From a plasmid, in the sequence record NZ_CP118109.1: a DNA stretch of 64,000 bases, one strand, 5' to 3'. The notes under the pieces were generated by a model. That model had not been told where the DNA came from, ran no database searches, and was given only the letters and a program-made list of their open reading frames with translations. Shown here piece after piece: positions 1-64,000 of the stretch (within the stretch, counting starts at the first letter, position 1; every line of letters starts with the position of its first letter). The position numbers were made by a program, and so were the translations under genes.

Positions 1-324
1 ACCTAGGCGGAGCATGTCGTTTAGAGACAACATTGTTTTTTGGCTGGCTACATTAGGATCTTTTTCGATGGCTTTTTCAGCTTCATCGACTTTTTGCTCT
101 AGCCAAACTCCTTCATTCATTTTGTCTTCAATGATCTCCCTAAGCTGCTTCAGCTTCATAGGGCGTTCGTCATCTTTATTCTTCTGAGGTGGATTAGAAG
201 CCATATCTTTGTTTAAATCGTTGTACTCTTTTTGCAGCTTACGAGTCTCCATATCCAGATCCGTAATCTTGTCTTTCATGATTGTCATAAGCTCTTCGGT
301 TGTAAAATGTTTACCAATTAACAT
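1..324 (-). CDS. Partial CDS (5' end only; the 3' end lies beyond the window start). Charged coiled-coil hypothetical protein, MLIGKHFTTEELMTIMKDKITDLDMETRKLQKEYNDLNKDMAS...
   Basis: ATG at 324 sits 11 nt after the TAA stop of the upstream gene and is preceded by AAGGAGAATCACA (SD). The frame stays open to position 1. This ORF is absent from the supplied track because it has no in-window stop. Confidence 0.5.
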   Translation of the reverse strand, partial: MLIGKHFTTEELMTIMKDKITDLDMETRKLQKEYNDLNKDMASNPPQKNKDDERPMKLKQLREIIEDKMNEGVWLEQKVDEAEKAIEKDPNVASQKTMLSLNDMLRLG

Positions 325-335
325 TGTGATTCTCC

Positions 336-2087
336 TTATTTGTAGAATTTAATGACCAGGTTATCGAGGTAAACCGGAATACGATTTCCCCATTCAATTT
401 GGGGATCATCCAATGTAAAAGTAACAGGCTCACTGGATGGAGATACGATAGATCCTGATTTTGCTGTAACCTGAATGCTGTATTCTTTGTCCTCAATCAG
501 ATTAGAAAGAATCGCCTCATTAACTCCTTCCACTTCTATCCCAAGGAATACTCCACGGTTATAAATACGGAAGGTAGCATCTGGACCATCATAAGTCCAT
601 GTGAGCTTGACGGTGTTATCCTCTTGGATAATTGCCTGCAGGTCGCTTGGAGCCGGAAGTGACTCTTCTAGCGCCTGATACATTTCAACTTCATGAATGA
701 TCCAGGATTGATCCACCATGCGCGCTTCCCAAGCTTCCCCGGTATCAGGGAAGCTGACGATCGGTGAGGCAGCTACTAAGCGCCAGTATCTTGCTATGGC
801 ATTGACGCTTAGATCGATAGATACAAGTGGCTGACTGTGGGTGCTGACAGATTCAACATAAGTCCATGTGTTGCCATCTTCAGATGTTTCGATATCTATA
901 AGGTCTACCCCACAATCCTCTGACTGCTTAAATGTAATGTTCCGCAGTCCGGTTGGCACCTTTAGATCAAAACCAATCCATGCCAGACCGTCTACGTTAC
1001 CGGCTTGCACTGATCCCCAAGCTGTAGTTTCATTGTTATCAATTGCATTCTTGGCATCCCATTCACCAGCAATGCCAAGTCGATCCCCGCCGCTGAACAC
1101 TTCAGATCCTTCAGTTAGATCGATATCTGTCGCAGCTGCCATCGTTTTAAATGCCATAGCGTTAATTTCGGCTTCCTGTGCAATCAGGTTGACGAACTGA
1201 ATTGTTTGGCCGGCATTGTAATCCACGATAAATTGCTTGTTAAAATAAGTGATCGTGAGCTTGCCAGTGCCGTTGCCGGAGATTGTAAGCTTCGATGCAG
1301 GAACAAATGCATTATTATAATAGAACAAATCTGGAGTAAGTCTTGTTTCCAGAGGGATCTTAATAGCATTGTTGTAATCATCCCCTTCGTTCACATACAC
1401 CATGTTCTCTTTTTGGAAGTCAAAGCGACCGACGCCATCAATATTTATCCAGAAGATTGAATTTCCTTTAGGAACTACATTGCGCGGAGCAATGTTCATC
1501 TCAACAGAGAAAGCAGTATAAGCATCGATTTCCTGCGGGAGGATCTGTTCGAATCCTTTCAACTGATACATTAAGCGCTGACTATTATATTCAGCCGTTT
1601 CGGAGCTAAAGCCAATCGGGTACTCAGGTGTAGCAAACGTTGTATACACAAGCGTTTGTGTGAGCACTGGCGGCTGATACTCCTGTTCAAGGACGGCCAA
1701 GTTGTTTGCTTTCAGCTCTGCCTTATAGCTTGGAGTATCATGGTAAATGTCTTCTCCTAATGGGTTGGCAGCAGCCGTCTTACTAATTAGCCCTACAATC
1801 ACATCTTGAGAGGCATTCTTATTGTTTTTCACATGGAAGACCCATTTGTTTTGCTCAGCAATTCGGATGCGCTGCAGATCAACGTCATGACTTGAATTAC
1901 CGGCAGGAAATACGAAAGTGCCTGTCTTTGATTCTGTTCGAGCTTGTGTGTTATCAATGAACTCAGTTACACGAGCAATAAAGACTAATTCAATGTCTCC
2001 ATTATTTCTAGCTCGATAGCTTTGGACTTCGAATGAGTAATCAATGCGGTGTGACTTTTCTTCATTAAAGAAGTAAGAGTATCTCAA
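336..2087 (-). CDS. 583-aa protein with a discoidin / F5-8 type C-like carbohydrate-binding domain (DNNETTAWGS...GLAWIGFDL...EDGNTWTY) and a C-terminal fibronectin type III-like domain. Putative virion surface or adhesin-like protein.
   Basis: Long ORF with a TTG start at 2087 directly after the TAA of the upstream gene and a strong SD (GGGAGGGG) 6 nt upstream. Domain calls come from recognisable sequence patterns only. Confidence 0.55.
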   Translation of the reverse strand: MRYSYFFNEEKSHRIDYSFEVQSYRARNNGDIELVFIARVTEFIDNTQARTESKTGTFVFPAGNSSHDVDLQRIRIAEQNKWVFHVKNNKNASQDVIVGLISKTAAANPLGEDIYHDTPSYKAELKANNLAVLEQEYQPPVLTQTLVYTTFATPEYPIGFSSETAEYNSQRLMYQLKGFEQILPQEIDAYTAFSVEMNIAPRNVVPKGNSIFWINIDGVGRFDFQKENMVYVNEGDDYNNAIKIPLETRLTPDLFYYNNAFVPASKLTISGNGTGKLTITYFNKQFIVDYNAGQTIQFVNLIAQEAEINAMAFKTMAAATDIDLTEGSEVFSGGDRLGIAGEWDAKNAIDNNETTAWGSVQAGNVDGLAWIGFDLKVPTGLRNITFKQSEDCGVDLIDIETSEDGNTWTYVESVSTHSQPLVSIDLSVNAIARYWRLVAASPIVSFPDTGEAWEARMVDQSWIIHEVEMYQALEESLPAPSDLQAIIQEDNTVKLTWTYDGPDATFRIYNRGVFLGIEVEGVNEAILSNLIEDKEYSIQVTAKSGSIVSPSSEPVTFTLDDPQIEWGNRIPVYLDNLVIKFYK

Positions 2088-2606
2088 TTAGTTCCCCTCC
2101 CGTATTAGGGTTATTTTTAGCTGAGAGCTGTCCTTCCAAGAGGTTAGGGATGTACCGATAATAGATTCAACGCTGCCCCCTGGCTCGAATGTGAGCCCTT
2201 GTGATACTGGCTCAAATTCTACATTGTCTCGAAGGCCAAACAGGAGTGCAACAAAGCCTCCTTGTTCTATTTCGATTTCAGATAAAGCAACCATGTGAGC
2301 CTGGCTATCTTCTACCATTTCATGATTCCGCTCTTTCAAATGCTGCAAATACTTTTGAACGGTGAATTTCATGAGCTCCATACGGCTCAATCGGCTTGAC
2401 GCTTTATCAGCCATCTCATCATTCTTCATAGCCCGCATGGTTTCCGCCTGATCAACGACTTCCTCAGTTAGCTCGTCCAACTGCACCTCATAAAGCTTAA
2501 TGGTTTCTTCTAGCCGAATCTTTTGGGAGATTTCTTCCTGTAGGTAAGTCCGGAGATAGTTCCGGTTCTGGTCTGGCGTGTTGGCCATGATCTTAATTTG
2601 ATCCAA
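2088..2606 (-). CDS. Hypothetical 172-aa coiled-coil protein.
   Basis: ORF with a TTG start preceded by AAGGAGG. It sits tightly between the helicase gene and the discoidin-FN3 gene. No recognisable motif. Confidence 0.45.
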   Translation of the reverse strand: MDQIKIMANTPDQNRNYLRTYLQEEISQKIRLEETIKLYEVQLDELTEEVVDQAETMRAMKNDEMADKASSRLSRMELMKFTVQKYLQHLKERNHEMVEDSQAHMVALSEIEIEQGGFVALLFGLRDNVEFEPVSQGLTFEPGGSVESIIGTSLTSWKDSSQLKITLIREGN

Positions 2607-2618
2607 ATCAATTCCTCC

Positions 2619-3722
2619 TTAGTTTTGATAAATCTTAGAGGCGAATCGGCGCTGAGCTTCATCTTCCGCTTGGATAAACAGAGAGTAATCGGGAATAAAA
2701 TTAAAGAACTTAGTACTCTTCATGGATGCGTGCTTATTCTTAGCGAACTTCACTTCCACGACAGGCATCTTCAAGTCTTCATCTTCATCGACCCAATAGA
2801 TTTCAGCATTCTCTTCCTTGATGCCGACTTCGTTGTACATAAGGCAGACCATTGTTGCTTCATAACGAAGAGTGATTGTATCCTTCAGATCATCCTCTAT
2901 CGGACGCTTGCCGTTCGTTTTACGCAAGTGAGCTGTACACATAACGACAACATCAAATCTTGTAGCCCAGCCTTTGATCGTTTTAGATACGTGAGCCGTC
3001 TTATCATCATTGTTGCTGAAGGTCTTGCTCTCTACTGTCAAGTCATTGAAGGAGTCAATTGCAATTACGATTCGAGTGCCTTCAGGCATCGTCATCTTAA
3101 TATCCTTGATGTGCTCTTCAATGGCTTCAACGCTGGTCATATCATTGGAATCGAACATGCCGAAGCGGTCTACTCTGCGATACAGGTTCTTGATTCCTTC
3201 ATTACGCTTATTGATAATCTCTTCATCGTCTTCATACTTAGCTGGCGACTTTGCTTGGCCGATCGTGATTTGTTGATCGTTGGCAATATAGCGCGGCATA
3301 AGATCGTTATTGGCATCATCAAGCGAATGATACGAAACATAGACCTTTTCATTTCTCTCTGATATTCCTTTACATACTTGAAGCATGTAGGCGGATTTAC
3401 CGACGTTTGGTGCAGCGGCAAATAAGATAAGCCCAGGCTGAGCCCCGCCTTCAAAGGCGTCATCGAATGATTGCAACCCTGAAATTAATCCCCCGTTTTT
3501 CCCTCTGGCCCATGAGTGAGCATCCATATTCATGATATTGCGGAGCATCTTTTCTTCGATTCTGTTTAACGGACGACCAAGTATTCCCTCGACATTTGTA
3601 ACAATAACCTTTTTTCTCATTTCGGGCTCAAAGCCGAATGCATTTGGATCTTGCTGCATTTGTCTTTCAACTTGATGCATGATGTCCGTAAAACTAAATT
3701 GTCCTGGCTGTGTATTGCTCAT
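2619..3722 (-). CDS. DnaB-family replicative helicase carrying the RecA-like C-terminal ATPase domain. Walker A is AAPNVGKS, Walker B is IAIDSFNDL, and the downstream motif is TAHLRK.
   Basis: The true start is probably the ATG at 3722 (MSNTQPGQFSF...), preceded by GGAAGGAG 5 nt upstream. The track ORF instead begins at 3881 and runs through non-coding-looking sequence. The GLISGLQSFDDAF...GKSAYMLQ pattern matches DnaB helicase motifs H1/H1a. Confidence 0.75.
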   Translation of the reverse strand: MSNTQPGQFSFTDIMHQVERQMQQDPNAFGFEPEMRKKVIVTNVEGILGRPLNRIEEKMLRNIMNMDAHSWARGKNGGLISGLQSFDDAFEGGAQPGLILFAAAPNVGKSAYMLQVCKGISERNEKVYVSYHSLDDANNDLMPRYIANDQQITIGQAKSPAKYEDDEEIINKRNEGIKNLYRRVDRFGMFDSNDMTSVEAIEEHIKDIKMTMPEGTRIVIAIDSFNDLTVESKTFSNNDDKTAHVSKTIKGWATRFDVVVMCTAHLRKTNGKRPIEDDLKDTITLRYEATMVCLMYNEVGIKEENAEIYWVDEDEDLKMPVVEVKFAKNKHASMKSTKFFNFIPDYSLFIQAEDEAQRRFASKIYQN

Positions 3723-3896
3723 AGCTGCTCCTTCCATACGGCTTATCTCTCTCCCGTGTAATACCTGCGAGTGTTCGTAAGCATTACACAGGGAGAGATC
3801 CCTGTGTGTTGTGTGTTGGGTGAAGTTGAGGTTCGAGCAGGGTCCTAAGCTGCCCCTTACAAGGTGCGTATAAAAACACAACCCTCTAAGGGACGC
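3723..3896 (-). promoter_or_regulatory. 174-nt structured non-coding spacer between the primase and helicase genes. It holds perfect hairpins and GT-rich direct repeats and is a candidate replication origin or regulatory RNA.
   Basis: An 8-bp perfect stem CACAGGGA/TCCCTGTG with a GAGA loop lies at about 3787-3806. A hairpin CTAAG-GGACG-CTTAG lies at about 3877-3891. A GTGTGTT GTGTGTT GGGTG run is present. A degenerate copy of the TGTAA...TTACA motif lies at about 3752-3790. Confidence 0.3.
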
Positions 3897-4994
3897 TTAG
3901 GCCTTTTTCTCTTCCTCTGCTTTTTTATTCAACTCTTTATTAAAGAGAGGACATTTATCTTTATCGCATACGCCGCTCAGTCTAGCAAAAGCTTCACAGC
4001 CGTATCGGTATTGTCCGTTATAAACTGAGTTCACAATAGTTTCGATATCTCTTCTGTTCAATCGAGGCATGCAGTTCTCTTCGCCCCATATGAGCATCCG
4101 CGCCATTGCTTCATCTCGTTCCATTCCTTGCTGCATATAGAAGCTGGTAAGTGCAGTCCCAGAGTTATTACGCTCGTCCACAGTTTCTTTAAATGTACGC
4201 TCAAGCATGGTCTGAATGCATGGCGGCAGAGTTTCTAGCTTGCGAATCTTCCCTTGGTATTCCTTTGCTTTTATATTCCGTTCGGTCCATTTTTGGATGT
4301 ACCGATCAAGGGATAACTTAGCTCTATTTGATGTTACCAGTGGAGCAGGTTGAAGGAATCTCGGTTCTTTTGCCAGTTCCTTAATTTGTTCTAGTGTACA
4401 AGTGCGAAGCTCCTGCTGCGTTATGGGTATCTTATAATGACCACCCTTCTTATTGAAGGAGTTGACCATTCGAAACATGCGCTTATCATCGTATATTGCT
4501 GTATCCATTGTTCCAAACAGTGTGTACTTCGCGATATCAAGTGCAATCTCACGGTAGATTTGATTCAGGGATACGTGCGGATTTAGCCCAAGCACATGTC
4601 CGCTGACAGTCAAGTGAATCCCTTTGTGTCCCGAATAAAATACATTGATCTGATCAGGCTCGATTGAAAGAATATGCTTAAGATAACGAAAGGCAATATG
4701 CACGTCATACTTTAATTTGGTGTAATCCTCTTCTGTCTCTAATGGCTTATCAAAGTCCAGATAAAGATCGCCCCATTTCAGAGCATCCCTTGCATTCAAT
4801 ACCCATTTCCCTTTTTCATTTTGAAAGAACTCAGGGTTAATGTATTGCATTACAGTCTCATAGACGCCTATGTTGTTGTAGTAATTCCGAAACTTGATGG
4901 TCTCGGAAGGATGCATATAATGCTTTCGTGTAAATGGAAACTTTTCCGAATTGGTGTCCGCTCCGCATTCCACAAAAAGCTGGAACTCATTCAC
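3897..4994 (-). CDS. Archaeo-eukaryotic-type primase-polymerase (AEP / Prim-Pol) with a Cys-containing C-terminal (PriCT-like) region.
   Basis: AEP motif I is LYLDFD, motif II is YSGHKGIHL, and motif III is DTAIYDDKRMFRMVNSFNKK. The GTG start at 4994 overlaps the TGA of the upstream gene (GTGA) and follows the SD AGGTGAT. Confidence 0.75.
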   Translation of the reverse strand: MNEFQLFVECGADTNSEKFPFTRKHYMHPSETIKFRNYYNNIGVYETVMQYINPEFFQNEKGKWVLNARDALKWGDLYLDFDKPLETEEDYTKLKYDVHIAFRYLKHILSIEPDQINVFYSGHKGIHLTVSGHVLGLNPHVSLNQIYREIALDIAKYTLFGTMDTAIYDDKRMFRMVNSFNKKGGHYKIPITQQELRTCTLEQIKELAKEPRFLQPAPLVTSNRAKLSLDRYIQKWTERNIKAKEYQGKIRKLETLPPCIQTMLERTFKETVDERNNSGTALTSFYMQQGMERDEAMARMLIWGEENCMPRLNRRDIETIVNSVYNGQYRYGCEAFARLSGVCDKDKCPLFNKELNKKAEEEKKA

Positions 4995-5677
4995 TGTGCG
5001 ATCACCTGTTTTCGAATCACTCGGTTAATCCCATGTATCTGATGAATATTCTTCTTTTGTGATATCGTCTCTCTAGCTTCATCTACATATTTCTCAATAT
5101 CAAAAGCGTTTCGAAGAAGGCTCCGTTGCCAGCTTAAGCGAATGCGCTTTGCTTCATCGATGGCAAACAGGATTTCGTCCAGATCATAGATGCCGAGTAA
5201 GTAATTAAATTTTCCTTCATCCTGCTTAATCATATGAGGATTGCTCTGAATGTTCATCTTTTCATACCAGTACTCAAGCAGTTCTTCCATCGTAAAGCGT
5301 TTCTTCATCTCCAAGAAGAACGGCTCCACTTCTTGAATATATTTGCCGTCCGGTCCTTTACGCATCTTAGGCGCAGGAGAAGTTTCCCTCAGCCGGTTGT
5401 GATAGTAGAAGATATCCGGATTCATGATATTCTTCGGTGGTTTCTTTGTGGCGAAAATCTCTTCAAGCATATAAATTCGTTTGACCATATCCGGGTAATC
5501 TTGGGCAAACTTCTCGATCTCTGCTTGAATCTCTTCCAGCTCCCATCCATCCTTAACTAATTTCTGAATAGATGATATGTTAGTCCGGATACGAGAGTCG
5601 GCATTCTGTATCGGAATACCGACTATCGTGCATACGAACCATCCTGAGAGCTGATAAATCAACCCATCTCGATTCAT
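4991..5677 (-). CDS. Hypothetical 228-aa protein of the replication module.
   Basis: Its ATG overlaps the TAA stop of the single-strand annealing protein gene (TAATG). No recognisable motif. It lies between the annealing-protein and primase genes. Confidence 0.45.
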   Translation of the reverse strand: MNRDGLIYQLSGWFVCTIVGIPIQNADSRIRTNISSIQKLVKDGWELEEIQAEIEKFAQDYPDMVKRIYMLEEIFATKKPPKNIMNPDIFYYHNRLRETSPAPKMRKGPDGKYIQEVEPFFLEMKKRFTMEELLEYWYEKMNIQSNPHMIKQDEGKFNYLLGIYDLDEILFAIDEAKRIRLSWQRSLLRNAFDIEKYVDEARETISQKKNIHQIHGINRVIRKQVIAQ

Positions 5678-6879
5678 TAGGCGGCAAACTTCTCCAAGAA
5701 GATATTAAATTCAGCTAAATTCCCCGGAGTTAAATCGCCTGGAACTGCATCCTCTTTCTTCAAGAACTCTCTGAGTAAAGGAAGCATGTCGTTATCGGTT
5801 TGTATATTGAGCCTTGCCTTGTGCTGATGTATCTTTTGTATCTCAACCTGATCCCATTGCGGCGGAATAGCACTTTGCTGCGGAGCACTCTGTGCCTCAG
5901 TTTGAACCGGCGCGCCAACTGGTTTAGCTTCAGCCTTGAATGCTTGCGGCGTTGCTTCCGCTTGAGGGGTCGCTTGGAACGACTGCTCTTTAGCAGCTTC
6001 TGGTTGCTTGTTCGGCAGATTGCGCTGATCCCAAGCAATGGCTTCTGGTGTGTTTGGCTCATGAGGATTAAATGGATATTGATCTTCATGAAGCTCTGGC
6101 GCTACATTAAAATTTCCGTTAGCCTCGTTATTTACATCTACAGCCCAGTTCGTTTGCTGTTGTGGTGCGCCCCACTGTCCGTTAAAGCCACCTTGCTGTT
6201 GTTGTGAAAACTGCTGCTGCTGTTCAGGCGTAGGTTGGAAATAAGCTTGCTGTTGCTGTTGTTGATACGGATCAGTATAAGGCTGTCCGAAGCTTTGCTG
6301 AGGCTGAGCATAAGTTTCTTGCGGCTGCTGGAACCCACCTTGCGGTTGGTGTTGGAATTGATACTGTCCGCTTTGCTGCATTTGATCATAAGCGTTTTGT
6401 TCCTCATCAGCATCCGTTTCGACTTTAATTTTGGAATAGATAGACTCGCCTACGCCAAAGAGTGATGCCGCTTTTACTAAGACATTAGAAGCAGCTGCCT
6501 TATAAGCACTGTCTTGATTATCCTTGCCGCCGACAGCAATTTTGCAACCATATTGCTCACGCTGGCCAAGTCCGGGAATGAACAGGAAGCCGCGAGCGTG
6601 ATAAACATATCCATCAAAGGACCATGTCTTGGAATCCTTATCATACTTGTAGACTTCTTCTCTCCAATTATCAATCAAGCCGAAGTCCCAATACGTATAT
6701 CCTGACACAGCGTTATCTAAAATTTGGCGAACGGTGTTTACGCCCATATACTTACTTGCAGGTTTCTTTCCGCTCCCCGGTTTGGTTTCTAGCCATTCGT
6801 CCTTACATTCCTTCAAAGACTCACGGATCTTTTTGATCTGATCCATGTCCGGAAGGTATTTCTCAATTGTAGGTCTCAT
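5677..6879 (-). CDS. Rad52/Sak-like single-strand annealing protein (SSAP): an N-terminal annealing domain, a long Gln/Pro-rich low-complexity linker, then a C-terminal domain.
   Basis: The likely start is the ATG at 6879 (MRPTIEKYL), preceded by AGGAGG 6 nt upstream. The track ORF begins 96 nt further upstream and would overlap the promoter -10. YMGVNTVRQILDNAVSG.YTYWDF and KAAASNVLVKAASLFGVG resemble the two Rad52 signature blocks (Y.sG..vi..aN.iFG.nGWS and kkA.tDalKRalr.FGn.lG). Confidence 0.55.
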   Translation of the reverse strand: MRPTIEKYLPDMDQIKKIRESLKECKDEWLETKPGSGKKPASKYMGVNTVRQILDNAVSGYTYWDFGLIDNWREEVYKYDKDSKTWSFDGYVYHARGFLFIPGLGQREQYGCKIAVGGKDNQDSAYKAAASNVLVKAASLFGVGESIYSKIKVETDADEEQNAYDQMQQSGQYQFQHQPQGGFQQPQETYAQPQQSFGQPYTDPYQQQQQQAYFQPTPEQQQQFSQQQQGGFNGQWGAPQQQTNWAVDVNNEANGNFNVAPELHEDQYPFNPHEPNTPEAIAWDQRNLPNKQPEAAKEQSFQATPQAEATPQAFKAEAKPVGAPVQTEAQSAPQQSAIPPQWDQVEIQKIHQHKARLNIQTDNDMLPLLREFLKKEDAVPGDLTPGNLAEFNIFLEKFAA

Positions 6880-6959
6880 AGACGCCTCCTGTATACTGAC
6901 TGCTTTCTTATTATATTCTTCAACAGATGCCGAAGCAACACCTAAATGTAATGCGTTAC

Positions 6960-6996
6960 ATTTGTATGATAGCACGCTGAATTTTAGGAATCAAGA
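6960..6996 (-). promoter_or_regulatory. Sigma-A-like promoter for the replication/recombination operon: TTGATT - 17 nt - TATCAT, reading on the minus strand.
   Basis: The -35 is at 6994-6989 and the -10 at 6971-6966. It is followed 3 nt later by the 18-bp palindromic motif at 6962-6945 and then the 5'UTR leading to the SD/ATG at 6879. Confidence 0.4.
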
Positions 6997-7039
6997 GAAA
7001 AATTGAAAAAACGCAAGATATCGAGAGATATCTTGCGCT
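6990..7039 (-). terminator. Rho-independent terminator ending the late (structural + lysis) transcription unit.
   Basis: Perfect 11-bp stem CGCAAGATATC / GATATCTTGCG with a 4-nt loop (GAGA on plus, UCUC on the minus transcript). On the minus strand it is followed immediately by TTTTTTCAATTTTTC. It lies 18 nt downstream of the Holin_LLH-like stop. Confidence 0.7.
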
Positions 7040-7056
7040 AGAAAGAGATAGAAGTA

Positions 7057-7335
7057 TTAAGCTTCTTTCTTTTTAAACGTGCCAACGAGATTATGGAAGC
7101 TGACAACAATATCGACAGTGCTTCCTGCAACTCTCAGAACGAACGACTCAGAGACTTTAAGTGCGAACACTCCATTAACCTCTGCGTAGACTACTCTGAC
7201 AGTATCAAGAACAGCCTGTTTCTTCTCTGCACCGTTGCCCTCTGTTTCGAAAAGAGCAACCAAGGTGAAGACCAATTGAACGACAGCCGGCGTAATTGCT
7301 AGATATTCAAGAGCTTTGCGAACGCTTGTTAACAT
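7057..7335 (-). CDS. Small holin-family protein, LL-H holin family-like: one N-terminal transmembrane helix followed by the G.GAEKK motif.
   Basis: 92 aa with a single hydrophobic helix (LAITPAVVQLVFTLVALF) followed by ETEGNGAEKKQAVLDTV, which resembles the LL-H holin signature. It is the last gene before the terminator. Confidence 0.5.
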   Translation of the reverse strand: MLTSVRKALEYLAITPAVVQLVFTLVALFETEGNGAEKKQAVLDTVRVVYAEVNGVFALKVSESFVLRVAGSTVDIVVSFHNLVGTFKKKEA

Positions 7336-7346
7336 TTCGTTTCCCC

Positions 7347-7844
7347 CTATTTCTCTTCCGTATTTTTGGAAGATCGATTAGATTTATTTTCAATCTCAGA
7401 TTGAACAAAGTTAATGATGCTGTTTGGAATCCACTTCTCCCATCCAGCTCGTACAGAGTTAGCCGTTAAGCTGTTGAAGGTGTGGAAGATCAAGCCCGTC
7501 GTTACAAAATAGAAGATAACGCCTGGCGTGTTTAATACATAGTCAAGCATGTTGGCTGCTGCCGGAAAACAAAGTATGAATAAAGTCCTCAGTACGCCAT
7601 TGATACCATATTCGGAAGAATAACTTCCATCTTTCTTGGAAGCGGCGATCCCACTGATCCAGTCCATAAAGATAAAGAATGCATAGATGGCAATCATAAA
7701 TTTCCGCTCTTCTCCGCCGCCGTATACGGTTTCTACGATCGACCCGAAAACTCCACCTATTGTTGCCCATACTGCAGTAGATGAAGAAGCTATATTATCT
7801 AAGCTAAGTGTTTTTCCGAGCTCAAAGCGACTCATCGGTTTCAC
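7347..7844 (-). CDS. Holin of the toxin-secretion / phage-lysis holin family (Phage_holin_4_1, TcdE-like), with three predicted transmembrane segments.
   Basis: IFMDWISGIAASKKDGSYSSEYGINGVLRTLFILCFPAAANMLDYVL matches the characteristic D.ITG..aA....lsS..g.kG..kK.......a..lD block of this family. The C-terminal tail is charged. Confidence 0.75.
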   Translation of the reverse strand: MKPMSRFELGKTLSLDNIASSSTAVWATIGGVFGSIVETVYGGGEERKFMIAIYAFFIFMDWISGIAASKKDGSYSSEYGINGVLRTLFILCFPAAANMLDYVLNTPGVIFYFVTTGLIFHTFNSLTANSVRAGWEKWIPNSIINFVQSEIENKSNRSSKNTEEK

Positions 7845-7851
7845 CTCTTTC

Positions 7852-9090
7852 TCATCGAGAATAATTAAGCCTTACCGCATGCAGGCATGGATTCACGCCG
7901 TTGTACATCAGCAGCTTTGTACGAACCCATATCCGCTCCGAAAACTGACCTGACCATTCAGTATTCTTGAGGGGAGTAAGGAAGCCATCTGCTTCCTCTC
8001 TCAGTAATTCGTACTCAAAAACTCGTCCTTCCATAAGCTGATCCAAGTTGCGATCAATACCAAATGCATCACGATTGAGAAAGACGTGTTCTACAGATTC
8101 AATGTTATAGATGCCTTCCATATCGAATGGTGTTAATATTGTGCCGCCGCCTGGTTCAAACATCGTCAAGTAAACGCCGATCTCTTGCGCTCCGAGAACG
8201 AATACCTTCTTACCGCCAATATCAAGGGGATTTTTTTGAACCAGCGTAATGCGAATCTTCTGAACGGGAACGCCAGGGAAAAACCATTTCTTGCGAGGTG
8301 TATATTCGTTGCTGTTTACAGCGGCCATATCTGGTTGAATAAATCCCTGAATGGTATTCCAAGCGCTATTATAATGAATCTCCACATTCTTGACCTGAAC
8401 GCCTCTTTCCGGATGTGGATGGATTTGCACCGTGTTGATGTTGAGATTGTTTACTAGATGGCTAGGAAGTTCAATCTCAAGGATGACATCTTCTTGATCC
8501 GGACATTCAGCAATATTATATGTTACTGTTCTGTGCCAGTAAGACTCATTATCTCCGTTGAAGGCATTAAGCAGGTTATTGTCGATGACTTCACCCTTGG
8601 TATTTGTGCGACCTACTTGAACCTTCAGCTCCGTAGGAACCACCACAGTACCGGTCTTTTCATTGACCGTGTGTGTCTTTGGTATCTGATGAATCAGAGG
8701 AACAGTCGCATAGCGATAATTCAGGTCTACATCACAACGTAGGCTCGTCTCTCCGTTCTCTTGGGAGATGTTTGGGTAAACTGTCGTCATGTCTTGTACG
8801 AAGCCGGTCTTAAAGAAGATCGGATCGTAAGGCCCTGCTGATTCAATTCGATTCATCTGTGCTTCTAACTCTACGGTCTTACGCTCAAGCATCATCGCAT
8901 AGTTGTGTAGGGCTGTATTCGCTGCAAGGATGATCTGATGGGCTTCCGAAAGATTCTGGATATTCAGATTGCTTTGACGATACAGCTCTACAAGCTCTAG
9001 GTATTTATTATCTTCGTTGTTATTGTAATCCGAGGAAGAAGTAGCTCCCCTAAACTGGGCGCCTCCTGGTTTACTTGTAGGCATTCTCAT
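7852..9090 (-). CDS. Structural protein, family A paralog 1: a helical N-terminus (S-D-Y-N-N-N motif region) plus a discoidin-like carbohydrate-binding domain (LLNAFNGDNESYWHRTV).
   Basis: Its ATG at 9090 overlaps the upstream gene by 20 nt. It shares architecture and N-terminal sequence pattern with the ORFs at 11029, 18089 and 19917. Confidence 0.5.
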   Translation of the reverse strand: MRMPTSKPGGAQFRGATSSSDYNNNEDNKYLELVELYRQSNLNIQNLSEAHQIILAANTALHNYAMMLERKTVELEAQMNRIESAGPYDPIFFKTGFVQDMTTVYPNISQENGETSLRCDVDLNYRYATVPLIHQIPKTHTVNEKTGTVVVPTELKVQVGRTNTKGEVIDNNLLNAFNGDNESYWHRTVTYNIAECPDQEDVILEIELPSHLVNNLNINTVQIHPHPERGVQVKNVEIHYNSAWNTIQGFIQPDMAAVNSNEYTPRKKWFFPGVPVQKIRITLVQKNPLDIGGKKVFVLGAQEIGVYLTMFEPGGGTILTPFDMEGIYNIESVEHVFLNRDAFGIDRNLDQLMEGRVFEYELLREEADGFLTPLKNTEWSGQFSERIWVRTKLLMYNGVNPCLHAVRLNYSR

Positions 9091-11020
9091 AGCTCTGAAG
9101 TCTCCTCTCTAATTCAGACAGATGCTCATTCATCTGATTCATCCTTTTTGCCACAGGATAAAGGCCGTTCATCTTCTGTTCGGCCACCGCAACCGTTACA
9201 GTGTACTCGACTTTCATATCTCCATTTTGTAACGCGTTACTTTTTAGTTTTATATATCCATTTTCGAACACAAAATCCCCAGGACTATTGAGTTCTGCTC
9301 CATCTAAGGATATCACAAGCCTTGAAAAAGAGCTTTCTTCAACTCCCGGCATGAGCAGATAGCTGGTCTGTTCCATATTTATATTGAACGTTTTTACTGC
9401 AGAATACGTAATATTTTCCACTCCAGCTTCGTTTTCCCCCTGAAACCACGATTTTACGGCATCATCTTGATTTTTTGTATGATTTTCTATCATCATGTGA
9501 TTCAGTCGGATGTCCAAAATCTGTTCTTGGTGATCAGATAATACTTTCTCTGATTCACGTTGCCCCCGATATCTTGCATTACGCTTCATGATATTTGGGT
9601 AGTGGTAATTATCATCCCTGCGCTCCACGATCACTAGATCGTACCCGTCATCAGCCGTGGCAATCCATCTTAATTCATAGAATCTCGTGAGCGTTTGCCC
9701 TTGATCATCATTCATGACAGCTTTAAGGATAATCGTATACCTCTTGCGAGCAACGTAATCACGCAGTGCTGCACGGATTCGGTATTCTCCACCAGCGGCA
9801 ATCGTTACCGATTCTTGTATCTGAGTACGCCCATCCATGTAGATGAATGATTCTGCGCCGACCTCTACCTTAAATTCGACAAATTTCCAAGCCGAATCTC
9901 CGCTATTTTTGTAGGATAGAAAAATATCATCCTTATTGATCGGCAGCTCATTCATCATAATCGAAGGATTAACTTGCACTTGGCCATCATTAGTACCAAT
10001 CCATAATTCTATTCCTGGCTTTTTCTTTGGTGGCTCCAATACGGAAACGACAACTGAATCTTCGCCTTGCGATCCCTCTACATTCTCAGCATAGAACTTG
10101 ATCGTATACGTTCCAAGGCGATTAAAGCTGAGTATAGCCTGCCCTCCATTCTGGTTAAGAATATCTACTCCGGTCGGAATGTCCCACCTTCTGAGGCTGA
10201 TTTCGGCTTCTGATTCGGCAATAGCATCCAGGGTCAGGCTCTCACCTTGTGACAAAGAGTGTGTACTTGGTTGAAGGATATCAACGAGTATAGGCGCAGG
10301 ATCAGCGACATATATGGGCGCACTTATTGTGAAATTTTCACCTATTGTATTATTCACATTGTACTTTACGTGATATGCCCCTGCTTTGCTAAATCGAGCA
10401 CTATTGGTTAAATCCGTGAACGAGATTGGTCTTACAATGGTTGAGTCTGCATCATAGAACCAATCACAATCTCTAATGGCTGTATTGCTACCGGTTAAAG
10501 TGATCTTGAAGCTGGCCGTTTCTCCAATCCGGATGCGTGCTTCGGGAGGGTCAATTGTTCCCGATAGCGGTATATGTGGTGGCGGCGGATCCTGATACGC
10601 TTCAATTCTGTACTCTACATAATCCTGTGCTTCAACATATCCGATGTATGGCTTTCGGTACCGGGCATCGCTTCGAACTTGGCTGATTGTTTTTCCATCA
10701 ACCCAATTCCCTATTGCTACTTCCAGATTACTTGAATTAGGTCCGTACCGAACAACTTCTTCTATCCAACTCTTTACCCCATTATCGTAAACATAAGCAA
10801 TCCCTAAGAGACTACCAAATTTATTTGATGGCGAGGACAGCGGTGGAGCAAAGTTTACGATGCGGATCGTCAGGTTGTCTGCACTCTGAATCTCAGGCAC
10901 AATGCTATAGCCTTCCGATGTGCTGATACCGGTATTGCCAAGCACATCAGCGAAGTCCATTTCGTAAGGAAATACATTATCATCATCAAAATAAAATAAT
11001 ACTTTTTCTATTGTTGGCAT
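9071..11020 (-). CDS. 649-aa structural protein with PKD/Ig-like beta-sandwich domains (for example DCDWFYDADSTIVRP) and a C-terminal coiled coil.
   Basis: Long ORF in the late operon. PKD-like W.F.D.D.S patterns and proline-rich linkers. Confidence 0.5.
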   Translation of the reverse strand: MPTIEKVLFYFDDDNVFPYEMDFADVLGNTGISTSEGYSIVPEIQSADNLTIRIVNFAPPLSSPSNKFGSLLGIAYVYDNGVKSWIEEVVRYGPNSSNLEVAIGNWVDGKTISQVRSDARYRKPYIGYVEAQDYVEYRIEAYQDPPPPHIPLSGTIDPPEARIRIGETASFKITLTGSNTAIRDCDWFYDADSTIVRPISFTDLTNSARFSKAGAYHVKYNVNNTIGENFTISAPIYVADPAPILVDILQPSTHSLSQGESLTLDAIAESEAEISLRRWDIPTGVDILNQNGGQAILSFNRLGTYTIKFYAENVEGSQGEDSVVVSVLEPPKKKPGIELWIGTNDGQVQVNPSIMMNELPINKDDIFLSYKNSGDSAWKFVEFKVEVGAESFIYMDGRTQIQESVTIAAGGEYRIRAALRDYVARKRYTIILKAVMNDDQGQTLTRFYELRWIATADDGYDLVIVERRDDNYHYPNIMKRNARYRGQRESEKVLSDHQEQILDIRLNHMMIENHTKNQDDAVKSWFQGENEAGVENITYSAVKTFNINMEQTSYLLMPGVEESSFSRLVISLDGAELNSPGDFVFENGYIKLKSNALQNGDMKVEYTVTVAVAEQKMNGLYPVAKRMNQMNEHLSELERRLQSYENAYK

Positions 11021-11028
11021 AAGCTACC

Positions 11029-13095
11029 TCACTTCGCTTGCAGCTGCAGACGCATTATTTTCGGTGTGATGTGTGGAATGCTTTCTTCCCGCCTCATCGA
11101 AGCTCTCACCACGACTTGATTATTCTGAATAGAACTATCAATGACTTCATAGACCAATTGAAAAATGCAGTTTGATGGCAGGTAGTTCAGAACTACTTGG
11201 TTTTCATAAATCGCAAAGTAGTCTCTGTTATTCGGGGAGATATTGTAATACAGCGAATGCTCGTCCACGATTTTAAGACTATCCTTATCTGCCCTTACCC
11301 GTTTCTCCAAGAGGAAGTTGAATTTGCCTAGTAGGGTTTCATTAGGCAGATTGCCATCTGTAAAATCCTGCCGAAGCTGCATATCTCCCCAATGGAATAG
11401 GATTTGAATCTCACTCCATCCTGCCGCCAGCGTCAAAGTTACTTCTTCATTGGACGGTACCATGCGTTTACCATCTACATATACTGCATATGTTCCAATG
11501 CGTTTTCTTACGCCGGATACAGTCTGAATGACAGCCAGGGATAATGGTTCTACTCTGGCTTCTTCGCTATACACGCAAGTGGTGAAGCGGTAGAAGTTAT
11601 CGGACTTGCCGCCATTCTCACGGCGCAAATTTAATTGGTTTCCGATGGCTTGATAGTTAGTACGGATAGAATCTGGCCGGTTATCATATTGCGACTTCCA
11701 TGTGCTGTTCAGCGGGATGGTGCCGTCAAACTTAATATAAGACCGCTCTCTTCTCCACTGATTAATCCCGCGAAGCAGGATAGGATTCTGGATATCGTCA
11801 AAGCTTTCCGGCAGGGTGCCGTCTTTGTCATCTTTAAGGAGCCTAAATACCCTCATGCCATTCTTTACTTCCTGCGTAGCTTCTGCTTGTCCAAACTCTA
11901 TATTCTTCGATGCGCGAGCGTTAAACTCTACCGTCTTCGAATATTTAGGAGTTGTGTCTTCAGAGGGGCTGATCGGATACCAGATTAGGCTATCCAGTGC
12001 AGTCGTTTCATTCGTTAGCGCAACTTCGTAATCAATCGCTGTCCCGAACGGGATATCCTGTGAGGCGTTAAGTGAAACCATGTTGATATTATCAGAACTA
12101 AATACAAATGGCTGCGTAATTAAGGTGCCTTCGCTGAGATAGCTTTTCTTTGAAATCGAAATGCTCTTTGCGCCGAAGTAATAGTTATACATGCCGGCAG
12201 AATTATCATCATGATCCTTCTTCTCATAAGTGAACTTAATTGCCTTTACCTTTAGCTGAGAGAAGTTCCATACCGCTCGATTACTTACAGATTGCTTATT
12301 ATTCTTTTCAGGCAACGGAGTGAATGTCGATCCATCAAGAGAGTATTCTACTTGGATCAAAACGGGCTTGCCGTGGTGAGCAATATACTCTACTTCATTA
12401 ATCTCTTCTACACTGGCCAGCCTGATCGTCAGCTCTGCTTTTACGGTGCCTGGTCCTGTTGTTTTAATTACATGCCACCAAGCTGTATTGATGTTGTCAT
12501 CGAACGCATTGTTGATCGTTTCGATAGCAGACTGTTTTACGTTAGGCGTAAGTGCATTAAAGGTTGCTTGAGAGCCTGATAATAAGACTTTATTGCTCTG
12601 CCTTTGATTTTCTTTCAATGTGATCTGACCGTTATTCAGATCAATGGCTGCCGTGCTATTACCGGTGTTCATCCGGCTTGTGTCAATGAAGTCTTCAATA
12701 ACCGTATCTAAGTAGCTGCTTCCTGCCCCCGACACAAGGAGAAGCTGATCAATCTTCTTAGATAGCATAGATAGTTCATGGCTGATCTTGGCTCGCTCTG
12801 TTTCAACAAAATTGAAGTCATTCATAATTCGAATGGTTTGACTAATTGTGGCGTCATACAAATCGCCAATGTCCTGTCTAATCATCGTCACATTATCATT
12901 GTAGCTTTCGCTGTCCGACTTCTCTTTGCGGAGAACCTTACGAGGCGAAAAGGACGGAGCTCCAGGAGTATGTTCCCGGAGCCATTGCCCTAGATGATAA
13001 GTGATGGTTTGAATACTGGGATATCTTCCGCGCTGCAGATAGGACCTTACGATCTTCTCTACTGTGCGTGAGAGCTGTGTCTGCCGGATGCCCAT
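11029..13095 (-). CDS. Structural protein, family A paralog 2 (688 aa): a helical N-terminus plus a discoidin-like domain (FDDNINTAWW).
   Basis: Its N-terminal SESYNDNVTMIRQDIGDLYDATISQ resembles SKSYNSNLEEIAFDLSTLFEASNQ of the 19917 ORF. Central region is FNALTPNVKQSAIETINNAFDDNINTAWW. Confidence 0.5.
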   Translation of the reverse strand: MGIRQTQLSRTVEKIVRSYLQRGRYPSIQTITYHLGQWLREHTPGAPSFSPRKVLRKEKSDSESYNDNVTMIRQDIGDLYDATISQTIRIMNDFNFVETERAKISHELSMLSKKIDQLLLVSGAGSSYLDTVIEDFIDTSRMNTGNSTAAIDLNNGQITLKENQRQSNKVLLSGSQATFNALTPNVKQSAIETINNAFDDNINTAWWHVIKTTGPGTVKAELTIRLASVEEINEVEYIAHHGKPVLIQVEYSLDGSTFTPLPEKNNKQSVSNRAVWNFSQLKVKAIKFTYEKKDHDDNSAGMYNYYFGAKSISISKKSYLSEGTLITQPFVFSSDNINMVSLNASQDIPFGTAIDYEVALTNETTALDSLIWYPISPSEDTTPKYSKTVEFNARASKNIEFGQAEATQEVKNGMRVFRLLKDDKDGTLPESFDDIQNPILLRGINQWRRERSYIKFDGTIPLNSTWKSQYDNRPDSIRTNYQAIGNQLNLRRENGGKSDNFYRFTTCVYSEEARVEPLSLAVIQTVSGVRKRIGTYAVYVDGKRMVPSNEEVTLTLAAGWSEIQILFHWGDMQLRQDFTDGNLPNETLLGKFNFLLEKRVRADKDSLKIVDEHSLYYNISPNNRDYFAIYENQVVLNYLPSNCIFQLVYEVIDSSIQNNQVVVRASMRREESIPHITPKIMRLQLQAK

Positions 13096-13109
13096 AATCT
13101 CATCACCTC

Positions 13110-16100
13110 TTAATTTGGAGTTGGATAATCTCTTGGTTCTTTTCTTATTGTAATATCAGATATTTTAGTTTGACCAGGATTTTTTAGAGCAATATCACAT
13201 ACGATGATGGAACGCTTCGAATTGAAGTCAGAAGGATTCAACACAATCGTTTGAAGTATAGAGCCCGTACCTGCATCTACAATTTCAACTTGCGGTGCTC
13301 GATCAAGATCAGAAACATCAACGCCGTAATATTTATCAACTGCTAACGTAAGTGTTCTGTTTACAAAACCATCCACCGTAATGATTTCCACTTCATTGTT
13401 CCAGTGGTCGATTCCACTATTTCGTATATGATCAGCGTAATCGAAGTTGAGATAAATTTTATTCGCTCCTTCAATATATGATCGATAACTTGGGTAATCA
13501 GCATCCACACGGGAACCGTAGAATATATGCTTAGCTTCATCTCTATCAAGGTATCCGTGTAGATCCATATCTGATCTCGCATCAGGAGCAGTGCTTGATG
13601 GGATGCCCCATCTTAATCTAAAGAGTAAGTCATAGCTGTTTTCGATGCTTCCTTCATCAGGCGTTGATCCGGGCGGTGGAACTGAGCAATCCACCACATT
13701 GATTTTAATTCTCCGCGTTACTATCTTGCCATCTGTACCGGTGGCTGTAATAACAACGTATCCAGATAAGAGCTCTCCTGCGTCTTCTGATATCTGGCCA
13801 GAAATACTGTTAAGCTGGTTCCCGTAGTCCCCTCTGATATCAAGGTACTGACCACCGGTTCCATCGCTAAGCTGCTTTAACGAGAACATTCCTTCTTCCA
13901 TCGGACCAATGATATTCAAGATCACACCTTTTGCCTTCATAGCACTTATGGTTTGAGCTGCGGTATAGGCCGACATTTCATCCACTTCTTTATCATGGAA
14001 ATGTGCATCGGTCACTAAGACAAAGTGCTTCGCGGCATTGTCTCTAAAATCATAAGTGAGTGCTCCATTTACAGGATCCATAATGGATTCCAGAGCCGAT
14101 TCTCTTATGTCTCCTCCGCTGGCTAACACAATGGATCTCAGCATGGATTCAAACTCTGAAGTGCTTGTAGTCATTGCTGTCTTCGTAGTCGGCTCACCAT
14201 AGTTTATGTCGCTGTATCGCACACAGCCAAGTCGATAGTTTACGCTGTCATCATTCAGCCTTCTGATGAAGTTGTTTACATTGTCTGCTACTGAGGCAAT
14301 ATGTGCTCCCATACTTCCGGAGTAGTCAATCAAGAAGACGATATCTGCAATACCACCTTCACTGGTTTCACCCGTTCCGCCTTCTCCGAATGCTCTTGAA
14401 GGAATCGTGAAACTAAAGTCTTCGTGAAACGCATTGCCATTTCGTTGATAGAACTCTTCTCCATTGAATGTCGCCCTAATCTCAGCAACTTTAGGCGCAA
14501 TCTCTGCATATCCCCCAATGGTTAATGGGTCTGTATTACAGTGTGTGATCTCTTCTGGATTAAGTGATGGCACCGTGACTTCAAGAATTGGATCAGCTCC
14601 TACCCCTGTTTCCGGGTCAGAGTTATGCTCTGGATCAATGGAGCAGACCTGAGAAGTAAATAAATCCATGTGCTTGCTTACAATGAAGTCTCCTGTCTTA
14701 CCGATCACAGGGGCATTGCCGTAGTTTCCTGCATCTACTTCTGCCACCCATGGCAGCTCATCTAAGTTCTTCGGCCCGCCAGTCATCCAGCCGGTGTTCT
14801 TTGCTCCTGCTGTCTTGAAGTTAATATCCGAAGCCCATGCGGTTTTCGAATCATCATAGAAGTCTTTGAAGATGATGCCGACTCCCGTTAGGAAGATGTT
14901 GTTTGCGCCGGTTGCATTCCGGATCATAAGCGATACGCCTTTATAATAATCCGACCATCCTGCAACCAGTGTAACAGGCCCCGCCTTCGTCTCGATCGTC
15001 AACTCCTGAGTTACAAGCCATTCCAAAGGCACAATATTCGTCTGCATTTCTTTGGTCACGTCACTGTAATACTGGAAGATGATCTTATCTAGCATCAAGC
15101 AGTCGCGGACTGGATTCTTCTCCGGATCATAATCTGGAACGTTCGGGTTCGTTGGATCTTCTTCTGGCGAGTCATCATCTTCTGGACGGATAATATCTTT
15201 ATTGATCGGACATTGATTCGAACTCCAAGCAGAAGGGAATTTGAATTTAACATAGTCACCTTTCGATCCGATCGATGGGCTTTCCGTATAGCTGCCGCTT
15301 GTGAGGATTTGATTCATCCATGAAGTATCTTTACCTGTAGGATCACCAAGCATCTTCCTGCTGTTCTTTACACCTGCGGTTTCGTAATAGATGTTGGATG
15401 CCCAGGCTGTTTTTGCATTATTGTGTTCATCCAAATAATTGACGCCAATCGAGCTGAGCTGGAATCCGTAGCCACTGCTGTTTCCTCCATCTTTAAACCA
15501 TGCAGTAATCGTGTCGTCTTCTCCCCATCCGAACATGGCCGTTGCCCCGTCACCATTGTTAATTTCATACGGGAGCCAGTCGGCAGGAATATCAAACTTT
15601 TTAATGTCTTGAAGATTGGCATCGTAGTATTCCACATGCAGTGTATCGAACATTAAGCAGTCTCTCACCTTCGGTCCTTCCGGATCAATTGAGCAATCCT
15701 TCACTGTGACCGTCATGCTGTCGGATGCCTCGTTACCTTCGCTATCATAAGCCTTCACTTCAACCACAAAGCTGTCACCTACTTCATGACCAAGCGTTGG
15801 GTATCGGAAGTTGAAGGTTTGTTCATAAGGCGAAGCAGCCATCCAGAAAGGACTATGGTAGCCATCGATCACAACCGTCTCACTCATTCTTCTGAAGCTT
15901 GCCGTGCTCATTACATCAATGGATTCCATGTTCTTAACGTACTTCTCCATGAATGCGTATTGCTTAGGGAAGTTGTCTCTCAGGAAACTTGGATTGATAA
16001 TGTACAATCTGTAAGCTTCAGCGAATCCTTCTGCGGGCTGCGTACATCCATAAGCAGTGACAGGTGCTTCTTTTCCGTTGTCTAGCTTCGTTCCCGGATT

Positions 16101-18092
16101 CGATTTATTTAGCTTGTAGTATTGTCTCATACCCGACCAGTTGATGGAGTCCCACCCGCTAATCTCTTGCCATTCTCTGTAGTCGTGCAGGCTCTTACCT
16201 ATGTCGCTTGCATATTTATGGCCAGCATCAAACTTATAATAGTCCGCCCCGTAGAATCCAACAGCATGTCCAATCTCATGGATTGCAATCTCTCCTGCAA
16301 TGTATGGTCGGCATGCGGGCTGATTGTTGTTGAGTGTCTGCAGGTCTGCTGTTCCTAGCGATCCTACTGGGAGCCAGTAGCTCTTGTATTTGTCCAGCGG
16401 CGTCAGCGTGTCGCTCTCATCCCTTGAAGAGTTAGACGTATAATCTGTTGGCCGGTATGCCATAAGATTGATGACACTGGCATTCAAGGCATCAGGTTCA
16501 AAATTAATAAAGGAATAAAATTGCGGCAGCTCCCCATCCTTCGCCCAAGCCGCGACACTCGGATTACCTTGAATATCATTGAAGTCGATCCAGTGATAGG
16601 TGTACGTATTCGTCTTGGCCACAAGGTCAGACAACGTATCAATAATATCTCCTGAAAGATATGAGCTTGCACTTGGGAAGAAGAAGCTGATGGCCTTGAT
16701 CTTATAGGTTGCATAGATGCTGCCCAGCTGAAGCTCCGTCAATCCCGGTAAATTACTTACCGCCCACGACTTAAACGTCGACCACGGCTGAGGTAATGTG
16801 ACTAGTCCTCTTAAGTTGTCTTGATGGAACTTCCATAGATAGGCATGAAAATTCTGAATACTGATATTGCTTTTGGTATAGATCGTATCTTCTTCAGGAG
16901 CAAGCGCTCGTCTAACCTTCTCCATGAAATCAAGCCATTGGTTTCTTCCGGTAAAGAAGTTAGGCTGTATATTCAGTGGCACGATATTACCTGCAGTAAT
17001 TTGGACATTCCCGCTAAAGGCTTTATTTCCTGTCCAGTAATCTTGGTTAATACTTGATGGTGAGATTGAGCCGTCTACAAAATAGCTGATGCTGTTCGGC
17101 GTGTTCGGCTCAGTCGGCGTCTCCGGCTCTGTAGGCTCCTCTGTGACGATATCTTCAAGAGGTGTTCCGTTGACAAGCATAACGACTTTCGTAATTGGAT
17201 ACGGGCCGTCAGCCACTCCAGACACGATTAAATCATCACCATAGCATATCTCTGTTGTCTTAGGTGTGATGGTGACTTGCAGCTCATCTGGCTGCTCAGG
17301 ATTAGGATCATCTTTATCTGGAATCCCATCCCCGTCTGTATCTTTATCTGGATCATCCTCCTCTTCCCCACAGTTTTCGAATCTCACATAGTCTGTGGTG
17401 TGTGTATCTCTTCCTTGGTCCGTATAAACGACAGCAATCAATTGCAGATAAGTTCTTTCTTTAACTCCCCATTCATCCAATGTTGCCTTTGGTATGACGA
17501 GTTCAATGCTCTCTTCAACACTTCCAGGATAGGTGTATTCTTTATAAACAAACTCTGTTAGCTTGCCACCTTTGTGCCGCATTTTGAATTTGAGAACAAT
17601 TTTTATAATCTTCTCTTCTTCACTCGCTGTCCAAGCACGCACCTTAACAGGATAATCTATTCCTAAGCAGTACTTATCCGGATTGTCTTTTCTTTCAAGG
17701 ATTCTAATATAGATGCGCCCATTACTCGAGACACCATCACTAGGGTCGTCAGGAAGATCATCTTCTGGGTCGTCCGTTCCGCCGCCTCCGCCCGGATTGT
17801 CAGGATTGCTTCCGCCTCCTGGGTTATCTTCGTCACCCGATCCTCCGCCGCCTCCTGGATTCTCTGGGTCAGTTGGATTGGTTGGATTCGTCCCACCGCC
17901 CCCAGGGTTATCTGGCGCAGACGGATCCGCAGGCTCTGGCGGATAATACGGCGGATCAACAACGTCAGAACCGCTGCCGGATTCGCTTGTACTTGCCCTG
18001 CGCAGGGAAGCTTCGCTATCGGAAGCCTCCGCGCCAGTGTATGCTTTAATCGTGAAGCCTTTTAAGAGAGGCGTTTTATTCTTCTGGGTCAT
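13110..18092 (-). CDS. Giant 1660-aa virion protein. It has a Gly/Pro/Asn-rich low-complexity N-terminus, TSP3-like calcium-binding Asp-rich motifs, an HEXXH zinc-metalloprotease motif, and a C-terminal von Willebrand factor A domain with a MIDAS motif.
   Basis: Motifs seen: NPGGGG repeats; DKDTDGDGIPDKDDPNPE; IAIHEIGHAVGF; DIVFLIDYSGSMG...GGDIRE...HFVLVTDA. The start overlaps the stop of the upstream gene (ATGA). Confidence 0.65.
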   Translation of the reverse strand: MTQKNKTPLLKGFTIKAYTGAEASDSEASLRRASTSESGSGSDVVDPPYYPPEPADPSAPDNPGGGGTNPTNPTDPENPGGGGGSGDEDNPGGGSNPDNPGGGGGTDDPEDDLPDDPSDGVSSNGRIYIRILERKDNPDKYCLGIDYPVKVRAWTASEEEKIIKIVLKFKMRHKGGKLTEFVYKEYTYPGSVEESIELVIPKATLDEWGVKERTYLQLIAVVYTDQGRDTHTTDYVRFENCGEEEDDPDKDTDGDGIPDKDDPNPEQPDELQVTITPKTTEICYGDDLIVSGVADGPYPITKVVMLVNGTPLEDIVTEEPTEPETPTEPNTPNSISYFVDGSISPSSINQDYWTGNKAFSGNVQITAGNIVPLNIQPNFFTGRNQWLDFMEKVRRALAPEEDTIYTKSNISIQNFHAYLWKFHQDNLRGLVTLPQPWSTFKSWAVSNLPGLTELQLGSIYATYKIKAISFFFPSASSYLSGDIIDTLSDLVAKTNTYTYHWIDFNDIQGNPSVAAWAKDGELPQFYSFINFEPDALNASVINLMAYRPTDYTSNSSRDESDTLTPLDKYKSYWLPVGSLGTADLQTLNNNQPACRPYIAGEIAIHEIGHAVGFYGADYYKFDAGHKYASDIGKSLHDYREWQEISGWDSINWSGMRQYYKLNKSNPGTKLDNGKEAPVTAYGCTQPAEGFAEAYRLYIINPSFLRDNFPKQYAFMEKYVKNMESIDVMSTASFRRMSETVVIDGYHSPFWMAASPYEQTFNFRYPTLGHEVGDSFVVEVKAYDSEGNEASDSMTVTVKDCSIDPEGPKVRDCLMFDTLHVEYYDANLQDIKKFDIPADWLPYEINNGDGATAMFGWGEDDTITAWFKDGGNSSGYGFQLSSIGVNYLDEHNNAKTAWASNIYYETAGVKNSRKMLGDPTGKDTSWMNQILTSGSYTESPSIGSKGDYVKFKFPSAWSSNQCPINKDIIRPEDDDSPEEDPTNPNVPDYDPEKNPVRDCLMLDKIIFQYYSDVTKEMQTNIVPLEWLVTQELTIETKAGPVTLVAGWSDYYKGVSLMIRNATGANNIFLTGVGIIFKDFYDDSKTAWASDINFKTAGAKNTGWMTGGPKNLDELPWVAEVDAGNYGNAPVIGKTGDFIVSKHMDLFTSQVCSIDPEHNSDPETGVGADPILEVTVPSLNPEEITHCNTDPLTIGGYAEIAPKVAEIRATFNGEEFYQRNGNAFHEDFSFTIPSRAFGEGGTGETSEGGIADIVFLIDYSGSMGAHIASVADNVNNFIRRLNDDSVNYRLGCVRYSDINYGEPTTKTAMTTSTSEFESMLRSIVLASGGDIRESALESIMDPVNGALTYDFRDNAAKHFVLVTDAHFHDKEVDEMSAYTAAQTISAMKAKGVILNIIGPMEEGMFSLKQLSDGTGGQYLDIRGDYGNQLNSISGQISEDAGELLSGYVVITATGTDGKIVTRRIKINVVDCSVPPPGSTPDEGSIENSYDLLFRLRWGIPSSTAPDARSDMDLHGYLDRDEAKHIFYGSRVDADYPSYRSYIEGANKIYLNFDYADHIRNSGIDHWNNEVEIITVDGFVNRTLTLAVDKYYGVDVSDLDRAPQVEIVDAGTGSILQTIVLNPSDFNSKRSIIVCDIALKNPGQTKISDITIRKEPRDYPTPN

Positions 18093-20002
18093 TCTTCATC
18101 CTCCGGTCTTTCGAATAGCATTCTTAATCTGAGACTATATACTGGATATTCTGATTCAATATAGCCGGTCTTTGTCGTAAGTGCTTGGCTCGACTTCTCT
18201 ACCTGCTGCACCGTATATATTTTAGGCGGCGCCTCTTCCCCACCACTGTTATACTCTTGATGCTCAAGCGGTGAAATCGGATACCACGTTGCACCATCGT
18301 CGATGGAGATAAAGTATTTAATCCATTTATACTCCGTTCCTGGCTGTGCATTTTCAATCATGAGGGGATTGTCTTCATTTACAGACAGCGTAATCTTCTC
18401 AAGCGGCTGTTCAAAGAAATAGGGCTCTGTGACGATCTCTCCGCTTTGTTCATACTCATAGGAATAAACGTTAATGTTTCGGATGCCGATAGCGTAGCGC
18501 CAGCCCTCGAAGCGCTCTGTGCCGATATCAATCGTCTGCTGTGTGATGCCTCTTGATAAAGAAGTTATGGCATCATCGAGCACTGGACTTGAAGCGTCTT
18601 CGCCTTGAAGCGGATAGTAGGCGCTAACAGACGAATCCTTTACGCTAACTTCAACACCGATATCTTGCAGTGCCATGAGCGGGCCTTCCACTCGGGGAAG
18701 ATAGCCTGGCTTAACCTGCTTGGTTGCGGTATTCATCGCATAGTCGATATCGCTTCCGGTTTGCTGATTCTGTTCATAGTACTCATGGCCAATATCGGTG
18801 TAGTACTTTGTCCGCTGCTCAAACAATACGGAAATGACTTTAGCTGTTCGCGGAGCAAAATGAAATACATAATCATCATCTTTTTTATTTGACCCGATTA
18901 CGGATTCTGGCATCCCGCTGCCGTCTGAAATAAGAATGTCTTTTACGATTGCTGTTCTTGCACCTTGGTTCGGCGGCGTATACATCTCAACATCAATCGC
19001 ATTTACGGTTGTCGCTTCATTTAGGATGATCTGCATATGAAGCTTCAACACACCATTCTCCGGATCTCTTGCCCAATTCAATCTTTGATTTCCATGCACC
19101 TGATAAGCGAAGCCTAGATTCTTGGCCACGTTCTGCTTATCATGATCTCGGATATTTACCAGCTCGTATTCGAACCATGTATCCGGGTTTCCATCAAGCA
19201 CGGATCCGTATGCGGCATGGTTGTTCTTACCGCCAACATACTGGTAGGTGTAGTCATTCTGAGTGTTTCCTCCGCTCACTGTTACCTCATGATTATTGCC
19301 AGGGAATCCGTTGGACTCCGTGCCAAGGATGAAGCTGTCGTAAGTCTTGTTTCCTGGAATGATTGTAACCTGCGCTACCTGACTTAAGTTGATACTATCC
19401 GTCTGCGGTAACGTCACAATGCCGTTCTCAATGCTGGCTGCTGTTCCGGTTGTGCGATCATAATCAATCTTATCGTTATTCAGAAAGTCATTGCGGTGGA
19501 ACGTGATCTTTCCGTTCGACTGCATATTAGAAGATAGAAGCTGCAGGTCTTTTAGCTTATCCTGTATCACCCCGAACTGGCTTTGCAGGATGCTGTGCTG
19601 TACCATGTTATGATTGAAATCCGTATACAGCGCTCTGCCGATCAGATCAATCTCCTGATACATAATCTCCATATCTTTTTTAATCTCATCCATCATGCTG
19701 TTGTAGTCTTCTGACCATGGCGGCCCGCCTTCGGGAGCAAGACGCAAGACCATCTGCGGTTGCCCTATCGAAGTGAAGAAACTCTCGAACGCTTGGAAGA
19801 CGGTCTGTATCAGCTTCGTATTTGTCTTAATGCTTCCATCATCGAATGCGGCTTTAGCTGCATCGAATTGTGCTTTCGCCTGCTCATACAGGAGCTGCGA
19901 ATTATTCTTAATAGGTTCACTCATCTCGCACCTCTTGATCATAAGTCTGACAACGAATGGACCAGCTATATACGGAAGGTGTAACGCTCTCGTAACCGGC
20001 AC
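18089..20002 (-). CDS. Structural protein, family A paralog 3 (about 611-637 aa): a helical N-terminus plus a discoidin-like domain (GSVLDGNPDTWFEYELV).
   Basis: The probable start is the ATG at about 19924 (MSEPIKNN), with the SD AGAGGTG. It forms an ATGAGTGA overlap with the stop of the 19917 ORF. The track start at 20002 is probably an over-extension. Confidence 0.5.
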   Translation of the reverse strand: MPVTRALHLPYIAGPFVVRLMIKRCEMSEPIKNNSQLLYEQAKAQFDAAKAAFDDGSIKTNTKLIQTVFQAFESFFTSIGQPQMVLRLAPEGGPPWSEDYNSMMDEIKKDMEIMYQEIDLIGRALYTDFNHNMVQHSILQSQFGVIQDKLKDLQLLSSNMQSNGKITFHRNDFLNNDKIDYDRTTGTAASIENGIVTLPQTDSINLSQVAQVTIIPGNKTYDSFILGTESNGFPGNNHEVTVSGGNTQNDYTYQYVGGKNNHAAYGSVLDGNPDTWFEYELVNIRDHDKQNVAKNLGFAYQVHGNQRLNWARDPENGVLKLHMQIILNEATTVNAIDVEMYTPPNQGARTAIVKDILISDGSGMPESVIGSNKKDDDYVFHFAPRTAKVISVLFEQRTKYYTDIGHEYYEQNQQTGSDIDYAMNTATKQVKPGYLPRVEGPLMALQDIGVEVSVKDSSVSAYYPLQGEDASSPVLDDAITSLSRGITQQTIDIGTERFEGWRYAIGIRNINVYSYEYEQSGEIVTEPYFFEQPLEKITLSVNEDNPLMIENAQPGTEYKWIKYFISIDDGATWYPISPLEHQEYNSGGEEAPPKIYTVQQVEKSSQALTTKTGYIESEYPVYSLRLRMLFERPEDEE

Positions 20003-22388
20003 TATTTCTACGCAGGATCGCTTTTAATCGAACGTCTGTTGTGAGGTAGTAATAGTCCACCACAATATCTTTCAGCTCTCCATCAAATGTGGAAATAGGG
20101 AAGTAAAGGGTGTTGCCAATTTGAGCAAAGTTCCTGCCGTCGTTCTCGTTTTGGAGCCGGTTCTTATCATAAGTGCCACTAGCATAGTCTGTGATATTCT
20201 TGTACTCTGCTCCGCCAACCCGGACGATAACCGGATAATAAAGCTTATCCATGCTGAGCTGACTGCTGTCTTGTGTGTAGCGGTCATTCTGTGAGTCATA
20301 ATTGAAGATTTCACTCCGGTAAACGTAAGGGGTATGCTGCAACGTGATCGTGTTGTTTGCATTCACGCCGTTGAAGTATTCACCTGTTTCCCCTTGTAGG
20401 TTGATGTATTGCATTGGCTGCACAGTCTCTGCATCCACGTCAACGTAATAAGCCTCGCTTACTGGCTTGTAATCTACAGTGTAGATACTGGAAGCAGAAT
20501 AGAATGATTGTCTGATCCCTATTCTCTTTCCATCATCCGTAATGACATATTGATCACCACCGATTGGCACGCCATCCCTCCGGACAGCAACCGTATCTTT
20601 GGAGATAACGGGGAAACGGAAGCTGAAGTTAATGGTGTTCTGCAGGAGATAATCATCGCCCCCAACTGAGCTGCCTAGTAGGAGTTCACCTCTCACATAA
20701 TCCTTGTCAGCCGGCATAATAGGATGCCATGCAGTTGGTTCCGGATTCTTTTTGTAGCTGATGTAGTACTCAACATCCGTGATCCGTGCCTTATCCCCAT
20801 TCTCTAAATCCATATCATGATGCTTCTCCTCTGTAACAAGGGACATGCGTTTCACATTTCCGGACACGGGCAGTCCCTGAGACACGTAGATTGATCTTTG
20901 TAAATACTTCCGCCCGGTAATACTGACATTGTATAAGCCATAAAGATAGGATAGCTTGTTGGCTGCAATATATTGCTGACTCAGTGTGCCTTCATCCACT
21001 GTAGCTTGATTCGTATTTGCACTGATCGAACGCAGAGCAAGCATCATAGGGTTTTGATAGTTACCCATTCTGACCTGCTCCATGGCTGACTTGGCAGCAC
21101 TTAGAACAGACTTCGCTTTGTCGCCCTGCTTTTCAGCCCACTCTTGAAGCGCTGTGAGATATTGGCTCCAGCCTGTAAGCTGATTCTTCTTATCGAACTC
21201 AGCAATGGTTTCCCCTGGCTCCCGTTGATCGGCAATAGCATCGGTGCCGAGCTGCATAAGTTCTGCGGAACCTGCAATTTTATTCCACAGCTCCATGTTG
21301 TTCTGCTCATCTACATTCACCAGATAGTTTTCTTTTACGTAATTCTCTTGGCGAAGCAGGATACGAATCTTGGCCACATCGACCGATGGGAATTGGAATG
21401 TCATCTGTCCTACAGACTTCTTGCTTCGCTGATGCGGATTCTCATGATTAGGCGTAACGAGTTTGTAAGTCTTCCCTGCGTAATCGGAAGATTCATATCC
21501 ATGAATGGCCACAATCTCAAGAGGATAAGAAGCATACGGATCAAGGCTAATCTCAGATACGGTCGTAATACCGTTCAGCCTAATTTCAAGCTCACACATT
21601 GCCCCATCCATCTCATAGCCTTCATAGTCATGTGTCCACAGATCACTGATATTTTGCGTAATCACATCATCGGCCAGAATGACTTCTGCCCAGAAGGTTT
21701 CTTGCGAACCATCTATGGCATTAGATATTGGATGATTATTATTTGTGGCCACTGTTCCGATCCGGTTCAACACCTGAATCGATGCCAGCTTTCTTCCATA
21801 GGGATTCTTAAGCTGGTCTATCGTTTCGAATGAAGCAAGCTGTAGTGAGTCACTGACAATCTCAGCACTGTATTTGTTATTTAGATATTGGCCATAGCGA
21901 TCTTTTCTGAGAATTGCAAGCGATGATTCGCTAGTTTCAGTATACTGGGGAGCTTTGAATTGCTCATGAACCCCTTCCACAAATCCATCGGTATTCTTCA
22001 TAATCAGTGCTTGCTTTTCAACCTCTGCATTAAGTGCATATATCTTCTTCCGAATATCGGAAAGCATTGATCGTGACAACCGTTGATTATCATCCATTAA
22101 GCTATCGATCTGATTAGAAGCTTCAAATAATGTGGATAGATCAAAGGCGATCTCTTCAAGGTTGCTGTTATAACTTTTGGAATCTGTTTTGCCGGTTTGG
22201 TGCCGGCCTTGGAAAGTCGGCGTTGCATTTACTGAATCTAATACCTTAAGCAATCGTTCAAGCTCAGCTTGAAACTCGGTATCACTCTTGATATATCCCT
22301 CTCTTTGCTTTAGCTCCAGAAGCTCCATAAGCTTTTGCTTTTGAGTCTGCGGCAGTGTAGAAAGGAATTGATCTAAATAGTTACTCAT
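19917..22388 (-). CDS. Structural protein, family A paralog 4 (823 aa): a coiled-coil N-terminus plus a discoidin-like domain (ISNAIDGSQETFWAEV).
   Basis: Long ORF whose start abuts the stop of the 22391 ORF. Shares domain pattern with the other family A members. Confidence 0.5.
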   Translation of the reverse strand: MSNYLDQFLSTLPQTQKQKLMELLELKQREGYIKSDTEFQAELERLLKVLDSVNATPTFQGRHQTGKTDSKSYNSNLEEIAFDLSTLFEASNQIDSLMDDNQRLSRSMLSDIRKKIYALNAEVEKQALIMKNTDGFVEGVHEQFKAPQYTETSESSLAILRKDRYGQYLNNKYSAEIVSDSLQLASFETIDQLKNPYGRKLASIQVLNRIGTVATNNNHPISNAIDGSQETFWAEVILADDVITQNISDLWTHDYEGYEMDGAMCELEIRLNGITTVSEISLDPYASYPLEIVAIHGYESSDYAGKTYKLVTPNHENPHQRSKKSVGQMTFQFPSVDVAKIRILLRQENYVKENYLVNVDEQNNMELWNKIAGSAELMQLGTDAIADQREPGETIAEFDKKNQLTGWSQYLTALQEWAEKQGDKAKSVLSAAKSAMEQVRMGNYQNPMMLALRSISANTNQATVDEGTLSQQYIAANKLSYLYGLYNVSITGRKYLQRSIYVSQGLPVSGNVKRMSLVTEEKHHDMDLENGDKARITDVEYYISYKKNPEPTAWHPIMPADKDYVRGELLLGSSVGGDDYLLQNTINFSFRFPVISKDTVAVRRDGVPIGGDQYVITDDGKRIGIRQSFYSASSIYTVDYKPVSEAYYVDVDAETVQPMQYINLQGETGEYFNGVNANNTITLQHTPYVYRSEIFNYDSQNDRYTQDSSQLSMDKLYYPVIVRVGGAEYKNITDYASGTYDKNRLQNENDGRNFAQIGNTLYFPISTFDGELKDIVVDYYYLTTDVRLKAILRRNSAGYESVTPSVYSWSIRCQTYDQEVRDE

Positions 22389-22390
22389 CT

Positions 22391-22726
22391 TTATTGTCCG
22401 CTCCTTGGTTTAGATGGTCGCCATCCAGGTGGTGGCGGTTTAATAGTGCGACTATCCAAATAATCTATATAGCAATTTTCACAGAACGGACCTGACACGA
22501 ATCCTCTACTACTTTCGTGGTTCCAAGACAATGTATTTGCCCAATGTGATTTTTTGCAAGTTTTGCACTTCCAGAAGCCAAGCATCCAAAAGAGTAGTTT
22601 ATAAATAATGACACCAGCCAAAACTACCACTCCTATATTCCAAGAGAACAATAGCCAAAACAGTGGGACCCTAGTCAAAGCGTTTAACATGCCTCTCCTC
22701 CTTTCGTATGTAAAGACAGCCTGCAA
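22391..22726 (-). CDS. Small membrane-anchored protein with a C-terminal Cys4 zinc-ribbon-like motif (CKTC...CENC) and a Pro-rich tail.
   Basis: About 30 residues of continuous hydrophobic sequence (LFWLLFSWNIGVVVLAGVIIYKLLFWMLGFW), then C-x2-C ... C-x2-C. Embedded in the late operon. Confidence 0.4.
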   Translation of the reverse strand: MQAVFTYERRRGMLNALTRVPLFWLLFSWNIGVVVLAGVIIYKLLFWMLGFWKCKTCKKSHWANTLSWNHESSRGFVSGPFCENCYIDYLDSRTIKPPPPGWRPSKPRSGQ

Positions 22727-22733
22727 GCTGCCT

Positions 22734-23177
22734 TCAATAAATCTCTATAATGATGTGCGCGTATTTTCCAGCATACGTTTTCAGGATCGATTCAATATCG
22801 TGGTTGCCGATAGTAAAGTTTTCAACTGAATACCCTTCGATCGTATATTCCGAATACCCATACCATTCCGTATAGATATCAAGCTCACCGATCGACATCA
22901 TAATCTGTTTTTCTTCTGCTTCTTCGAGTGAGACTTCTTTGTCACTCAGATGAAATCGAAGGAAAACGTTGGGTAGAGAAACGGACATATCCGTATGGTA
23001 ATCATTTGTTTGGTGTTTGGATTCGTCGTTTCCGGATATCTGAGAAGCAATCGCTCGGCCGATACTTTCATAAGTGCCATCAAATTTCATCCCGTCTTCG
23101 TGATTGTTTAAATATCCTCGCAGGTGTATTCGCTTCTGAATTGTATCTTTCTGGTATCGGCTCATCAACTCGGTCAT
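22734..23177 (-). CDS. Hypothetical 147-aa acidic protein.
   Basis: ORF in the operon whose start overlaps the stop of the upstream gene. No recognisable motif. Confidence 0.4.
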   Translation of the reverse strand: MTELMSRYQKDTIQKRIHLRGYLNNHEDGMKFDGTYESIGRAIASQISGNDESKHQTNDYHTDMSVSLPNVFLRFHLSDKEVSLEEAEEKQIMMSIGELDIYTEWYGYSEYTIEGYSVENFTIGNHDIESILKTYAGKYAHIIIEIY

Positions 23178-24232
23178 TTAGAAATAATCCCCTCAGCTCC
23201 ATCATACGGTTCGAACTCATTGGTTTCTGGATTTAACTTTTCCAGAACAAAGTGCTTCAAGTTCGGATGATCATTGTAGCTGAACATAGCATGAACATTG
23301 CCGTTTTGAACATCTACCTGCAAACCTTTAGGTGTGATGCTCTCCAACAAGATATCCTTGCGGTTACGCATAATGCTGTGGTCTACTGTCCAGTTCGTCC
23401 CCTTCATGTAGCGGACGTCTGTAAGGATTTCGGTTACGATCGATTCCACTTTCTGAACGAATGTCAGGGTCGGACTAGACTTCGATAGCATCATCTGCAG
23501 CGTATAATACAGGAAGTCTTCTGGTACATCATTGAAATTTAAGCGTGCTGGATAGATCAGCGTGACCGGCACTTTAGGAGATTCGGAAAGAATAATCAGC
23601 CCACTCTCATAGACGGTTCCAGTGATGGCTTCCTGATTTGTCCCAAGCACAACTCGATCTCCACTGGCATCAAGTACTGTCAAATCCCCTCTGACATACT
23701 CCACGCCTTCTTGCGGCTCAAGCTGAACCTCATAATGATTTAATGGGTTGATTGTCTTATGACTGAAAGGAAGGATGATTTCTTTTTGAGCAAACTCTAC
23801 TCCTTCTTGAGCCATATCCTGAACTTGCCTAATGCGGTAGTCCAGTTTTAATCCATCATGAATTGCACTGTCCACGCCGGCTATCGCATTGTTGATTTCA
23901 TCTTGAATGTAAGAGTCAATCTCAACGCCTTTGCCTGGCGCATTCTCGGCAATCTCAATGACTTGTGCTTTCAGATCATCCAGCAGTTTTTTAAGGCGCT
24001 GCCCTTTAGCCGCAACGACACCGTAAGTTGCCGTATTAAGCTCTGCTAGTGCATCCTCTGCTTTAACGATTGCAGTGATAGCATTCGTGCGGTTGAGGTT
24101 GATCTGAGGCAGGGCATTTAGAATTTGGGTTTTATTATTCTCCCAATCTAAAAGGTCCTGATCTAAGTTATTAATCCTCGATTCAAGATCATTCACAAAC
24201 TGCACGATATTCCTTGTATCTGTGATTGGCAT
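23174..24232 (-). CDS. Hypothetical 352-aa structural protein with an N-terminal coiled coil.
   Basis: ATG at 24232 preceded by AAGGAGGAAAAGGT. Heptad-like N-terminus. Confidence 0.45.
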   Translation of the reverse strand: MPITDTRNIVQFVNDLESRINNLDQDLLDWENNKTQILNALPQINLNRTNAITAIVKAEDALAELNTATYGVVAAKGQRLKKLLDDLKAQVIEIAENAPGKGVEIDSYIQDEINNAIAGVDSAIHDGLKLDYRIRQVQDMAQEGVEFAQKEIILPFSHKTINPLNHYEVQLEPQEGVEYVRGDLTVLDASGDRVVLGTNQEAITGTVYESGLIILSESPKVPVTLIYPARLNFNDVPEDFLYYTLQMMLSKSSPTLTFVQKVESIVTEILTDVRYMKGTNWTVDHSIMRNRKDILLESITPKGLQVDVQNGNVHAMFSYNDHPNLKHFVLEKLNPETNEFEPYDGAEGIISK

Positions 24233-24246
24233 ACCTTTTCCTCCTT

Positions 24247-24278
24247 ATAAAAAACAGCCCGCAGTATATGCGAGCTGC
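24247..24278 (-). terminator. Candidate partial intrinsic terminator or attenuator between the 1723-aa gene and the downstream genes.
   Basis: An interrupted GC-rich hairpin (CAGC...CGCA-TATAC-TGCG...GCTG) on the minus strand is followed by UUUUUU and then immediately the RBS AAGGAGG of the next gene. Confidence 0.35.
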
Positions 24279-24304
24279 TGTGTATTATCATATCATGTAA
24301 CGCA

Positions 24305-27300
24305 TTACAATTCTATAAATTCCACTCCATCTATTTCCGTAAATTTCGGGAACATCTTAACATAGTCTACAAGAATGCCACCTTTAGCCTCCTTGCTGTT
24401 CACCTGAATAATAATGGAATCAACATTGCCGTCATTCATAATGTCAGCCGTATAGATCATCCAATCTTCGCTGTTGATTGTGGCCATCGGCACTTCTGCC
24501 GTTTCTCCGTTTCGATATGCATACCGAATGACAGCTGCTGAACGATCCTCCGCCTTAGACATCTTCTTCGCTTTGATATCCAAAGTGTAGTCGCTGTATT
24601 CCAGATTGGCTGTGGAGAGCAGGATGCCGTATACGCCTCCCTCTGCAATTTGAAGGATAGAGTTATCGCCAGTACCGAGATCTTGCTGATTAATGAAGTA
24701 TAATCCGCTTGATAGATTCGCATTATATTCATTCAGGTGCTTGCCGTAAAGGAACTCCGGATTGCCAAGCACGTTAAGATCGGTTGGTTGCGGATCGTAA
24801 TACTCAATGATCGGCAGGATTCCGTATCCTTTATGCTTCGCTACAGCTGCTTGCACTTCAGCTTCACTAAATCCGTTTGGATTATTTGGAGTGGCTAGGA
24901 TACTGCGTGGGAGCCGAACAATAATGACTCCATTTTCCTGATATGCTTCTCCATCAAAGTATCCGATATCCCAATGGTAAAGTGATTCTTTATTTACCTT
25001 GGCAATGACCGCTTTAGATAATGCTTCATCCAGACCGCCGCCTCTTGTCCGGGTGTCCATAATGACCACATCTTTCTTAAGGCTGGAGTTGGCTTGGACT
25101 GTTACCTTCCCTAGTCGAAGCATGGATGGGTCATAGTTATAATCATCTGGCTCAAACCAGTAGCCGTCATCCGTATGGAAGATCGCTTGATTACGAGTTG
25201 TACCACTAATGAGCTGAGGTCCTGATTCCTCTTGTATCCAGATGGATGTGGGTCTTAGATAGACGTGCATTTGTCTAACTAATAACTCATTGCTTTGCTT
25301 CTCGGTCGTTGTGTACGATTCGCGCAGCGTCACATCTCCTGGAACCCATTCATGGAATCCATCTTGTGCCATCGTAAATCGGTGTCCTGGACTTGGGTTT
25401 AAATCCAGATGGAAGAACTCTCCGCTTCGATTGTATCCGCGGTACGTGTACCAATCTTCTACATAAGCATATCTCACAATCACTTCGTCCTGATCTCGAA
25501 TCCTATCGTGAAGATAAATGATACCTTTTTTCGCATCGATGTCGGAAACTCTTAGCTTACGAGACTGATTCATTCGGATCGCTTCGACTTCGAGATAGCT
25601 TACGCCAGCTTCGGATGCCATCGCAATTGGCGTGAATCCAACTTGAATCGCTTTATCATTAAGAATAACAGGATGCTCTCGATCAATCAGAATGACCGGC
25701 TCATTGTAGAACTCTTGGTTCGTATATTCCGGTACCGTATAATCCATGATGATTTCTTTTCGTTCTTCCGGATTCATCGGAGCGTAGGGAATCAGTTCTG
25801 GATAGTATACATAGAGCTGCGGCACTTTTTCACCAGCCTCATAATAAGGAAGGACGTATCGCTTCTTCACTCTGCCGTTCTTCACCCGTACATACCAGTT
25901 GTCGATCTCCGTGTTATCTCGCTCAACCTTTGGCTTCTCCATTTCGATCTTTTTATCATCATCAATCTTGATGGCCAGCACCGGTACTGACTCCAGCTCT
26001 TCGAAAGTTGTCCACGCTACAAGGTCAGCTGTAAGCCCTTCGATCACATTTTTTGTTCCCGGCTGCAGGATGTTTTTCATACGCATCCGGTTAACGCCTC
26101 GGTTTGCCTGATCCACCTCGAAGTATTCTCGGTTCTGCCAGTTGTAATGCCAGCGATAGTTCACTCGGTTCTCCCGATTGTTGCCTGCTGCATCCCCTCG
26201 CTCGATACGCAGAAGCAATTCATTTGCAGGAACGCTGGATGGAATGTTTAATTTCTCGAGGATGTTTCCTGTCCCGAAAAGAAGGCCCATTGATTTCATG
26301 CCTTCCTGCTTATAAATCTTATCTGTCCCTTCGAGTGGCAAGGTGAGTGGTGCTCCAATCGCAATGATCGGCGGCACATCAACCTCAGCAGAAACAGAGT
26401 TGTCACCGTTAATTCGAATACTTACGCCTTCACCGCTTGTTGCCCATATTCGATTCCAAGAGAAGTTCTGAATCTCAATCGGTATATTATCCTTTGTTAG
26501 CATTGGCGGGGTGAGTGTTACATTCATGACGCCGTCAGCCCTCATGACCGCCTTACCTGTGCCGGTAATATTCTTACGATTATCACTGGTTAGCCAAGGG
26601 GTGCTTAATGTCCCTCCTGCCTGGCTGCTGTTCGTAACTGCCCAAATGTAGCCATCGTTTCGAACCTCAGCCCGAAGGTCTACCGGATCACCGACAACAC
26701 TTGGAGTCGTAACAGTATAAGGCATACCATCACCATAGGTGTCTTTCATATATTGCTCAATGAGTGGTGTTAAGATATCGGCCGGCTTCTTGTCGGACAC
26801 CTTAACCCAATCGTTACTAGTCAGCGTCACGTTCTCCCAATCTGTACAGAGTTCGTGAACATCCAGCTCTGTGAATTTCAACTTAGACCATAGTGCATTC
26901 TCTTGAGAGATATTACAGATTCCATAAGAGCCTTTACTATAGGTGCTGTCTTCAGCTTCACATACCAATGTTCCTAATGCATCATCGGAAGTATCGTTAC
27001 CGATGTAGACCTGAAACTTACTACCGGCAACCACGACGCGAATCTTATATGTCTCCCCCGGCACCCATCCCTTTGCATTGTAGTTTACGTTGCTCGTAAT
27101 GTTCTCAAAGGATGTTTCTGTTCGATCTGATTTGTACTGGCAGTTTGGATGTAAAGCATCAGAGTAAGGCGGCAATGTTGTTGGACTGGCTTTGAATATC
27201 CCCTTCTTGCGGTTTTTAAATCCGTAGTCTGACATGTACTTTGTCATATTCGTTTCAGCTTCATAAGCGCTGTTAAATTTATTAGGGTCTGGATTCTTGT

Positions 27301-29476
27301 AATAGAGTACCGCTGACACCCCTCGCTCACCAACGAGTACACGACCTACACCGTTTCCGTTGGCTCCCGGCTCACGCATGAGCTGGTCTTTTTCCCAAAG
27401 GAAGCAGTAATATTCTTTATCGTTGTTAACTCGGAACTGAATCCCAATGACATCATCATCGTTGTGATCGTTAACCGTAACGCATGCAGAGAAGATGTAG
27501 TTGTCTTTATCTTTGTGAGCACCATTATAATATCCGCTGACTTCAATCTTATTTACAGTTAAAAGAAGCACGTCCCTAGCTCGGTTGTATTCCCATTTGC
27601 CACGAGTCTCATTGGAGCCAATAAAGTCCCATCCTGTAAATACATCAATAGGCTTTGCTGCAAACGCCTTCTCAATCGTTACGTTTTGACATACTTTCCA
27701 TCGTCCTTCGTAGCTCTGTGAAGTAATGATCTCACCTGATCCACTGGCTTCCCACGTGAAGTCTACTTCTGACTTCTGCTGCTCAGGATAGATCGTAACC
27801 TGATGTTCGATCGGATTGTTCTTCAGTTTGACGTTGCTTCCGCTGACTCCCGTCCACTTAGCGGTTGTCGTATTTGATTTTGCCTGTGCCGGTGAACTGC
27901 CGCTTTCTGCTACAATGCTTTCTACTAGTCCATTATCCGAAGCGGCTTGAGTTGTATAGAGCAGGTTCCCGCTGGCATCTTCAATCCTGAATACGGCATC
28001 CATCGGAAGTGAAGGCATGTCTACTGGCATAATCGATTGAATGAGGCTCCGTGCGTCTACATATCCGCCGCCAATATTTACGCCCAAGGTTTTATACTCT
28101 CCGGTAAACTCAAGCTTCTCATGGGCGAGGAGTGCATCTGCATTCATTGTCCAATCGCTTACGTATCCAAAGGTTAATGTGCGTTGGTTGTTCTTGTCAT
28201 CCAAATAGGTAGCAGATAATTTATAGTTGAATGCGTTACGCGCTCTTGGGTCATTCATGGAACGTTGCGGTACCGTAATTTTATATCCATCCTTATCTGG
28301 ATATTCCTCAATCGAATACACCTCTTGAATGTCCTCGGCTGCCCGCAGGTCTTCTGCTGTCACCTGCTCGTATGCACCGATCCCATTGATTACTCGGAGC
28401 TTGCCGCCCTCAATCAATCCAATATTCCCTTGATTAGAATAAAGCTCCACCGTTTTTGTGGTGCTCTTAAGTTCTGCATCTGGAGCAGGAGTTTCTACAT
28501 GATTGTAGCGAACCTTAAAGGTCTGCTCTTCATCCGTATTGCTTTGAATATAAATCTTCACCCAATAGATCTTAGGATTCTGCTCAGTCGTTTGAGCATA
28601 GATAAGACGCTTGAACTCAGGTCCTAGCAGGTTCCCATTTTCATCGGTTAGCTGAATTTGGCTGCCTGTGTAACGTATTACCTTCCCTGCTTCTCCTGGA
28701 TCACTATCGTAATGATACTTCAGCTCAAACTTATAAAACAGCGCACTGGATATTGTAGTTTCGTTCTGCGTAAATCGTCTAGTGATGTTGATATTCTTGG
28801 ATGGAAACCTGCTGTATGGCGGACGCATAATGATCGGCTGATCATCGGAAACCACATCAGCATAGGAGAGGACGCCGTTTGCATCCGGAACAACTAAGGA
28901 CTCAATCTGATCAATAGGGATTACATTTTCATTGACCGAAGAGGTGTCGATCAATGAAACGTTCTCTTCTACGTTGATCCGCGGACTATGGATATAAGCC
29001 AGATTGACATCGCCAGCTGGTACCTGTTCACCCACTCTGAGTGAAAGCTTGCCGTTAGGCAGCGCCTTATTGAACTCAAATAATTCAAGCCCATAATCTA
29101 ATCGCTGATCTTTATGATAATAAGCTACTGCTTTCATGGCTCCGTCAGCTGTTTGAACTTTCTGCTCTACTCCATCTTTATAGAAAACGACTGAAATATC
29201 TTTGTGACCTGATTTAGTCTGATAGCCGACAACCACGACTTTGTCGGATTGAATCCCATATTCCTGAATGTAATCATCAATCTGCTTCTGGAATGTTTCC
29301 TGCATACTCATTCCATCGCAAAGCGTCTGTCCGATTTCAGCTTGATTCATGGTTTCGTTAATCGTGAAGTAATCATCATATACAAATACCTTATCAAGCT
29401 CGGTCTGATCCTTTACTGAGATAATACATGCGATGCGATAAAAGTCTTTAATCACTTTTAATCTCCCTTCTTTCAC
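24305..29476 (-). CDS. Giant 1723-aa structural (fibre/adhesin-like) protein. It contains a jelly-roll / lectin-like block (YYCFLWEKDQ ... GSYGICNISQ) that recurs twice in the 2787-aa protein.
   Basis: The track start is the GTG at 29476. The functional start is more likely the next in-frame GTG 21 nt downstream, which has the SD AAGGGAG 7 nt upstream. The shared domain shows as block similarity to 29500-37863. Confidence 0.55.
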   Translation of the reverse strand: MKEGRLKVIKDFYRIACIISVKDQTELDKVFVYDDYFTINETMNQAEIGQTLCDGMSMQETFQKQIDDYIQEYGIQSDKVVVVGYQTKSGHKDISVVFYKDGVEQKVQTADGAMKAVAYYHKDQRLDYGLELFEFNKALPNGKLSLRVGEQVPAGDVNLAYIHSPRINVEENVSLIDTSSVNENVIPIDQIESLVVPDANGVLSYADVVSDDQPIIMRPPYSRFPSKNINITRRFTQNETTISSALFYKFELKYHYDSDPGEAGKVIRYTGSQIQLTDENGNLLGPEFKRLIYAQTTEQNPKIYWVKIYIQSNTDEEQTFKVRYNHVETPAPDAELKSTTKTVELYSNQGNIGLIEGGKLRVINGIGAYEQVTAEDLRAAEDIQEVYSIEEYPDKDGYKITVPQRSMNDPRARNAFNYKLSATYLDDKNNQRTLTFGYVSDWTMNADALLAHEKLEFTGEYKTLGVNIGGGYVDARSLIQSIMPVDMPSLPMDAVFRIEDASGNLLYTTQAASDNGLVESIVAESGSSPAQAKSNTTTAKWTGVSGSNVKLKNNPIEHQVTIYPEQQKSEVDFTWEASGSGEIITSQSYEGRWKVCQNVTIEKAFAAKPIDVFTGWDFIGSNETRGKWEYNRARDVLLLTVNKIEVSGYYNGAHKDKDNYIFSACVTVNDHNDDDVIGIQFRVNNDKEYYCFLWEKDQLMREPGANGNGVGRVLVGERGVSAVLYYKNPDPNKFNSAYEAETNMTKYMSDYGFKNRKKGIFKASPTTLPPYSDALHPNCQYKSDRTETSFENITSNVNYNAKGWVPGETYKIRVVVAGSKFQVYIGNDTSDDALGTLVCEAEDSTYSKGSYGICNISQENALWSKLKFTELDVHELCTDWENVTLTSNDWVKVSDKKPADILTPLIEQYMKDTYGDGMPYTVTTPSVVGDPVDLRAEVRNDGYIWAVTNSSQAGGTLSTPWLTSDNRKNITGTGKAVMRADGVMNVTLTPPMLTKDNIPIEIQNFSWNRIWATSGEGVSIRINGDNSVSAEVDVPPIIAIGAPLTLPLEGTDKIYKQEGMKSMGLLFGTGNILEKLNIPSSVPANELLLRIERGDAAGNNRENRVNYRWHYNWQNREYFEVDQANRGVNRMRMKNILQPGTKNVIEGLTADLVAWTTFEELESVPVLAIKIDDDKKIEMEKPKVERDNTEIDNWYVRVKNGRVKKRYVLPYYEAGEKVPQLYVYYPELIPYAPMNPEERKEIIMDYTVPEYTNQEFYNEPVILIDREHPVILNDKAIQVGFTPIAMASEAGVSYLEVEAIRMNQSRKLRVSDIDAKKGIIYLHDRIRDQDEVIVRYAYVEDWYTYRGYNRSGEFFHLDLNPSPGHRFTMAQDGFHEWVPGDVTLRESYTTTEKQSNELLVRQMHVYLRPTSIWIQEESGPQLISGTTRNQAIFHTDDGYWFEPDDYNYDPSMLRLGKVTVQANSSLKKDVVIMDTRTRGGGLDEALSKAVIAKVNKESLYHWDIGYFDGEAYQENGVIIVRLPRSILATPNNPNGFSEAEVQAAVAKHKGYGILPIIEYYDPQPTDLNVLGNPEFLYGKHLNEYNANLSSGLYFINQQDLGTGDNSILQIAEGGVYGILLSTANLEYSDYTLDIKAKKMSKAEDRSAAVIRYAYRNGETAEVPMATINSEDWMIYTADIMNDGNVDSIIIQVNSKEAKGGILVDYVKMFPKFTEIDGVEFIEL

Positions 29477-29489
29477 CTATGTAAAAAGC

Positions 29490-29512
29490 AATAGGGGTTT
29501 TATGCCCCTATT
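29490..29512 (-). terminator. Hairpin spanning the stop codon of the 2787-aa gene, with a U-run after it. Candidate attenuator between the two giant genes.
   Basis: 8-bp perfect stem AATAGGGG / CCCCTATT with the loop CAUAAAA, which contains the TAA stop. It is followed by GCUUUUUACA and then the RBS of the next gene. Confidence 0.4.
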
Positions 29513-32500
29513 ACCTTCAGGTAGATGAAGTTGCTTGCTGTTTCACCTTCCATACTGTAAGAAGCTGTTACAGTAATATTGCCTTGCTGTTCATTCAAAG
29601 CGGATATTGTCCACTCTGCTTGGCCATACACATTTGTCGTCATTTCAGAAGTAGTGATATCACCTTTCGTATCACGACAAACAATCTTAATTCTCTCCCC
29701 CGCCACGTTCTCCCAGTTCTCATTTCGAAGCGTAATGTAGACGGTTGCCTTATCATCCTGCCCCGCTTGAATCGCAGCCTTACTGGTTTTCACTTCAAGG
29801 AAGTAGCGATCCTTCATATTAGGAACATAGAAGTTTAGGAGTGTTTGGTTATTTAAGTCTTCGCAGATAATCTGATATGCGCTAATCATTTCAGCTCTAG
29901 GTACTGGCTTATCATAAACGTAAATTTCACCTGCACGGTTTGTTGGACCGCTGTAGATCAATTCTCCATCACGATATACATCCACGTTCTTGTTCTGAAT
30001 AGGATTGTTGTATTTGTCCAGTACCTTCCCTGTCACAAGGACCTTTCCTAATCCATCGGAAGATAATGTCTTTGGTGATACATTGATCTCTACAGATTTT
30101 GGTGTGTCCAATATCTTGTTGGTCAAGTAAAGGAAGCCCTTGTGATTATGAGTAAGCAGCGGATTCAGTGCGATTTCTTTTGCACGATAGAACGGACTAA
30201 ACGCATCGCCTTCATAAATTATCTCCATATCCTTCATCTTGTCTGGATCATAGTTCGAATGAAGAACAATCTTAGCGACATCATTATTCGGATCGTGGTT
30301 ATAGTCTACAAAATAGCTGTACATTAAGCTATATTCGAAGTTCATTATATCACGGTTTCCTATATTGTTCATGAACTGAATCGACGATCTCTCTGCATCA
30401 AATACATATTTGTCTGCTGAAATTGTAACGCCATTCAATTTAACAACAAGGCTGTCCGGGTCAATGCCTTTATAGGTGAGATAGTACTTACCATATCCGT
30501 TTCCAGTCAGCTCTTCTTTATAGGTTAATGTCTGCTGAATATCAATGAGCAAGCCATCCTCGTTAAAGACTTCTTCATAGAATGCCGTTTTGCGAAGGAT
30601 ATTCCCTTCATTATCCCTTATGATCATCGGAGCTCCCTGTTGTGGCCGAGGTTGAATGAGAAGCTGGTGATCAACCGGAGTCATTACATGGCGGGTCTTC
30701 TTCGCATATAGGTAGTGCTCTTTATCTTTGAAGTAGTAATAGCCATTATGAATCATTGGACTCCATGGCATCGGAGTGGCTTCTTTTACTCTGGCATTTA
30801 CCGCATAGCCTAATCGAGGTGTAAAGAAATCAGGCGAGATCATAGTTCGATCTGTTGCCGGGTGTGACCATTCCAGCTTCACACTGGCCGTGCCTTCATT
30901 TTCGAAATAGTTAGCGTTGAAGTCGTACCATTTGCCTCCTTGCAGATCAATGCTGCCCACATGAGTCATTGCAGATTGCAATACCCATTTATCAATGATG
31001 AGCTTCTTATCAATCCAGAGTCTGAATCCATCGTCTGAGGTGGAGTAGAAAGTATAGGTACCCGATACCGGCGCATAGATGCTTCCTTTCCAGTTGATTG
31101 CAAATCCATCGTTTGGTGTCCCCTCATCGGTCGGCTGAATCGGATCAATGTAAGGCTCTGGCTGATCCGGACTGTAAACGTCCACTGATGTATCCGGTGG
31201 TAAGTGCCCTCGGTTTATTTCACGGTAATCAAGCCAAGCAGGTTGCTCAGGCGTGGATGCCGGACGCGTAATAACGGTAGCCGATACCTTAGCATCATCA
31301 CTAGATGTAACGATACCTCCTGTTGTAAAGTGCGTCTTGTAATCACTCGTATCGTTCTTGATAAAGTATTGAAGCGACACATCACTGCGTGAGAATCCAT
31401 GAGCACTTAGGAAGCTATTTAATTCGCTACTGAAGAACTCAATCATTCGCTGGTCGTTAACCACCATCTCTTCGGTTCGCAGACTGTCGGTCAGCGATTT
31501 TGTCTTCTCTGCACTCATCGGTTTCCGGATCGTTTCTTTTAGAATTTTCGAGGTGCTGAAATTCCAGAAATACGTATTAGGCTGTGATCTTGTTACTGGC
31601 CCCCATGCCCCTGCAATTAATGCATCCGGTGCGTTGTCCACAATATCAAATTTTAATACGTCATTGGTATAGACTTGGATCGACTGTCCGACGACTCTCA
31701 CACGGATCTTGTTCGTTTGATTTCCTCCATAAGCCCAGGGTTCGGGAAGGTGAGCAAGCTTCACTTTGTTATAAGTGAGCTGTGCTGTTCCGTACTGAGA
31801 TGGGTTTGTACAGATGTTTCGATATATAGCCATCCCTCTTACATCCATGCCATCTGCATCCCACTCAAACGAATAGAAGTTTTTAGTGGCAGGGCTGAAG
31901 CGGAAGATTGCACCATACATATCATTATCACCTGAATTGATCTCTTGCACCAAGAACTCGAAATCATAATCCGTCATGTCTACATGTTCGGGATTGTACC
32001 ATCCAGAGCGGTAGCTTTGATTAGCAAGATTCGTTACTTTGTCATAACCAGCTTCGGGCGGGCCGTGCCAGTTTCCTACATCTGATCCAATGTTTTCATC
32101 GAACTTATTCCATACGCCAGTGAAGTTACTGGTGTCGATGACTTCGGATGAAGGATAGCTGATCTCCATCTCGACATTCAGATTAAATTTAATCTGATCA
32201 GGAATCACGGCCATCATGCGGAAACCGGCAGGTTCCAGGCTTTCCGTGAATGGCGACTGCGTACCCCAGTTGAAGTTAATGAAAGGATCGATGCGGGACA
32301 TCTTTACATTACCAAGGTAATTTTCTTTCTGCGGATCGAAGCGCTTGGCCACCCTGTAGGACTGCAAGTGAACCCAGTCTTTAGGCATGAGTAATTCTTT
32401 ATCCACCGTAAGAATACGACCGCTGATGCTATATTTCGTTTCATCCAGCTTAGCCCCATTTAAGTATACTTCTGGAGATAGCTGCGGCTCATTGGATAAA

Positions 32501-35500
32501 TCAAACGTATTATCAATCTCACCTACACCGTACCTGATTCGAATGACACCTGGCGTCACATAACTTCCTCTAATCTTAAATGTCTGACCATCAATGTAGT
32601 ACCCGTTTGTCGTGCTTTCTGGAATCTCCACATCATTTTTTCTAACCGAAAGAACCTTGTAAGGCGGTACATCATACATCGGGAAGTCTGTTTGCATTGG
32701 CAGCTCTTTGATCTTGATTCCGCCTGCAGAGTAATTCACCTCAATGACATCTTCATTTACAATTGGTGCCGTTATAATGACATCCTTACGATCCATAGCG
32801 AAAGCCGTAATCGAAGTGCCGTTCACTTTGACCGAAACAGAATCGGGGTCTGGCACATAGCTCAGACTAAGCACCTTACGCACCTCAGTGCCAATGTTGG
32901 TTGTCACCATATAAGTGGTCTGTGCATTGCCTTGGTTGAATACGCTGATGATCCATGTTCCCTCAATCGGCAGCGTGAAGGTCATTACTTCTGCATGTCC
33001 GTTGTCTCCAGAGTGCGTATACTGTCTGCAGCTTAAGAAATCGGATGCAGTTGTTCCCGTAGCAGACCAAGTTCCGTTCATATATTTAACACCAAACTGT
33101 TCACCGTTCGGTGCAGTCACAAGCAGGTCAGGATATTTATTTCCTGTATCAATCATGAAGTTGGATGCGATTTTAAGAATTGGCTTTCCTGCAGGAACAT
33201 ATACTGTCGCCACCTCGGACTCCGTAGCTCCTTGAATGGTTCCTCTCACCGGCGCACTGCCGGGAATGAACGTTTCGGTTGCAGGTAGTCCCGGTGTATT
33301 TACTGGAGCCACGGCTTCTTCAATGACAAACACCTGCTCTTTGATTTGAAAGCTGCCGCCGACAACAAACTTCTCAAGCACGTTCTCAATCTCTTGAGGG
33401 TAGCGATAGTACGTTCCCAGGAGCCCTGAAGAACTCCCCTCTGCTTGAGTTGGCCAGACAGAAACAAACGGATTGTTACTGATGACTTCAACGCCTTCAA
33501 TAGAAACATTATCATCATAGTCTTCCTGATCATCTGGATTGATGGAGATCGGATCGCTTATGGTTGTTGTCGTATTCAGATCTGCATGAAATCCTCTCTC
33601 ATCTTCATGCCAGCTTGTGTACCAATCGGTATACCAAACGTAGGCATCTTTGAAATCAGAGCTGAACGTAACCGTTTTTCCCCCGGCATCGATGTTGTAA
33701 CTTACACGCTCGTCGCTGACCTCGATATACGGGCCTGTAATGTTGACCATATTCTCAGGGATGAACACTGTATTCGTTGGAACGCCGACCATGTTTGCTC
33801 GACCAGCTGAGTCTCCGAAGAATGGGCGCTTTCCATTAACCTTTCCATATCCAATTTCTTTCCCTGTTGTATAAGGGATATATCTTGGATCTTCATCACA
33901 CTTCACCACAACACGATCATTCTGCCGATCCGTCTTGATGATGGGCTTGCCAGTCAACTGGTTAATAGGCAGTCCGCTGTTGCGGGTTGTGATTCCCGGC
34001 TGGCTTTCCCAATACATCCAAGTGAATGTCTGCTTGCCGATAGGCTCCTTGTACAGAAGATAATGAACGTTGTCATAGATGCCTGGCATCGGCGTGTTTA
34101 GATACGGCTCGATGTAATGTTCATGGTTTGGCGGGATATCAACAAAGCTATCTTCTTCACTATTAACGATTCCTTCATTCAGGATATCGGCAGGAAATAT
34201 GCCCTTGTACCACTCTGTTGTTTTGAGCATGAGTACATCGGACGGATCGTGATGAATGTCTACTGCTCCGCTATTCTGCCATTTCCAAGCGTCATACTGC
34301 TCGTTTACGGTTCCTGAGTTATCGTGGAAGGTTAATGTGTAGGTTGCCCAGTTGCCGCCCACAAAGTCCGTCAGAGGCCGTCCTGCGACCCATCCTTCAT
34401 AAGCAAATACATTATGCTCATAATCAATCTCGGTCGTTACAATCTCGGGCTCAGTCTCCCACATCAATAGTCGCTCTTGCGTGAAGTCCTTCTCCGCATC
34501 ATCAGCAGCTGGCTTCACTAGTGTAAAGGTTGGCACGACACTGCTTGCAGACATTTCTGGATGATCACTCTTGAATTTAGCTAGCTCTGCTTTAAAGAAC
34601 TCCTGAGCATTCGTATAGACTTCGGCAGCCGTATTCAAATCAATATTGTCGGGTGTAATTCGAATCTGGCCACTCTTCGTAAACTTCTGCGTGATTGGCT
34701 CTCCTGCATTAGGTGGATTGTTAGACTTCACCACGATGGCTCCCGTGACAGATGCTGTAATACTGCCGGCAGAGCTATCCGTTAATTCGCCAGCTACTTC
34801 TGTGACTTCATATTTCTGTGATGGCGAGCTGAGCTTGGATACGACTTGATTCTTCACGTATTCTCTACCAGAAGAAGAAATCGTTTTACTTCCGATACCC
34901 GTATATTTATCATAGCCGGTTTCCGGAATACGCCCCTCGATCTGATTCCACTCACGTACACGGATACCATGAAACTGAACAGCCTGAGAGATATTGCACA
35001 TCCCAAAGCTTCCTTCTTCCCAATCAGTATTGAACTCGAAGATTTTCGCATAGTCACCGCTTAAACTGTGGCGGATATGAAGCTCTACTTTCTTGCCCAT
35101 GGAGCGAACCATCATACTTTGCATGACATTGAAATCCCATCCATTGCCGCCACCTAGATCATTTACATTAACCCTACTCATTACTCCATCGGTTACTTTA
35201 TAGATGCGTCTATGCTGTGTCTTCCACCCCATGCTCTGTGTATACAGCCGCCATTCCGATTCGGTCTGATAGCTGGCTCCTCTTACGGATCGCGCGTTCC
35301 ATTGTTCTGGTGTCCCAGTGTAGATATTGAACCCTTCCAAGTTGTCACCTGTACGGTTTGAGTTTCTTGCACGCTCATGGCTTTCAATCAGCAGCATGTA
35401 GAAGTTCCGTTTATCTCTTGCTTTGAAGATTAGTCCGATAAGGTCATCGTCTGCAATACCTGATGAGTCGCCCGCAATTGGCTTGTAATCAAACTCAGCT

Positions 35501-37863
35501 TCGTAACTGGTATAGTCATAGTATTTCTTTGCCACAACGCCACTGAACCGGCTGAGGTTGTATGTGTCATAGACGTATCCGCTGCCGAGTCGCCAAGACA
35601 GCTCGGTACCGCTACCGATGAAGTCTCCTTTGTCTCCTCCAGAAACGAACAATCCTTTTACGTCACCTTCATCATTCACTTCCACATTCGCTTTCCAGTT
35701 GACGGCGTACTCCAAATCCTTTTTCGTGACTTGTCCTTCCACGGACATTTCAACTTCATAGTCCTTGATTGTTTCAAGCTTGCGGTCTTCTTTGATCGTG
35801 AACTCAAACTTCTTCGCTGGATAGGCATCAACACTCACCTTAAACGAAGACTCGTTATAGGTCACATAGAGATCGCCTTTATACTGAACGCTGTATTGGA
35901 ATGCGATTTCTGGATAGATCATAATGGAATGGCGCTTCTTTCCGCGAAGACGTGCTGCATATTGGAATGGTTGGATGCTGTTTTCTAGCTGAGGCTTTTT
36001 CACCAACAGGTCGTCTTGATCTCCGATCCCTGAGTGGAAAGCATAATTTGGATCTTCTTCCCCACTTGTCCGAGTATACATACTCGTCAGCATTCCTGGG
36101 TTCTCAATATAGTTCGGTTCTTTTTCTACATCCGTCCATTGTTCTGGAGAATCTTCTGTCGGAATATAAATCGATCCATCTACAGCCTCGGTACTGAACG
36201 CCTGAATCCGGTTCTCGGATACATCGACATAAATCTGTTGCTTCAGCTCCCCTGCTTTGCAGATGATTGTGGCTTTGCCATTCGTGATAGCTTCAAACAC
36301 AAGTCTGTTTGCATCTTCGTCTACGATATTAAGGCAACTGTTTTGCTGAATGTCCCATGTAATCGACCGGCTGCGACCATCATCATTTACGATAGCGGGA
36401 TAGATCGACTTTCGCTCTCCTGGTGCCATGAGTATATTAGTTTCGGCAAAGTGCAGGATCGGTTGCGTCTGCCCTACGATATGGATCGTGGCTTCAGCTT
36501 CGTTATCATAAACACTTGCTTTTAGTCGGACGACTCCCGAGCCATAACCACCAAGTACGATATCTTTTCCCTTGTTGTTCTCCAATTGAACAAATTCAGC
36601 GCCTTCTACAATGTTCCACTCAATTAAGTAGTCATTGTGATCCATGCCAGCCAGTGTATTTTGATATTGGGCAGAAAGAGATATCTTGTCCCCTTGCACG
36701 ATCGTTGCCTCTTCAGGCTGAACATGGAAGCGATACAAATGTTTATCTCGTATCGGCAGCTTTATGGTTGCCTCCACCACTTCGCTTGTCTTGCTAACAA
36801 GACGAACTTCCATCGTTAAAATACCTGAAGTACTAGGGATGATCATAAAAGTTCTCGTATCTAATTGGAGACTTACTTCACCGCCTTGCACATCATACTC
36901 ACAGGTGGAAGTCTCGAAGATATCTCCATTCGTATACTCTGGCATCAAGTGGATTTGAAAAGGCTGACCTACATAAAAGTTTTTACTATCCAAGGAAGTA
37001 TGGATCACTGCTTTTGGCTTCTCTACACGGATCGGTGTTTCAGCGATGAATGTTCCTGCATAGTTAAAACGAATGTTGGTTTCACCAATACTCATGCCTT
37101 CAATCCAAATCTTATCTGATTCAACAGCAGAAACTCTTGCGATATTTCGGTTATCAATGATGCCCTCAATAAGATCTGCCCTAACACCTAGAACACCTTC
37201 AACATCAAGAAAAATCGGAACAGGAATAGCCTCCCGATGAGTTACAACGATCTCATTTACATTCACGCTTCCTATGACATTCTCAATCAGAGAAACATCA
37301 AAACCAAAGACTTCAATACCTTCCTCAGCAAGTTCCATAATTACATTCTCTTTATTGCTGATAATTTCAAGGGATCGAATATCATAGCGAAGAGGGAACT
37401 CTATTTCACTATTGCGCTCAAGCAGCTGCTTAAGCTCAGTGCGGTTTAAAATCTTTGCTGTCTCTTTGGTGCCGTGGATGCTTGTGTCGATCTGCTCTGC
37501 TGTTATCCATTTTGTTTCGGTTGTTATCGGTACAGCTGCTCTGGATTCGATCCAAGCATAAACGGAATCAATGCCATCCTCATTTATTACGATTGATACA
37601 TTAGGGTCTAGTGAGATCGCCGTATATCCTTGGATGACACTTCCCTCTTCGAGGTCAATAACTACGCTATCTAATTCGATATGAGCTTTGCTATCATAGC
37701 TTGTGTGCTGTTCATTAAGCACTCCGCGCCCCTCATATAACTTATCGTTATACCTCTCTCCATTTGGCTTCTCTACGTCAGCATAGACGGCGAATTGAAA
37801 TGGGTGCTCCCACGTTGGGATAATCTCTGCTTTGATTTTATAATCGAAATTGATTATGGCCAT
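29500..37863 (-). CDS. Giant 2787-aa structural (fibre/adhesin-like) protein with N-terminal Big_2-type Ig-like domains, two lectin/jelly-roll-like blocks (...NFYMLLIE...GSFGMCNISQ and ...NFYSFEWD...), and a PA14 domain.
   Basis: The PA14 signature is GFAINWKGSIYAPVSGTYTFYSTSDDGFRLWIDKKLIIDKW. Several Big_2-like ...ATI.V/...IYVDV segments are present. Its ATG overlaps the stop of the upstream gene (TAATG). Confidence 0.65.
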   Translation of the reverse strand: MAIINFDYKIKAEIIPTWEHPFQFAVYADVEKPNGERYNDKLYEGRGVLNEQHTSYDSKAHIELDSVVIDLEEGSVIQGYTAISLDPNVSIVINEDGIDSVYAWIESRAAVPITTETKWITAEQIDTSIHGTKETAKILNRTELKQLLERNSEIEFPLRYDIRSLEIISNKENVIMELAEEGIEVFGFDVSLIENVIGSVNVNEIVVTHREAIPVPIFLDVEGVLGVRADLIEGIIDNRNIARVSAVESDKIWIEGMSIGETNIRFNYAGTFIAETPIRVEKPKAVIHTSLDSKNFYVGQPFQIHLMPEYTNGDIFETSTCEYDVQGGEVSLQLDTRTFMIIPSTSGILTMEVRLVSKTSEVVEATIKLPIRDKHLYRFHVQPEEATIVQGDKISLSAQYQNTLAGMDHNDYLIEWNIVEGAEFVQLENNKGKDIVLGGYGSGVVRLKASVYDNEAEATIHIVGQTQPILHFAETNILMAPGERKSIYPAIVNDDGRSRSITWDIQQNSCLNIVDEDANRLVFEAITNGKATIICKAGELKQQIYVDVSENRIQAFSTEAVDGSIYIPTEDSPEQWTDVEKEPNYIENPGMLTSMYTRTSGEEDPNYAFHSGIGDQDDLLVKKPQLENSIQPFQYAARLRGKKRHSIMIYPEIAFQYSVQYKGDLYVTYNESSFKVSVDAYPAKKFEFTIKEDRKLETIKDYEVEMSVEGQVTKKDLEYAVNWKANVEVNDEGDVKGLFVSGGDKGDFIGSGTELSWRLGSGYVYDTYNLSRFSGVVAKKYYDYTSYEAEFDYKPIAGDSSGIADDDLIGLIFKARDKRNFYMLLIESHERARNSNRTGDNLEGFNIYTGTPEQWNARSVRGASYQTESEWRLYTQSMGWKTQHRRIYKVTDGVMSRVNVNDLGGGNGWDFNVMQSMMVRSMGKKVELHIRHSLSGDYAKIFEFNTDWEEGSFGMCNISQAVQFHGIRVREWNQIEGRIPETGYDKYTGIGSKTISSSGREYVKNQVVSKLSSPSQKYEVTEVAGELTDSSAGSITASVTGAIVVKSNNPPNAGEPITQKFTKSGQIRITPDNIDLNTAAEVYTNAQEFFKAELAKFKSDHPEMSASSVVPTFTLVKPAADDAEKDFTQERLLMWETEPEIVTTEIDYEHNVFAYEGWVAGRPLTDFVGGNWATYTLTFHDNSGTVNEQYDAWKWQNSGAVDIHHDPSDVLMLKTTEWYKGIFPADILNEGIVNSEEDSFVDIPPNHEHYIEPYLNTPMPGIYDNVHYLLYKEPIGKQTFTWMYWESQPGITTRNSGLPINQLTGKPIIKTDRQNDRVVVKCDEDPRYIPYTTGKEIGYGKVNGKRPFFGDSAGRANMVGVPTNTVFIPENMVNITGPYIEVSDERVSYNIDAGGKTVTFSSDFKDAYVWYTDWYTSWHEDERGFHADLNTTTTISDPISINPDDQEDYDDNVSIEGVEVISNNPFVSVWPTQAEGSSSGLLGTYYRYPQEIENVLEKFVVGGSFQIKEQVFVIEEAVAPVNTPGLPATETFIPGSAPVRGTIQGATESEVATVYVPAGKPILKIASNFMIDTGNKYPDLLVTAPNGEQFGVKYMNGTWSATGTTASDFLSCRQYTHSGDNGHAEVMTFTLPIEGTWIISVFNQGNAQTTYMVTTNIGTEVRKVLSLSYVPDPDSVSVKVNGTSITAFAMDRKDVIITAPIVNEDVIEVNYSAGGIKIKELPMQTDFPMYDVPPYKVLSVRKNDVEIPESTTNGYYIDGQTFKIRGSYVTPGVIRIRYGVGEIDNTFDLSNEPQLSPEVYLNGAKLDETKYSISGRILTVDKELLMPKDWVHLQSYRVAKRFDPQKENYLGNVKMSRIDPFINFNWGTQSPFTESLEPAGFRMMAVIPDQIKFNLNVEMEISYPSSEVIDTSNFTGVWNKFDENIGSDVGNWHGPPEAGYDKVTNLANQSYRSGWYNPEHVDMTDYDFEFLVQEINSGDNDMYGAIFRFSPATKNFYSFEWDADGMDVRGMAIYRNICTNPSQYGTAQLTYNKVKLAHLPEPWAYGGNQTNKIRVRVVGQSIQVYTNDVLKFDIVDNAPDALIAGAWGPVTRSQPNTYFWNFSTSKILKETIRKPMSAEKTKSLTDSLRTEEMVVNDQRMIEFFSSELNSFLSAHGFSRSDVSLQYFIKNDTSDYKTHFTTGGIVTSSDDAKVSATVITRPASTPEQPAWLDYREINRGHLPPDTSVDVYSPDQPEPYIDPIQPTDEGTPNDGFAINWKGSIYAPVSGTYTFYSTSDDGFRLWIDKKLIIDKWVLQSAMTHVGSIDLQGGKWYDFNANYFENEGTASVKLEWSHPATDRTMISPDFFTPRLGYAVNARVKEATPMPWSPMIHNGYYYFKDKEHYLYAKKTRHVMTPVDHQLLIQPRPQQGAPMIIRDNEGNILRKTAFYEEVFNEDGLLIDIQQTLTYKEELTGNGYGKYYLTYKGIDPDSLVVKLNGVTISADKYVFDAERSSIQFMNNIGNRDIMNFEYSLMYSYFVDYNHDPNNDVAKIVLHSNYDPDKMKDMEIIYEGDAFSPFYRAKEIALNPLLTHNHKGFLYLTNKILDTPKSVEINVSPKTLSSDGLGKVLVTGKVLDKYNNPIQNKNVDVYRDGELIYSGPTNRAGEIYVYDKPVPRAEMISAYQIICEDLNNQTLLNFYVPNMKDRYFLEVKTSKAAIQAGQDDKATVYITLRNENWENVAGERIKIVCRDTKGDITTSEMTTNVYGQAEWTISALNEQQGNITVTASYSMEGETASNFIYLKVIGA

Positions 37864-39305
37864 TAAAACTTCTCCTTCGCTAGGTCTAGTCTGAATGTGT
37901 AATCATCCCAGACTTTGATATCTGAATCCCAAATGTTTGGAAGATACCCGATCCCCGTCAGGTCTCTGCTGATCGTATCCCAGTATCCTTCATCCCAATT
38001 GAATTTCCCCCACATCACAGGCGCTACTTCATTGATGTAATTCACCCAATTGATTAGCTTATCTGTTGCTTGCCCATCCTCACCGAACATCATTTTGTAC
38101 AGCTCTTCGTCTTGTTTATCGTACAACTGATGCTTGAAGACATCTTTGATGATGGAAACGGTATGCTCTTTTCCTTCACGAAACGCCTGAACCATGATGT
38201 TTCCGAAACGATCTACTGCGTACATGTTGGACTCTATCTTCTGGCCATCCACACGGATCGTGCGGTGGTCTAGCCCGCTGCCCTTGATGTACAAGTTCTT
38301 CGTATCGTTTTTCCACACGAATCTCCGGATTAAGCCAAGCTCGCGACCGAGTGCATGGGTTAATCCCAACTCGCTGTTGTTTGCCGGGTAACGGAAAGCA
38401 TCTTTGATGCGTTCACGATACTCTGCATTCCGCTCAAGTGTCAGACGTTTCACGCCGACTAAAAGCCCGAACTCATCAAAGGCATTCCAGATTAAATGAG
38501 GTGCCGGTGTTGATCGGAAGCCCTGCCGGTTATCAATATTCTCGACTACGCCTAGAATGGTTTCATATCGACGAATCGAGTACATGACTCGAGACTCGTA
38601 ATCAATAATGACGCCCTTCTGCTCCATGTTATAAAAGAACTCTTTTAGTGAGCTTAAGATGGGAACCGGTTTACGAAGGTCAGCATCTTCTTGATCATAA
38701 ATCGTTAGACTGTCTATAGATGAAATCTTAGGGATTGGATAGACATAAACCCAGTCCATCATATTCGGATCAAGCGTGTCGATGAATCGCTGGCGGCGAA
38801 TATCTTTAAGATCACCCAAGCCTCTTTCAAATTGCATCCCGAAGTAGTTTAAAAATCTCTGGCCAAGACTGAACTTCTTCCCGCGTAGCGTTGTCCATGT
38901 AGGAAATTCATCTGCCATGTACTGCGTATATTCTGAATAGAAATATTCGTTTATGAATAGTCCAATAATAAGATTCCGTCCGCTGAGTGTCGCCTGGATG
39001 ATTCGCTTGTCTTGATCGCATGTCGTTTCGACTAAGCGCCAATTGCTGATCTGGTCGTGAAAGCAGATAACTGAATGTGCTGCATCTGTATCACTCATTC
39101 GCTTTGAATAAGGAATCGTGATTCGAACCTGCTGATCGGCATTGGTGACCATTTTAAATTGCAGGGGAGTCTTCTCATAATCTGCATAGGCAATTTCTTC
39201 AGCAAACACATCGTGACTTTGAATGCCTTCTACCTGTTGCAGCTCTCCCGTAATGGGCTGATCGCTTTCGAAAACTATATCATTGATCTCAAACCTATAT
39301 TCCAT
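37863..39305 (-). CDS. Hypothetical 480-aa structural protein, the first gene of an internal late transcription unit.
   Basis: ATG at 39305 with the SD AAGGAGGG 5 nt upstream, preceded by a promoter-like element and the 18-bp motif. No recognisable domain. Confidence 0.45.
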   Translation of the reverse strand: MEYRFEINDIVFESDQPITGELQQVEGIQSHDVFAEEIAYADYEKTPLQFKMVTNADQQVRITIPYSKRMSDTDAAHSVICFHDQISNWRLVETTCDQDKRIIQATLSGRNLIIGLFINEYFYSEYTQYMADEFPTWTTLRGKKFSLGQRFLNYFGMQFERGLGDLKDIRRQRFIDTLDPNMMDWVYVYPIPKISSIDSLTIYDQEDADLRKPVPILSSLKEFFYNMEQKGVIIDYESRVMYSIRRYETILGVVENIDNRQGFRSTPAPHLIWNAFDEFGLLVGVKRLTLERNAEYRERIKDAFRYPANNSELGLTHALGRELGLIRRFVWKNDTKNLYIKGSGLDHRTIRVDGQKIESNMYAVDRFGNIMVQAFREGKEHTVSIIKDVFKHQLYDKQDEELYKMMFGEDGQATDKLINWVNYINEVAPVMWGKFNWDEGYWDTISRDLTGIGYLPNIWDSDIKVWDDYTFRLDLAKEKF

Positions 39306-39320
39306 ACCGACCCTCCTTTC

Positions 39321-39368
39321 AATGTAATGCGTTACATTATACCATTATAAAGCCTGCTTATGTATAAA
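39321..39368 (-). promoter_or_regulatory. Internal late promoter with an extended -10 (TGGTATAAT) overlapping a copy of the 18-bp palindromic motif.
   Basis: The minus strand reads ...TTTATAATGGTATAATGTAACGCATTACATTGAAAGGAGGGTCGGTATG. Two overlapping TATAAT hexamers are present and the -35 is weak. The 18-bp motif is identical to the one at 6945-6962. Confidence 0.4.
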
Positions 39369-39403
39369 GAAAGGGTGTTCAGCGAAATGCTAAACACCCT
39401 TTT
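39369..39403 (-). terminator. Strong hairpin (a candidate bidirectional intrinsic terminator) that splits the tail-gene region into two transcription units.
   Basis: A 14-bp stem AAAGGGTGTTCAGC / GCTAAACACCCTTT with one mismatch and a GAAAT loop, 12 nt after the stop of the 149-aa gene. It is flanked by U-rich tracts on both strands. Confidence 0.55.
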
Positions 39404-39413
39404 GTTTGTTCGT

Positions 39414-39863
39414 TTATTCTTCTGTGGAACCGATTGTGTTCTTCTTCCGGTTGATATGCTCTTGTCTATTCTGCAGGAACTTAGCGGATTTGTCATGAGC
39501 ATATTCCAAATAGTTAATGAGCCAGTCTGCTTTTGCAGTTGTCCCATCTGTGATTTGATGCATGCCTAGGATTCTATCCAGCTCAGTTTTCACTTCCATA
39601 TCCTCAGCTGTAAGACTCATTCCGATCAGCTGCTTGTTTGCGATTCTCATGAAAGAGAATAAGATGAACTCCAAAGCGGCCGTGCCTTGATTAGGCTGAA
39701 TCTTCTCAGAAGACATTTCAAACAATACTTTAGTTACCATAGCTTGTTCTGCTTCAGAAAGAGTAGCGTATACTTGCGGATTCATTTCACCGGATTCGAT
39801 TTGACTGCGAAGGTCGGCTTCTTGTTTTACCTCTTCAGCTACTAATGCGATTCTTTCTCTCAT
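39414..39863 (-). CDS. Hypothetical 149-aa acidic helical protein (a possible fibre assembly or chaperone role is purely positional).
   Basis: ORF at the end of the fibre cluster, directly before the terminator. Confidence 0.4.
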   Translation of the reverse strand: MRERIALVAEEVKQEADLRSQIESGEMNPQVYATLSEAEQAMVTKVLFEMSSEKIQPNQGTAALEFILFSFMRIANKQLIGMSLTAEDMEVKTELDRILGMHQITDGTTAKADWLINYLEYAHDKSAKFLQNRQEHINRKKNTIGSTEE

Positions 39864-39876
39864 CGTAATCTCTCCT

Positions 39877-41025
39877 TTAGGACCAGGTTAGCCCGTAGTT
39901 ATATAATTTTGAATTTAACGGCAGCTCTATTTTGATACAGATCTTATTGTCCTTTGGACTAATCGAATCGCTGAAATAGAATAACGTATCAGGAGTGATA
40001 CTTTCCCACGTCACTCCGTTATCCCGTGAGATATGGTATAGAGCCCCCTCTGCTTCAGCAGATACGATCGCTTTGCTTGGGATGGCTTCGGCAATCTCTG
40101 GCGTGGTGATAACTACTCCAGCTGGATTATCGACTGGGTTTAAGCCTGCAGCTACATAGAAATAATCGTAAGTGTTATTATAGTATCTCGACTGAATTGT
40201 AATATATGGAGTAGCGCCGCCATACCCCTGGTTAAGATTTCTGTTGCTTACAATTTGCAGGCCGTTTATCCATATGTTCGCTACGCCTAACTCATTGGAA
40301 GCAATCAATTCAAACTCTTTCGTCGCATCAAATGTTCCGGCAGGGGCTAGTATTGTATTAGCTCCGAGGGTAATAGATCCATTTGGATTCGCTCTAATCC
40401 TATAGAAACTCCCTACATTAGCCCTTTCTGCAGAACAAATTGTTAGCTCCAAGAAGCCCTCTGGCTGGCCTTTTGTTCTGAGTTTTACTGTTATTGCACG
40501 AGAAGCAGTAAGGTTTCTTCTTAACGTGGCATTCCCGGATATCCAACTTGTGGTGGTAACTACTGTCGTTGTACCATCGGGATTCACTTCGAATCTTGCA
40601 TTGGATGCTGTGAATCCAAGGGTAGTAGGAGAAACATCACCTTCCCATTTAGCTGTCCATGGTACGACTGATCCAAGTTGTGGAGTTACTTCCCCGAGTG
40701 CTGCATCCAGTTTATAGCTTGAGCTTCTGCTAGCATCAATACCTGAAGCATCCAGAAAGTCTTCGAAGACCATGTTGGTCAGCTTATATCGTTTGCTTTG
40801 AGCAATGACATTGAGCTTAGCATTTGCCTTCATAATGTTGACGGCATCTTGAATGATAAGCTTGTCTGCCATGTACACTACATTCTGAATATAGTCTTCC
40901 AGCATATCAACACGCTCTTTTACACTCTCGTAGTCGCCTTGGACTCCTACCCCGAGTGTGGTGTTCCTCATCTTCTTCTCATCTGAGGCTGCCTTATTGG
41001 CCGTTCCATAACTAATTACATCCAT
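39877..41025 (-). CDS. Fibre/receptor-binding-like protein, family B paralog 3 (MDVIS N-terminus, KYKLTNMVFEDFLDASGID motif). Its C-terminal module is related to the RCC1-family C-terminal domain (ends YGLTWS).
   Basis: It shares the N-terminal MD(I/V)IS..KA motif and the KYKL.D.V.D.F.D..G.D.S block with the ORFs at 45399, 52289 and 46831. Its C-terminal LYHISRDNGVTWESITPD...YGLTWS parallels YFVSIDDGETWKEVNPD...GLSYSWV. Confidence 0.5.
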   Translation of the reverse strand: MDVISYGTANKAASDEKKMRNTTLGVGVQGDYESVKERVDMLEDYIQNVVYMADKLIIQDAVNIMKANAKLNVIAQSKRYKLTNMVFEDFLDASGIDASRSSSYKLDAALGEVTPQLGSVVPWTAKWEGDVSPTTLGFTASNARFEVNPDGTTTVVTTTSWISGNATLRRNLTASRAITVKLRTKGQPEGFLELTICSAERANVGSFYRIRANPNGSITLGANTILAPAGTFDATKEFELIASNELGVANIWINGLQIVSNRNLNQGYGGATPYITIQSRYYNNTYDYFYVAAGLNPVDNPAGVVITTPEIAEAIPSKAIVSAEAEGALYHISRDNGVTWESITPDTLFYFSDSISPKDNKICIKIELPLNSKLYNYGLTWS

Positions 41026-41039
41026 CGTTTAATGCCTCC

Positions 41040-42692
41040 TTAAGTCCAAGAATAAGATAAGCCGTATAATTCAAGTCCGTTTTCAAGAATCGTTTTTATT
41101 TTTAATTCGTTACCTTCCGGTAGATCAGAAAGATTCGTCAGCTCATCTGGAGTTACTTCTTTCCATGTGGTTCCATCATCTCTGGAAACATAGTATCCCG
41201 GACTTGTTGGATTCGTTAATTCTGCTTCCAAAGATAGAGATTGAACTGTCGGAGTAGCGACACTCATATCAACGAAAGCATCTACACCTCGAAAAGAAGG
41301 AGATATCTTCTCGTTTGTCGTCCACATGACTGTTGCTACATAAAAGGTGATTCCATCGAATGGAGCCAGCTGTTCAGCTGTAAGAGCCTTTAACTCTTCG
41401 GATGTCATCCCCTTGGCTGCTACATCGTTGACGTCTGTTTCAGAGATAGGAGCATCAATCCATGTTTCACTTTCCACATCAAATCTCTTCCAGGTTTCCT
41501 TATCTGTAGATAGGAAGTATCGAATGCCGGTGGAGGCTGAAACAGATTCTTGAGCTTCAAGTCCTCGTATGTTCGGAAGATTGCAGGTTCCGATAATCTT
41601 AAACGGCTGATCTATTGTGTAAATCAAATCCTTAATCTCATTTTTAAATTTAAGGAAATTCGTATTACTTTCATCTTGCAGCATTGCCGGATAACCTGTT
41701 TTGTTTTCTATATCGTTCATGGCTATACGTCCTGTAAAATAAATGTCCATTGAATCAGTGATGACTAAGAAAGCACCGTTTTGTGATGTTGCATCAATAT
41801 CATATGCTGGAGGCAGCGGGGTGCCGTCCTCATCCATAATCATTTCATTCCAGACTAATGAATTAGTTAAATTACCAATGCCAAGCGTGCCTTGGGTGTT
41901 GTTGCCCGTTGTATGCACTTTATTATCTAGATCTAAAGCAATAGTATTATTGTATCCTCCAACTGCCTTTTTCACATTATCTTTCATATAAACGAGGCTG
42001 GCTGAATTAGCACTTGTTCCGTATGCTAGCCCATATCCACTTCCACATCCATATAATTTGTTCTCAAACGTTAAAAACAATGAATGATTTAGTCCTGGCG
42101 ATATTTCTTTTACTCTCTCTTTTAGTTCAGGGAATACTTCTGTGAATTGATTGGGCGCACTATCTCCTATTCTATTAAACAAATTTGATCCAGAGGCCAT
42201 TACTCTTCCATCAAGCATTATTACCCAGCTAAAGCCAGGTCCTGCATAAACTTTATGAACGCCATCTATTACTTTAGTCCATGTAGGCACACTGCTAGTA
42301 TGATTCAGCCCCAATTCCCCGTTGCCATTAAATCCCATAGCCCATAAAGAATTATCTTCTTTAATAGCAAAGGAACAATCTGTTCCGGCTGCACAATATT
42401 TGACGCCTTCCATTATCTCTGTTATGACGCTATATTGCTGTTGGCCTTGCTCCAAGAATATGCCATTAGCATTGTTATTATTAAGACCCACCCCATAAAG
42501 TTTATCATTTATAATGAGTAATGTGTGATTGGGGCCTGCTGATACTTGCCTTGGCTTATAAGGAATTAATGTTGGGACAGCAATCGAGCCTCCAGTTGCC
42601 CACCCAAACATTCCTTTACTGTAACTATTATTTCCAACAAACCATAACTGGCCATCAATATCTTCAAAATAACTGCCTCTAGCATTAGCCAT
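41040..42692 (-). CDS. RCC1-repeat beta-propeller protein (family C paralog) with a conserved C-terminal module ending GLSYSWT. Putative receptor-binding protein.
   Basis: Multiple G.N..GQLG/ G.G..GY.LA-type blade motifs. C-terminus is YYVSRDDGTTWKEVTPDELTNLSDLPEGNELKIKTILENGLELYGLSYSWT. Confidence 0.6.
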   Translation of the reverse strand: MANARGSYFEDIDGQLWFVGNNSYSKGMFGWATGGSIAVPTLIPYKPRQVSAGPNHTLLIINDKLYGVGLNNNNANGIFLEQGQQQYSVITEIMEGVKYCAAGTDCSFAIKEDNSLWAMGFNGNGELGLNHTSSVPTWTKVIDGVHKVYAGPGFSWVIMLDGRVMASGSNLFNRIGDSAPNQFTEVFPELKERVKEISPGLNHSLFLTFENKLYGCGSGYGLAYGTSANSASLVYMKDNVKKAVGGYNNTIALDLDNKVHTTGNNTQGTLGIGNLTNSLVWNEMIMDEDGTPLPPAYDIDATSQNGAFLVITDSMDIYFTGRIAMNDIENKTGYPAMLQDESNTNFLKFKNEIKDLIYTIDQPFKIIGTCNLPNIRGLEAQESVSASTGIRYFLSTDKETWKRFDVESETWIDAPISETDVNDVAAKGMTSEELKALTAEQLAPFDGITFYVATVMWTTNEKISPSFRGVDAFVDMSVATPTVQSLSLEAELTNPTSPGYYVSRDDGTTWKEVTPDELTNLSDLPEGNELKIKTILENGLELYGLSYSWT

Positions 42693-42706
42693 TTCCGTTG
42701 CTCCTT

Positions 42707-43141
42707 CTATTCATGTGACCTTAATAGGAATTTATTAACTGTCCTATATGAGTATAAGATTACTTCCTCATTTGAGTATTCCAATTGCTTCACGGGAGTT
42801 CTCCTTATTAAGCCTATATCTTCATTGCTTGATTTAAGCTCAAGTGTACTTCCGGATCGTTGTATCTCACCAGTATCAAATTCCGGTGCAGATGCATTCG
42901 CCATGGCGACAATCTCTCTGAATCCTGTGAGGGCAAGCCTTACCTTAATGTATCTTTCCAGCTGTACTGTATCAATAGACACATGCTCACCAAACTGGAT
43001 GCCATCTTTTGATGTAGCCACACTGACTCCAATCTTTCCTGATCCGCCAGATACTGCATCAAACCGATCGATCTTCGAAACATTATCCCCAAGATCAATG
43101 ACCTCTGACTCCCATATTCCTGAGCCTTCAAAATAGTCCAC
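42707..43141 (-). CDS. Small 144-aa protein, family D paralog (SGIWESEVIDLGDN ... DGIQF ... ERYIKVRL).
   Basis: GTG start with the SD AGAGGTG. Paralogous to the 44845 ORF and to an internal segment of the 52289 ORF (GTWESEILDLGEGW). Confidence 0.45.
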   Translation of the reverse strand: MDYFEGSGIWESEVIDLGDNVSKIDRFDAVSGGSGKIGVSVATSKDGIQFGEHVSIDTVQLERYIKVRLALTGFREIVAMANASAPEFDTGEIQRSGSTLELKSSNEDIGLIRRTPVKQLEYSNEEVILYSYRTVNKFLLRSHE

Positions 43142-43172
43142 TCATTTCACCTCTTTAAAAGAGTGTAACACA

Positions 43173-44825
43173 TTACACCCATGAATAAGAAAGTCCGTGT
43201 AGCTCTAATCCATTATCCAATACTGCTTTAACCTTTAGCTCTTTGCCTTCTGACAGATCGCTCGTATTAGTCAACTCGTCTGGATTTACTTCCTTCCATG
43301 TCTCTCCGTCATCTATGGAGACAAAGTATTGTGGTCCTTTTGGCTCCTTAACAGAATAGTCCATTGTAACTGAAGCAACTACAGGAGTCGAAGCATTTAG
43401 ATCAATGAAAGCATCAATCCCGCTAAAGATTGGCGTAGTACTTGGATCGCTTGTAGCCAATGAAATGGCCACATAGAACGTAATACCAACTAGCCATTGC
43501 ACTTGCTCTGGAGGAAGACTTTCAACATCGGCAATAGTCATGCCGACTGTTTCGATTTCATCAAGGCTGGTTTCCACCCACTGAGCGCTAGCTTTATCAT
43601 ATCTCTTGTAGATCGATTGGTCTGAAGAGATTAAAAGCTTTGCAGTTGTTCCGTTTGGATAGATTCCTTTAATCTTTAAGTTTTGGATTCCGTTTTGCGG
43701 AGCGCAAGTAGCAATTAATCTTGCCGGCTGGTTTACAGGATACGTTTTAGGCTTTGAGATATTCGGTAGTATCATGATATCTTGTACATTTCGTTTTATT
43801 GGCGTCAAAACGTCCGACGTAGCAGTCGTCCCTTGTTGGCCATATACTTGTGACCCTACCGCATACAAATCCAGCGTGTCTTGAAGAAAATAAGATGCGA
43901 CGGTTCCCAAAAAAACCTGAGTTATATTCGACAAGCTATTAATCTGCTCAAATCTTAATCTCTTTTCGCTGTCACCCAGACCTAAGCTTCCACTACTATT
44001 ACTTCCTGTACCCCAAGCACTCCCATCATTTTTAACATAAACCGTATTGTACAAGGATCCATCTACCGTTTTCACATCTACATCAATTAAGATAGGCGTG
44101 GTTTGATTTACTGTATCGCCTGTGCCTAAGTTTCCGTTTGTATTATGCCCCCAACCATAAAGTTCCGATTGGGAATTAATATAAAATCCACTATAGTTCG
44201 AAGTAAATATTTCCCTAATATCTTCATCTATAGCCTCCAGAATTTTGATAAATTTATTATTGGCTGATACAGAATTAAGCAAAAATCCATATGTGTTGCT
44301 TCCAGCACCATAAATAGATCCGTCTGAAAGGAGAAGTATGGATGCGGAAACACCGCATGCTACCTTTTTAGCTGTCATTCCTTCAGGAAGAGGAACTTTA
44401 CTAAAAGTTGTTACATTGTTTCTATGACCTAAACCTAGTTGGCCATTATTATTGTTTCCTGTTGCATAAACCTCTCCGCTTCTTGTAATCGCCAATGCAA
44501 AATTTGATCCGCATGCTATATCTATTACATCCGATATGGTAGGAATAATAGCTATCGTGCCATTATTAATAGTTGTTCCTTTTCCAAGCTGACCTAAAAC
44601 GTTGTCACCCATTCCATATAGGTTTCCATCTTCACTTAAAGCTATTGCAAAGTTGATTCCCATAGACACTTTAATGAACTTCACACCTGGCGCTCTCGTA
44701 TTCTCGCTGAATACTGTTAAGTTACCGCCACTTCCGTTACCAATCTGACCTTTATCATTTTGTCCCGCAGAAACAATTTTATTATCTTTATTAATTAAGT
44801 GAATAAAGTTAGAAGCATGCGCCAT
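43173..44825 (-). CDS. RCC1-repeat beta-propeller protein (family C paralog) with a conserved C-terminal module ending GLSYSWV. Putative receptor-binding protein.
   Basis: At least 6 blades, each with a G(Q/N)LG(L/K/T)G motif. The C-terminal about 55 aa are nearly collinear with those of the 41040 ORF. Confidence 0.6.
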   Translation of the reverse strand: MAHASNFIHLINKDNKIVSAGQNDKGQIGNGSGGNLTVFSENTRAPGVKFIKVSMGINFAIALSEDGNLYGMGDNVLGQLGKGTTINNGTIAIIPTISDVIDIACGSNFALAITRSGEVYATGNNNNGQLGLGHRNNVTTFSKVPLPEGMTAKKVACGVSASILLLSDGSIYGAGSNTYGFLLNSVSANNKFIKILEAIDEDIREIFTSNYSGFYINSQSELYGWGHNTNGNLGTGDTVNQTTPILIDVDVKTVDGSLYNTVYVKNDGSAWGTGSNSSGSLGLGDSEKRLRFEQINSLSNITQVFLGTVASYFLQDTLDLYAVGSQVYGQQGTTATSDVLTPIKRNVQDIMILPNISKPKTYPVNQPARLIATCAPQNGIQNLKIKGIYPNGTTAKLLISSDQSIYKRYDKASAQWVETSLDEIETVGMTIADVESLPPEQVQWLVGITFYVAISLATSDPSTTPIFSGIDAFIDLNASTPVVASVTMDYSVKEPKGPQYFVSIDDGETWKEVNPDELTNTSDLSEGKELKVKAVLDNGLELHGLSYSWV

Positions 44826-44844
44826 AAAAAATCCCCCTCTTTAA

Positions 44845-45387
44845 TTAGTAATCACCTTTTATAAAATAGCTGCTGCCGCTTGAAGATATCTCTTCAGGTT
44901 GATTACTGGATTCGACTGCTGAGATTCCCACGATTCTTTTTAAAATTATAGTTGATTCGTTTAGGAAAGCTGAGACACCTATAGCATTCACACCAGAATC
45001 ATGTTCAGAAACAGTATCAATATCTAATATCCTTTTCATGATGCCATTCGTTGTCTTCAGTCCGATGTCATGTAGATTCAAATCAGAAAGGCCTTCATCC
45101 TTAAATGTTACTGAGTCAATATCGGTATTTCCGGTTATGAGTACACCAGGTGATAATTCTATTCTAAATCGAATATATCTCTGCACTGCAATACCTGAGT
45201 CAGCTGCTCTAAAATCAGAGAACTGGATTCCATCTGGAGAGTCAGCTATCAAAACATTGGTTTTCGCTGGGCTATCAAAACCGTCAGGAATTGAAATAAC
45301 CGGATTCAGTGACATGTATGATTTATAATTATCGCCTAGATCGATTACTTCTGAAGTCCAGGATCCCGAAGCCATATATTCTTCCAT
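44845..45387 (-). CDS. Small 180-aa protein, family D paralog (SGSWTSEVIDLGDN ... DGIQFSDF ... QRYIRFRIEL).
   Basis: Block similarity to the 42707 ORF. Located between an RCC1 gene and a family B gene. Confidence 0.45.
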   Translation of the reverse strand: MEEYMASGSWTSEVIDLGDNYKSYMSLNPVISIPDGFDSPAKTNVLIADSPDGIQFSDFRAADSGIAVQRYIRFRIELSPGVLITGNTDIDSVTFKDEGLSDLNLHDIGLKTTNGIMKRILDIDTVSEHDSGVNAIGVSAFLNESTIILKRIVGISAVESSNQPEEISSSGSSYFIKGDY

Positions 45388-45398
45388 TTTAAGCCTCC

Positions 45399-46784
45399 TT
45401 ATCTGGCAGGTGCACGTTTCAATTGAATGCTGCCATCGACTAGCTCTGTATTCTCAAACGTGCCTTTAGTTAAATCAAGAACATAGGTTTCGCTATCCTT
45501 AACCGATCCAGATTGTGCGACAACCACGAAAGTAGGTTTGGCATCGAGAACTTCGGCTATTGTTATTAATTCAGCGCTTCCCGCCCCACCTGTGTACTTA
45601 TGCAATGCTTCATCATAAGTCACATTGATTGAGCTTTCCTTATCCACCCCTGACTGATCTCTAAAGTCGTCAACGATCATGTCTGTCAGCTTATACCGAC
45701 TTTGATTGAGAAGGGCTGATACGCGAAGGTTATGCTTATTTAAGTTAATGGCCGTCTTCTTTTCCGTTTCAGAAATGATAGTATTGATTGGCTTTGACTT
45801 ATATAAAATAGAGAGCTTAGTTAAGCTAAGGCTTTTATCTGTTGGTGCTTCAATTTTCACCTTAAACTTCTTATTGAACTTCGACTCGATACTTCCAGCT
45901 TCTCCGATCGGCACAAATCCTTCACCAGTATCAGTGTAAATAACTGCACTAGTAAAGTCGTTTTCAACAAAGATAGGCAGTGTTTCAGCCATTTCATAAA
46001 GCTGCGTCCGCCCAATAATCAGAGTTGTAACTGCAGAAGATGTTGCTTTCTCAAAATAGAAACGGTAATACCGGTATTTAATACTGTTAGAGAAATTAAA
46101 CGTTCTGACAATTGCAGTAAACCAGCTGTCTCGATATCCTCCCCAGTCGCTTGTAGTCGCTGTCTGAGCATCTATCACATTCCAAGTATTCCCGTCATTA
46201 CTTCCTTCAAATCTCCAAGACCCTGGCATTCTATCTGCGTAAAAAGTCCCGCTCGTATTCTCAGTGCCCGTGGACATAGAATATTGAGTGATGAGTTTTT
46301 CTTCTCCAAGATCAATAGTAACAAAAGAGTTAGATGGACTTCCTCTCCACGCAGATCTCCAAACGTCACTAAACATACTGTATCCTGTTCCGCTTGATTG
46401 TGTAACCACTAGTGGTGCAGGGGCGGTGTTCGAAGTCATACTAGGAATTAATGCAGTATACTCACCTTCAGGTACAACTTTTGTTTGGATGCTTACTTTC
46501 TCAAGTTGGACTGCATCTTCCAATTCAATATCGCCAATCCACGTTCCCTTTCCTGTTAAGACGCCATCTGCAACAGAGACATTAGTAAGCTCTGCATCTT
46601 TCCATTTCTCATCAGATTGAATTGTATAGATTCCTTCATCTGATCCGATCCTTTTCGCCTCTAACGCTTCAAGTCTTTCCTTGGCATTAGCATAAATATC
46701 TTGGACTTCTGCACCTATTCGATTTGAAAGATTATTCATCTCTCGTTTGGCCTTATTCGCTTTTTGCAACGAAATAATATCCAC
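45399..46784 (-). CDS. Fibre/receptor-binding-like protein, family B paralog 2 (MDIIS N-terminus) with a discoidin-like domain (PGSWRFEGSNDGNTW) and the RYKLTDMIVDDFRDQSGVD block.
   Basis: Shared N-terminal and KYKL-block motifs with the ORFs at 39877, 52289 and 46831. Confidence 0.5.
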   Translation of the reverse strand: MDIISLQKANKAKREMNNLSNRIGAEVQDIYANAKERLEALEAKRIGSDEGIYTIQSDEKWKDAELTNVSVADGVLTGKGTWIGDIELEDAVQLEKVSIQTKVVPEGEYTALIPSMTSNTAPAPLVVTQSSGTGYSMFSDVWRSAWRGSPSNSFVTIDLGEEKLITQYSMSTGTENTSGTFYADRMPGSWRFEGSNDGNTWNVIDAQTATTSDWGGYRDSWFTAIVRTFNFSNSIKYRYYRFYFEKATSSAVTTLIIGRTQLYEMAETLPIFVENDFTSAVIYTDTGEGFVPIGEAGSIESKFNKKFKVKIEAPTDKSLSLTKLSILYKSKPINTIISETEKKTAINLNKHNLRVSALLNQSRYKLTDMIVDDFRDQSGVDKESSINVTYDEALHKYTGGAGSAELITIAEVLDAKPTFVVVAQSGSVKDSETYVLDLTKGTFENTELVDGSIQLKRAPAR

Positions 46785-46830
46785 TCATGCCACCTCTTTT
46801 ATGAAGTAAGATAAGGGGTAGGGATAAACC

Positions 46831-49047
46831 CTACGCCCAAGAATATGCAATGCCTTGCAATGATGCACCAGTAGGAATTGTTGCTTTAATCCGCAGGCTA
46901 TTACCACTCATTGCTGAGATATCAATAATTTGTTCCGCTCCTGCATTTACCCAGGTCTCTCCGCCGTCTAAAGAGAAAGCGTAAGTGACTGTGGCTGATC
47001 CGTCCGGAATGATAACCAGACTAGTTCTTGATGCAGGAAGAGTTTCGATCGGCATAACTACAATGCCGCTGCCGTCATATTCTTTGTTAATTGTATCATA
47101 AACGGCTGTGGTCAGCGATTCATCTACGCCAGTGTTTGTATCGAATGTATCGATAACTAGATCATGCAGCTTGTATTTTTCTATAGCAAGCAAAGCATTG
47201 CTCTTGAAATTGAGCTTTGCCATGTTAATTGTGTTGATTCGCTCCAAATCCTCTAAGCGCCCTTTAATTGTAAGCTCATCATAAGTCACCTTTATCGACT
47301 CAATGTAAGGCGTTACAGTTGTGATAGCATTAGCTGTAAAACTAATTTCGTCTGCGTATACTTCATCCTGTAAGGATTCCATTTCAAGATAGTAAGCGAA
47401 ACGGATTGTATTTGAAGACTGAATCAACATATTCCACTGATCACCGGTAAGACTGTTGAACGACTCTGATGTCATTCCGCTTGTCTTAACCCCCGGAAGA
47501 TCAGCTGCGACTGTGATCCAGTTCGAACCATCCCATGCTTTCCATGTTTGCCCTTGATCAACACTAGCAATGGCTTTTATTCCCACAGCATTTAAGCTAA
47601 TAGAATTTAAGCCTTCAGTAGGGATTAACATATCGCCTGCTGGCATTATGAGTTTTCCATGAGGAACTGCTTCTATACTAACCGTCCTTTTAGCACTCGT
47701 GTCATCCGTCCACATTAGCAGCTTTGCTTCGCCTCTCAGCTGATCAAATGGAGTAAAGGGCTCCGCTTCAAATATTATTTTTTCCTCTCTTGTCTCTTCC
47801 GAGGAGTACTGAAGTATACTGAAATTATCTTTCAGTTCATTCCATAACACTGATGATATATCTGAAATTGAGTCTATCCCTTTATCTAGGAAAAGTTCCT
47901 CTGTGGCTGGTGACTCTCCAACAACGAACCATCCTAGATCAGGACTATACCCTTTAATTTGATTATCTTCTGCGATCAGGAATTTTGTTTTAATCTCAAT
48001 TATCTGCTCCCAAAGTGATTTAACTCCGGAAAGAGGAATCTCTGCTGCACGTATTTTGCTTGTTGTATTACCAGATCCTAGCTGTCCATTGTTATTAAAC
48101 CCTGTTGTTCTTACAGTTCCATCTTCCATCAAAAACGCAGTATGGATATCTCCACAGGATATTTGCTTGATTCCAGAAAGCTCTATGCTTACAGGAGTTG
48201 TATAGCTTGAACCAGTATCTCCAATTGACATTTGCCCATTTGAGTTATATCCGCATGTCTTTGCCGTGCCGTCTTCCATAAGAAACATCGTATGATAAAA
48301 TCCGCATACAATATCTTTTGCTCCTGATACAGGAATATCAACAAGAAAAAACTGTGTGCCGCCTCCTACCCCCAGCTGTCCATTTGAGTTATATCCACAA
48401 CCTTTTACGTCTCCATTTTCTAATAAGAATACTGTTCTATTGTTATAGCATGCTATCTTCTTGACACCCGAAATTGGAACATCAATGGGAGAGTTCGATT
48501 GATTCAGCGTGTTTCCAACACCTAGCTCTCCATATCTGTTATAACCTGTTGCCTTTACCGTACCATCTTCCATGAGGAACATTGTATGCGTTGCGCCACA
48601 AGACACCTGCTTAACATTTGAGATGGCCACATCTGTAGGGATTGTTTTATTTTGTGTATTTCCAATTCCTAATTGTCCGTTTCCGTTGATTCCGACGGTT
48701 TTGACTGTCCCATCTTGCATCAAAAATACTGTATGATAACTTCCACAAGAAACTTGCTTTACATCTGAAATTTGGACATCGACAGGCGAAAGTTGATTTG
48801 CAGTGTTTCCAATACCTAACTGTCCATTGCCATTAAGCCCTGTTGCCTTTACAGTTCCATCATTCAGCAAAAACATCGTAGAGGCGTCTGAAAAAGAAAC
48901 TTGCTTTACGTTTGAAATTCCAATTTTGATAGGGGTTGAATTTACTGACCCTGTGCCGCCAGTCCCCAGCTGGCCAGAACTATTCAATCCGGCCGCCATT
49001 ACAGAGCCATCTTCCATTATAAAGAACGAAAATCGTCCTGTAGCCAT
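46831..49047 (-). CDS. Mosaic 738-aa protein: an N-terminal 7-blade RCC1 beta-propeller, a central family-B-like block (KYKLHDLVIDTFDTNTGVDES), and a C-terminal family-C-type module ending GIAYSWA.
   Basis: Seven G.NG(Q/E)LG.G motifs. The rest is by block similarity to the family B and family C paralogs. Confidence 0.6.
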   Translation of the reverse strand: MATGRFSFFIMEDGSVMAAGLNSSGQLGTGGTGSVNSTPIKIGISNVKQVSFSDASTMFLLNDGTVKATGLNGNGQLGIGNTANQLSPVDVQISDVKQVSCGSYHTVFLMQDGTVKTVGINGNGQLGIGNTQNKTIPTDVAISNVKQVSCGATHTMFLMEDGTVKATGYNRYGELGVGNTLNQSNSPIDVPISGVKKIACYNNRTVFLLENGDVKGCGYNSNGQLGVGGGTQFFLVDIPVSGAKDIVCGFYHTMFLMEDGTAKTCGYNSNGQMSIGDTGSSYTTPVSIELSGIKQISCGDIHTAFLMEDGTVRTTGFNNNGQLGSGNTTSKIRAAEIPLSGVKSLWEQIIEIKTKFLIAEDNQIKGYSPDLGWFVVGESPATEELFLDKGIDSISDISSVLWNELKDNFSILQYSSEETREEKIIFEAEPFTPFDQLRGEAKLLMWTDDTSAKRTVSIEAVPHGKLIMPAGDMLIPTEGLNSISLNAVGIKAIASVDQGQTWKAWDGSNWITVAADLPGVKTSGMTSESFNSLTGDQWNMLIQSSNTIRFAYYLEMESLQDEVYADEISFTANAITTVTPYIESIKVTYDELTIKGRLEDLERINTINMAKLNFKSNALLAIEKYKLHDLVIDTFDTNTGVDESLTTAVYDTINKEYDGSGIVVMPIETLPASRTSLVIIPDGSATVTYAFSLDGGETWVNAGAEQIIDISAMSGNSLRIKATIPTGASLQGIAYSWA

Positions 49048-49074
49048 TTATGTCACGCTCCTTTTTATGATCTA

Positions 49075-51135
49075 TTAGATGTTTGCATTCTTGATAGTTA
49101 CTCCTGCTTTATTAACAACAGCCTGCTTTATAAACCCGCCTCCATGGGCAGTAGGGGTATCGTATGCTGCATCAATACTTGTTTTTTTAACGAAGGCCTG
49201 ATTAAAAGATTCCATGGCTTGATCAAACATTTCTTGAGTAGCAGGCGCCTGTCCAACTACAATCCACCCAGATTCAGGAGAATATGTTTTAATCTCTTCT
49301 CCATCTTGTATAAGGAACTTTTGAATGATAGGTGGCGGCTCGATTTCTAAGACTGGTCTAAATCCCGGTGCAGCACTAGACGTAGCTGATGCGCCCATTG
49401 CAGTTACAGTGCCGCCTCCTCTCAATGTTCGGTAGGTCGCACTGTTGTTGTGAGTTGTAGAAGTCCATGAACCATAAACACCATAATTCCAAACATTATT
49501 ATCTCCGGCTGTAATTGCCCCGTTTAATGAAGAGTTGACGATATATATATCCCATTGGTTATCTTTATTGGCAGAACTATTACCCCCAGTCATTAAACGC
49601 ACTGTGCCTTCGCTGCCATTATCAGAGACAAGCGCCTTAACACCGCTTCCAGAGGCAACGCCCGAGCTATTTAATTCATTCCATGTAATATTAGTTTGAA
49701 TATTTCGGTCTGCAATAAGAATCTTCTTGCCATTCCAATCTTCAACCATAATGAAATAGAAGTCTCCATTTGGCACAGATGGGCCAGATGGCGCTAGGAA
49801 ATCGCCTGTCTCTTTCCCGAGATTACTAAACGCTCCCACCGTCCCGCTGGTCGTTACAACGTAATTACATCTTATGCGCTTGCCTACTTCAAGATTAGCA
49901 ACATCGGTTGCTTCATCTGGATGTAGAAGGCGGCCATCAGCTTTAATATCAACAGCATCAAAGACGATTAAGCCCGTCCCTGTAATCTCAACTACATGCT
50001 CATTACTGTCAGAGAGAGTTTTCTCGTAGGCTAGTCTTTGTTGCATTAGTGTATCTCTAATAGAGAAAACCTCTTCGACACCATCTATTCGAACTATCAC
50101 ATTATTTGAATGTTCAGTGTTTGTTTTAGCAATAATGCGAATGCGATCGCCCGTAAAACGAAATGATATTACATCTGTGTCTACAGATGCGTTATTGCAG
50201 ACTCTGGTTACACCTTTGTATGCTCCTGTATCTCCTGCGCTATTTGCAGTCCAGCTCCCTTTATATTTAAAACCTGGATACTGATCATCATATCTCTTCC
50301 ATCCATCCTGCGGTGCAGTTAGCGCTCCTCCTATTAAAGGAAGTATGCTGCCATCTCCATCAATATCAAACGCATTAAACTGTGAGTACCAATCACTCCC
50401 TGTGTGGGTTGTAATTGTTGCTACATGATTTGAGTCGGTGAGATCAAGTATTTCAAATACTACTTTATTTGACTCATTAGCAGCCGGAAGCAGTTCATAT
50501 TCTACTCCATCAATATCTAAGACATCGAAAACATTATAATTATATAAAAGTCTGAGCTTCGAGCCTGAAAACCTAAATTTTATTGTACCTGCATTATAGT
50601 TAATATCACTTGATACTCTATTGGCAGCATATTGAATAAGCGGATCATTGTTCTCTATACGCTTCCATCCAGCTTCCGGGCTGGTTAATTGGCCACCAAT
50701 CAATACCGTTAAATATCCACCTTCATCAATATCAATAGCATCAAAATAGAAGTACTTAGCAATAGAGTCCGCACTAACCTCAACGGTATGGAAGCCTAAA
50801 GGAAGCCCATTCTTTTCATACTGTAATGCCTGAAATAAAGTGCTACCCCCTACGGAGCTAAATGTTTCAGATATACCATCTATAGTGATTTTTACTGATT
50901 CATGATAATCTTCTGTGTTCGAATTGTAGCCAATCCATCTTATTTTAGTCCCATAAAATCTGAAGGATACCTTCGCATTCGCATTAGCTGATCCATTATA
51001 TAGCCCGGATCCACCGTAATGACCTTCATTAGTTGAGCTTCCCCAACTTCCAGACAAAACAAATTTACTATCTGTATTGTCAATACGTTTCCATCCTGTT
51101 TCTGGAGCAGTTAATGTTTGTCCTATTGTTGCCAT
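49075..51135 (-). CDS. 686-aa protein with three tandem roughly 130-aa internal repeats (each I GG/Q (Q/A)LT(A/S)PE/Q(T/A/D)GWKR ... F(D/N)A(I/F/V)DI(D/K)), a central FYFIMV...LIADR block, and a C-terminal GFRPVLE motif. Putative carbohydrate-binding fibre protein.
   Basis: The internal repeats are visible by eye at residues about 1-135, 136-270 and 271-400. The C-terminal motif is shared with the 51139 ORF. Confidence 0.5.
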   Translation of the reverse strand: MATIGQTLTAPETGWKRIDNTDSKFVLSGSWGSSTNEGHYGGSGLYNGSANANAKVSFRFYGTKIRWIGYNSNTEDYHESVKITIDGISETFSSVGGSTLFQALQYEKNGLPLGFHTVEVSADSIAKYFYFDAIDIDEGGYLTVLIGGQLTSPEAGWKRIENNDPLIQYAANRVSSDINYNAGTIKFRFSGSKLRLLYNYNVFDVLDIDGVEYELLPAANESNKVVFEILDLTDSNHVATITTHTGSDWYSQFNAFDIDGDGSILPLIGGALTAPQDGWKRYDDQYPGFKYKGSWTANSAGDTGAYKGVTRVCNNASVDTDVISFRFTGDRIRIIAKTNTEHSNNVIVRIDGVEEVFSIRDTLMQQRLAYEKTLSDSNEHVVEITGTGLIVFDAVDIKADGRLLHPDEATDVANLEVGKRIRCNYVVTTSGTVGAFSNLGKETGDFLAPSGPSVPNGDFYFIMVEDWNGKKILIADRNIQTNITWNELNSSGVASGSGVKALVSDNGSEGTVRLMTGGNSSANKDNQWDIYIVNSSLNGAITAGDNNVWNYGVYGSWTSTTHNNSATYRTLRGGGTVTAMGASATSSAAPGFRPVLEIEPPPIIQKFLIQDGEEIKTYSPESGWIVVGQAPATQEMFDQAMESFNQAFVKKTSIDAAYDTPTAHGGGFIKQAVVNKAGVTIKNANI

Positions 51136-51138
51136 ATA

Positions 51139-52287
51139 TTACACCTCCTTATATTCAAGCACTGGACGGAATCCAACTTGAATGTTGGCATTATCAGAAC
51201 TATAAGTGTTATAGAAAGCGACCCCATTAGATCCGCCTCTTATAACTCTCCTAGCTGCTGATCCTGAGCTTATTCCGTCAGAACCGGTGTCTTGTGTCCA
51301 TGTCATACATTCAGCAAAATGAAATATGTCATTTAACGTTTTACCTTCTTGTATTCGGCTCTCTGGATATTTTGTGATATAGCGATCCCATTCATTATTG
51401 GTCGGCCAAGCTCCCTGTGGTGGATTCTGTTCAGTTAAAGCTTTATTTCCTTCAGAATCCGCGAAGGCAACTCCACCTGTAAGTGTTCTAATTACTCCTG
51501 AGACTTCGAATAGCTGCATCTCTTGAATAGAGAGATATGTAGCATCTCCACTATTAGCAGACACATTAATTCGATATTTGGAATAAACCTTTTTATTTGC
51601 AAATGAGAAATTCATGAATGCATTGCTCGCCCACCCAATAATGCCAATTCGTTGATCGAGAATAACCCATCTTGACTCAGTTTCATCCCATGCTTCAAAT
51701 GTCCAGTCTTTAGGGCTTCTTAATAGATTTGAAATTTGAGGACATACTGCATATCCTGTAATAACCCTAGGCTCTGGAAAATCATATTGTAACCATCCGC
51801 CTATTGTTGAATTAGTCACCCAAGCATTGCCTGCATTCGAAATATTGCCATCAAAGGCTTTAAACGCGGGTTGTCCAACCCATTCACTGCTGGCACTTGC
51901 CAATCCACTAGGCACAGTATTACTGGTCATCACAGGGATATTATTTCCACTATTCCATGGAACCCCTTCTATATGCTTTGTTTTATTCAGATCATTCCAG
52001 CTTCCGGTTTGGCCTGTTAAGCAAATCCTATCCGCAATAAGGAGCCCCTTGGAGACTTTGATAAAATAAAAATATCCTATATGAGCATCGACACCATTTG
52101 ATGAGTAAGTTAATCCAGTCAAAGGCATCTCTTTATTAATCCCGGCACCGTCATTTAATTCGTCAATTTTCCCTAAGTGATTAAATATTCTACTGGGGTT
52201 CACTTGTAATCCGCACTTAATATAATCCCCTATTTCCATTTCGGCCACTTTTGTTCTCAACAGACCTGTTGTTGCTGGCGCTGCCAT
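51139..52287 (-). CDS. 382-aa protein with an N-terminal FYFIKV...LIADR block (shared with the 49075 ORF), a discoidin-like domain (AFDGNISNAGNAWVTNSTIGGWLQYDF), and a C-terminal VGFRPVLE motif.
   Basis: Block similarity to the 49075 ORF at both the N-terminal block and the C-terminal motif. Confidence 0.5.
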   Translation of the reverse strand: MAAPATTGLLRTKVAEMEIGDYIKCGLQVNPSRIFNHLGKIDELNDGAGINKEMPLTGLTYSSNGVDAHIGYFYFIKVSKGLLIADRICLTGQTGSWNDLNKTKHIEGVPWNSGNNIPVMTSNTVPSGLASASSEWVGQPAFKAFDGNISNAGNAWVTNSTIGGWLQYDFPEPRVITGYAVCPQISNLLRSPKDWTFEAWDETESRWVILDQRIGIIGWASNAFMNFSFANKKVYSKYRINVSANSGDATYLSIQEMQLFEVSGVIRTLTGGVAFADSEGNKALTEQNPPQGAWPTNNEWDRYITKYPESRIQEGKTLNDIFHFAECMTWTQDTGSDGISSGSAARRVIRGGSNGVAFYNTYSSDNANIQVGFRPVLEYKEV

Positions 52288-52288
52288 A

Positions 52289-53794
52289 TCACTTCACACT
52301 CACTTTCTCTATAGACTTAAATGCCGTCTTATCTATTATTGCAGAATAGATAGCTCCACCTTCTGTGACGGATTCTTGATTCATAGTTTCTGAATAAGAG
52401 GTTTTTAGTTGCAACTTTCCATCAGCAATTGTTTGATCATTGAGGGTGAATTTGTTTTGATCGCTAGACTGGTTGAAGTCAAAAGAGGTAGTTTCTCCTT
52501 GCGCTGCTCCAGCAGAGATGCTGGCTTTAAATTTTACAAACTTAGTTTGAGGCATCGTTGTAATTGGCTGATATGAATCGAAGTTTATCCCGTCTTCAGA
52601 GCCTGCAACTTGAATATCAACTTCACCTTTACCTTCAATGAGCTTTAATTCTCCGATGTTAGTATAGGAACTTCCGCCGTTGTTGTTAAAACAGTACACC
52701 CGGTAATGAGTATATGCTGTAGAATTATCTACCTTAAAGTCTCTGGAGACAAGATATGCCCAACCTGTTTGATTTTCTTGTTCATCAAGCACTATCCAAT
52801 TCGTTCCATCGTTGCTAGCTTCAAAACGCCAACTTTTTGGAGCACGATGCATTTGGTCGTTTCGGGTTGTAACCATTCGATATTCATTAATAACAATCGG
52901 CTTTGTGAATCTGAATCCAAGCCATTGATTTGTTGTGCCTGCTCCTTGCCATCCCATTGCACTTTCAACCTGGTCAAATGCCTCAATGAGTGCAGCATTT
53001 CCAAAGTAAGATGAGCTTGCAATAATTGTCCCAACTTCATTAGATATTGCTGTCATTGGTGGTGTTGCAATTAATCCTTGTATGCCGACAACCTGCCTTA
53101 TGGTTTCTAAAGTAGAAAGCCATCCTTCTCCAAGATCCAAGATTTCGGACTCCCATGTTCCTTTAGACAGATAAGTGTTTGCGATAGCTCTCTCATACAT
53201 TTTTACACTTCTGAGGGCGATCCTGTAAGTCAAGCCGCTGTACCCTATCATATCAGCCATTTTGTAGTATCGATAGTAGTTCTCATTTACAAAAACATGA
53301 TCATAGCTTGCTGATGCGTTCTGGTTTCCAGAGTAAAGCAAGTCGAAGTTTTCATTGTCATTCGATCCGTACAATTTAAATGATTGTAAATTATAGCTCA
53401 TTCCATTCCAGTTGTAGGTGCTACCATTTATCCAAACTTTTTCTATCCGCTTTTTTTGATCTACTCCAGCATCAAAAGTAATAGAATTTCCAAAGGCGAA
53501 AATAGTTTGATTTACAACATCCCAAGATGGGCCATAACCTTCTCCGATGATTTCGCCAGCTTTTTTTAGTCGAAGAGCGCCTGAGCTATATTCCGCTCCA
53601 TTAAACATGCCACTAGAAAGATCCACGCTTTTTGAACTAATTGCCTTTGCTTTTGCCGCCTGTGCCTCAAGCCAATCCAACCGTGCATCGACGGTTGGGA
53701 AGTGGCTTTCAGCTTGAGGCGCAACAATGCTCTCACTTAGCTCTTTAATCTGATTCATTGCTTGAGTTGCTTTACCAAGTGAAATAATATCCAT
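52289..53794 (-). CDS. Fibre/receptor-binding-like protein, family B paralog 1 (MDIIS N-terminus, 501 aa) with two discoidin-like domains and an embedded family-D-like segment (GTWESEILDLGEGW).
   Basis: Shares the N-terminal MDIISLGKA motif. Contains APKSWRFEASNDGTNW discoidin-like block. Confidence 0.5.
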   Translation of the reverse strand: MDIISLGKATQAMNQIKELSESIVAPQAESHFPTVDARLDWLEAQAAKAKAISSKSVDLSSGMFNGAEYSSGALRLKKAGEIIGEGYGPSWDVVNQTIFAFGNSITFDAGVDQKKRIEKVWINGSTYNWNGMSYNLQSFKLYGSNDNENFDLLYSGNQNASASYDHVFVNENYYRYYKMADMIGYSGLTYRIALRSVKMYERAIANTYLSKGTWESEILDLGEGWLSTLETIRQVVGIQGLIATPPMTAISNEVGTIIASSSYFGNAALIEAFDQVESAMGWQGAGTTNQWLGFRFTKPIVINEYRMVTTRNDQMHRAPKSWRFEASNDGTNWIVLDEQENQTGWAYLVSRDFKVDNSTAYTHYRVYCFNNNGGSSYTNIGELKLIEGKGEVDIQVAGSEDGINFDSYQPITTMPQTKFVKFKASISAGAAQGETTSFDFNQSSDQNKFTLNDQTIADGKLQLKTSYSETMNQESVTEGGAIYSAIIDKTAFKSIEKVSVK

Positions 53795-53809
53795 TGGTGT
53801 CCACCGCCT

Positions 53810-54343
53810 TTATACGATTGTGGTAGTTGTTGAAATACCTGTGATGTTCCCAGTGGCAGAATCATAATTGTAAATCTTTTTGATCGTCACGTTCTTGCCG
53901 CCCGGATCCGTATACTTTTTCTCCGAATAATTCAAGATACCGTTAGCAGCATCCGTATAGACATAATCAATCGTGAAAGCTACATCGCCTGTGACGGTAT
54001 GCTTATTCACGTTACCGCTTGTATCATAACTGAATACCTCATTGAAATTACCGTATTCACCAAGCATATTGATCTTTGTCTTTAGGTCTTGAACGTCAGC
54101 TGTACCTGCAGTTAAATCTTCAATACGCTCTATGACGTTCTTTCCGGTAGACTCTTTATCATCGACCAGGGCTTGAATTAAAGCTTGGTAGGAATCATCC
54201 AATCTCTCGACTGTAATATCCAATCCAAGTTCTTCAATCTTAGCCGCAAGGGTTTCTTTGCCGAAACGAGAGTTCTCAATATCCACCAGAAGCTGTCGAA
54301 TCTCAAACGCCAGGTCTTCTCGTAATATTTTAGTAGTTGCCAT
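53810..54343 (-). CDS. Hypothetical 177-aa tail/baseplate-associated protein.
   Basis: ORF in the operon with the SD GGAGGGAAT. No recognisable motif. Confidence 0.4.
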   Translation of the reverse strand: MATTKILREDLAFEIRQLLVDIENSRFGKETLAAKIEELGLDITVERLDDSYQALIQALVDDKESTGKNVIERIEDLTAGTADVQDLKTKINMLGEYGNFNEVFSYDTSGNVNKHTVTGDVAFTIDYVYTDAANGILNYSEKKYTDPGGKNVTIKKIYNYDSATGNITGISTTTTIV

Positions 54344-54357
54344 TGCTTATTCCCTCC

Positions 54358-54942
54358 TTATGCGTTCACATATAGTAAGTCGTAGTTCACAAGAATTTTG
54401 GCATTTATCGGGGGCGCCTCTACCATAGTGATCTTGTTTCCTTCGATCACATAGTCCTCTTCTTCCCCACGGTCACGCAGTATGCCGTTTAAAAACACCA
54501 GTTCTGTATTGTCTCTTGGCGTTCGGCTCAAGAAAAATATCTTGTTCACTCCATCTATGACACCGATTGGTTTCTCACGATAGGCATGGAAATGATCGAC
54601 TACATATGCAACACCCTGCCCTTTGCCTGCCATGCGAAGCTCGACTATATCACCGTCTACAAGTGGCTCTAGGAATCGTATCGTGTTCTGATCAAATTCA
54701 ACGTAGTCGCCATTGAATAGTACAGGGTCAACAGTAGGGACTGCCTTTTGACCATTGAGGAAGACAAGCAACTCTCCATCGCCAGGCTGATATGGCTTGC
54801 CTACGGGAATATCTTTCTGTCCTGATTGGGGCGTAACAAACTCATAATATGGTTTTCCAATCCCATTTAACTGCTCAGCTAAGCTGCTCTGCTCCGGATC
54901 TTGTGACCGGACCTGCTCTACACGAATGCGATGGATCGCCAT
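54358..54942 (-). CDS. Hypothetical 194-aa baseplate-module protein with an internal duplication (LLVFLNGQKAV...DYVEF and LVFLNGILRD...DYVIE).
   Basis: Located directly downstream of the baseplate-J-like gene. The duplication is visible by eye. Confidence 0.4.
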   Translation of the reverse strand: MAIHRIRVEQVRSQDPEQSSLAEQLNGIGKPYYEFVTPQSGQKDIPVGKPYQPGDGELLVFLNGQKAVPTVDPVLFNGDYVEFDQNTIRFLEPLVDGDIVELRMAGKGQGVAYVVDHFHAYREKPIGVIDGVNKIFFLSRTPRDNTELVFLNGILRDRGEEEDYVIEGNKITMVEAPPINAKILVNYDLLYVNA

Positions 54943-54993
54943 GTATATTCCACCTTTCTGTTTAGTTTAGTACATTATACCGAACCAAACAAC

Positions 54994-55842
54994 CTATTCT
55001 ATTACGATGTCTATCGGTGTTAATAGCTCATCTTCTAGGATGCTTTGATTCGTAAGCAAAGCAGGTTCATCATTCAGGTAAAACTTCTGAACTGTGAAGT
55101 CTGCCACTTTTCTGTCAATGTCCATCACCTGCTGAACAAAATCGTTATAAACAAATCCTTGGCCTAGATCGAAATTGCCAAAATACTTAATCAATTCGCC
55201 TCTAAGACTGATTCGAATTTGCTCTCGTTCAGATGTAGTTGCCAGATCGCTAAAGCTAATTTGCAGCCTTAACTCCAAGTTAACTGATGCAGGGAAAACT
55301 ATGTTTGGTCGAATACCAAAACATTTTGTCTTATCAATTGCATCCTCTACACCAGCCATGATCTGAGACAAGCTAAATCCGTATTGCGGGATAATTGTAA
55401 AGCTAAAGCTTCCTGTGCCGTGCGTGTATTCTTTTCCGATGCAGTCGGCCACTCCCGGCACTGTCAGGATAATTAAGCGAAGTGCCGCATAATTTCCCGA
55501 AGCTGCAACAAGCACTTGCTGAGATATCTCATACCGGTACGTCTCTTTATCAAGTGGAGCTGTGGTTATTGAGCCATCACTGTTTACCGTCTCAACCATT
55601 CGACGAGGATAGCTGAATAATGCACCGATCAGATCAAGGTACTCATCGTCAGCCTTGCTTAGAAAGCCCATGTTTAATGTTTCTTCCGCAAAGTCATACA
55701 GATTAGGAAACTCATCCTTCATGGACTCCAATAGGGCTCGTGCAATGGCTCCTGGCTTATAGTTCGTTATTGGCGTATTTCTTGATAGTATTGTCATTGC
55801 ATCTGAAAGAACTTCATTTGCAGTACGTTTAATTAACGCCAT
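54994..55842 (-). CDS. Baseplate J-like (gp6/gpJ family) protein, 282 aa.
   Basis: The N-terminal YKPGAIARALLESMKDEF...DEYLDLIGALFSYPRR pattern resembles the Baseplate_J family. Its position in the module relative to the spike-like gene is consistent. Confidence 0.45.
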   Translation of the reverse strand: MALIKRTANEVLSDAMTILSRNTPITNYKPGAIARALLESMKDEFPNLYDFAEETLNMGFLSKADDEYLDLIGALFSYPRRMVETVNSDGSITTAPLDKETYRYEISQQVLVAASGNYAALRLIILTVPGVADCIGKEYTHGTGSFSFTIIPQYGFSLSQIMAGVEDAIDKTKCFGIRPNIVFPASVNLELRLQISFSDLATTSEREQIRISLRGELIKYFGNFDLGQGFVYNDFVQQVMDIDRKVADFTVQKFYLNDEPALLTNQSILEDELLTPIDIVIE

Positions 55843-55857
55843 TTATTTTTCACCTCC

Positions 55858-56268
55858 TTATAGATCAGTGCTTTGGTTTACAACGATCGGCGCATCTTCT
55901 CCAGCGTCAACAAAACAAAAGAAGTCGATAGTATAGATATCGATCGGTACCGCCCTAACTTCAACATCGCTTGCAGCAAATCTTCCATCATAAGTTAAAG
56001 TCTGCAGCAGCTGTGAGACGCCCTGGTTTGCCGTATCTCGCGTGTTTGGCTCTCCTTCTAGCAACTCTAGGTCGCCGCCTATCTGAGGGTGAGAACGCCA
56101 ATCTCCGGTCTGTGTACGGGCACGGTTGCTAATATCCTGACGTGCGGATTCATAGTCAGCAGTCATAAGCAGATCGACTAGACCATCTGCATCAGGTTGA
56201 CCGGCTATGATGTCGCCATCTATGCCTTCTCCGTAAAAAGAGATATCCTTCTCGTTATATTTCGCCAT
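55858..56268 (-). CDS. Small 136-aa acidic baseplate-module protein (a possible wedge / gp25-like position).
   Basis: Synteny only. Its start overlaps the upstream stop. Confidence 0.35.
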   Translation of the reverse strand: MAKYNEKDISFYGEGIDGDIIAGQPDADGLVDLLMTADYESARQDISNRARTQTGDWRSHPQIGGDLELLEGEPNTRDTANQGVSQLLQTLTYDGRFAASDVEVRAVPIDIYTIDFFCFVDAGEDAPIVVNQSTDL

Positions 56269-56731
56269 TGTTATTCCCGCCTATCATGTTCAGAATCTCT
56301 TCGTATTCGTCATTAATCGGATTGAACTCCTGCGATCCGCTGACTACTTTAAAGTCGTCTGTGAACATTCGAATCTTGGGCGCGTACATGCCAAAAGTCA
56401 TCGTTGCAGGATCAAGCCTGAATCCGAGATTGTAATACGAAAAACCCTCTAAAACACCATTGTCCCGCGCTAGAATCCCAGCGCCGGACGTGTCATTGAT
56501 AATACCTACATCTGCATTTTTAGCTTGTGATGATTGCTCAACCATTTCATCAATATTCTGATCACTGCTCATCATAAGACCTTCTAGCTTAGCCATCCAA
56601 TTTTGCAATGCATTACACCCCCAAACTACTAAAGAAGTCGGATACACGAAACTTAAGATTATTCCAGAAGAGATCAAGCTGCCCTGGCTCTCGATAGTAT
56701 CCTGTGACGATTGGCTGTTTGCGATCGCCAT
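56255..56731 (-). CDS. Small baseplate-module protein. The track ORF is 158 aa and overlaps the upstream gene by 119 nt. The real start may be the internal ATG at about 56596 (MAKLEG..., 113 aa).
   Basis: The track ORF overlaps the 3' end of the 56613 ORF in the +1 frame. There is no strong SD for either start. Confidence 0.35.
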   Translation of the reverse strand: MAIANSQSSQDTIESQGSLISSGIILSFVYPTSLVVWGCNALQNWMAKLEGLMMSSDQNIDEMVEQSSQAKNADVGIINDTSGAGILARDNGVLEGFSYYNLGFRLDPATMTFGMYAPKIRMFTDDFKVVSGSQEFNPINDEYEEILNMIGGNNNGEI

Positions 56732-57005
56732 TTATAAATTGAACCCATACCCTATCATTCTTTTCGAGCCCTTTATCAATGACCCCTTGAGAATACACAA
56801 AGCATGGCACTCCATAATACTTAATCGTCCGACTTCCGTTAGGCACATCAATATCAACGGTATGCCTGAGCTCTTTTGAGATACTAGAAGCGTTCGGATA
56901 ATACTCTGTTACATAGCCGATCAGCCCCGAAGTGCTCTTATCAAGAGCACTTTCAGTTCCCTGTTGGCTGATTCTTCGGCTGACATTCCCCTGTTCCATT
57001 GGCAT
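56613..57005 (-). CDS. Baseplate spike / gpV-like OB-fold protein, 130 aa.
   Basis: DRVWVQFINGDRKQPIVTGY matches the G.RV.V.F..GD...P.V.G signature of P2 gpV / Mu gp45-type spike proteins. It lies immediately downstream of the giant lysin-bearing gene. Confidence 0.4.
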   Translation of the reverse strand: MPMEQGNVSRRISQQGTESALDKSTSGLIGYVTEYYPNASSISKELRHTVDIDVPNGSRTIKYYGVPCFVYSQGVIDKGLEKNDRVWVQFINGDRKQPIVTGYYREPGQLDLFWNNLKFRVSDFFSSLGV

Positions 57006-57018
57006 AGCTTGTCACTCC

Positions 57019-60000
57019 TTAATTCGAACGCGGATACGATAAATGCAAGTGGTTGTAATGATCGTTCCGCTGTTGAATGGTTACGTTTGGATACTTCGAT
57101 TTCATTTCGGCTATAACATCTACGTCTCCATGAATGACGCCGCCGAATCCGACTTGAATGGCCAGTTCACAAAGAACCCTTAGATTCTCTTTATCCTTAC
57201 TGCCCTTAGCAAATCGAACCTTTCCTCCAATGTATCCTGCATTTGGTGTATCAATATCTACACCGTAGCCGGTACCATGCCAGTTCTTATCTCCCTCACG
57301 GAACGCGCTCGTAATGCAGATTGTTTCTCCGGTCTTCTGCTTATATGCTTTCCCTAGTGCTTCAAGGAGATCGTAACTAGCTTGACGGATATAAGGTGAA
57401 GAAGTCACCATGGTTAGCCTCATATTCGTTAGTGGTTGCTTCTTAATATTGATACAAGCAGCCGCCGCTTCGGAAGATGATTTTAGACGATACTTCGCTT
57501 TCCCTTCATTTCCGTATACGACCGGCTTTTCTCCTTTAGTCTGTGCACCATTCACAACCGAAGGAGCTTGGAAGCTCGGATCATAGGAAGCGATCTTCGC
57601 CATGACACCTGCAATACCTTTAGCCCAATTCTTGTCTGTAGCATATTTGATATTCATGCCCTCAAGCGTTGGTCCGTTATAGTACTTTCCGCCAGGCGTT
57701 AGATAATTATCTTTAATCTTATTGGCTGCATAGTTCACACAATCCGCAGGACTTGCGAAGGTATATGCACTCTCGTAAGGACTACTGTCATAAGCCCCAT
57801 AACCAAACAGATTGTTCTTATCTCTAAATATTCGTGATGTTCCCCAGCCGGTTTCCCATGCAGCGTGTGCTGCTAGATAGAGCGCATTGATTACTCGTCC
57901 GCCTTCATTTGGGGATTCAATTACGTCTGCCAATGGCGATGGAGCTGCAGGAATCCTGCTTTCCAGGTCAACGAAAATCTTGCCGAGTCCGGCTAGTTTT
58001 CCTTTCCCGGCAAAAGCTCTGTCTATCGCTTCTGCGGATATGCCGCTTGGCTTATTTAAATCCAGTGTTTCAAAACTTGTTCCGTCCGCATTGCTAGCTG
58101 CGCCAAATGCGTTCTGCAAATCCTGCATCGTCAGTAGATCGGAATCTTCCTCTGGGTAGGATGCGCCTCTTTCATTCTCTTCATCGTTCTCGGCAAGCTG
58201 CCCTTGCATTGCAGCACTGGCTTCTTTTCTGTCGATCTCGTATTGATCGGCAACTGATTGATTAAATAAGACCGGTTTGCGATGAGCTTCAAAGAAGTTT
58301 TTGGCGAATGTATTCATGTCAATCTGGCTATTGCTTGTTCCAGAATCGAGTGCCATATTGTACATGTCATCCATGCTTCCAGCATTTACTGCGCCGTATC
58401 GGCTTACATCTGCACCAAGGAATCCAAGCAAGACGGATCCTACAGGCCCTGTGAGTATTCTTTGCCATGTGTCTGGCGAATCCCCAATGACTGAACCTTG
58501 GTGTCCGTTGATGCCGGCTGAGAACTCCACCCCTTCTTTACGAAGAGTGGCAATAATAACTGCCTGTCGAGTAAACAAGAATCGCTCAACCCATTCAGAG
58601 ATTCCTCGGGTGATTACTTCTGTTATGGCAAACTCAACAGCGAACCCAATCCATCCAACCGGACCTAGAGCTGCAGCTCCGATACCCAAGATACCTTGAA
58701 CACCTCTGCGCCCCCATTTGGCTCCCTTGCCAAGGAACTTGGCCGAAGAGAATACGGCTTCAGAGGCAATATTCTTCAGCTTAGCAATTTTATTTAAGTC
58801 AACTCTATCATATCGCAGAAACCGTCGATTAGACAAAGCGCCGTCCAGCTTCTCAAAGAGATTCTGGCCATCCTTAAAGGTGAAGCCTTCGATTTTCGAC
58901 ATCAAATCTTTTAATAGTCCGCTTTTTTCCCATCTCTTTTTCATTTGGGTAGATACCGGATGGTATTCGCGAACTTCGCCTGTGATAGGATCGACCTCGT
59001 AGATTGGACCTGATCCACCTTTGTAGTCTGTCGTGTTGCTACTATTGATCGCATCCGTTGCCTTCTTATAGAGTGAAGATGCTTTGCTCCTCATCCAGCT
59101 GGAATCCCACTTACCCATCATGGCATTATATCGACGTTTAGTGGACGCCCAAAGCGCGTTCATGATTGGCATGGTTCCTTGATAGCCCCGATTTCTCATC
59201 ATGTTTCTCAGCAAGATAAGTGTGAAAGCTTGTAAGGCTGCCGAGCCTGCTGTAATCCATAGCCTTGTCATCTTGGTATCCGAATTGACTACACACGCAT
59301 CCGGCTTGATCATTGTAATGTAGCCGACATCAAAATTCATGATGTGGGTGACTTCTCTAACTTCAAGCGGACCACTCATATCTGTATAAGTGTCATATAG
59401 ATAGATCTGATCATGTGGCTTCACGGATGGATCGCCCATTACCGTAAGGTATCCGTCATACATCTCTTTGACCATATCTCGCAAACCGGCTGCCGCAATG
59501 CGAATTGCTGTGTACTCATCGAAATACCACTTGAACGGTTTATTTAGGAAGTGTCCGATCAGAGGGATATTCTCTATCAGGCGAACACCTTGAAGATTGA
59601 GCTGAGTGTCAATCTGAGCCGTGCGTTGTTTTTCTGGCCAGATATTTGTATCTACATAAATGAAATCTGTTGTATCCATTTTTCCTTCATCATAGTAGAC
59701 CCCTTGTGCCACCGTGTACATATTCTCATCCGTAGCTGTGATGCCGTTATCAATGATGCTTGTCCAGCTATCATAAATATGGACCTGACGGAATGGCTTA
59801 CGAAGAATCTGGATTCCTTCAAAGTCGGATTCATCATCAGATAATTTGAATTTGAAAGGATTAAATCCATAGTCGCTCTCAGCAGCATTGATCCCTTCTT
59901 CTGATGGTACGAGCAAGTACTCATATCCAATAGGGAAGTATGGCTTACCATGGAAAATGGTATTTCGGAAATCGAATGGATGCACTGCAACAATAAAATC

Positions 60001-63000
60001 TTCTCCAACAGACGCTGTGATATTAAGGACATCCCATACGGTTTTATCGTAGAGGTTAATATTAATCCCTGTTTCATCACTATCGCCTATACCGAAGAAA
60101 TCCCCGAGCTTACTCCAGAAGCCGTTTTGTTCCTGCTTGTACTGTCCTGTAGTCTCGTAGATGTTCATGGTGATTTCATTCTGAGGACGATTTGCCAGCT
60201 CCCACCGCCAGAAGTAGTTAATCGGTTTGCCAGGCATCCCGAAATGCATAATCCCGAGGGAGTGCTGAGCATAAGCAGCGTTACTTAATCTATTCGCATA
60301 GAAGTTCATCAGCGCACCTTGGTTATCTGTAAGCAAGGAGTCGATGATTTCTGTCGGTTCTTGTGTGCTGTAAATGAACCCTCTGGTCTGTTCATCCGGT
60401 TTCGCCTTCAGCTTGTTCGTTAGCTCAATTCCGTCATCCTGAGCCACAATAGTAACCGTGTCGCCATTGTTCTGAACCTGTGTGACTACACCATTCATCA
60501 TCGTTGGCATATTCATTGGATTGCTTCCATATCCCATACGGAAATGAATGCGTGCTCCTGTGCGCAGATACATAGACTTATACCAAGACGTATCCGAGTA
60601 TCGGGAGTTCCCCATCAGATCTTCTGTTCGTCCGATTCCAATCCGGTTGCTTTCCGCTTCTCTTGCGGCGTTCCCAGGAATGAAGAGTGCCTGCATTAGG
60701 TCGCCTGTACTGGTATGCGTCAAGTCAGTAGACTTAATTGCATCCGTGAGCTTGCCGAACACATTGGCCATTTCCATAACGAGTGTACTGGATGCCAGCT
60801 TTCGGCTATTCGTATAGGTGATATCTGTTACAGCTCGGTACCCGAAGAACTGATCAGACATCTTAACAGCGCCCATAAATTGACCCTCATCAACAAACAT
60901 CAGAAAGAATGTAGGAAAGGCACGTATCAGACGTCCTCTGCGATCATACTTTATTGTGTCGTGATACATCTCCTTGAGCGTTGTCTGGTCATCCATAAAA
61001 TCACTCTCGTCGAGGATCTTTTCTTTAAAGGTTGGCTCTGCACTATTCATGCTAACAGATTTATAATCTGCGACCGGCAGCTTAGAGTAATCTGCATCAA
61101 TCGTGGAGCTTACCTGCAGTGCTTCAATATTCTTTAGAATCTTCTTAATAAGTGTAGTTACATTTGCCGGCATTTTCTTATTGGAGCTTGCCAACAAATT
61201 ATATTCTCTTGCATAACCAAGATAGGCACATAATGCGTTAACCCATTTGGTTCTAGCTTTGTCCGTAAGACCGAATGCCGCCGCAACATTATCGTTTGGC
61301 GCTTGCACTGAGGCACGTTCCAAATAGTACTTAAGTGAAGCGATGCCTTGCTCCACATTATATTCAATGTTGTTGGCCAGACCGTTTGGCTCGCCCATCA
61401 CAGGGCTTACTCTCATGACACCAATATACTTTGCATTACGCAAGTAATTCGTATCTTTGAAGTATTTCATTTCCTGATTCATCATGATTGGCGTATTGGC
61501 TGCTGTTACCGTGATACCACCAAGGTCCTTGTTAGCCCCTTCGCCCACGCTGTAAAACTGCCGAAGCTTCGAATCGAATGACTTGGCCAGTGCTACGCAA
61601 AGTCTTTGATCAAGCCCTTGATCCTTGGCTTTCTTGCGGATAATTGTCTCCACATCAGCTGCTGTCATGTTTGCCGTATCAGTTGAATCCGGTGCAGGTG
61701 TCATTGCACTTGCATTTTTGATTAATAGTTTTTCCCGTTCAATCGCGGCTGCCGTATTATCATCTGGTATAATGGCGCTGCCTTTTACCTCTCCCTTACC
61801 GCCCATATAGTCTCTTACTTCGGCAGTCATTTCTCCTTCGTCAAACAGTTTGCCTACCTGCTCTCCAAAGTCTATCGGGTCTGAATAGATGAGGAAGAAG
61901 TCCGGATCAACATAGATGCCGTCATTCAGGTTCCTGATTTCAAATCCTGCGGCAGCCACTTGAGCATAGGTGGGCAATTCAAGGTCTGGATATACTTCTA
62001 CGCCCTTCATCATTTCTTTGACTTGCTGATCATATACGGCTTTCTTTCTTACGTCTAAGCTCATGAATCCGCCAAAAGGATCTTCTCTAAGCCATGCCTT
62101 ATCATCAAGATTCCACCAAGCTCTATCTGCCCATCCGATTTGCCAGTCTACGCCCTTAGAAAGCCACTCCGTTTCTGCAATACGACGCTGTGCCCGATTG
62201 TACGAACTCATTGTCAGCGTAATCCTGTGAGCTCCTGGTTGTCCTTCGACTGTTGTCGTTTGAAGATCTTCGATGATCATATATCTTGCGCCGAACAAAC
62301 GAGCGATCTGATGGTCGAACTGAATGAAGCCATTGGATACTTCACGATGATACTCGCGCGCCAGATAGTTCGTTCTCTGAACAAGTGAGGTCATTGCGCC
62401 CAAAGCCTCATCATCTTCAGCAAAGAATTGAAGAACGAACAGCGTGTCTTGTGAACCTAGGTATTCATGCGTTGGTGATTCGTGCATTTGCAGCTGCACT
62501 GGTGTAATTACATTTTCATATCCTACACTTACATGCTCCAAGGTAAGCCCTGGTATATCCCAGTTCTCCATGAAGATATTCATCTCGCTAATGACTTTAT
62601 CTTTTTCTCGGTCGCCTCGATACATCTCTCCGATAATATCTCTGAATATCTCTTCATCTTTCTCATCCCTGAATGAACCCTCCCATACCGGAAGGCCGTC
62701 TTCGTCATAGCTGACAGTTTCACTTGTCCGTTTAGGCATTGGCACGCCGTCGATCCACTCATAGTCACCTTCGCTAAAACCCGACTGATCCATATCTTCT
62801 TGATAGGCGTGAATAAGCTTGTTACGGCTTTTTCTCCATTTACGGATGAATTGAAGGTCTTCTTCAGAAGCAACTTTAAAAATATACTCATTGTTTAAAT
62901 CAGTCTGTAGTGGCTCGTAATAAATGATAAGATTGGCCGGATCTGGTTTTAGATTGCGCTGATAATGCCAGCGGAATAATGGCCAGTTAAACATTTCATC

Positions 63001-63456
63001 AAACGTTCGCTCAGAGTCATCCATAATATAGGCAAATGGATTGAAGGCATACATCGTAATTTGCGCTTCTAACGAGTGAGGAAAGCCCGACACGGATTGT
63101 ACATTGACACTTGCAATAGTAACAGCATCAATCTTGTACGTGTTATTTAGCAAGATATTTTCAATTGGAAGGAAGGGGCATTTTCGAACTTGTGCTAGTA
63201 GCGGTCGTAGTTCGTTATTAATACTTACGATATCCGGAAAGAACAAAGTCAGCGTAATGACTTGATCCGAATATCCACTTCCTTTTACAAAACTTCCTCT
63301 ACCGCGTAATACATTAATCTTTTCTTGTCTCATTCGCCGCTGAACATTAATAGCAGTCGGGGGAACATAGAACTGTGTATCCCCCAACCGCAAGAAATGG
63401 TCACGCAGGCTGCCATAGAGGGCGTCTCTATCGTCATAACCTAGCGTTGTTGCCAT
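57019..63456 (-). CDS. Giant 2145-aa virion-associated tail protein (tape-measure-like) with hydrophobic Gly-rich segments followed by two cell-wall hydrolase domains: a glucosaminidase-like domain (...IFRDKNNLFGYGAYDS...) and an M15-family (VanY / Hedgehog-type) zinc peptidase (WHGTGYGVDID ... HYNHLHLSY).
   Basis: ATG at 63456 with the SD AGGAGG 6 nt upstream. Hydrophobic stretches GILGIGAAALGPVGWIGFAVEFAI and SVLLGFLGADV precede the catalytic domains. Domain calls are motif-based. Confidence 0.6.
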   Translation of the reverse strand: MATTLGYDDRDALYGSLRDHFLRLGDTQFYVPPTAINVQRRMRQEKINVLRGRGSFVKGSGYSDQVITLTLFFPDIVSINNELRPLLAQVRKCPFLPIENILLNNTYKIDAVTIASVNVQSVSGFPHSLEAQITMYAFNPFAYIMDDSERTFDEMFNWPLFRWHYQRNLKPDPANLIIYYEPLQTDLNNEYIFKVASEEDLQFIRKWRKSRNKLIHAYQEDMDQSGFSEGDYEWIDGVPMPKRTSETVSYDEDGLPVWEGSFRDEKDEEIFRDIIGEMYRGDREKDKVISEMNIFMENWDIPGLTLEHVSVGYENVITPVQLQMHESPTHEYLGSQDTLFVLQFFAEDDEALGAMTSLVQRTNYLAREYHREVSNGFIQFDHQIARLFGARYMIIEDLQTTTVEGQPGAHRITLTMSSYNRAQRRIAETEWLSKGVDWQIGWADRAWWNLDDKAWLREDPFGGFMSLDVRKKAVYDQQVKEMMKGVEVYPDLELPTYAQVAAAGFEIRNLNDGIYVDPDFFLIYSDPIDFGEQVGKLFDEGEMTAEVRDYMGGKGEVKGSAIIPDDNTAAAIEREKLLIKNASAMTPAPDSTDTANMTAADVETIIRKKAKDQGLDQRLCVALAKSFDSKLRQFYSVGEGANKDLGGITVTAANTPIMMNQEMKYFKDTNYLRNAKYIGVMRVSPVMGEPNGLANNIEYNVEQGIASLKYYLERASVQAPNDNVAAAFGLTDKARTKWVNALCAYLGYAREYNLLASSNKKMPANVTTLIKKILKNIEALQVSSTIDADYSKLPVADYKSVSMNSAEPTFKEKILDESDFMDDQTTLKEMYHDTIKYDRRGRLIRAFPTFFLMFVDEGQFMGAVKMSDQFFGYRAVTDITYTNSRKLASSTLVMEMANVFGKLTDAIKSTDLTHTSTGDLMQALFIPGNAAREAESNRIGIGRTEDLMGNSRYSDTSWYKSMYLRTGARIHFRMGYGSNPMNMPTMMNGVVTQVQNNGDTVTIVAQDDGIELTNKLKAKPDEQTRGFIYSTQEPTEIIDSLLTDNQGALMNFYANRLSNAAYAQHSLGIMHFGMPGKPINYFWRWELANRPQNEITMNIYETTGQYKQEQNGFWSKLGDFFGIGDSDETGININLYDKTVWDVLNITASVGEDFIVAVHPFDFRNTIFHGKPYFPIGYEYLLVPSEEGINAAESDYGFNPFKFKLSDDESDFEGIQILRKPFRQVHIYDSWTSIIDNGITATDENMYTVAQGVYYDEGKMDTTDFIYVDTNIWPEKQRTAQIDTQLNLQGVRLIENIPLIGHFLNKPFKWYFDEYTAIRIAAAGLRDMVKEMYDGYLTVMGDPSVKPHDQIYLYDTYTDMSGPLEVREVTHIMNFDVGYITMIKPDACVVNSDTKMTRLWITAGSAALQAFTLILLRNMMRNRGYQGTMPIMNALWASTKRRYNAMMGKWDSSWMRSKASSLYKKATDAINSSNTTDYKGGSGPIYEVDPITGEVREYHPVSTQMKKRWEKSGLLKDLMSKIEGFTFKDGQNLFEKLDGALSNRRFLRYDRVDLNKIAKLKNIASEAVFSSAKFLGKGAKWGRRGVQGILGIGAAALGPVGWIGFAVEFAITEVITRGISEWVERFLFTRQAVIIATLRKEGVEFSAGINGHQGSVIGDSPDTWQRILTGPVGSVLLGFLGADVSRYGAVNAGSMDDMYNMALDSGTSNSQIDMNTFAKNFFEAHRKPVLFNQSVADQYEIDRKEASAAMQGQLAENDEENERGASYPEEDSDLLTMQDLQNAFGAASNADGTSFETLDLNKPSGISAEAIDRAFAGKGKLAGLGKIFVDLESRIPAAPSPLADVIESPNEGGRVINALYLAAHAAWETGWGTSRIFRDKNNLFGYGAYDSSPYESAYTFASPADCVNYAANKIKDNYLTPGGKYYNGPTLEGMNIKYATDKNWAKGIAGVMAKIASYDPSFQAPSVVNGAQTKGEKPVVYGNEGKAKYRLKSSSEAAAACINIKKQPLTNMRLTMVTSSPYIRQASYDLLEALGKAYKQKTGETICITSAFREGDKNWHGTGYGVDIDTPNAGYIGGKVRFAKGSKDKENLRVLCELAIQVGFGGVIHGDVDVIAEMKSKYPNVTIQQRNDHYNHLHLSYPRSN

Positions 63457-63466
63457 GCTTTGCCTC

Positions 63467-64000
63467 CTATGAATATTCCTCTACTTTGTCCCGATACCAG
63501 TTTCGGGTGAGCTTGCTCGTATTATCTGTATGGCTGATATTCATATTGACTTTACCGCCTTGATAATTTGATTGCTGCATCCCTTGATTGACCATGCGGG
63601 AGAAGTCTTGGGTATTCTGATTGTTGCCTTTTGCCGACACCTGAATATTCGCTCCTCCTGAAGGAAGTGTGGAGTAATCAAGTCCTGGCATAGCTGGCGC
63701 CGGAACGCCTCCACCATAGTTTGGAGCTTCATCTGCCGCACCCACTATTGGCGAATTGTAATGCGTTACAGGTTCGCTATCACTAAGTGTATTGTAACCT
63801 ATAAGACCTGTCAGCGCTAGGGCTGAGCCCCCTAGAATCATTTTATTTCTGCCGCCGTGAGGACCATTAAAAACGGATTCCATCGCATTCTTTACTGCCT
63901 CGTTTGCACGCATGCCGAGCATGCCACCGGTCATATCTTCGAATGCTTCTGAGAATACGCCAGCCAGTCCGCCCGGACGTCTTATGGCTTTCTCAAATAT
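63467..64000 (-). CDS. Partial CDS (3' end only; the frame stays open to the window edge). Gly/Asn-rich hypothetical protein directly upstream of the giant tail gene (a possible chaperone for it, by position only).
   Basis: The frame upstream of the annotated Met at 63934 has no stop up to position 64000. It ends 10 nt before the SD of the 2145-aa gene. Confidence 0.45.
   Translation of the reverse strand: MFEKAIRRPGGLAGVFSEAFEDMTGGMLGMRANEAVKNAMESVFNGPHGGRNKMILGGSALALTGLIGYNTLSDSEPVTHYNSPIVGAADEAPNYGGGVPAPAMPGLDYSTLPSGGANIQVSAKGNNQNTQDFSRMVNQGMQQSNYQGGKVNMNISHTDNTSKLTRNWYRDKVEEYS

Follow-up and report, generated by a model that had tools for sequence, protein, structure and literature searches.

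A palindrome of 14 to 16 base pairs, ATGTAAYGCRTTACAT, recurs at the predicted promoters of a family of large phage-plasmids. We consider it (at a probability of about 0.6) to be the operator of a symmetric, probably winged-helix, dimer that is most likely an element-encoded global repressor of sigma-A-type promoters. The sequence analysed, hereafter called the window, is a stretch of 64,000 nucleotides from plasmid record NZ_CP118109.1, in which an earlier note had pointed out two identical 18-mers, one at the promoter of a replication operon and the other at an internal late promoter. Both copies are real, but the picture of two copies in two operons is too narrow, because nine copies are present in the window and about 25 per genome. 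Therefore, the ‘early’ and ‘late’ promoters can be viewed as members of one genome-wide regulon. The proposal made at the time that the motif is the operator of a dimeric regulator has gained support from its over-representation, its conservation at orthologous positions, its overlap with core promoters, and a geometry like that of winged-helix operators. From sequence comparisons, we infer that a protein binds the palindrome and that binding represses, and also where the regulator originates and which protein it may be.

Copies of the palindrome in the window

The 18-mer AATGTAATGCGTTACATT is present on the + strand, exactly and at both locations previously reported (6945-6962 and 39321-39338). 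All substantial open reading frames of the window reside on the minus strand, and therefore the relevant reading of the 18-mer is AATGTAACGCATTACATT. It represents one copy of the palindrome, for which the operator consensus is (A/G/T)TGTAA-YGCR-TTACA(T/C/A). If as many as three mismatches are permitted, the 18-mer has 10 matches in the window where 0.10 are expected. Likewise, the core TGTAAYGCRTTACA is found four times exactly (0 expected) and nine times with at most one mismatch (0.05 expected). Copies other than the two 18-mers are listed in Table 1 together with the features that surround them. A literature search on the motif sequence found nothing relevant.

These copies are distributed unevenly. 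Non-coding DNA between the first and last gene amounts to 753 nucleotides (1.2% of the window), and four of the nine core copies with at most one mismatch are located inside it. Each of the three largest gaps (177, 108 and 72 nucleotides) carries one copy, and a gap of 31 nucleotides carries a variant copy, while at least one promoter-like gap, that at 54943-54993 (GGTATAATGTAC...), has a half-site only. The earlier note had considered that the motif might prove to be frequent throughout coding sequence at the rate expected by chance, which is at odds with nine copies where 0.05 are expected and with their clustering in the gaps.

Table 1. Positions of palindrome copies and neighbouring features in the window.
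Feature	Position	Strand	Description
Operon under the site 1 promoter	2619-6879	-	assigned from PHROG matches and PGAP names of orthologues
Near-copy CTGTAATGCAATACAT	4839-4856	-	inside primase gene; encodes TVMQYI
Operator copy at replication-operon promoter (site 1)	6945-6962	-	exact 18-mer; 16-mer core 6946-6961
Predicted sigma-A-type promoter	6966-6994	-	consensus scan and invariance across 8 orthologous regions
Intrinsic terminator	7010-7039	-	13-bp stem and T run; ends upstream lysis/virion operon
Intragenic copy AAGTAACGCGTTACAA	9227-9242	-	136 nt upstream of 412-aa virion gene
Strong terminator hairpin	24253-24279	-	11 bp and T run; between -10-like hexamer and RBS of 352-aa gene
Operator copy, second architecture	24294-24311	-	16-mer TTGTAATGCGTTACAT at 24310-24295
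Operator copy at promoter of 480-aa and 2787-aa virion genes (site 2)	39321-39338	-	exact 18-mer
Extended -10 element TGGTATAAT	39336-39344	-	overlaps operator by 3 nt (2 nt of 16-mer); read from sequence
Terminator-like hairpin GGGTGTT...AACACCC and TTTCTTT	39366-39399	-	ends upstream operon; read from sequence
Variant copy TGTAATGTGTTACA	43164-43177	-	in 31-nt gap upstream of 144-aa gene
Putative intragenic near-copy, core TGTAACGCCTTACA	47302-47319	-	in 738-aa RCC1-repeat gene
Intragenic copy CTGTAACGCATTACAA	63755-63772	-	in 155-aa ORF, ~300 nt upstream of 2145-aa tail-lysin gene

The predicted promoter at site 1 is composed of a -35 element TTGATT (6994-6989), a spacer of 17 nucleotides, and a TG-extended (TGc) -10 element TATCAT (6971-6966). 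On the minus strand, TATCAT is followed by ACA, the 18-mer, a leader of 66 nucleotides that includes GGAGG, and the ATG at 6879, and this reading bears out the distance of three nucleotides from TATCAT that had been claimed for the motif. A generic sigma-70 scan of the window yielded no overall enrichment and confirms only the individual site at 6966-6994. The operon downstream encodes a Rad52/Rad22-like protein (5677-6879), a 228-aa ORF, a primase (3897-4994) and a DnaB-like helicase (2619-3881).

At site 2, the order on the minus strand is the terminator-like hairpin, the extended -10 element merged with the 18-mer, AAAGGAGG, the ATG of the 480-aa gene and then the 2787-aa gene, with the RBS and ATG coming 16 nucleotides past the 16-mer. 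Overlap of the 18-mer with the extended -10 element of these genes had also been described before, and we read it as three nucleotides. The same arrangement, with a spacing of -2 nucleotides, is found at position 112935 of the Paenibacillus rhizovicinus plasmid.

A different architecture is evident for the copy at 24295, which overlaps the stop codon of the 1723-aa gene and is followed by GA and TATGAT (24292-24287), such that the centre of the palindrome is located at about -22.5. This layout of 16-mer, two nucleotides, TAnnnT and hairpin is also present in L040, L049 and the P. rhizovicinus plasmid (10730). A strong terminator directly after this copy is an odd setting for a promoter.

Several of the remaining copies recur in relatives. 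The variant of 43164-43177 is also present upstream of an S8 peptidase gene in three relatives. Among the intragenic copies, that at 63755-63772 occupies the same coding position in L128/L085 and in P. rhizovicinus (48473) despite an amino-acid change, and that at 9227-9242 has orthologues at P. rhizovicinus 211376 and L067:5298. The near-copy within the primase gene is matched by an identical 16-mer in the primase genes of L192, L193, L194 and L198, and by a one-base variant, CTGTAATGCATTACAT, in L061. The TVMQYI peptide is conserved, with the same codons in every relative examined, and the primase copy (4840) may be largely a coding coincidence.

The phage-plasmid family and the placement of the motif

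The window belongs to a jumbo element that resembles a myophage. Its genes, as judged from PHROG and Pfam matches, include the Rad52-like/primase/DnaB-like module (2619-6879), a holin-like gene, RCC1-repeat fibre genes, baseplate genes, a 2145-aa tail lysin, and numerous successive members of the ‘virion structural protein’ families that characterise Bacillus phage 0305phi8-36. Among GenBank phages, tblastn returns only distant relatives with 26-33% identity (Moorella phage MTATph1, vB_BauM_KLEB27-3 and 0305phi8-36). The close relatives are nine non-mobilizable plasmids of approximately 140-260 kb (57-64% identity for the 412-aa virion protein), whose hosts are P. rhizovicinus, B. halotolerans, B. 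licheniformis/paralicheniformis and B. cereus/thuringiensis, and a 195-kb contig of Oceanobacillus profundus belongs to the same group. These relatives were sequenced as complete plasmids of isolates and, besides complete modules for the virion and for lysis, have ParM and accessory cargo. Because they combine ParM with virion and lysis modules, we regard them as jumbo phage-plasmids. Induction has been demonstrated by experiment only for pBtic235, a more distant plasmid prophage (PMC8026635).

The motif recurs across this family. When IMG/VR was scanned with ATGTAAYGCRTTACAT, the contigs retrieved were relatives of the window and had several copies apiece. In the fully sequenced P. rhizovicinus plasmid, the core is found nine times exactly (0 expected) and 25 times with at most one mismatch (0.03 expected), and a stretch of 116 kb from the B. 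halotolerans plasmid has 19 copies. Many relatives carry a perfect 16-bp palindrome, either ATGTAATGCATTACAT or GTGTAATGCATTACAC. The centre is YGCR, with a GC step that is invariant in nearly all copies, and the outermost pair is variable and not strictly symmetric. No copy is present in Bacillus phage 0305phi8-36, or in 50 kb of a pBtic235-type plasmid that span its RNR, DnaB, S8-peptidase and sigma-like genes.

Genes located downstream of the copies cover all functional classes. They include nrdIEF (RNR), the Rad52-like/primase/DnaB operon, an operon for PD-(D/E)XK nuclease, RemA and DnaE, and genes for dUTPase, S8 peptidase, endolysins, portal and tail proteins. Besides site 1, four copies are conserved at orthologous positions, and two of these are intragenic. 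The presence of the motif in hosts of at least three genera favours a factor that is encoded by the element itself.

Site 1 provides the most extensive set of orthologues. Counterparts upstream of the Rad52-like gene are present in P. rhizovicinus, B. halotolerans, B. licheniformis, Oceanobacillus and two IMG contigs, as well as in plasmids of B. cereus G9842 and B. thuringiensis lyx16, and the same order of terminator, promoter and operator is seen in relatives. The 16-mer begins four nucleotides after the -10 element in P. rhizovicinus, B. halotolerans, B. licheniformis, c2593 and Oceanobacillus, two nucleotides after it in c2617, and 13 nucleotides after it in the B. cereus-group plasmids. 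Most of these orthologues have the exact core, whereas that of Oceanobacillus has one mismatch (ATGTAATACATTACAT) and the B. cereus group has the variant form TTGAAATGCATTACAA.

Eight orthologous upstream regions of the Rad52 operon, which come from Paenibacillus, the B. subtilis group, the B. cereus group, Oceanobacillus and uncultured relatives, were aligned with MAFFT. The only invariant blocks are TTG (from the -35 element), TGnTAnnAT and the palindrome. The DNA surrounding these orthologous promoters is unalignable, and the palindrome is kept in hosts of at least three genera. This pattern is the classical footprint of a promoter and its putative operator.

Across the family, most copies conform to an arrangement that we call class A, which often begins with the terminator of the preceding operon and continues with a strong -10 element (frequently TGnTATAAT), the palindrome, and the RBS and start codon. 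A TTGATT -35 element at a distance of 17 nucleotides is sometimes present. The palindrome is located -2 to +19 nucleotides after the -10 element, and the RBS and start codon are usually reached 11-40 nucleotides further on. This asymmetry was examined with 43 oriented copies from three unbiased sequences, for which all promoters are predictions. A -10 hexamer with at least five of six positions correct is found within -3 to +20 nucleotides on the gene side of 23 of the 43 copies and on the mirror side of 12, and a TG-extended -10 element on the gene side of 11 versus the mirror side of two.

In class B, the 16-mer comes first and is followed by a TAnnnT hexamer at a spacing that is fixed for each locus. 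Ahead of the 352-aa gene, the window (24295), L040, L049 and P. rhizovicinus all have a spacing of two nucleotides, and at the portal gene site three genomes have one of eight nucleotides. From this order and spacing, the palindrome of class B falls in the spacer between the -35 and -10 elements.

Proposed mechanism, alternatives and candidate regulators

A symmetric dimer that binds at host sigma-A-type promoters would most probably act as a repressor. A dimer on a class A site should cover about -6 to +25, directly after the (TG-extended) -10 element, and a dimer on a class B site would fill the spacer from -30 to -15. With the operator on the core promoter, a bound dimer should keep RNA polymerase away, or else prevent the open complex from forming or the polymerase from leaving the promoter. 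As expected for the operator of a global repressor, the copies are far more numerous than by chance and overlap predicted core promoters or the start region. The approximately 25 promoters per genome would serve replication, nucleotide-metabolism, recombination, lysis and virion operons and, because they head nearly all lytic modules, their repressor would be a global (master) one. Such a protein would suit a plasmid prophage, and might silence lytic functions while the element is maintained in this form, or shut them off on schedule. The lifestyle of the close relatives, as non-mobilizable plasmids that encode ParM together with virion and lysis functions, also counts in favour of a global repressor. 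A point against it is that operators upstream of replication genes would also switch off activities on which a plasmid prophage might depend.

The interval between promoter and RBS, where most copies are found, would also suit an element that functions in the transcript, such as a 5′-UTR hairpin that stabilises the mRNA, is cut by RNase III, serves as a translational operator, or loads an antiterminator in the manner of nut/boxB. Several copies adjoin terminators, and a stem of 6-8 bp with a 4-nt loop can form. However, the stability predicted for this hairpin is just -1.3 to -4.2 kcal/mol, and the RNA fold of the 24295 copy is no better than that of shuffled sequence. The arms are invariant in sequence, with no compensatory changes among the copies compared. 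An Rfam search of the window gave no match. The palindrome was therefore classed neither as a structured RNA, which would show a stable stem supported by compensatory changes or belong to a known family, nor as a terminator, which would carry a U tract.

Placement argues in the same direction. Transcription usually starts 6-8 nucleotides downstream of the -10 element, and thus a copy that is -2 to +2 nucleotides from this element would yield a transcript without the left arm. Given that the spacing varies from -2 to +19 nucleotides, at many sites transcription would begin inside the left arm, and class B copies, located 5′ of the -10 element and upstream of the presumed transcription start, would escape transcription from that promoter altogether. 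The weak hairpin, the arms without covariation, the variable spacing and the dyad symmetry therefore point to a duplex-DNA operator for a symmetric dimer, and a role at the RNA level appears highly improbable.

A role of the palindrome in which it serves as promoter or recruitment site for a polymerase or sigma factor of the phage is, in our view, distinctly unlikely. Such proteins are available, as genes for a distant homologue of gp99/YonO, with the MGGADxDGD motif, and for a sigma-70-family protein are both found in the clade. Moreover, phage 0305phi8-36 has its own repeated hairpin element that has been proposed as a phage-specific promoter, and the promoter of YonO is undefined in the literature (PMC5467207). 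The motif, however, precedes both early-type and late genes, whereas YonO transcribes late genes only (PMC5467207). Its distance to the RBS and to the conserved -10 element varies by more than 20 nucleotides, it is symmetric and has no fixed orientation, and a canonical -35 element and TG-extended -10 element are conserved along with it. A sigma factor is a weak candidate for the determinant, because a gene annotated as sigma-like is present at a comparable position in the pBtic235-type plasmid that has no motif (in 50 kb).

A more specific version of this idea, in which the palindrome is not a repressor site and instead constitutes the long-sought recognition or loading signal of a YonO-type single-subunit two-barrel polymerase or its specificity factor, seems to us very improbable. 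An extruded hairpin would then stand next to an AT-rich, TATAAT-like melting region, by analogy to the hairpin of 0305phi8-36. Unlike the hairpins of that phage, the arms of the palindrome do not covary.

Class B sites might instead suggest that the bound factor acts positively, as an activator or as a Q-like antiterminator that is loaded at the promoter. The palindrome at these sites fills the -30 to -15 spacer at a strictly conserved spacing to TAnnnT, and late transcription would have to pass the terminator directly after the 24295 copy. The late promoters of phage P1 have an inverted repeat centred near -22. Most copies, however, follow strong TGnTATAAT promoters that should not need activation, and most are located at +1 to +20, which is a typical position for a repressor. 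A positive role is therefore improbable, and repression by a symmetric dimer remains the reading that we favour.

The same operator could also be served by a host regulator, for example a winged-helix protein of the PadR family, whose namesake PadR senses phenolic acids, such that host physiology would gate the promoters of the element. The structure of the B. subtilis PadR dimer with DNA uses the padC operator CATGTAAATAGTTACATG, which is read as C-N-T-G-N-A-N6-T-N-C-A-N-G (PMC5728393). The half-sites ATGTAA/TTACAT, the 16-bp span and the 11-bp spacing from G to C are the same in our palindrome, and the PadR-family signature ATGT-N8-ACAT (T-G-N-A...T-N-C-A) is found in ATGTAAYGCRTTACAT as it is in CATGTAAATAGTTACATG. 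The motif is furthermore common to elements of related Bacillales hosts. However, the strongest base contacts of PadR are made to C6 and G23, which flank the 16-mer and whose substitution costs 19- to 38-fold in affinity (PMC5728393), and these positions are not conserved in the copies of the window and its relatives, where A, T or G is found instead. PadR is also indifferent to the central 6 bp, whereas the centre of the palindrome (AYGCRT, with YGCR at its middle) is highly conserved.

The absence of the flanking C and G and the conservation of the central YGCR thus make host PadR itself an unlikely binder, although the palindrome appears to work like the operator of a winged-helix dimer. 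Hosts that range over Paenibacillus, Bacillus and Oceanobacillus also speak against a host regulator, and we judge this explanation to be unlikely overall. CcpA needs the central CG of its cre site (TGWAANCGNTNWCA), and a cre site was rejected because the palindrome has the centre YGCR with a GC step in place of CG. To our knowledge, none of the cre, LexA box, Fur, TnrA and AraR sites fits the palindrome in both centre and spacing.

Searches with Pfam and PHROG of the window ORFs and of the first genes downstream of copies revealed no DNA-binding protein except RemA. A RemA-like protein is encoded in a motif-controlled operon in five genomes, and the RemA sites of which we are aware are not palindromes. 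A 126-aa protein of the RTP/PadR clan is present on the P. rhizovicinus plasmid (Pfam RTP 5e-44, PadR 8e-8) and was an attractive candidate in view of the PadR-type operator. This type of regulator was rejected, as the B. halotolerans plasmid has the motif without the protein and the pBtic235 type has the protein without the motif (in 50 kb).

Within PLSDB, the distribution of three annotated HTH proteins coincides exactly with the nine plasmids of the clade. These candidates are a MerR-type protein of 70-90 aa that is encoded next to UDG (57-93% identity), a wHTH+coiled-coil protein of 173-205 aa with a conserved recognition helix (SEATVHRA), and an HTH protein of approximately 331 aa. Orthologues from pBL141-2 (B. 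licheniformis SRCM100141) or the plasmid of B. halotolerans B13 are WP_269108191 for the small MerR-type protein, WP_163190094 for the wHTH+coiled-coil protein and WP_269108146 for the 331-aa protein. Because all three occur in the same nine plasmids, co-occurrence cannot choose among them. Neither the small MerR-type protein nor the ~331-aa protein has a tblastn match in 0305phi8-36. For the wHTH+coiled-coil protein, this phage has a homologue that is shorter and only weakly similar (25% identity over 106 aa, E = 7e-6). The small MerR-type protein weakly matches GlnR structures.

In B. halotolerans and B. licheniformis, two copies of the motif flank the TGnTATAAT promoter of the wHTH+coiled-coil gene itself, and this double-operator layout resembles that of an autoregulated gene. 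The copies upstream of this gene are degenerate in P. rhizovicinus and B. cereus. We tentatively rank the wHTH+coiled-coil protein first as a possible regulator, well short of even odds, and the small MerR-type protein second.

Comparison with known systems and implications

Close parallels in organisation are C1 of phage P1 and KorA/KorB of RK2, where one element-encoded protein controls many scattered operons via a repeated operator that overlaps promoters, and where the ban (DnaB-like) operon of P1 is a target of C1. The palindrome shares with these systems a dispersed, repeated operator that overlaps promoters, and the proteins are unrelated as far as can be told. P1 operators differ in being asymmetric 17-mers that are not located at late promoters. 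A second likeness is to the TnrA/GlnR boxes, TGTNA-N7-TNACA, which are bound by small MerR-family proteins. The half-sites TGTNA and TNACA are the same, and every member of the clade has a conserved small MerR-type protein. However, the palindrome has a spacer of 4 nucleotides where the boxes have 7, and the small MerR protein is tied to it by clade-wide co-occurrence alone.

Candidates for phage-specific promoters, 21 bp in length, were described in Bacillus phage 0305phi8-36 (Hardies et al., 2007). As in our case, a repeated intergenic element is located 5′ of RBSs in a related jumbo phage that has a YonO-like polymerase. However, that element consists of nnnCGTTCGCACGnnn and TTnTGTA, with covarying stems and one fixed orientation. 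Promoters of the hairpin type (0305phi8-36, N4-like) combine a variable, covarying stem with a conserved loop, whereas the palindrome has constant arms and a variable centre. Identity with the 21-bp motif was rejected, as the palindrome is absent from that phage, whose own element is a different hairpin.

Among Bacillus prophages, SPbeta of B. subtilis provides a further parallel. In silico analysis of this large prophage revealed SPBRE, which is repeated in about ten intergenic promoter regions and is a 15-bp motif bound by MrpR (YopR), a master repressor with a tyrosine-recombinase fold (PMC10516654). Both cases involve a short element repeated at promoters, and SPbeta also has the YonO polymerase. 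The element described here differs as a perfect palindrome of 14-16 bp with approximately 25 copies that include virion and lysis promoters. Its carrier also differs, as a probable plasmid prophage of another phage lineage in which no MrpR-like candidate was seen.

A dimer on a palindromic operator is textbook biology, and therefore the value of the finding is that of an entry point rather than a new principle. The kind of element is ordinary, but the regulon and the phage-plasmid family are new. The 16-bp duplex is a concrete bait for the regulator, and the copies provide a ready promoter map. The compact modules of strong promoter plus operator are usable as switches in Bacillus. Strains from food, industry and the rhizosphere are among the carriers, which belong to B. 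licheniformis, B. halotolerans, B. cereus/thuringiensis, Paenibacillus and Oceanobacillus. For this almost unstudied family of approximately 200-kb phage-plasmids, the palindrome defines a regulon of about 25 promoters and, with it, the probable master switch.

Variant and partial forms of the palindrome

The putative operator recurs across the window and its relatives as a variant, TGTAATGTGTTACA, in which the centre of the palindrome reads TGTG. In three genomes this variant is located upstream of the gene for an S8 peptidase, as if a weaker, putative operator had been selected at that position. The Paenibacillus rhizovicinus plasmid (NZ_CP048288.1) also carries a 'collapsed' form, TATA(A/G)TGTATTACATC, whose arms ATGTA and TACAT are separated by 1 nucleotide instead of 6, and which lies downstream of the -10 element in two promoters, both belonging to genes for HTH regulators. 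In one promoter-like gap of the window the palindrome is represented by its left half-site alone; this gap is a candidate for an unregulated or differently regulated promoter.

Coordinates of the features discussed
Feature	Location	Remark
TGTAATGTGTTACA copies	window 43164-43177; NZ_CP048288.1 193666, 104790; L016 (related sequence) 6444; NZ_CP114067.1 59999	
'Collapsed' palindrome	NZ_CP048288.1 130626, 148397	
Promoter-like gap GGTATAATGTACTAAAC	window 54943-54993, - strand	5′ of 194-aa tail gene
RCC1-repeat fibre genes	window 41040-49047	three paralogues: 550, 550, 738 aa
Iteron arrays	NZ_CP048288.1 117324-117658 (L187); NZ_CP114067.1 143698-144132 (L196)	
RTP homologue	NZ_CP048288.1 179893-180273 (L188)	Pfam E = 5e-44
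Accessory cargo	NZ_CP048288.1 133872-134524; NZ_CP114067.1 76677-90217, 111063-111275, 127319-128494	
Hairpin copies (examples)	0305phi8-36 record 144270, 164700, 181417, 189535, 198199, 203381-207991	
Second conserved box	L177 ~330-378; L093 ~5130-5178 (related sequences); NZ_CP048288.1 ~104770-104790	
gp99-like protein, 1227 aa	NZ_CP048288.1 99362-103045 (L186/L187)	blastp to 0305phi8-36 gp99

Iteron arrays, an RTP homologue and accessory genes

Iteron arrays are present in the P. rhizovicinus plasmid (five repeats of ~22 bp, CTCGCyCTACATGATAnnTCATA) and in the B. halotolerans plasmid NZ_CP114067.1 (many TCAC-N-TGAT units). The difference in repeat sequence between plasmids suggests that the iteron locus forms a module of its own, for replication, partition or immunity. 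The arrays are located in a divergent region, 5′ of a gene on the opposite strand that encodes a MerR-like coiled-coil protein of 226-236 aa.

The P. rhizovicinus plasmid also encodes a true homologue of RTP, the replication terminator protein of B. subtilis, and its gene is at the junction between the two transcription arms. This homologue has tblastn matches in 26 plasmids; many Bacillales phage-plasmids of 200-240 kb encode it, among them those of the pBtic235 group.

The phage-plasmids also bear accessory cargo: agrB/agrD on that of P. rhizovicinus and, on that of B. halotolerans, genes for a Rap phosphatase, an LXG toxin and its YezG antitoxin, CsrA with flagellin Hag, a small acid-soluble spore protein, RecA and UvrX/YolD. 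The window fibre genes, which encode regulator of chromosome condensation-like (RCC1) repeats and are interspersed with short ORFs (144 and 180 aa) that are themselves paralogous, constitute a duplicated receptor-binding module.

Putative promoter elements and a gp99-like RNA polymerase

Bacillus phage 0305phi8-36 carries 18 copies of a hairpin, nnnCGTTCGCACGnnn, in which the stem covaries and the core is fixed; 4-6 nucleotides after each copy comes a T-rich stretch with TGTA. All are in the right arm, on the gene strand and upstream of RBSs. The covariation of the stem shows that the element acts as a hairpin. It presumably corresponds to the published '21-bp phage-specific promoter'. Many copies look like terminators as well.

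Some copies of the palindrome in the vicinity of the RNA polymerase-like gene are preceded, at a distance of 0-50 nucleotides, by another conserved box, TTTCCCCAGGTTT or TTTCCCCATGTTT, which may mark another promoter class. The protein encoded by this gene in P. rhizovicinus, which has no Pfam match, is a distant homologue (blastp E = 3.5e-10) of 0305phi8-36 gp99, a YonO/RdRP-like RNA polymerase, with MGGAD(N/T)DGD common to both; further homologues are found in four related sequences (L093, L177, L164 and L092). Given this homology to gp99, the phage-plasmid clade encodes its own single-subunit two-barrel RNA polymerase.

Follow-up and report, generated by a model that had tools for sequence, protein, structure and literature searches.

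The lysis genes e, t, rI and rz/rz1 of phage T4 lie at separate loci, and in large phages the holin and endolysin genes are often unlinked. Bacillus phages provide well-known two-component holin modules, XhlA/XhlB of PBSX and BhlA/BhlB of SPbeta. Bacillus phage 0305phi8-36 and Moorella phage MTATph1 share synteny with the locus studied here: in both, small membrane-protein genes stand between the last virion gene and the primase and helicase genes, and in MTATph1 the second small gene at the equivalent position encodes a true LL-H holin. A reading of MTATph1 CDS0059, at the holin position, as a degenerate Amidase_3 was rejected, as it found no support in Pfam, the PDB or BLASTP.

Here we analyse a locus of this kind in a 64-kb stretch of phage DNA (the window). 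An initial annotation had described a lysis cassette composed of a Phage_holin_4_1-type holin and a small LL-H-type protein and closed by a strong terminator, and proposed that the missing endolysin either lies outside the window or is replaced by a non-canonical partner. In our analysis the pair ends the late operon of a jumbo phage, and the endolysin is most likely encoded by an unlinked gene elsewhere in the phage genome. Description of the pair as a lysis-related one that closes the late operon appears reasonable, but the second protein is not demonstrably of the LL-H type.

Results

The window and its phage lineage

Judged by its sequence, the window is a 64-kb part of a 190-215-kb 0305phi8-36-like jumbo myophage from Paenibacillus sp. 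TCA20. A Paenibacillus sp. TCA20 protein encoded on a 214,846-bp contig has the same sequence as the 92-aa protein of the pair (100% identity), the window region falls at ~121-185 kb of Logan contig SRR23080377_19 (190,219 bp), and close relatives are found on contigs of 210-213 kb. The traits of the 0305phi8-36-like lineage, namely homologous virion proteins, a conserved gene order and a genome of ~180-230 kb, are all present. Several window proteins match virion-protein PHROGs, and tblastn of window proteins returned matches only to 0305phi8-36, MTATph1 and related Bacillus jumbo phages, while megablast found no close DNA relative among GenBank phages. In separate searches, a 159-aa early protein had no relative in IMG/VR, an NrdE query in IMG/VR matched unrelated phages, and the sole match of a relative's DnaE among representative genomes was a B. 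thuringiensis plasmid.

The 3' end of the late operon

Both open reading frames of the pair are real and lie on the minus strand. On that strand the last virion gene is followed by the holin gene, the 92-aa gene and a terminator, and the features of the region are as follows.

7852-9090, minus strand: last virion structural gene, 412 aa (PHROG 19670 'virion structural protein', E 4e-105)
7347-7844, minus strand: Phage_holin_4_1 / TcdE family holin (GTG start, 165 aa; probable ATG start at 7835, 162 aa)
7057-7335, minus strand: 92-aa small protein (p92) whose N-terminal helix is hydrophobic; member of an unannotated family associated with lysis cassettes
7003-7039 (or 7010-7039), minus strand: intrinsic terminator at the end of the late operon, recognised by its stem, loop, T run and folding energy
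6966-6994, minus strand: sigma-A-type promoter-like site from a consensus scan (TTGATT, 17 nt, TG-n-TATCAT)
6947-6960, minus strand: repeated 14-mer TGTAACGCATTACA, directly after the promoter-like site

The 412-aa virion protein is a homologue of 0305phi8-36 gp175 and MTATph1 CDS0058 by tblastn, and the stop codon of its gene stands 8-17 nt ahead of the holin start. The terminator consists of a stem of 11 perfect Watson-Crick pairs, extendable to 13, with a 4-nt loop and a following TTTTTT, which bears out the perfect 11-bp stem reported earlier. Its folding energy is -18.1 kcal/mol (z = -7.6), and none of 200 shuffled sequences was equally stable; it thus combines the G+C-containing hairpin, U run and above-chance stability of a rho-independent terminator. 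The region 7003-7844 is the final segment of the late (structural) transcription unit, and the tight packing behind the last virion gene, together with the terminator, suggests that the pair is made late, along with the virion proteins.

Downstream of the terminator come genes for a Q-rich 400-aa protein, a 228-aa protein, a primase and a DnaB helicase. Searches of Pfam, PHROG and NCBIfam revealed no muramidase, amidase or peptidase gene after the pair, in agreement with the initial annotation. The promoter-like site at 6966-6994 probably serves this next operon, from the Q-rich protein to the helicase. The 14-mer beside it, TGTAACGCATTACA, occurs in 5 copies in the 78.6 kb of the source phage that were read, three of them just 3' of a -10-like hexamer.

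A canonical holin of the Phage_holin_4_1 family

The assignment of the gene at 7347-7844 to the Phage_holin_4_1 family holds at curated thresholds. The protein matches PF05105 with E 5.8e-14 and 52.6 bits against a cut-off of 22.2, scores 44.6 against a cut-off of 40.2 for TIGR01593 in the NCBIfam search, and matches PHROG 199 'holin'. Translation likely starts at the ATG at 7835, giving 162 aa, because the GTG at 7844 shares bases with the ribosome-binding site AGAGGTG and because gene callers agree, having chosen 162 aa on two independent assemblies. A lambda-like dual start (GTG-AAA-CCG-ATG, M-K-P-M) was considered and is unlikely, given the overlap of the Shine-Dalgarno sequence with the GTG.

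A simple Kyte-Doolittle scan places hydrophobic segments at about residues 48-68 and 102-120, plus weaker ones, and K, E, S and N abound among the last 25 residues. The protein is 40-44% identical, over nearly its full length, to annotated holins of the phages Spoks, B83 and phi4B1; the holin adjoins the endolysin in the two whose annotated contexts were read, Spoks and B83. Such a neighbour is usual for Phage_holin_4_1 genes, as a habit rather than a formal criterion, and is absent from the window and its readable flanks. By its family membership the 162/165-aa protein is a canonical Phage_holin_4_1 holin, with predicted lesion-forming activity.

The 92-aa protein and its family

The LL-H-type label given to the 92-aa protein was not confirmed. 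The protein matches neither LL-H family model (PF09682 / TIGR01673) and has no match in Pfam, NCBIfam or PHROG even at E <= 1, and tblastn against phages likewise returned no match. Within its wider family, one of 109 members matches PF09682, with E 7e-4. When the family was aligned with a shallow, 3-sequence LL-H alignment in hhalign, the result was a 7% probability and a pairwise E of 0.005, with a faint correspondence of a G-x-x-K motif and of the C-terminal helix. AlphaFold2 models the protein as a compact three-helix bundle (pLDDT 94.8), a shape that would suit a soluble protein too. In a Foldseek search of BFVD this model had no significant match (best E 0.38); holin-annotated proteins are among the best of the non-significant matches, and an LL-H protein ranks 30th, also non-significantly, with a probability of 0.33.

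The protein does have the generic traits of a holin, namely small size, a transmembrane helix and a basic C-terminal tail. Its N-terminal helix has a mean Kyte-Doolittle value of 2.1 over 19 residues (11-29), a second hydrophobic stretch is weak, and the tail ends in FKKKEA. We treat it as a candidate second holin component or holin partner, and the label 'holin-like' is owed to gene context, that is, to the endolysin neighbours of its homologues in small phages.

These homologues form an unannotated family of ~110 sequence clusters. HMMER retrieved 108 cluster representatives at E <= 1e-3, nearly all of 85-105 aa, which share the motif FE-x-x-G-N-G-x-x-KK-x-AVLD ... IDI-x-V-x-F-Y-N-L-x-G-x-F. 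At least two hydrophobic segments are found in 44 of 109 members, with the second stretch at about residues 70-82, and 18 of 109 have no strong hydrophobic segment in a simple Kyte-Doolittle scan; the last 12 residues carry a mean net charge of +0.8. One member bears the NCBI name 'RecB family nuclease' although it is lysis-related in appearance.

Outside the jumbo lineage, p92 contexts were read at 8 loci, 7 of them distinct (L019 and L020 are near-duplicates). At four of the eight (L022-L025), p92 lies directly after a Peptidase_M15_3 (twice), Amidase_2 or SLT gene; at L019 it follows a GH25 gene by ~0.8 kb, and at L021 a Glucosaminidase gene by ~2.4 kb. Among these small-phage neighbours are endolysin genes of four enzyme classes (GH25, Peptidase_M15_3, Amidase_2 and SLT). 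Within the lineage, six IMG/VR contigs keep the order virion649, virion412, holin partner, p92, Q-rich, p228, primase, and none of the six has an endolysin adjacent to p92. The gene upstream of p92 encodes a Phage_holin_4_1 protein in the window and in four relatives, and an XhlA-family protein in L014; in L018 it encodes an XhlA-like coiled coil with a C-terminal hydrophobic helix and no XhlA Pfam match.

These neighbourhoods bear on three readings of the protein. First, the 92-aa frame could encode a soluble three-helix protein unrelated to lysis, placed beside the holin by chance. We consider this very improbable: the compact and confident AlphaFold2 bundle, the lack of a curated family match and the 18 members without a strong hydrophobic segment would all fit, but unrelated small phages have p92 beside endolysins from four unrelated enzyme classes, its place next to a holin is strictly conserved in the jumbo lineage, its N-terminal helix is strongly hydrophobic (the mean of 2.1 given above), and its best fold matches, though non-significant, include proteins annotated as holins.

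Second, p92 could represent a previously unannotated family of holins or holin partners, able to serve as a generic second component alongside unrelated holins. We put this forward tentatively. The protein abuts the endolysin in small phages, jumbo phages keep it and exchange its partner, and the family has a conserved E-x-x-G-x-G-x-x-KK loop and I-D-x-x-V-x-F-x-N-x-x-G-x-F helix.

Third, p92 may form no holes itself and instead, as an antiholin or timing partner, control the canonical holin encoded upstream of it, whatever the family of that holin. This is possible but doubtful. Its constancy in the jumbo lineage while the upstream partner is swapped would be expected of such a regulator, several small-phage cassettes contain another transmembrane protein too, and the strongly conserved polar E-x-x-G-x-G-x-x-KK loop resembles an interaction or regulatory motif more than a pore lining. 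Yet L024 and L026 have no obvious second transmembrane protein next to p92, and p92 itself has no dual start or other known antiholin signature.

The endolysin lies apart from the holin module in relatives

No free-standing endolysin was found in the 64-kb window or in the flanks read, 5 kb on one side and 10 kb on the other. None of 19 window proteins scanned against PHROGs, mostly those without a Pfam match, gave a lysin match. As the initial annotation had stated, the only hydrolase domain lies in one virion protein: a search of all large window frames yielded a single Pfam peptidoglycan-hydrolase domain.

57592-57891, minus strand: Glucosaminidase domain (PF01832, E 3.1e-14), residues 1856-1955 of a 2145-aa protein (57019-63456)

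The homologous hub proteins 0305phi8-36 gp147 and MTATph1 CDS0032 likewise bear wall-degrading domains. By analogy, the domain in this baseplate-hub-like virion protein would be an entry enzyme rather than an endolysin.

A phage with no free endolysin at all, which lyses its host through a non-canonical partner such as the hub glucosaminidase domain or host autolysins triggered by depolarisation, is extremely unlikely. It would account for the lack of an endolysin in the 64-kb window and 15 kb of flanks, and the hub does bear a Glucosaminidase domain; but some 110-135 kb of the source genome lies beyond the stretch read, in related phages the lysin domains of hub proteins serve entry, and every lineage member in which the relevant region is readable carries a classic modular endolysin. 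Of the two options first proposed for the missing enzyme, the relatives favour a gene outside the window, and nothing points to a non-canonical partner.

In two relatives the holin module and the endolysin are on one contig, with the endolysin 25-28 kb downstream, rather than just outside the window and upstream of the tail genes, the position that the initial annotation had named as one that would refute it. Contig 3300018875_000004, whose helicase is 85% identical to that of the window, has a GH25 endolysin (Pfam 3e-46) on the strand of its p92 homologue and 27.7 kb downstream of it; on contig 2593339199_000003 the endolysin is an Amidase_2 enzyme at a downstream distance of 25.3 kb. In both, this modular enzyme comes after nrdIEF and dnaE. 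Five more lineage members have a GH25 or Amidase_2 endolysin 4.8-7.6 kb past the dnaE start; the B. thuringiensis lyx16 plasmid p1 is among these five. In 0305phi8-36, gp237, annotated 'Gram-positive endolysin' and GH25 by similarity, is ~38 kb from the gp176-178 module, and in MTATph1 the Amidase_3-type endolysin CDS0037 is ~34 kb from the LL-H holin. In no lineage member where it could be checked does the endolysin lie beside the holin module, and separation is the rule. The sequences of the relatives show a fixed post-dnaE site at which catalytic domains, GH25 or Amidase_2, are exchanged.

By analogy with these relatives, we predict that the endolysin gene of the source phage follows nrdI-nrdE-nrdF and dnaE, ~18-21 kb outside the window on its low-coordinate side. 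It should be of the modular Gram-positive type, with a GH25 or Amidase_2 catalytic domain and a wall-binding domain.

The same region of the relatives holds another small membrane protein. In four lineage contigs a conserved 71-80-aa protein with two transmembrane segments and an acidic or charged C-terminus is encoded ~0.4-0.7 kb downstream of the endolysin. This protein could be the primary holin, which makes the role of the late-operon pair less certain: the working cassette of the lineage might consist of the post-dnaE endolysin and the 71-80-aa protein, leaving the Phage_holin_4_1/p92 pair as accessory or with another membrane role. Roles that can be named for such a pair are lysis-timing modulation, superinfection exclusion and a pinholin-like depolarisation step. 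The conservation of the small protein after the endolysin, and the fact that several holin-like genes are common in large phages, speak for this arrangement. However, the homologues of the window holin at 40-44% identity are annotated holins of small Bacillus/Psychrobacillus phages, and they adjoin an endolysin in both contexts read; we therefore regard it as unlikely.

Discussion

Most likely, the puzzle of the missing endolysin is a window-edge effect, combined with the usual scattering of jumbo-phage lysis genes, because relatives carry the endolysin far from the holin module. If the late-operon pair is indeed the lysis module, the standard mechanism may be presumed: the endolysin would accumulate in the cytoplasm until the holin, with or without its 92-aa partner, permeabilises the membrane as the late period ends and so releases the enzyme to the wall.

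On present comparisons the arrangement of lysis genes appears ordinary for this kind of phage, and nothing but the unannotated 92-aa family is even mildly new. The locus has little importance for phage biology in general, as relatives show the place of the enzyme. Its use is for annotation: it allows the lysis module to be assigned in the 0305phi8-36 lineage, where gp176-178 and their equivalents are still labelled hypothetical, and it flags a family of small proteins missed by current Pfam, PHROG and NCBIfam models. It also cautions against inferring the absence of a gene from a partial window of a 200-kb genome.

Among known systems, 0305phi8-36 belongs to the same lineage, with small membrane-protein genes between gp175 and primase/helicase, and with its endolysin gp237 unlinked, ~38 kb away. 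Its gp176-178, however, have no sequence similarity to the two proteins of the window, which amounts to non-orthologous replacement, and gp237 is encoded in the right arm on the other strand, whereas the closer relatives of the window carry their endolysin gene downstream of dnaE, on the same strand. Psychrobacillus phage Spoks ORF22 and Bacillus phage B83 gp24 belong to the same Pfam and TIGRFAM family as the window holin, at the identity given above; in these phages the endolysin follows the holin (in B83 after a second small holin), whereas in the window p92 and the terminator follow.

Like the window locus, the PBSX and SPbeta modules close the late region with a pair of neighbouring small membrane-protein genes, and L014 pairs p92 with an XhlA-family protein. 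However, none of the searches run showed homology of p92 to XhlB or BhlB, and the window locus lacks the amidase gene found after the module in PBSX. LL-H holins are similar to p92 in size and in having an N-terminal hydrophobic helix followed by helical segments. Finally, the window differs from T4 in its protein families and in its Gram-positive host, but it resembles the dispersed lysis genes of large virulent phages such as T4 in that holin and endolysin would lie tens of kb apart, in different transcription units.

The holin and p92 genes close the structural operon

Three head-to-tail packed ORFs, a hairpin and a promoter-like site (the last two from a consensus scan) define the region:

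7852-9090, minus strand: 412-aa ORF (virion412, the last virion gene), first of the three
7347-7844, minus strand: 165-aa ORF (the holin gene), second of the three
7057-7335, minus strand: 92-aa ORF (p92), third of the three
7039-7010, minus strand: hairpin AGCGCAAGATATC-TCTC-GATATCTTGCGTT with a T run, after the 92-aa ORF
6994-6966, minus strand: promoter-like site TTGATT-17-TATCAT with TG upstream, directly past the hairpin

The hairpin has a folding energy of -18.1 kcal/mol (z = -7.6 against 200 shuffles), which bears out the strong terminator of the initial annotation. Beyond the promoter-like site lie genes for a Q-rich 400-aa protein, a 228-aa protein (p228), a PriCT-type primase and a DnaB-like helicase. 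Given the hairpin, the promoter-like site and the genes that follow, the 165-aa and 92-aa genes are the final cistrons of the structural operon, which they close; neither the operon end nor the terminator is out of the ordinary. The 400-aa protein (5677-6879) has a long Q/P-rich low-complexity middle between conserved N- and C-terminal parts, has no family match in Pfam or PHROG, and is conserved in the jumbo-phage lineage, immediately upstream of p228 and the primase.

The 14-mer TGTAACGCATTACA, an imperfect palindrome (TGTAA-cgca-TTACA), has five copies in the 78.6 kb read of the source phage (window 6947-6960, ~24309, ~39336 and ~63770, and, in L006, ~4 kb past the left edge), and no other 14-mer recurs four or more times in that sequence. 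Three of the five copies, including that at the promoter just past the holin-operon terminator, follow a -10-like hexamer (TATAAT or TATCAT) at a distance of 4-7 nt. TGTAACGCATTACA may serve one class of phage promoters as an operator or +1 element.

A known holin and an uncatalogued partner

The 165-aa protein matches Pfam Phage_holin_4_1 (E 5.8e-14, above the gathering score), TIGR01593 (above cut-off) and PHROG 199 'holin', and is a bona fide Phage_holin_4_1/holin_tox_secr member, as initially annotated. Among annotated holins, those of Psychrobacillus phage Spoks and of the Bacillus phages B83 and phi4B1 share 40-44% identity with it; in Spoks and B83, the two whose annotated context was read, the holin adjoins the endolysin. 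The true start is probably ATG 7835 (162 aa), since the Shine-Dalgarno AGAGGTG overlaps the GTG at 7844, and this start is called on two independent assemblies.

The 'LL-H-type' label first given to p92 is not supported. There was no match at E <= 1 in Pfam, NCBIfam or PHROG, hhalign with the LL-H holin from Moorella phage MTATph1 gave 7% probability, and no BFVD fold match was significant, the weak top rows including holin-annotated proteins, one of them LL-H. Neither a tblastn search of GenBank phages nor the PDB yielded a relative. Nevertheless, p92 belongs to a real protein family, for which an exhaustive HMMER search returned 108 cluster representatives at E <= 1e-3, nearly all of 85-105 aa. 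Common to the family are an N-terminal hydrophobic helix, a loop E-x-x-G-x-G-x-x-KK-x-AVL in which G-x-x-K is invariant, and a C-terminal helix I-D-x-x-V-x-F-x-N-x-x-G-x-F. PF09682 touches only one of 109 members, holin PHROGs three, and PHROG 36560, a group without assigned function, 13. The AlphaFold2 model of p92 is confident (pLDDT 94.8), with three helices, and family-averaged hydropathy shows the N-terminal helix and a second hydrophobic stretch at about residues 70-82. An identical protein (100%) is encoded on a 214,846-bp contig of Paenibacillus sp. TCA20; its NCBI name, 'RecB family nuclease', is unsupported by sequence, family or gene context and looks like a mis-annotation.

Outside the jumbo lineage, we read the context of p92-family genes at eight IMG/VR loci, seven of them distinct.

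Placement of p92-family genes at non-jumbo loci
Two loci: directly past a Peptidase_M15_3 gene
One locus: directly past an Amidase_2 gene
One locus: directly past an SLT gene
L019 and its near-duplicate L020: ~0.8 kb past a GH25 gene
One locus: 2.4 kb past a Glucosaminidase gene

This gene context is what informs on p92: because family genes neighbour wall-hydrolase genes, it is lysis-cassette associated. It fits the generic description of a holin and lies outside every curated family.

The pair occupies a conserved slot in jumbo phages

The virion proteins of the window match only 0305phi8-36-type jumbo phages and MTATph1, and the holin/p92 locus also lies within ~121-185 kb of a 190,219-bp Logan contig. 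Both phages share the window's order of last virion gene, small membrane-protein genes, primase and helicase. The 0305phi8-36 slot (L002 9192-10093) holds three 'hypothetical' small membrane proteins after the last virion gene, gp176 (several TM helices, about four), gp177 (N-terminal TM helix and coiled coil) and gp178 (two TM helices), which are probably its unannotated holin module; in MTATph1 the slot is filled by a 156-aa protein together with a true LL-H holin. The window's holin and p92 have no sequence similarity to gp176-178 or to the MTATph1 slot proteins. The slot is kept and its occupants are replaced.

In the closer lineage, six IMG/VR contigs carry, in order, virion649, virion412, a partner gene, p92, the Q-rich protein, p228 and the primase. 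The partner is a Phage_holin_4_1 protein in four of the six, an XhlA-family protein in L014, and in L018 a coiled-coil protein that is XhlA-like and has a TM helix at its C-terminus. It is possible, if on balance doubtful, that p92 represents a generic, exchangeable family of holin partners. No endolysin adjoins the locus in any of the six.

The window's set of carbohydrate- and adhesion-type domains is unusually rich. Among the baseplate/fiber genes are three RCC1-repeat (beta-propeller) paralogues (41040-42692, 43173-44825, 46831-49047) as well as five or more proteins with F5/8-type-C (discoidin) domains (9071-13095, 45399-46784, 51139-53794, 336-2087); the window also encodes a giant PA14/Big_1 domain protein (29500-37863) and a 1660-aa VWA-containing protein. 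Two small ORFs among the virion genes have weak matches to anti-Thoeris Tad6 (22734-23177, E 0.005) and Endonuclease_7 (22391-22726, E 0.007), and a Tad2-like protein (PF11195) lies ~2 kb past the left edge (L006 13977-14282); all three are possible anti-defence genes.

The endolysin is encoded apart from the holin in relatives

Pfam searches of all large ORFs found one peptidoglycan-hydrolase domain in the window, a Glucosaminidase at residues 1856-1955 of a 2145-aa hub-like virion protein, in agreement with the initial claim that such domains occur only inside a large virion protein. The corresponding hub proteins of the lineage bear wall-degrading entry domains. PHROGs searches with 19 window proteins, mostly without a Pfam match, returned virion, baseplate and tail-fiber families only, and local phmmer with ten reference lysins and the lineage endolysins found no match in the window or flanks. 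The 5 kb past the left edge hold small early ORFs, nrdI and the start of nrdE, and the 10 kb past the right edge two further giant virion proteins; a lysin is absent from both.

In relatives, the endolysin lies far away. In 0305phi8-36, gp237, annotated 'Gram-positive endolysin' (a GH25-like catalytic domain, then a repeated C-terminal region), is at 144.3-145.4 kb, ~38 kb from gp176-178. MTATph1 CDS0037, an annotated endolysin with Amidase_3 catalytic motifs seen by eye, is at 45.8 kb, and the LL-H holin ~34 kb away at 80.1 kb. The closest relative, IMG/VR contig 3300018875_000004 (helicase 85% and p92 68% identical), is collinear past the helicase with all readable source-phage sequence, and continues with nrdI, nrdE, nrdF, several small genes, a split dnaE and a 348-aa endolysin (GH25, Pfam 3e-46, with a Cu_amine_oxidN1-type C-terminal domain) on the same strand as p92, 27.7 kb downstream. 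Contig 2593339199_000003, which also has the Phage_holin_4_1/p92 pair, encodes an Amidase_2 endolysin 25.3 kb downstream.

In five further members (three IMG/VR contigs of 121-229 kb, a 31.5-kb IMG/VR fragment and B. thuringiensis lyx16 plasmid p1), the endolysin lies 4.8-7.6 kb past the dnaE start. Their domain sets are GH25 + PG_binding_1, Amidase_2 + LysM + PG_binding_1, Amidase_2 + PG_binding_1 and Amidase_2 + Cu_amine_oxidN1; the assignment of the plasmid enzyme comes solely from its similarity (E 3e-123) to the Amidase_2 + LysM + PG_binding_1 enzyme. Extrapolating from gene order, the source-phage endolysin should lie ~18-21 kb past window coordinate 1, a site that should fall past the end of the Logan contig and inside the 214,846-bp NCBI contig.

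The lyx16 plasmid (NZ_CP186315.1, 145 kb) carries a lineage-type DnaE (55% identical) with its Amidase_2 endolysin. The deposit of these genes as part of a plasmid record suggests that the lineage has members which persist as plasmid-like prophages. The closest relative's dnaE (L046 10001-14640) is split into 497-aa and 637-aa parts around a 278-aa ORF whose N-terminus looks helix-turn-helix-like by eye, and resembles the mobile-intron-interrupted dnaE of 0305phi8-36; in L047 (9959-13471) dnaE is intact (1170 aa).

The likeliest arrangement, which we consider highly probable, is a standard holin-endolysin system whose parts belong to separate transcription units. The holin would be made alongside the late structural proteins, probably together with p92 as a regulator or second component, and a modular endolysin would be encoded among the DNA-metabolism genes. 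Alternatively, a conserved two-TM protein of 71-80 aa with a charged C-terminus might be one more holin of the lineage, or even its primary one. Its gene lies ~0.4-0.7 kb downstream of the endolysin in four relatives (L046 17250-17465, L049 13375-13608, L051 16318-16560, L052 16601-16825). Ahead of it comes the gene for a conserved protein of 102-130 aa, which is found in a fifth contig (L047 15800-16192) in the absence of the two-TM gene. The rival readings turn on what exactly p92 and the pair do, and do not dispute that an endolysin exists.

Compared with known systems, the p92 family, which curated libraries miss, is the only uncatalogued element here. The Phage_holin_4_1 gene is an ordinary representative of a known holin family, and the separation of holin from endolysin is ordinary in large phages and conserved in the jumbo lineage.

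What the first reader, a model, noticed from the sequence alone, without database searches (positions are those of the whole stretch)
24305..37863. Two adjacent giant genes (2787 and 1723 aa) share a repeated lectin-like block; the larger carries PA14 and Big_2 domains
The PA14 signature (GSIYAPVSGTYTFYSTSDDGFRLWIDKKLIIDKW) is a glycan-binding module typical of adhesins and glycosidases. The block ...NFY.(L/F).W......G(S)(F/Y)G(I/M)CNISQ occurs twice in the 2787-aa protein and once in the 1723-aa protein. This implies duplication and divergence between them. Together these two genes take up 13.5 kb.
Basis: partly seen in the sequence, partly recalled or inferred. Interest (0 to 1): 0.7.

Follow-up and report, generated by a model that had tools for sequence, protein, structure and literature searches.

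The report
Jumbo-phage host-recognition proteins with lectin modules
These two giant genes most likely encode virion surface proteins of a Bacillus-phage-0305phi8-36-like jumbo phage (closest relative in Paenibacillus) that carry several sugar-binding modules for gripping the host cell wall; this is an ordinary kind of phage receptor-binding gene with an unusually elaborate domain layout.

Summary
Both giant ORFs exist on the minus strand. gpA is 29500-37863 (2787 aa). gpB is 24305-29476 (1723 aa as the maximal ORF; more likely 1716 aa from the GTG at 29455).

- **PA14:** solid (Pfam 73.9 bits, E 1.5e-20; 6qdi/6qe7 E 1e-36 to 1e-31).
- **Shared block:** real homology, twice in gpA and once in gpB (hhalign 95-99.6%). 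It is a ConA-type lectin jelly roll closest to the thrombospondin C-terminal/DUF1080 families (AF2 pLDDT 86.5; Foldseek top hits 1ux6/1yo8).
- **Big_2:** not detected in gpA itself. One orthologue's aligned segment passes Pfam. The C-terminal Ig domains are Big_1/Invasin_D3.

The pair corresponds to ORF163/ORF164 of Bacillus phage 0305phi8-36. Those are mass-spectrometry-confirmed virion proteins, described in 2007 as a domain-swapping 'hyperplastic' host-recognition region.

Only a ~350-aa module is shared between the two genes. Its three copies keep their positions in orthologues from other Bacillales, so the duplication is ancient and at module level, not gene level.

One extra finding: the PA14 domain seems discontinuous, with a lectin block nested inside it. 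The whole 884-aa cassette is absent from the Moorella phage homologue. Structure prediction did not confirm this.

Verdict: new member of a known kind, modest interest.

The parts
29500..37863 (-). gpA, 2787-aa giant virion protein (counterpart of 0305phi8-36 ORF163 / Moorella phage MTATph1 CDS0050)
   Evidence: ORF list and translation. 94% identical to Paenibacillus sp. TCA20 TCA2_4565. The C-terminus matches phrog_21285 and ORF163.
36208..37278 (-). gpA residues 196-552: about four tandem Ig-like repeats (Big_2-like by orthology only)
   Evidence: No Pfam hit in gpA. Orthologue P0003 Big_2 at 393-461 aligns to gpA 381-449. Repeats R1/R4 and R3/R4 give hhalign about 60%, E about 1e-4.
34939..35505 (-). 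gpA residues 787-975: lectin-like block copy 1 (ConA-type jelly roll, TSP_C/DUF1080-like)
   Evidence: Block HMM E 2e-13. hhalign vs the gpB family 99.6%, E 1e-24. Motifs DDDLIG 805, NFYMLLI 820, GSFGMCNISQ 951.
30802..33453 (-). gpA residues 1471-2354: PA14 cassette (PA14 plus nested modules), an 884-aa insertion relative to the Moorella phage homologue
   Evidence: BLASTP: gpA 1175-1470 aligns to MT50 704-953 and gpA 2355-2760 to MT50 959-1342, so only 5 residues in MT50 stand where gpA has 884.
33406..33426 (-). gpA 1480-1486 GLLGTYY: candidate first strand of the PA14 domain
   Evidence: Only G[LIVM].[GA].[YF][YF] match in gpA. It is invariant in orthologues and present at the same relative place in the Alicyclobacillus and B. 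cereus proteins. AF2 did not place it with confidence.
32938..33213 (-). gpA about 1551-1642: beta-sandwich inside the first PA14 insertion (PPC / subtilase C-terminal-domain-like)
32239..32319 (-). gpA 1849-1875 (YLGNVKMSRIDPFINFNWGTQSPFTES): candidate second strand region of PA14, separated from the rest by about 370 aa
   Evidence: An HMM of 9 canonical PA14 copies matches positions 16-38 here (iE 1.9e-5 for one sequence; 0.005 against 256 window ORFs) and positions 36-132 at 2246-2342. The same split is seen in P0002, P0003, Alicyclobacillus and Oceanobacillus.
31510..32196 (-). gpA residues 1890-2118: lectin-like block copy 2, lying between the two PA14 pieces
30817..31137 (-). gpA residues 2243-2349: main body of the PA14 domain with a DD...YFEN Ca2+/sugar-site signature
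29503..30801 (-). gpA residues 2355-2787: conserved C-terminal region shared with ORF163 and MTATph1 CDS0050, ending in two Big_1/Invasin_D3 Ig-like domains (about 2590-2787)
   Evidence: phrog_21285 E 7e-29. tblastn/BLASTP to ORF163 E 3e-28 and MT50 E 2e-39. Big_1 44.5 bits and Invasin_D3 41.2 bits when scanned as a segment.
24305..29476 (-). gpB, 1723-aa maximal ORF (probable start GTG 29455, 1716 aa); counterpart of 0305phi8-36 ORF164 / MTATph1 CDS0051
   Evidence: At least 36 homologues on 140-216 kb contigs of Bacillales. tblastn to ORF164 E 8e-37 and MTATph1 E 2e-67.
26819..27706 (-). gpB residues 591-886: lectin-like block (reference copy)
   Evidence: Conserved in the whole gpB family. 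Profile vs PDB thrombospondin/COMP E 4e-7 to 2e-6. AF2 pLDDT 86.5, pTM 0.87. Foldseek top hits 1ux6/1yo8.
24794..26101 (-). gpB residues 1126-1561: most conserved core of the family (phrog_28704), shared with ORF164 and other Bacillus jumbo phages
   Evidence: phrog_28704 E 5e-23. BLASTP to ORF164 651-1025 E 2e-44. Dense invariant columns in A2. tblastn hits in phages WH1, Edson and KLEB27-3.
24253..24279 (-). terminator-like hairpin (11-bp stem, T-run) just downstream of the gpB stop codon
   Evidence: Pattern scan. This is a consensus match only.

Best explanation
gpA and gpB are two virion-exposed host-recognition (adhesin or fibre) proteins of a 0305phi8-36-like jumbo myovirus or phage-plasmid whose closest known relative sits in Paenibacillus. 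Each consists of a conserved scaffold into which glycan-binding cassettes have been plugged.

Conserved scaffold:
- gpA about 560-760, 1150-1470 and 2355-2787.
- gpB about 135-525 and 1126-1561.
- By inference, the scaffold anchors the proteins in the baseplate/fibre apparatus.

Plugged-in cassettes:
- In gpA: Ig-like repeats, one ConA-type (thrombospondin-C/DUF1080-like) lectin module, and an 884-aa PA14 cassette that itself holds a second lectin module.
- In gpB: one lectin module.

Proposed mechanism (inferred): several weak lectin sites, including a Ca2+-dependent PA14 site, bind cell-wall polysaccharides of the Gram-positive host. Multivalent binding then positions the baseplate for contraction.

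Shown here: the ORFs, domain identities, homology of the three blocks, orthology and synteny with ORF162-164, and the cassette-type indels.

Inferred: virion location (from mass spectrometry of the 0305phi8-36 orthologues), glycan binding, Ca2+ dependence, and which end is anchored.
For: - Genomic context: the window is a tail/baseplate module. It holds a baseplate wedge, a 2145-aa hub/lysin with a glucosaminidase domain, and virion structural PHROGs on both sides.
- Synteny: the order ORF162-like (480 aa), gpA, gpB, 352 aa, about 820 aa is the same in 0305phi8-36, the B. cereus group and Alicyclobacillus.
- Homology: gpA C-terminus to ORF163, gpB N- and C-terminal parts to ORF164, and both to the Moorella phage MTATph1.
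- Virion location of orthologues: gp163 and gp164 are annotated as 'identified as virion protein by mass spectrometry'.
- Literature: Hardies et al. [quoted passage not shown]
- Glycan-binding modules: PA14 with the DcisD-type signature; lectin fold of the block.
- Precedent: similar ConA-like folds occur in many phage tail or virion proteins, including the PaBG PA14 protein, the ReqiPepy6 tail fibre and the phage J-1 Dit CBM2.
- Cassette behaviour: gpB 526-1125 is replaced by a vWA-containing stretch in ORF164; gpA 1471-2354 is absent from MTATph1; P0003 carries about 270 extra residues in the same place.
Against: - There is no direct evidence that these particular proteins are in a virion or bind any sugar.
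- The conserved part of gpA is C-terminal, whereas many tail fibres are anchored by the N-terminus, so the topology is unknown.
- About half of gpA (560-790, 975-1470) and much of gpB have no recognisable fold or family.
- Relatives of the block fall in Pfam 3keto-disac_hyd as well as TSP_C, so an enzymatic role cannot be excluded.
- In 0305phi8-36 the conspicuous curly fibres are attributed to other genes, ORF119/129/131. 'Long fibre' morphology is therefore not implied.
Confidence: 0.75

Rival explanations
1. The ConA-like blocks, or the uncharacterised regions of gpA, are catalytic. On this reading the proteins are virion-borne polysaccharide depolymerases or hydrolases rather than pure adhesins.
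Against: The best sequence and fold matches are non-catalytic lectin domains: thrombospondin C-terminal, CBM66, VIP36/ERGIC-53 and galectins. No glycoside hydrolase or lyase family is detected in either protein by Pfam, NCBIfam or PDB searches.
Confidence: 0.12
2. The proteins are structural scaffold or decoration components (baseplate periphery or fibre shaft). Their lectin-like and PA14 folds would serve protein-protein assembly rather than receptor recognition.
For: The block in gpB is conserved in nearly the whole family with many invariant residues, which is unusual for a fast-evolving receptor-binding tip. The lineage is known for extra structural complexity.
Against: The PA14 Ca2+/sugar-site residues are retained and invariant among orthologues. 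The region shows cassette swapping typical of host-range determinants. The modules belong to families whose characterised members bind carbohydrates.
Confidence: 0.1
3. gpA and gpB are paralogous genes produced by duplication of one giant gene followed by divergence.
For: They are adjacent, on the same strand, and share a significant block.
Against: Only one module of about 350 aa is shared. The rest shows no similarity in profile-profile comparison, and a second candidate shared motif (DWYT...DLN) was not significant. Each gene has its own orthologue series, ORF163-type and ORF164-type.
Confidence: 0.03

Closest known systems
Bacillus phage 0305phi8-36 ORF162-164 'hyperplastic' host-recognition region (gp163 tail fibre protein, gp164 virion structural protein; Hardies et al. 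2007, PMC2147016)
   Same: The gene order is the same, with an ORF162-like gene upstream. The gpA C-terminal ~400 aa matches gp163, including the intimin/invasin-type Ig domains. The gpB N- and C-terminal parts match gp164. Both are large virion proteins with swapped central domains.
   Different: gp163 carries FN3 arrays and gp164 a central vWA domain. Here the variable parts are a PA14 cassette and ConA-type lectin blocks. The block and canonical-PA14 HMMs built here (blk, pa14full) gave no hit at E<=0.01 in ORF163/164; the only pa14full hit in 0305phi8-36 was in ORF154. BLASTP does show weak block-like (E 1e-5) and PA14-end (E 1e-8) similarity between gpA and ORF163. Identity is only about 26%.
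PA14 dyads of clostridial anti-sigma-I factors RsgI3/RsgI4 (PDB 6qe7, 6qdi; Grinberg et al. 2019, PMC6852018)
   Different: The clostridial modules are contiguous tandem domains on a membrane sensor. In gpA there is a single PA14, and its first about 35 profile positions are not adjacent to the rest. The ligand is unknown.
Thrombospondin/COMP C-terminal L-type lectin domain (Pfam TSP_C PF05735) and bacterial DUF1080/3-keto-disaccharide hydrolase domains (PF06439), ConA-like clan
   Same: The DDDxxG...FYxxxW and GxxGxxxxSQ motifs align. The profile E-value is 4e-7 and the fold matches. Database relatives of the block carry these two Pfam families.
   Different: Neither gpA nor gpB reaches the Pfam cut-off: TSP_C scores 22.2 bits against 25.6 in gpB and gives no hit in gpA. 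The phage block has a ~100-aa insertion in the middle and a helical extension downstream.
CBM-decorated baseplate proteins of phages of Gram-positive bacteria (e.g. the 'evolved' Dit of Lactobacillus casei phage J-1, PDB 5ly8)
   Same: Phage structural proteins in which carbohydrate-binding jelly-roll modules are inserted as cassettes. 5ly8 appears among the fold neighbours of the block.
   Different: The host proteins and families differ, and there is no sequence relationship. That the J-1 modules are nested insertions is my own recollection and was not tested here.

Membership tests
PA14 domain (Pfam PF07691) | Profile match above the curated cut-off | tested here: met
   73.9 bits against a cut-off of 24, E 1.5e-20, gpA 2243-2339. 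PDB 6qdi E 3.5e-36.
PA14 domain (Pfam PF07691) | Complete 10-strand beta-sandwich including N-terminal strands 1-2 | tested here: inconclusive
PA14 domain (Pfam PF07691) | Ca2+/carbohydrate site: Asp-cis-Asp on strand 5, a conserved Tyr, and a polar residue in calcium-binding loop 2 | tested here: met
   By alignment to 6qdi: DD 2277-2278, Y2319, E2321/N2322. D2277, D2278, Y2319, E2321 and N2322 are invariant in the 4 orthologues. This is sequence-level evidence only.
PA14 domain (Pfam PF07691) | Actual carbohydrate binding | not testable with these tools
   Needs binding assays.
Thrombospondin C-terminal / ConA-like lectin (Pfam TSP_C PF05735; 3keto-disac_hyd PF06439) | Pfam profile match above the curated cut-off | tested here: not met
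   gpB TSP_C scores 22.2 bits against 25.6; gpA has no hit. Orthologue P0003 shows only weak TSP_C and 3keto-disac_hyd hits.
Thrombospondin C-terminal / ConA-like lectin (Pfam TSP_C PF05735; 3keto-disac_hyd PF06439) | Family-profile similarity to solved members and the ConA-type jelly-roll fold | tested here: met
   Profile A1 against 1ux6, 1yo8, 2rhp and 3fby gives E 4e-7 to 2e-6, with both signature motifs aligned. AF2 pLDDT is 86.5. Foldseek top four hits are thrombospondin/COMP at E 6e-9 to 1.5e-7.
Bacterial Ig-like domain group 2 (Big_2, PF02368) | Pfam profile match in gpA | tested here: not met
   No hit at E<=0.1 for the whole protein or E<=5 for the 180-570 segment. Only orthologue P0003 passes (28.6 against 22.8 bits), at a segment aligning to gpA 381-449.
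Bacterial Ig-like domain group 1 / Invasin D3 (PF02369, PF09134) | Pfam profile match above the cut-off | tested here: met
   Scanning gpA 2340-2787 alone gives Big_1 44.5 bits against 34.9 and Invasin_D3 41.2 against 33. In the whole-protein scan the scores are 29.6 and 27.9, below cut-off. This fits the 'C-terminal intimin domain' reported for gp163.
0305phi8-36 ORF163/ORF164-type virion host-recognition pair | Sequence homology to gp163 and gp164 | tested here: met
   gpA 2379-2767 against ORF163, E 3e-28. gpB 137-525 and 1126-1561 against ORF164, E 3e-14 and 2e-44. PHROGs 21285 and 28704.
0305phi8-36 ORF163/ORF164-type virion host-recognition pair | Conserved gene neighbourhood in the tail/baseplate module | tested here: met
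   ORF162-like phrog_21059 lies upstream. Structural genes phrog_20243 and phrog_21108 lie downstream. The same order is seen in B. cereus-group and Alicyclobacillus loci.
0305phi8-36 ORF163/ORF164-type virion host-recognition pair | Presence in the virion and a role in adsorption | not testable with these tools
   Known only for the 0305phi8-36 orthologues (mass-spectrometry notes in the record). A role in adsorption is a published inference, not an experiment.

The most novel reading that the evidence does not exclude
The PA14 domain of gpA may be a discontinuous 'Russian-doll' domain. Strand 1 would be GLLGTYY at 1480. It is followed by about 355 aa of inserted beta-sandwich domains. Strand 2 would be RIDPFINFNWG at 1857. 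It is followed by about 370 aa containing a complete ConA-type lectin module. Only then comes the PA14 body (2243-2349). The whole 884-aa unit behaves as one cassette inserted into a conserved scaffold, and the arrangement is conserved across jumbo phage-plasmids of several Bacillales genera. That would make PA14 a platform presenting other lectins next to its own sugar site.
Probability: 0.5. Interest if true: 0.45.

Novelty: new member of a known kind. Interest (0 to 1): 0.3.

Why it matters
The finding assigns a concrete, testable role to 13.5 kb of otherwise 'hypothetical' sequence: multivalent glycan adhesins in the host-recognition region of an under-studied jumbo phage or phage-plasmid lineage of Bacillales. 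It also maps which parts are conserved scaffold and which are swappable binding cassettes, which is what is needed to predict or engineer host range in this lineage. The possible nested PA14 architecture is of interest for domain evolution. The general principle, that phage receptor-binding proteins accumulate carbohydrate-binding modules by cassette exchange, is well established, and the region itself was flagged as a host-recognition hot spot in 2007.

Tried and rejected
1. Megablast of the 13.5 kb against INPHARED phages found no match. The relationship is visible only at protein level.
2. An exact-sequence look-up of gpA found nothing on record. The source contig of the window was not identified. 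The closest proteins are from Paenibacillus sp. TCA20 (94-97% identity).
3. The search for homologous proteins with block alignment A1 returned no scored hit. This is evidently a limitation of the word-index step, because the exhaustive HMMER search with the same alignment found 822 clusters.
5. A second shared motif (gpA 1367-1430 against gpB 1281-1360, 'DWYT...H.DLN', BLAST E 0.7) was tested by profile-profile alignment. It is not significant (probability 0.9%).
6. Whole-length profiles of gpA and gpB against PDB gave nothing beyond PA14 and thrombospondin. NCBIfam gave nothing. Pfam on ten segments at E<=5 gave only weak PPC and Shr-like_HID hints.
7. phmmer of gpA 180-570 against PDB for Big_2-containing structures found nothing meaningful.
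8. Curly-fibre identity was considered and set aside. The literature attributes the curly fibres of 0305phi8-36 to ORF119/129/131, not to ORF163/164.
9. A bacterial surface adhesin unrelated to any phage was considered and rejected. The neighbours are phage virion PHROGs and the pair is syntenic with sequenced phages.
Full report
**What is there.** The window has 42-47% G+C over most of its length (38-47% overall), and almost all long ORFs are on the minus strand. The two ORFs of the finding are present exactly as described. gpA is 29500-37863 (ATG, 2787 aa). gpB is 24305-29476 (GTG, 1723 aa as the longest ORF). Together they span 13,559 nt. For gpB a second GTG at 29455 is preceded at the right distance by AAGGGAG. 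It gives 1716 aa, the length of the 97%-identical database homologue, so this is the likelier start. A strong terminator-like hairpin follows the gpB stop codon.

**Genomic setting.**
- No nucleotide-level relative exists in the phage collection. At protein level the window is clearly the tail/baseplate/fibre module of a jumbo phage of the Bacillus phage 0305phi8-36 lineage.
- Upstream on the coding strand lie a 2145-aa hub/tail-lysin with a glucosaminidase domain, a baseplate-wedge protein, several tail-protein PHROGs, three RCC1-propeller proteins and an ORF162-like virion protein.
- Downstream lie virion structural PHROGs 20243 and 21108, and a 1660-aa protein with a vWA domain.
- gpA's C-terminal ~400 residues match 0305phi8-36 ORF163. 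gpB's N- and C-terminal parts match ORF164. Both match the adjacent CDS0050/0051 of Moorella phage MTATph1.
- The same gene order recurs in B. cereus-group and Alicyclobacillus contigs: about 480 aa, a giant PA14 protein, a ~1700-aa protein with a faint TSP_C hit, about 352 aa, about 820 aa.
- The nearest proteins (94% and 97% identity) are TCA2_4565/4566 of Paenibacillus sp. TCA20 on a 206-kb contig.
- gpB homologues sit on 140-260 kb contigs, and 26 PLSDB 'plasmids' of Bacillus, Paenibacillus and Clostridium carry one. The lineage therefore seems to persist as phage-plasmids.

**PA14.** The quoted peptide is at gpA 2260-2293. Pfam PA14 matches 2243-2339 at 73.9 bits (cut-off 24). The best solved relatives are the PA14 dyads of clostridial RsgI polysaccharide sensors, 6qdi and 6qe7 (E 3.5e-36 and 1.5e-31). 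In those structures the sugar-binding Ca2+ is held by an Asp-cis-Asp/Asn pair on strand 5, a conserved Tyr and a polar residue of loop CBL2 (PMC6852018). By alignment gpA has DD 2277-2278, Y2319 and E2321/N2322. D2277, D2278, Y2319, E2321 and N2322 are invariant in its orthologues.

**Ig-like domains.**
- Big_2 is not detected in gpA by Pfam, neither in the whole protein nor in the N-terminal segment at E<=5.
- The 52%-identical orthologue P0003 does have a Big_2 hit above cut-off. It aligns to gpA 381-449.
- Residues 196-552 look like four ~90-aa repeats that are weakly related to one another. The region is probably Ig-like, but 'Big_2' is supported only by orthology.
- The clear Ig domains are at the C-terminus. 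Big_1 and Invasin_D3 pass their cut-offs when residues 2340-2787 are scanned alone. This agrees with the 'C-terminal intimin domain' reported for gp163.

**The shared block: is it real?**
- The literal motif is a composite. NFY.[LF].W occurs only at gpA 1995. GS[FY]G[IM]CNISQ occurs once in each protein. The second gpA copy has GAWGPVTRSQ.
- The homology is nevertheless real. BLASTP gives E 3e-7 for gpA 805-960 against gpB 673-858 and 5e-5 for gpA 1953-2006 against gpB 647-699.
- An HMM of the block from about 40 gpB-family members hits gpA twice, at 804-962 and 1917-2112, with E 2e-13 and 3.4e-10. It hits no other ORF of the window.
- Profile-profile comparison gives 99.6% (copy 1 vs gpB), 98.8% (copy 2 vs gpB) and 95% (copy 1 vs copy 2).
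Nothing else is shared.

**The shared block: what fold?**
- A 16-sequence profile hits the C-terminal L-type lectin domain of thrombospondin-1/2 and COMP at E 4e-7 to 2e-6. Both signature stretches align (DDDxxG..F....FY...W and Y..G..G....SQ.....S.L).
- AF2 on that alignment gives a confident jelly roll (pLDDT 86.5, pTM 0.87).
- Its best PDB matches are the thrombospondin/COMP structures. Next come YesU, CBM66, VIP36/ERGIC-53, legume lectins and the CBM2 of the phage J-1 Dit.
- In the viral structure library the fold is common in tail or virion proteins, including a PA14 protein of phage PaBG.
- An exhaustive search finds 822 clusters with the block (205 at E<=1e-10), mostly in proteins of 1000-3500 aa and often in several copies.
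- A sample of those is labelled by Pfam as 3keto-disac_hyd (DUF1080) or TSP_C.
- gpA and gpB themselves stay below the Pfam cut-offs. The block is best described as a divergent member of the ConA-like clan near these two families.

**Duplication?** Each of the three copies occupies the same relative position in orthologues from Alicyclobacillus, the B. cereus group and Oceanobacillus. Some gpB-type proteins (Oceanobacillus, Moorella) have two copies. The copies are only about 23-25% identical to one another. This is old module-level paralogy or shuffling, not duplication of a giant gene.

**Scaffold and cassettes.**
- Comparison with the shorter Moorella phage protein CDS0050 (1363 aa) is informative. 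gpA 1175-1470 aligns to its 704-953, and gpA 2355-2760 to its 959-1342. gpA residues 1471-2354 (884 aa) are thus one insertion relative to it.
- Likewise gpB 526-1125, which includes the lectin block, is replaced in ORF164 by a shorter vWA-containing stretch.
- P0003 carries about 270 extra residues inside the gpA cassette.
- This is exactly the domain-substitution behaviour that Hardies et al. described for orfs 162-164. They took it to mark the main host-recognition determinant.

**A possibly discontinuous PA14.**
- In all orthologues the contiguous PA14 match starts only at profile position 35-41. The residues just upstream form a Pro-rich linker.
- An HMM built from nine canonical PA14 copies matches gpA in two collinear, complementary pieces. 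Positions 16-38 match at 1852-1875 (iE 1.9e-5 for a single-sequence search; 0.005 against all window ORFs). Positions 36-132 match at 2246-2342. Lectin block 2 lies between them.
- The same split is seen in P0002, P0003, Alicyclobacillus and Oceanobacillus.
- The canonical opening motif GLxGxYY occurs once in gpA, at 1480. That is 9 residues inside the cassette boundary defined by the Moorella comparison. The PA14 body ends 5 residues before the other boundary.
- This pattern fits a PA14 domain whose strands 1 and 2 are each separated from the rest by large nested insertions. The first insertion contains a PPC/subtilase-C-domain-like sandwich.
- In the RsgI structures strands 1 and 2 lie at the edge of one sheet. 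A PA14 body lacking them is conceivable.
- I rate the nested-domain reading at about 0.5.

**Mechanism.** The best-supported reading (confidence about 0.75) is that gpA and gpB are virion-exposed adhesins of the baseplate/fibre apparatus. Conserved scaffold segments anchor them. Plug-in modules provide multivalent, partly Ca2+-dependent binding to cell-wall polysaccharides of the Gram-positive host. The modules are the Ig-like spacers, the three ConA-type lectin blocks, the PA14 domain and the invasin-like Ig domains. Virion location is inferred from mass spectrometry of the 0305phi8-36 orthologues. Glycan binding is inferred from domain families. Rival readings are a catalytic role of the ConA-like modules, a purely structural role, and whole-gene paralogy. 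They are weaker for the reasons given in their entries.

**Novelty and score.** The gene pair belongs to a region already described in 2007. Close homologues are in public databases, one already named 'PA14 domain-containing protein'. Lectin/CBM cassettes in phage receptor-binding proteins are well known. New here are the explicit domain map, the identification of the block as a thrombospondin-C/DUF1080-like lectin present three times, the scaffold/cassette boundaries, and the candidate nested PA14. I classify it as a new member of a known kind, interest 0.3.

Noticed in passing
window 41040-42692, 43173-44825, 46831-49047 (all - strand): Three paralogous proteins (550, 550 and 738 aa) with RCC1-like beta-propeller domains lie in the tail-fibre part of the module. 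They share N- or C-terminal segments (phrog_31511/38477/34867) with neighbouring ORFs 39877-41025, 45399-46784 and 52289-53794, which suggests a family of interchangeable fibre or baseplate proteins.
   Followed up: partly
window 57019-63456 (-): A 2145-aa protein matches phrog_20474 over 1700 residues and has a C-terminal mannosyl-glycoprotein endo-beta-N-acetylglucosaminidase domain. It is probably the tail hub or tail-associated lysin.
   Followed up: partly
window 18089-20002 and 13110-18092 (-): PHROG 21108 is a single ~1867-aa virion protein and is one 1867-aa gene in the B. cereus-group locus L003. Here it is represented by two ORFs that overlap by 4 nt. The 637-aa ORF matches profile positions 1-604. 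The 1660-aa ORF matches positions 910-1287 and also carries a vWA domain. This could be gene fission, domain gain or a frameshift; it was not examined.
   Followed up: no
window 29483-29509 (-), between gpA and gpB: A small hairpin, AGGGG-CATAAAA-CCCCT, overlaps the gpA stop codon and is followed by ATTGCTTTTT. It was seen by eye in the sequence and is not listed by the terminator scan. It might be a weak attenuator between the two genes.
   Followed up: no
related loci: PLSDB hits H14-H28; L008 (B. thuringiensis lyx16 plasmid p1): gpB homologues occur on 26 records deposited as plasmids of 140-417 kb, 25 of them non-mobilizable. These include Bacillus (19 records, among them B. thuringiensis, B. 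cereus G9842, B. licheniformis and B. mycoides), Clostridium (5), Paenibacillus rhizovicinus and Cytobacillus. Most metagenomic or genomic contigs carrying them are 197-216 kb. The 0305phi8-36 lineage therefore seems to persist widely as extrachromosomal prophages (phage-plasmids).
   Followed up: partly
P0003 (orthologue of gpA), residues corresponding to the gap between gpA 2176 and 2190: The 3056-aa orthologue carries an extra ~270-aa segment inserted in the same stretch between lectin block 2 and the PA14 body. This points to a hot spot for domain insertion.
   Followed up: no
gpA residues about 1676-1830 and 2473-2510 (window about 32374-32837 and 30334-30447): Short repeated units of the type 'V.VNG..I....Y.......I.F' recur, for example VKVNGTSITAF, VYLNGAKLDETKYSISGRILTV and VKLNGVTISADKYVFD. 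They give weak hits to Pfam Shr-like_HID (E 0.02) and probably represent small beta-sandwich spacer domains.
   Followed up: no
L001 3188-6826 (0305phi8-36 ORF154): In 0305phi8-36 the canonical-PA14 HMM hits only ORF154, the virion 'beta glucosidase' tail protein (positions 46-128), not ORF163. BLASTP does show a weak similarity between the end of the gpA PA14 and ORF163 1126-1206 (E 1e-8). The module therefore appears to sit in different virion proteins in different members of the lineage.
   Followed up: no
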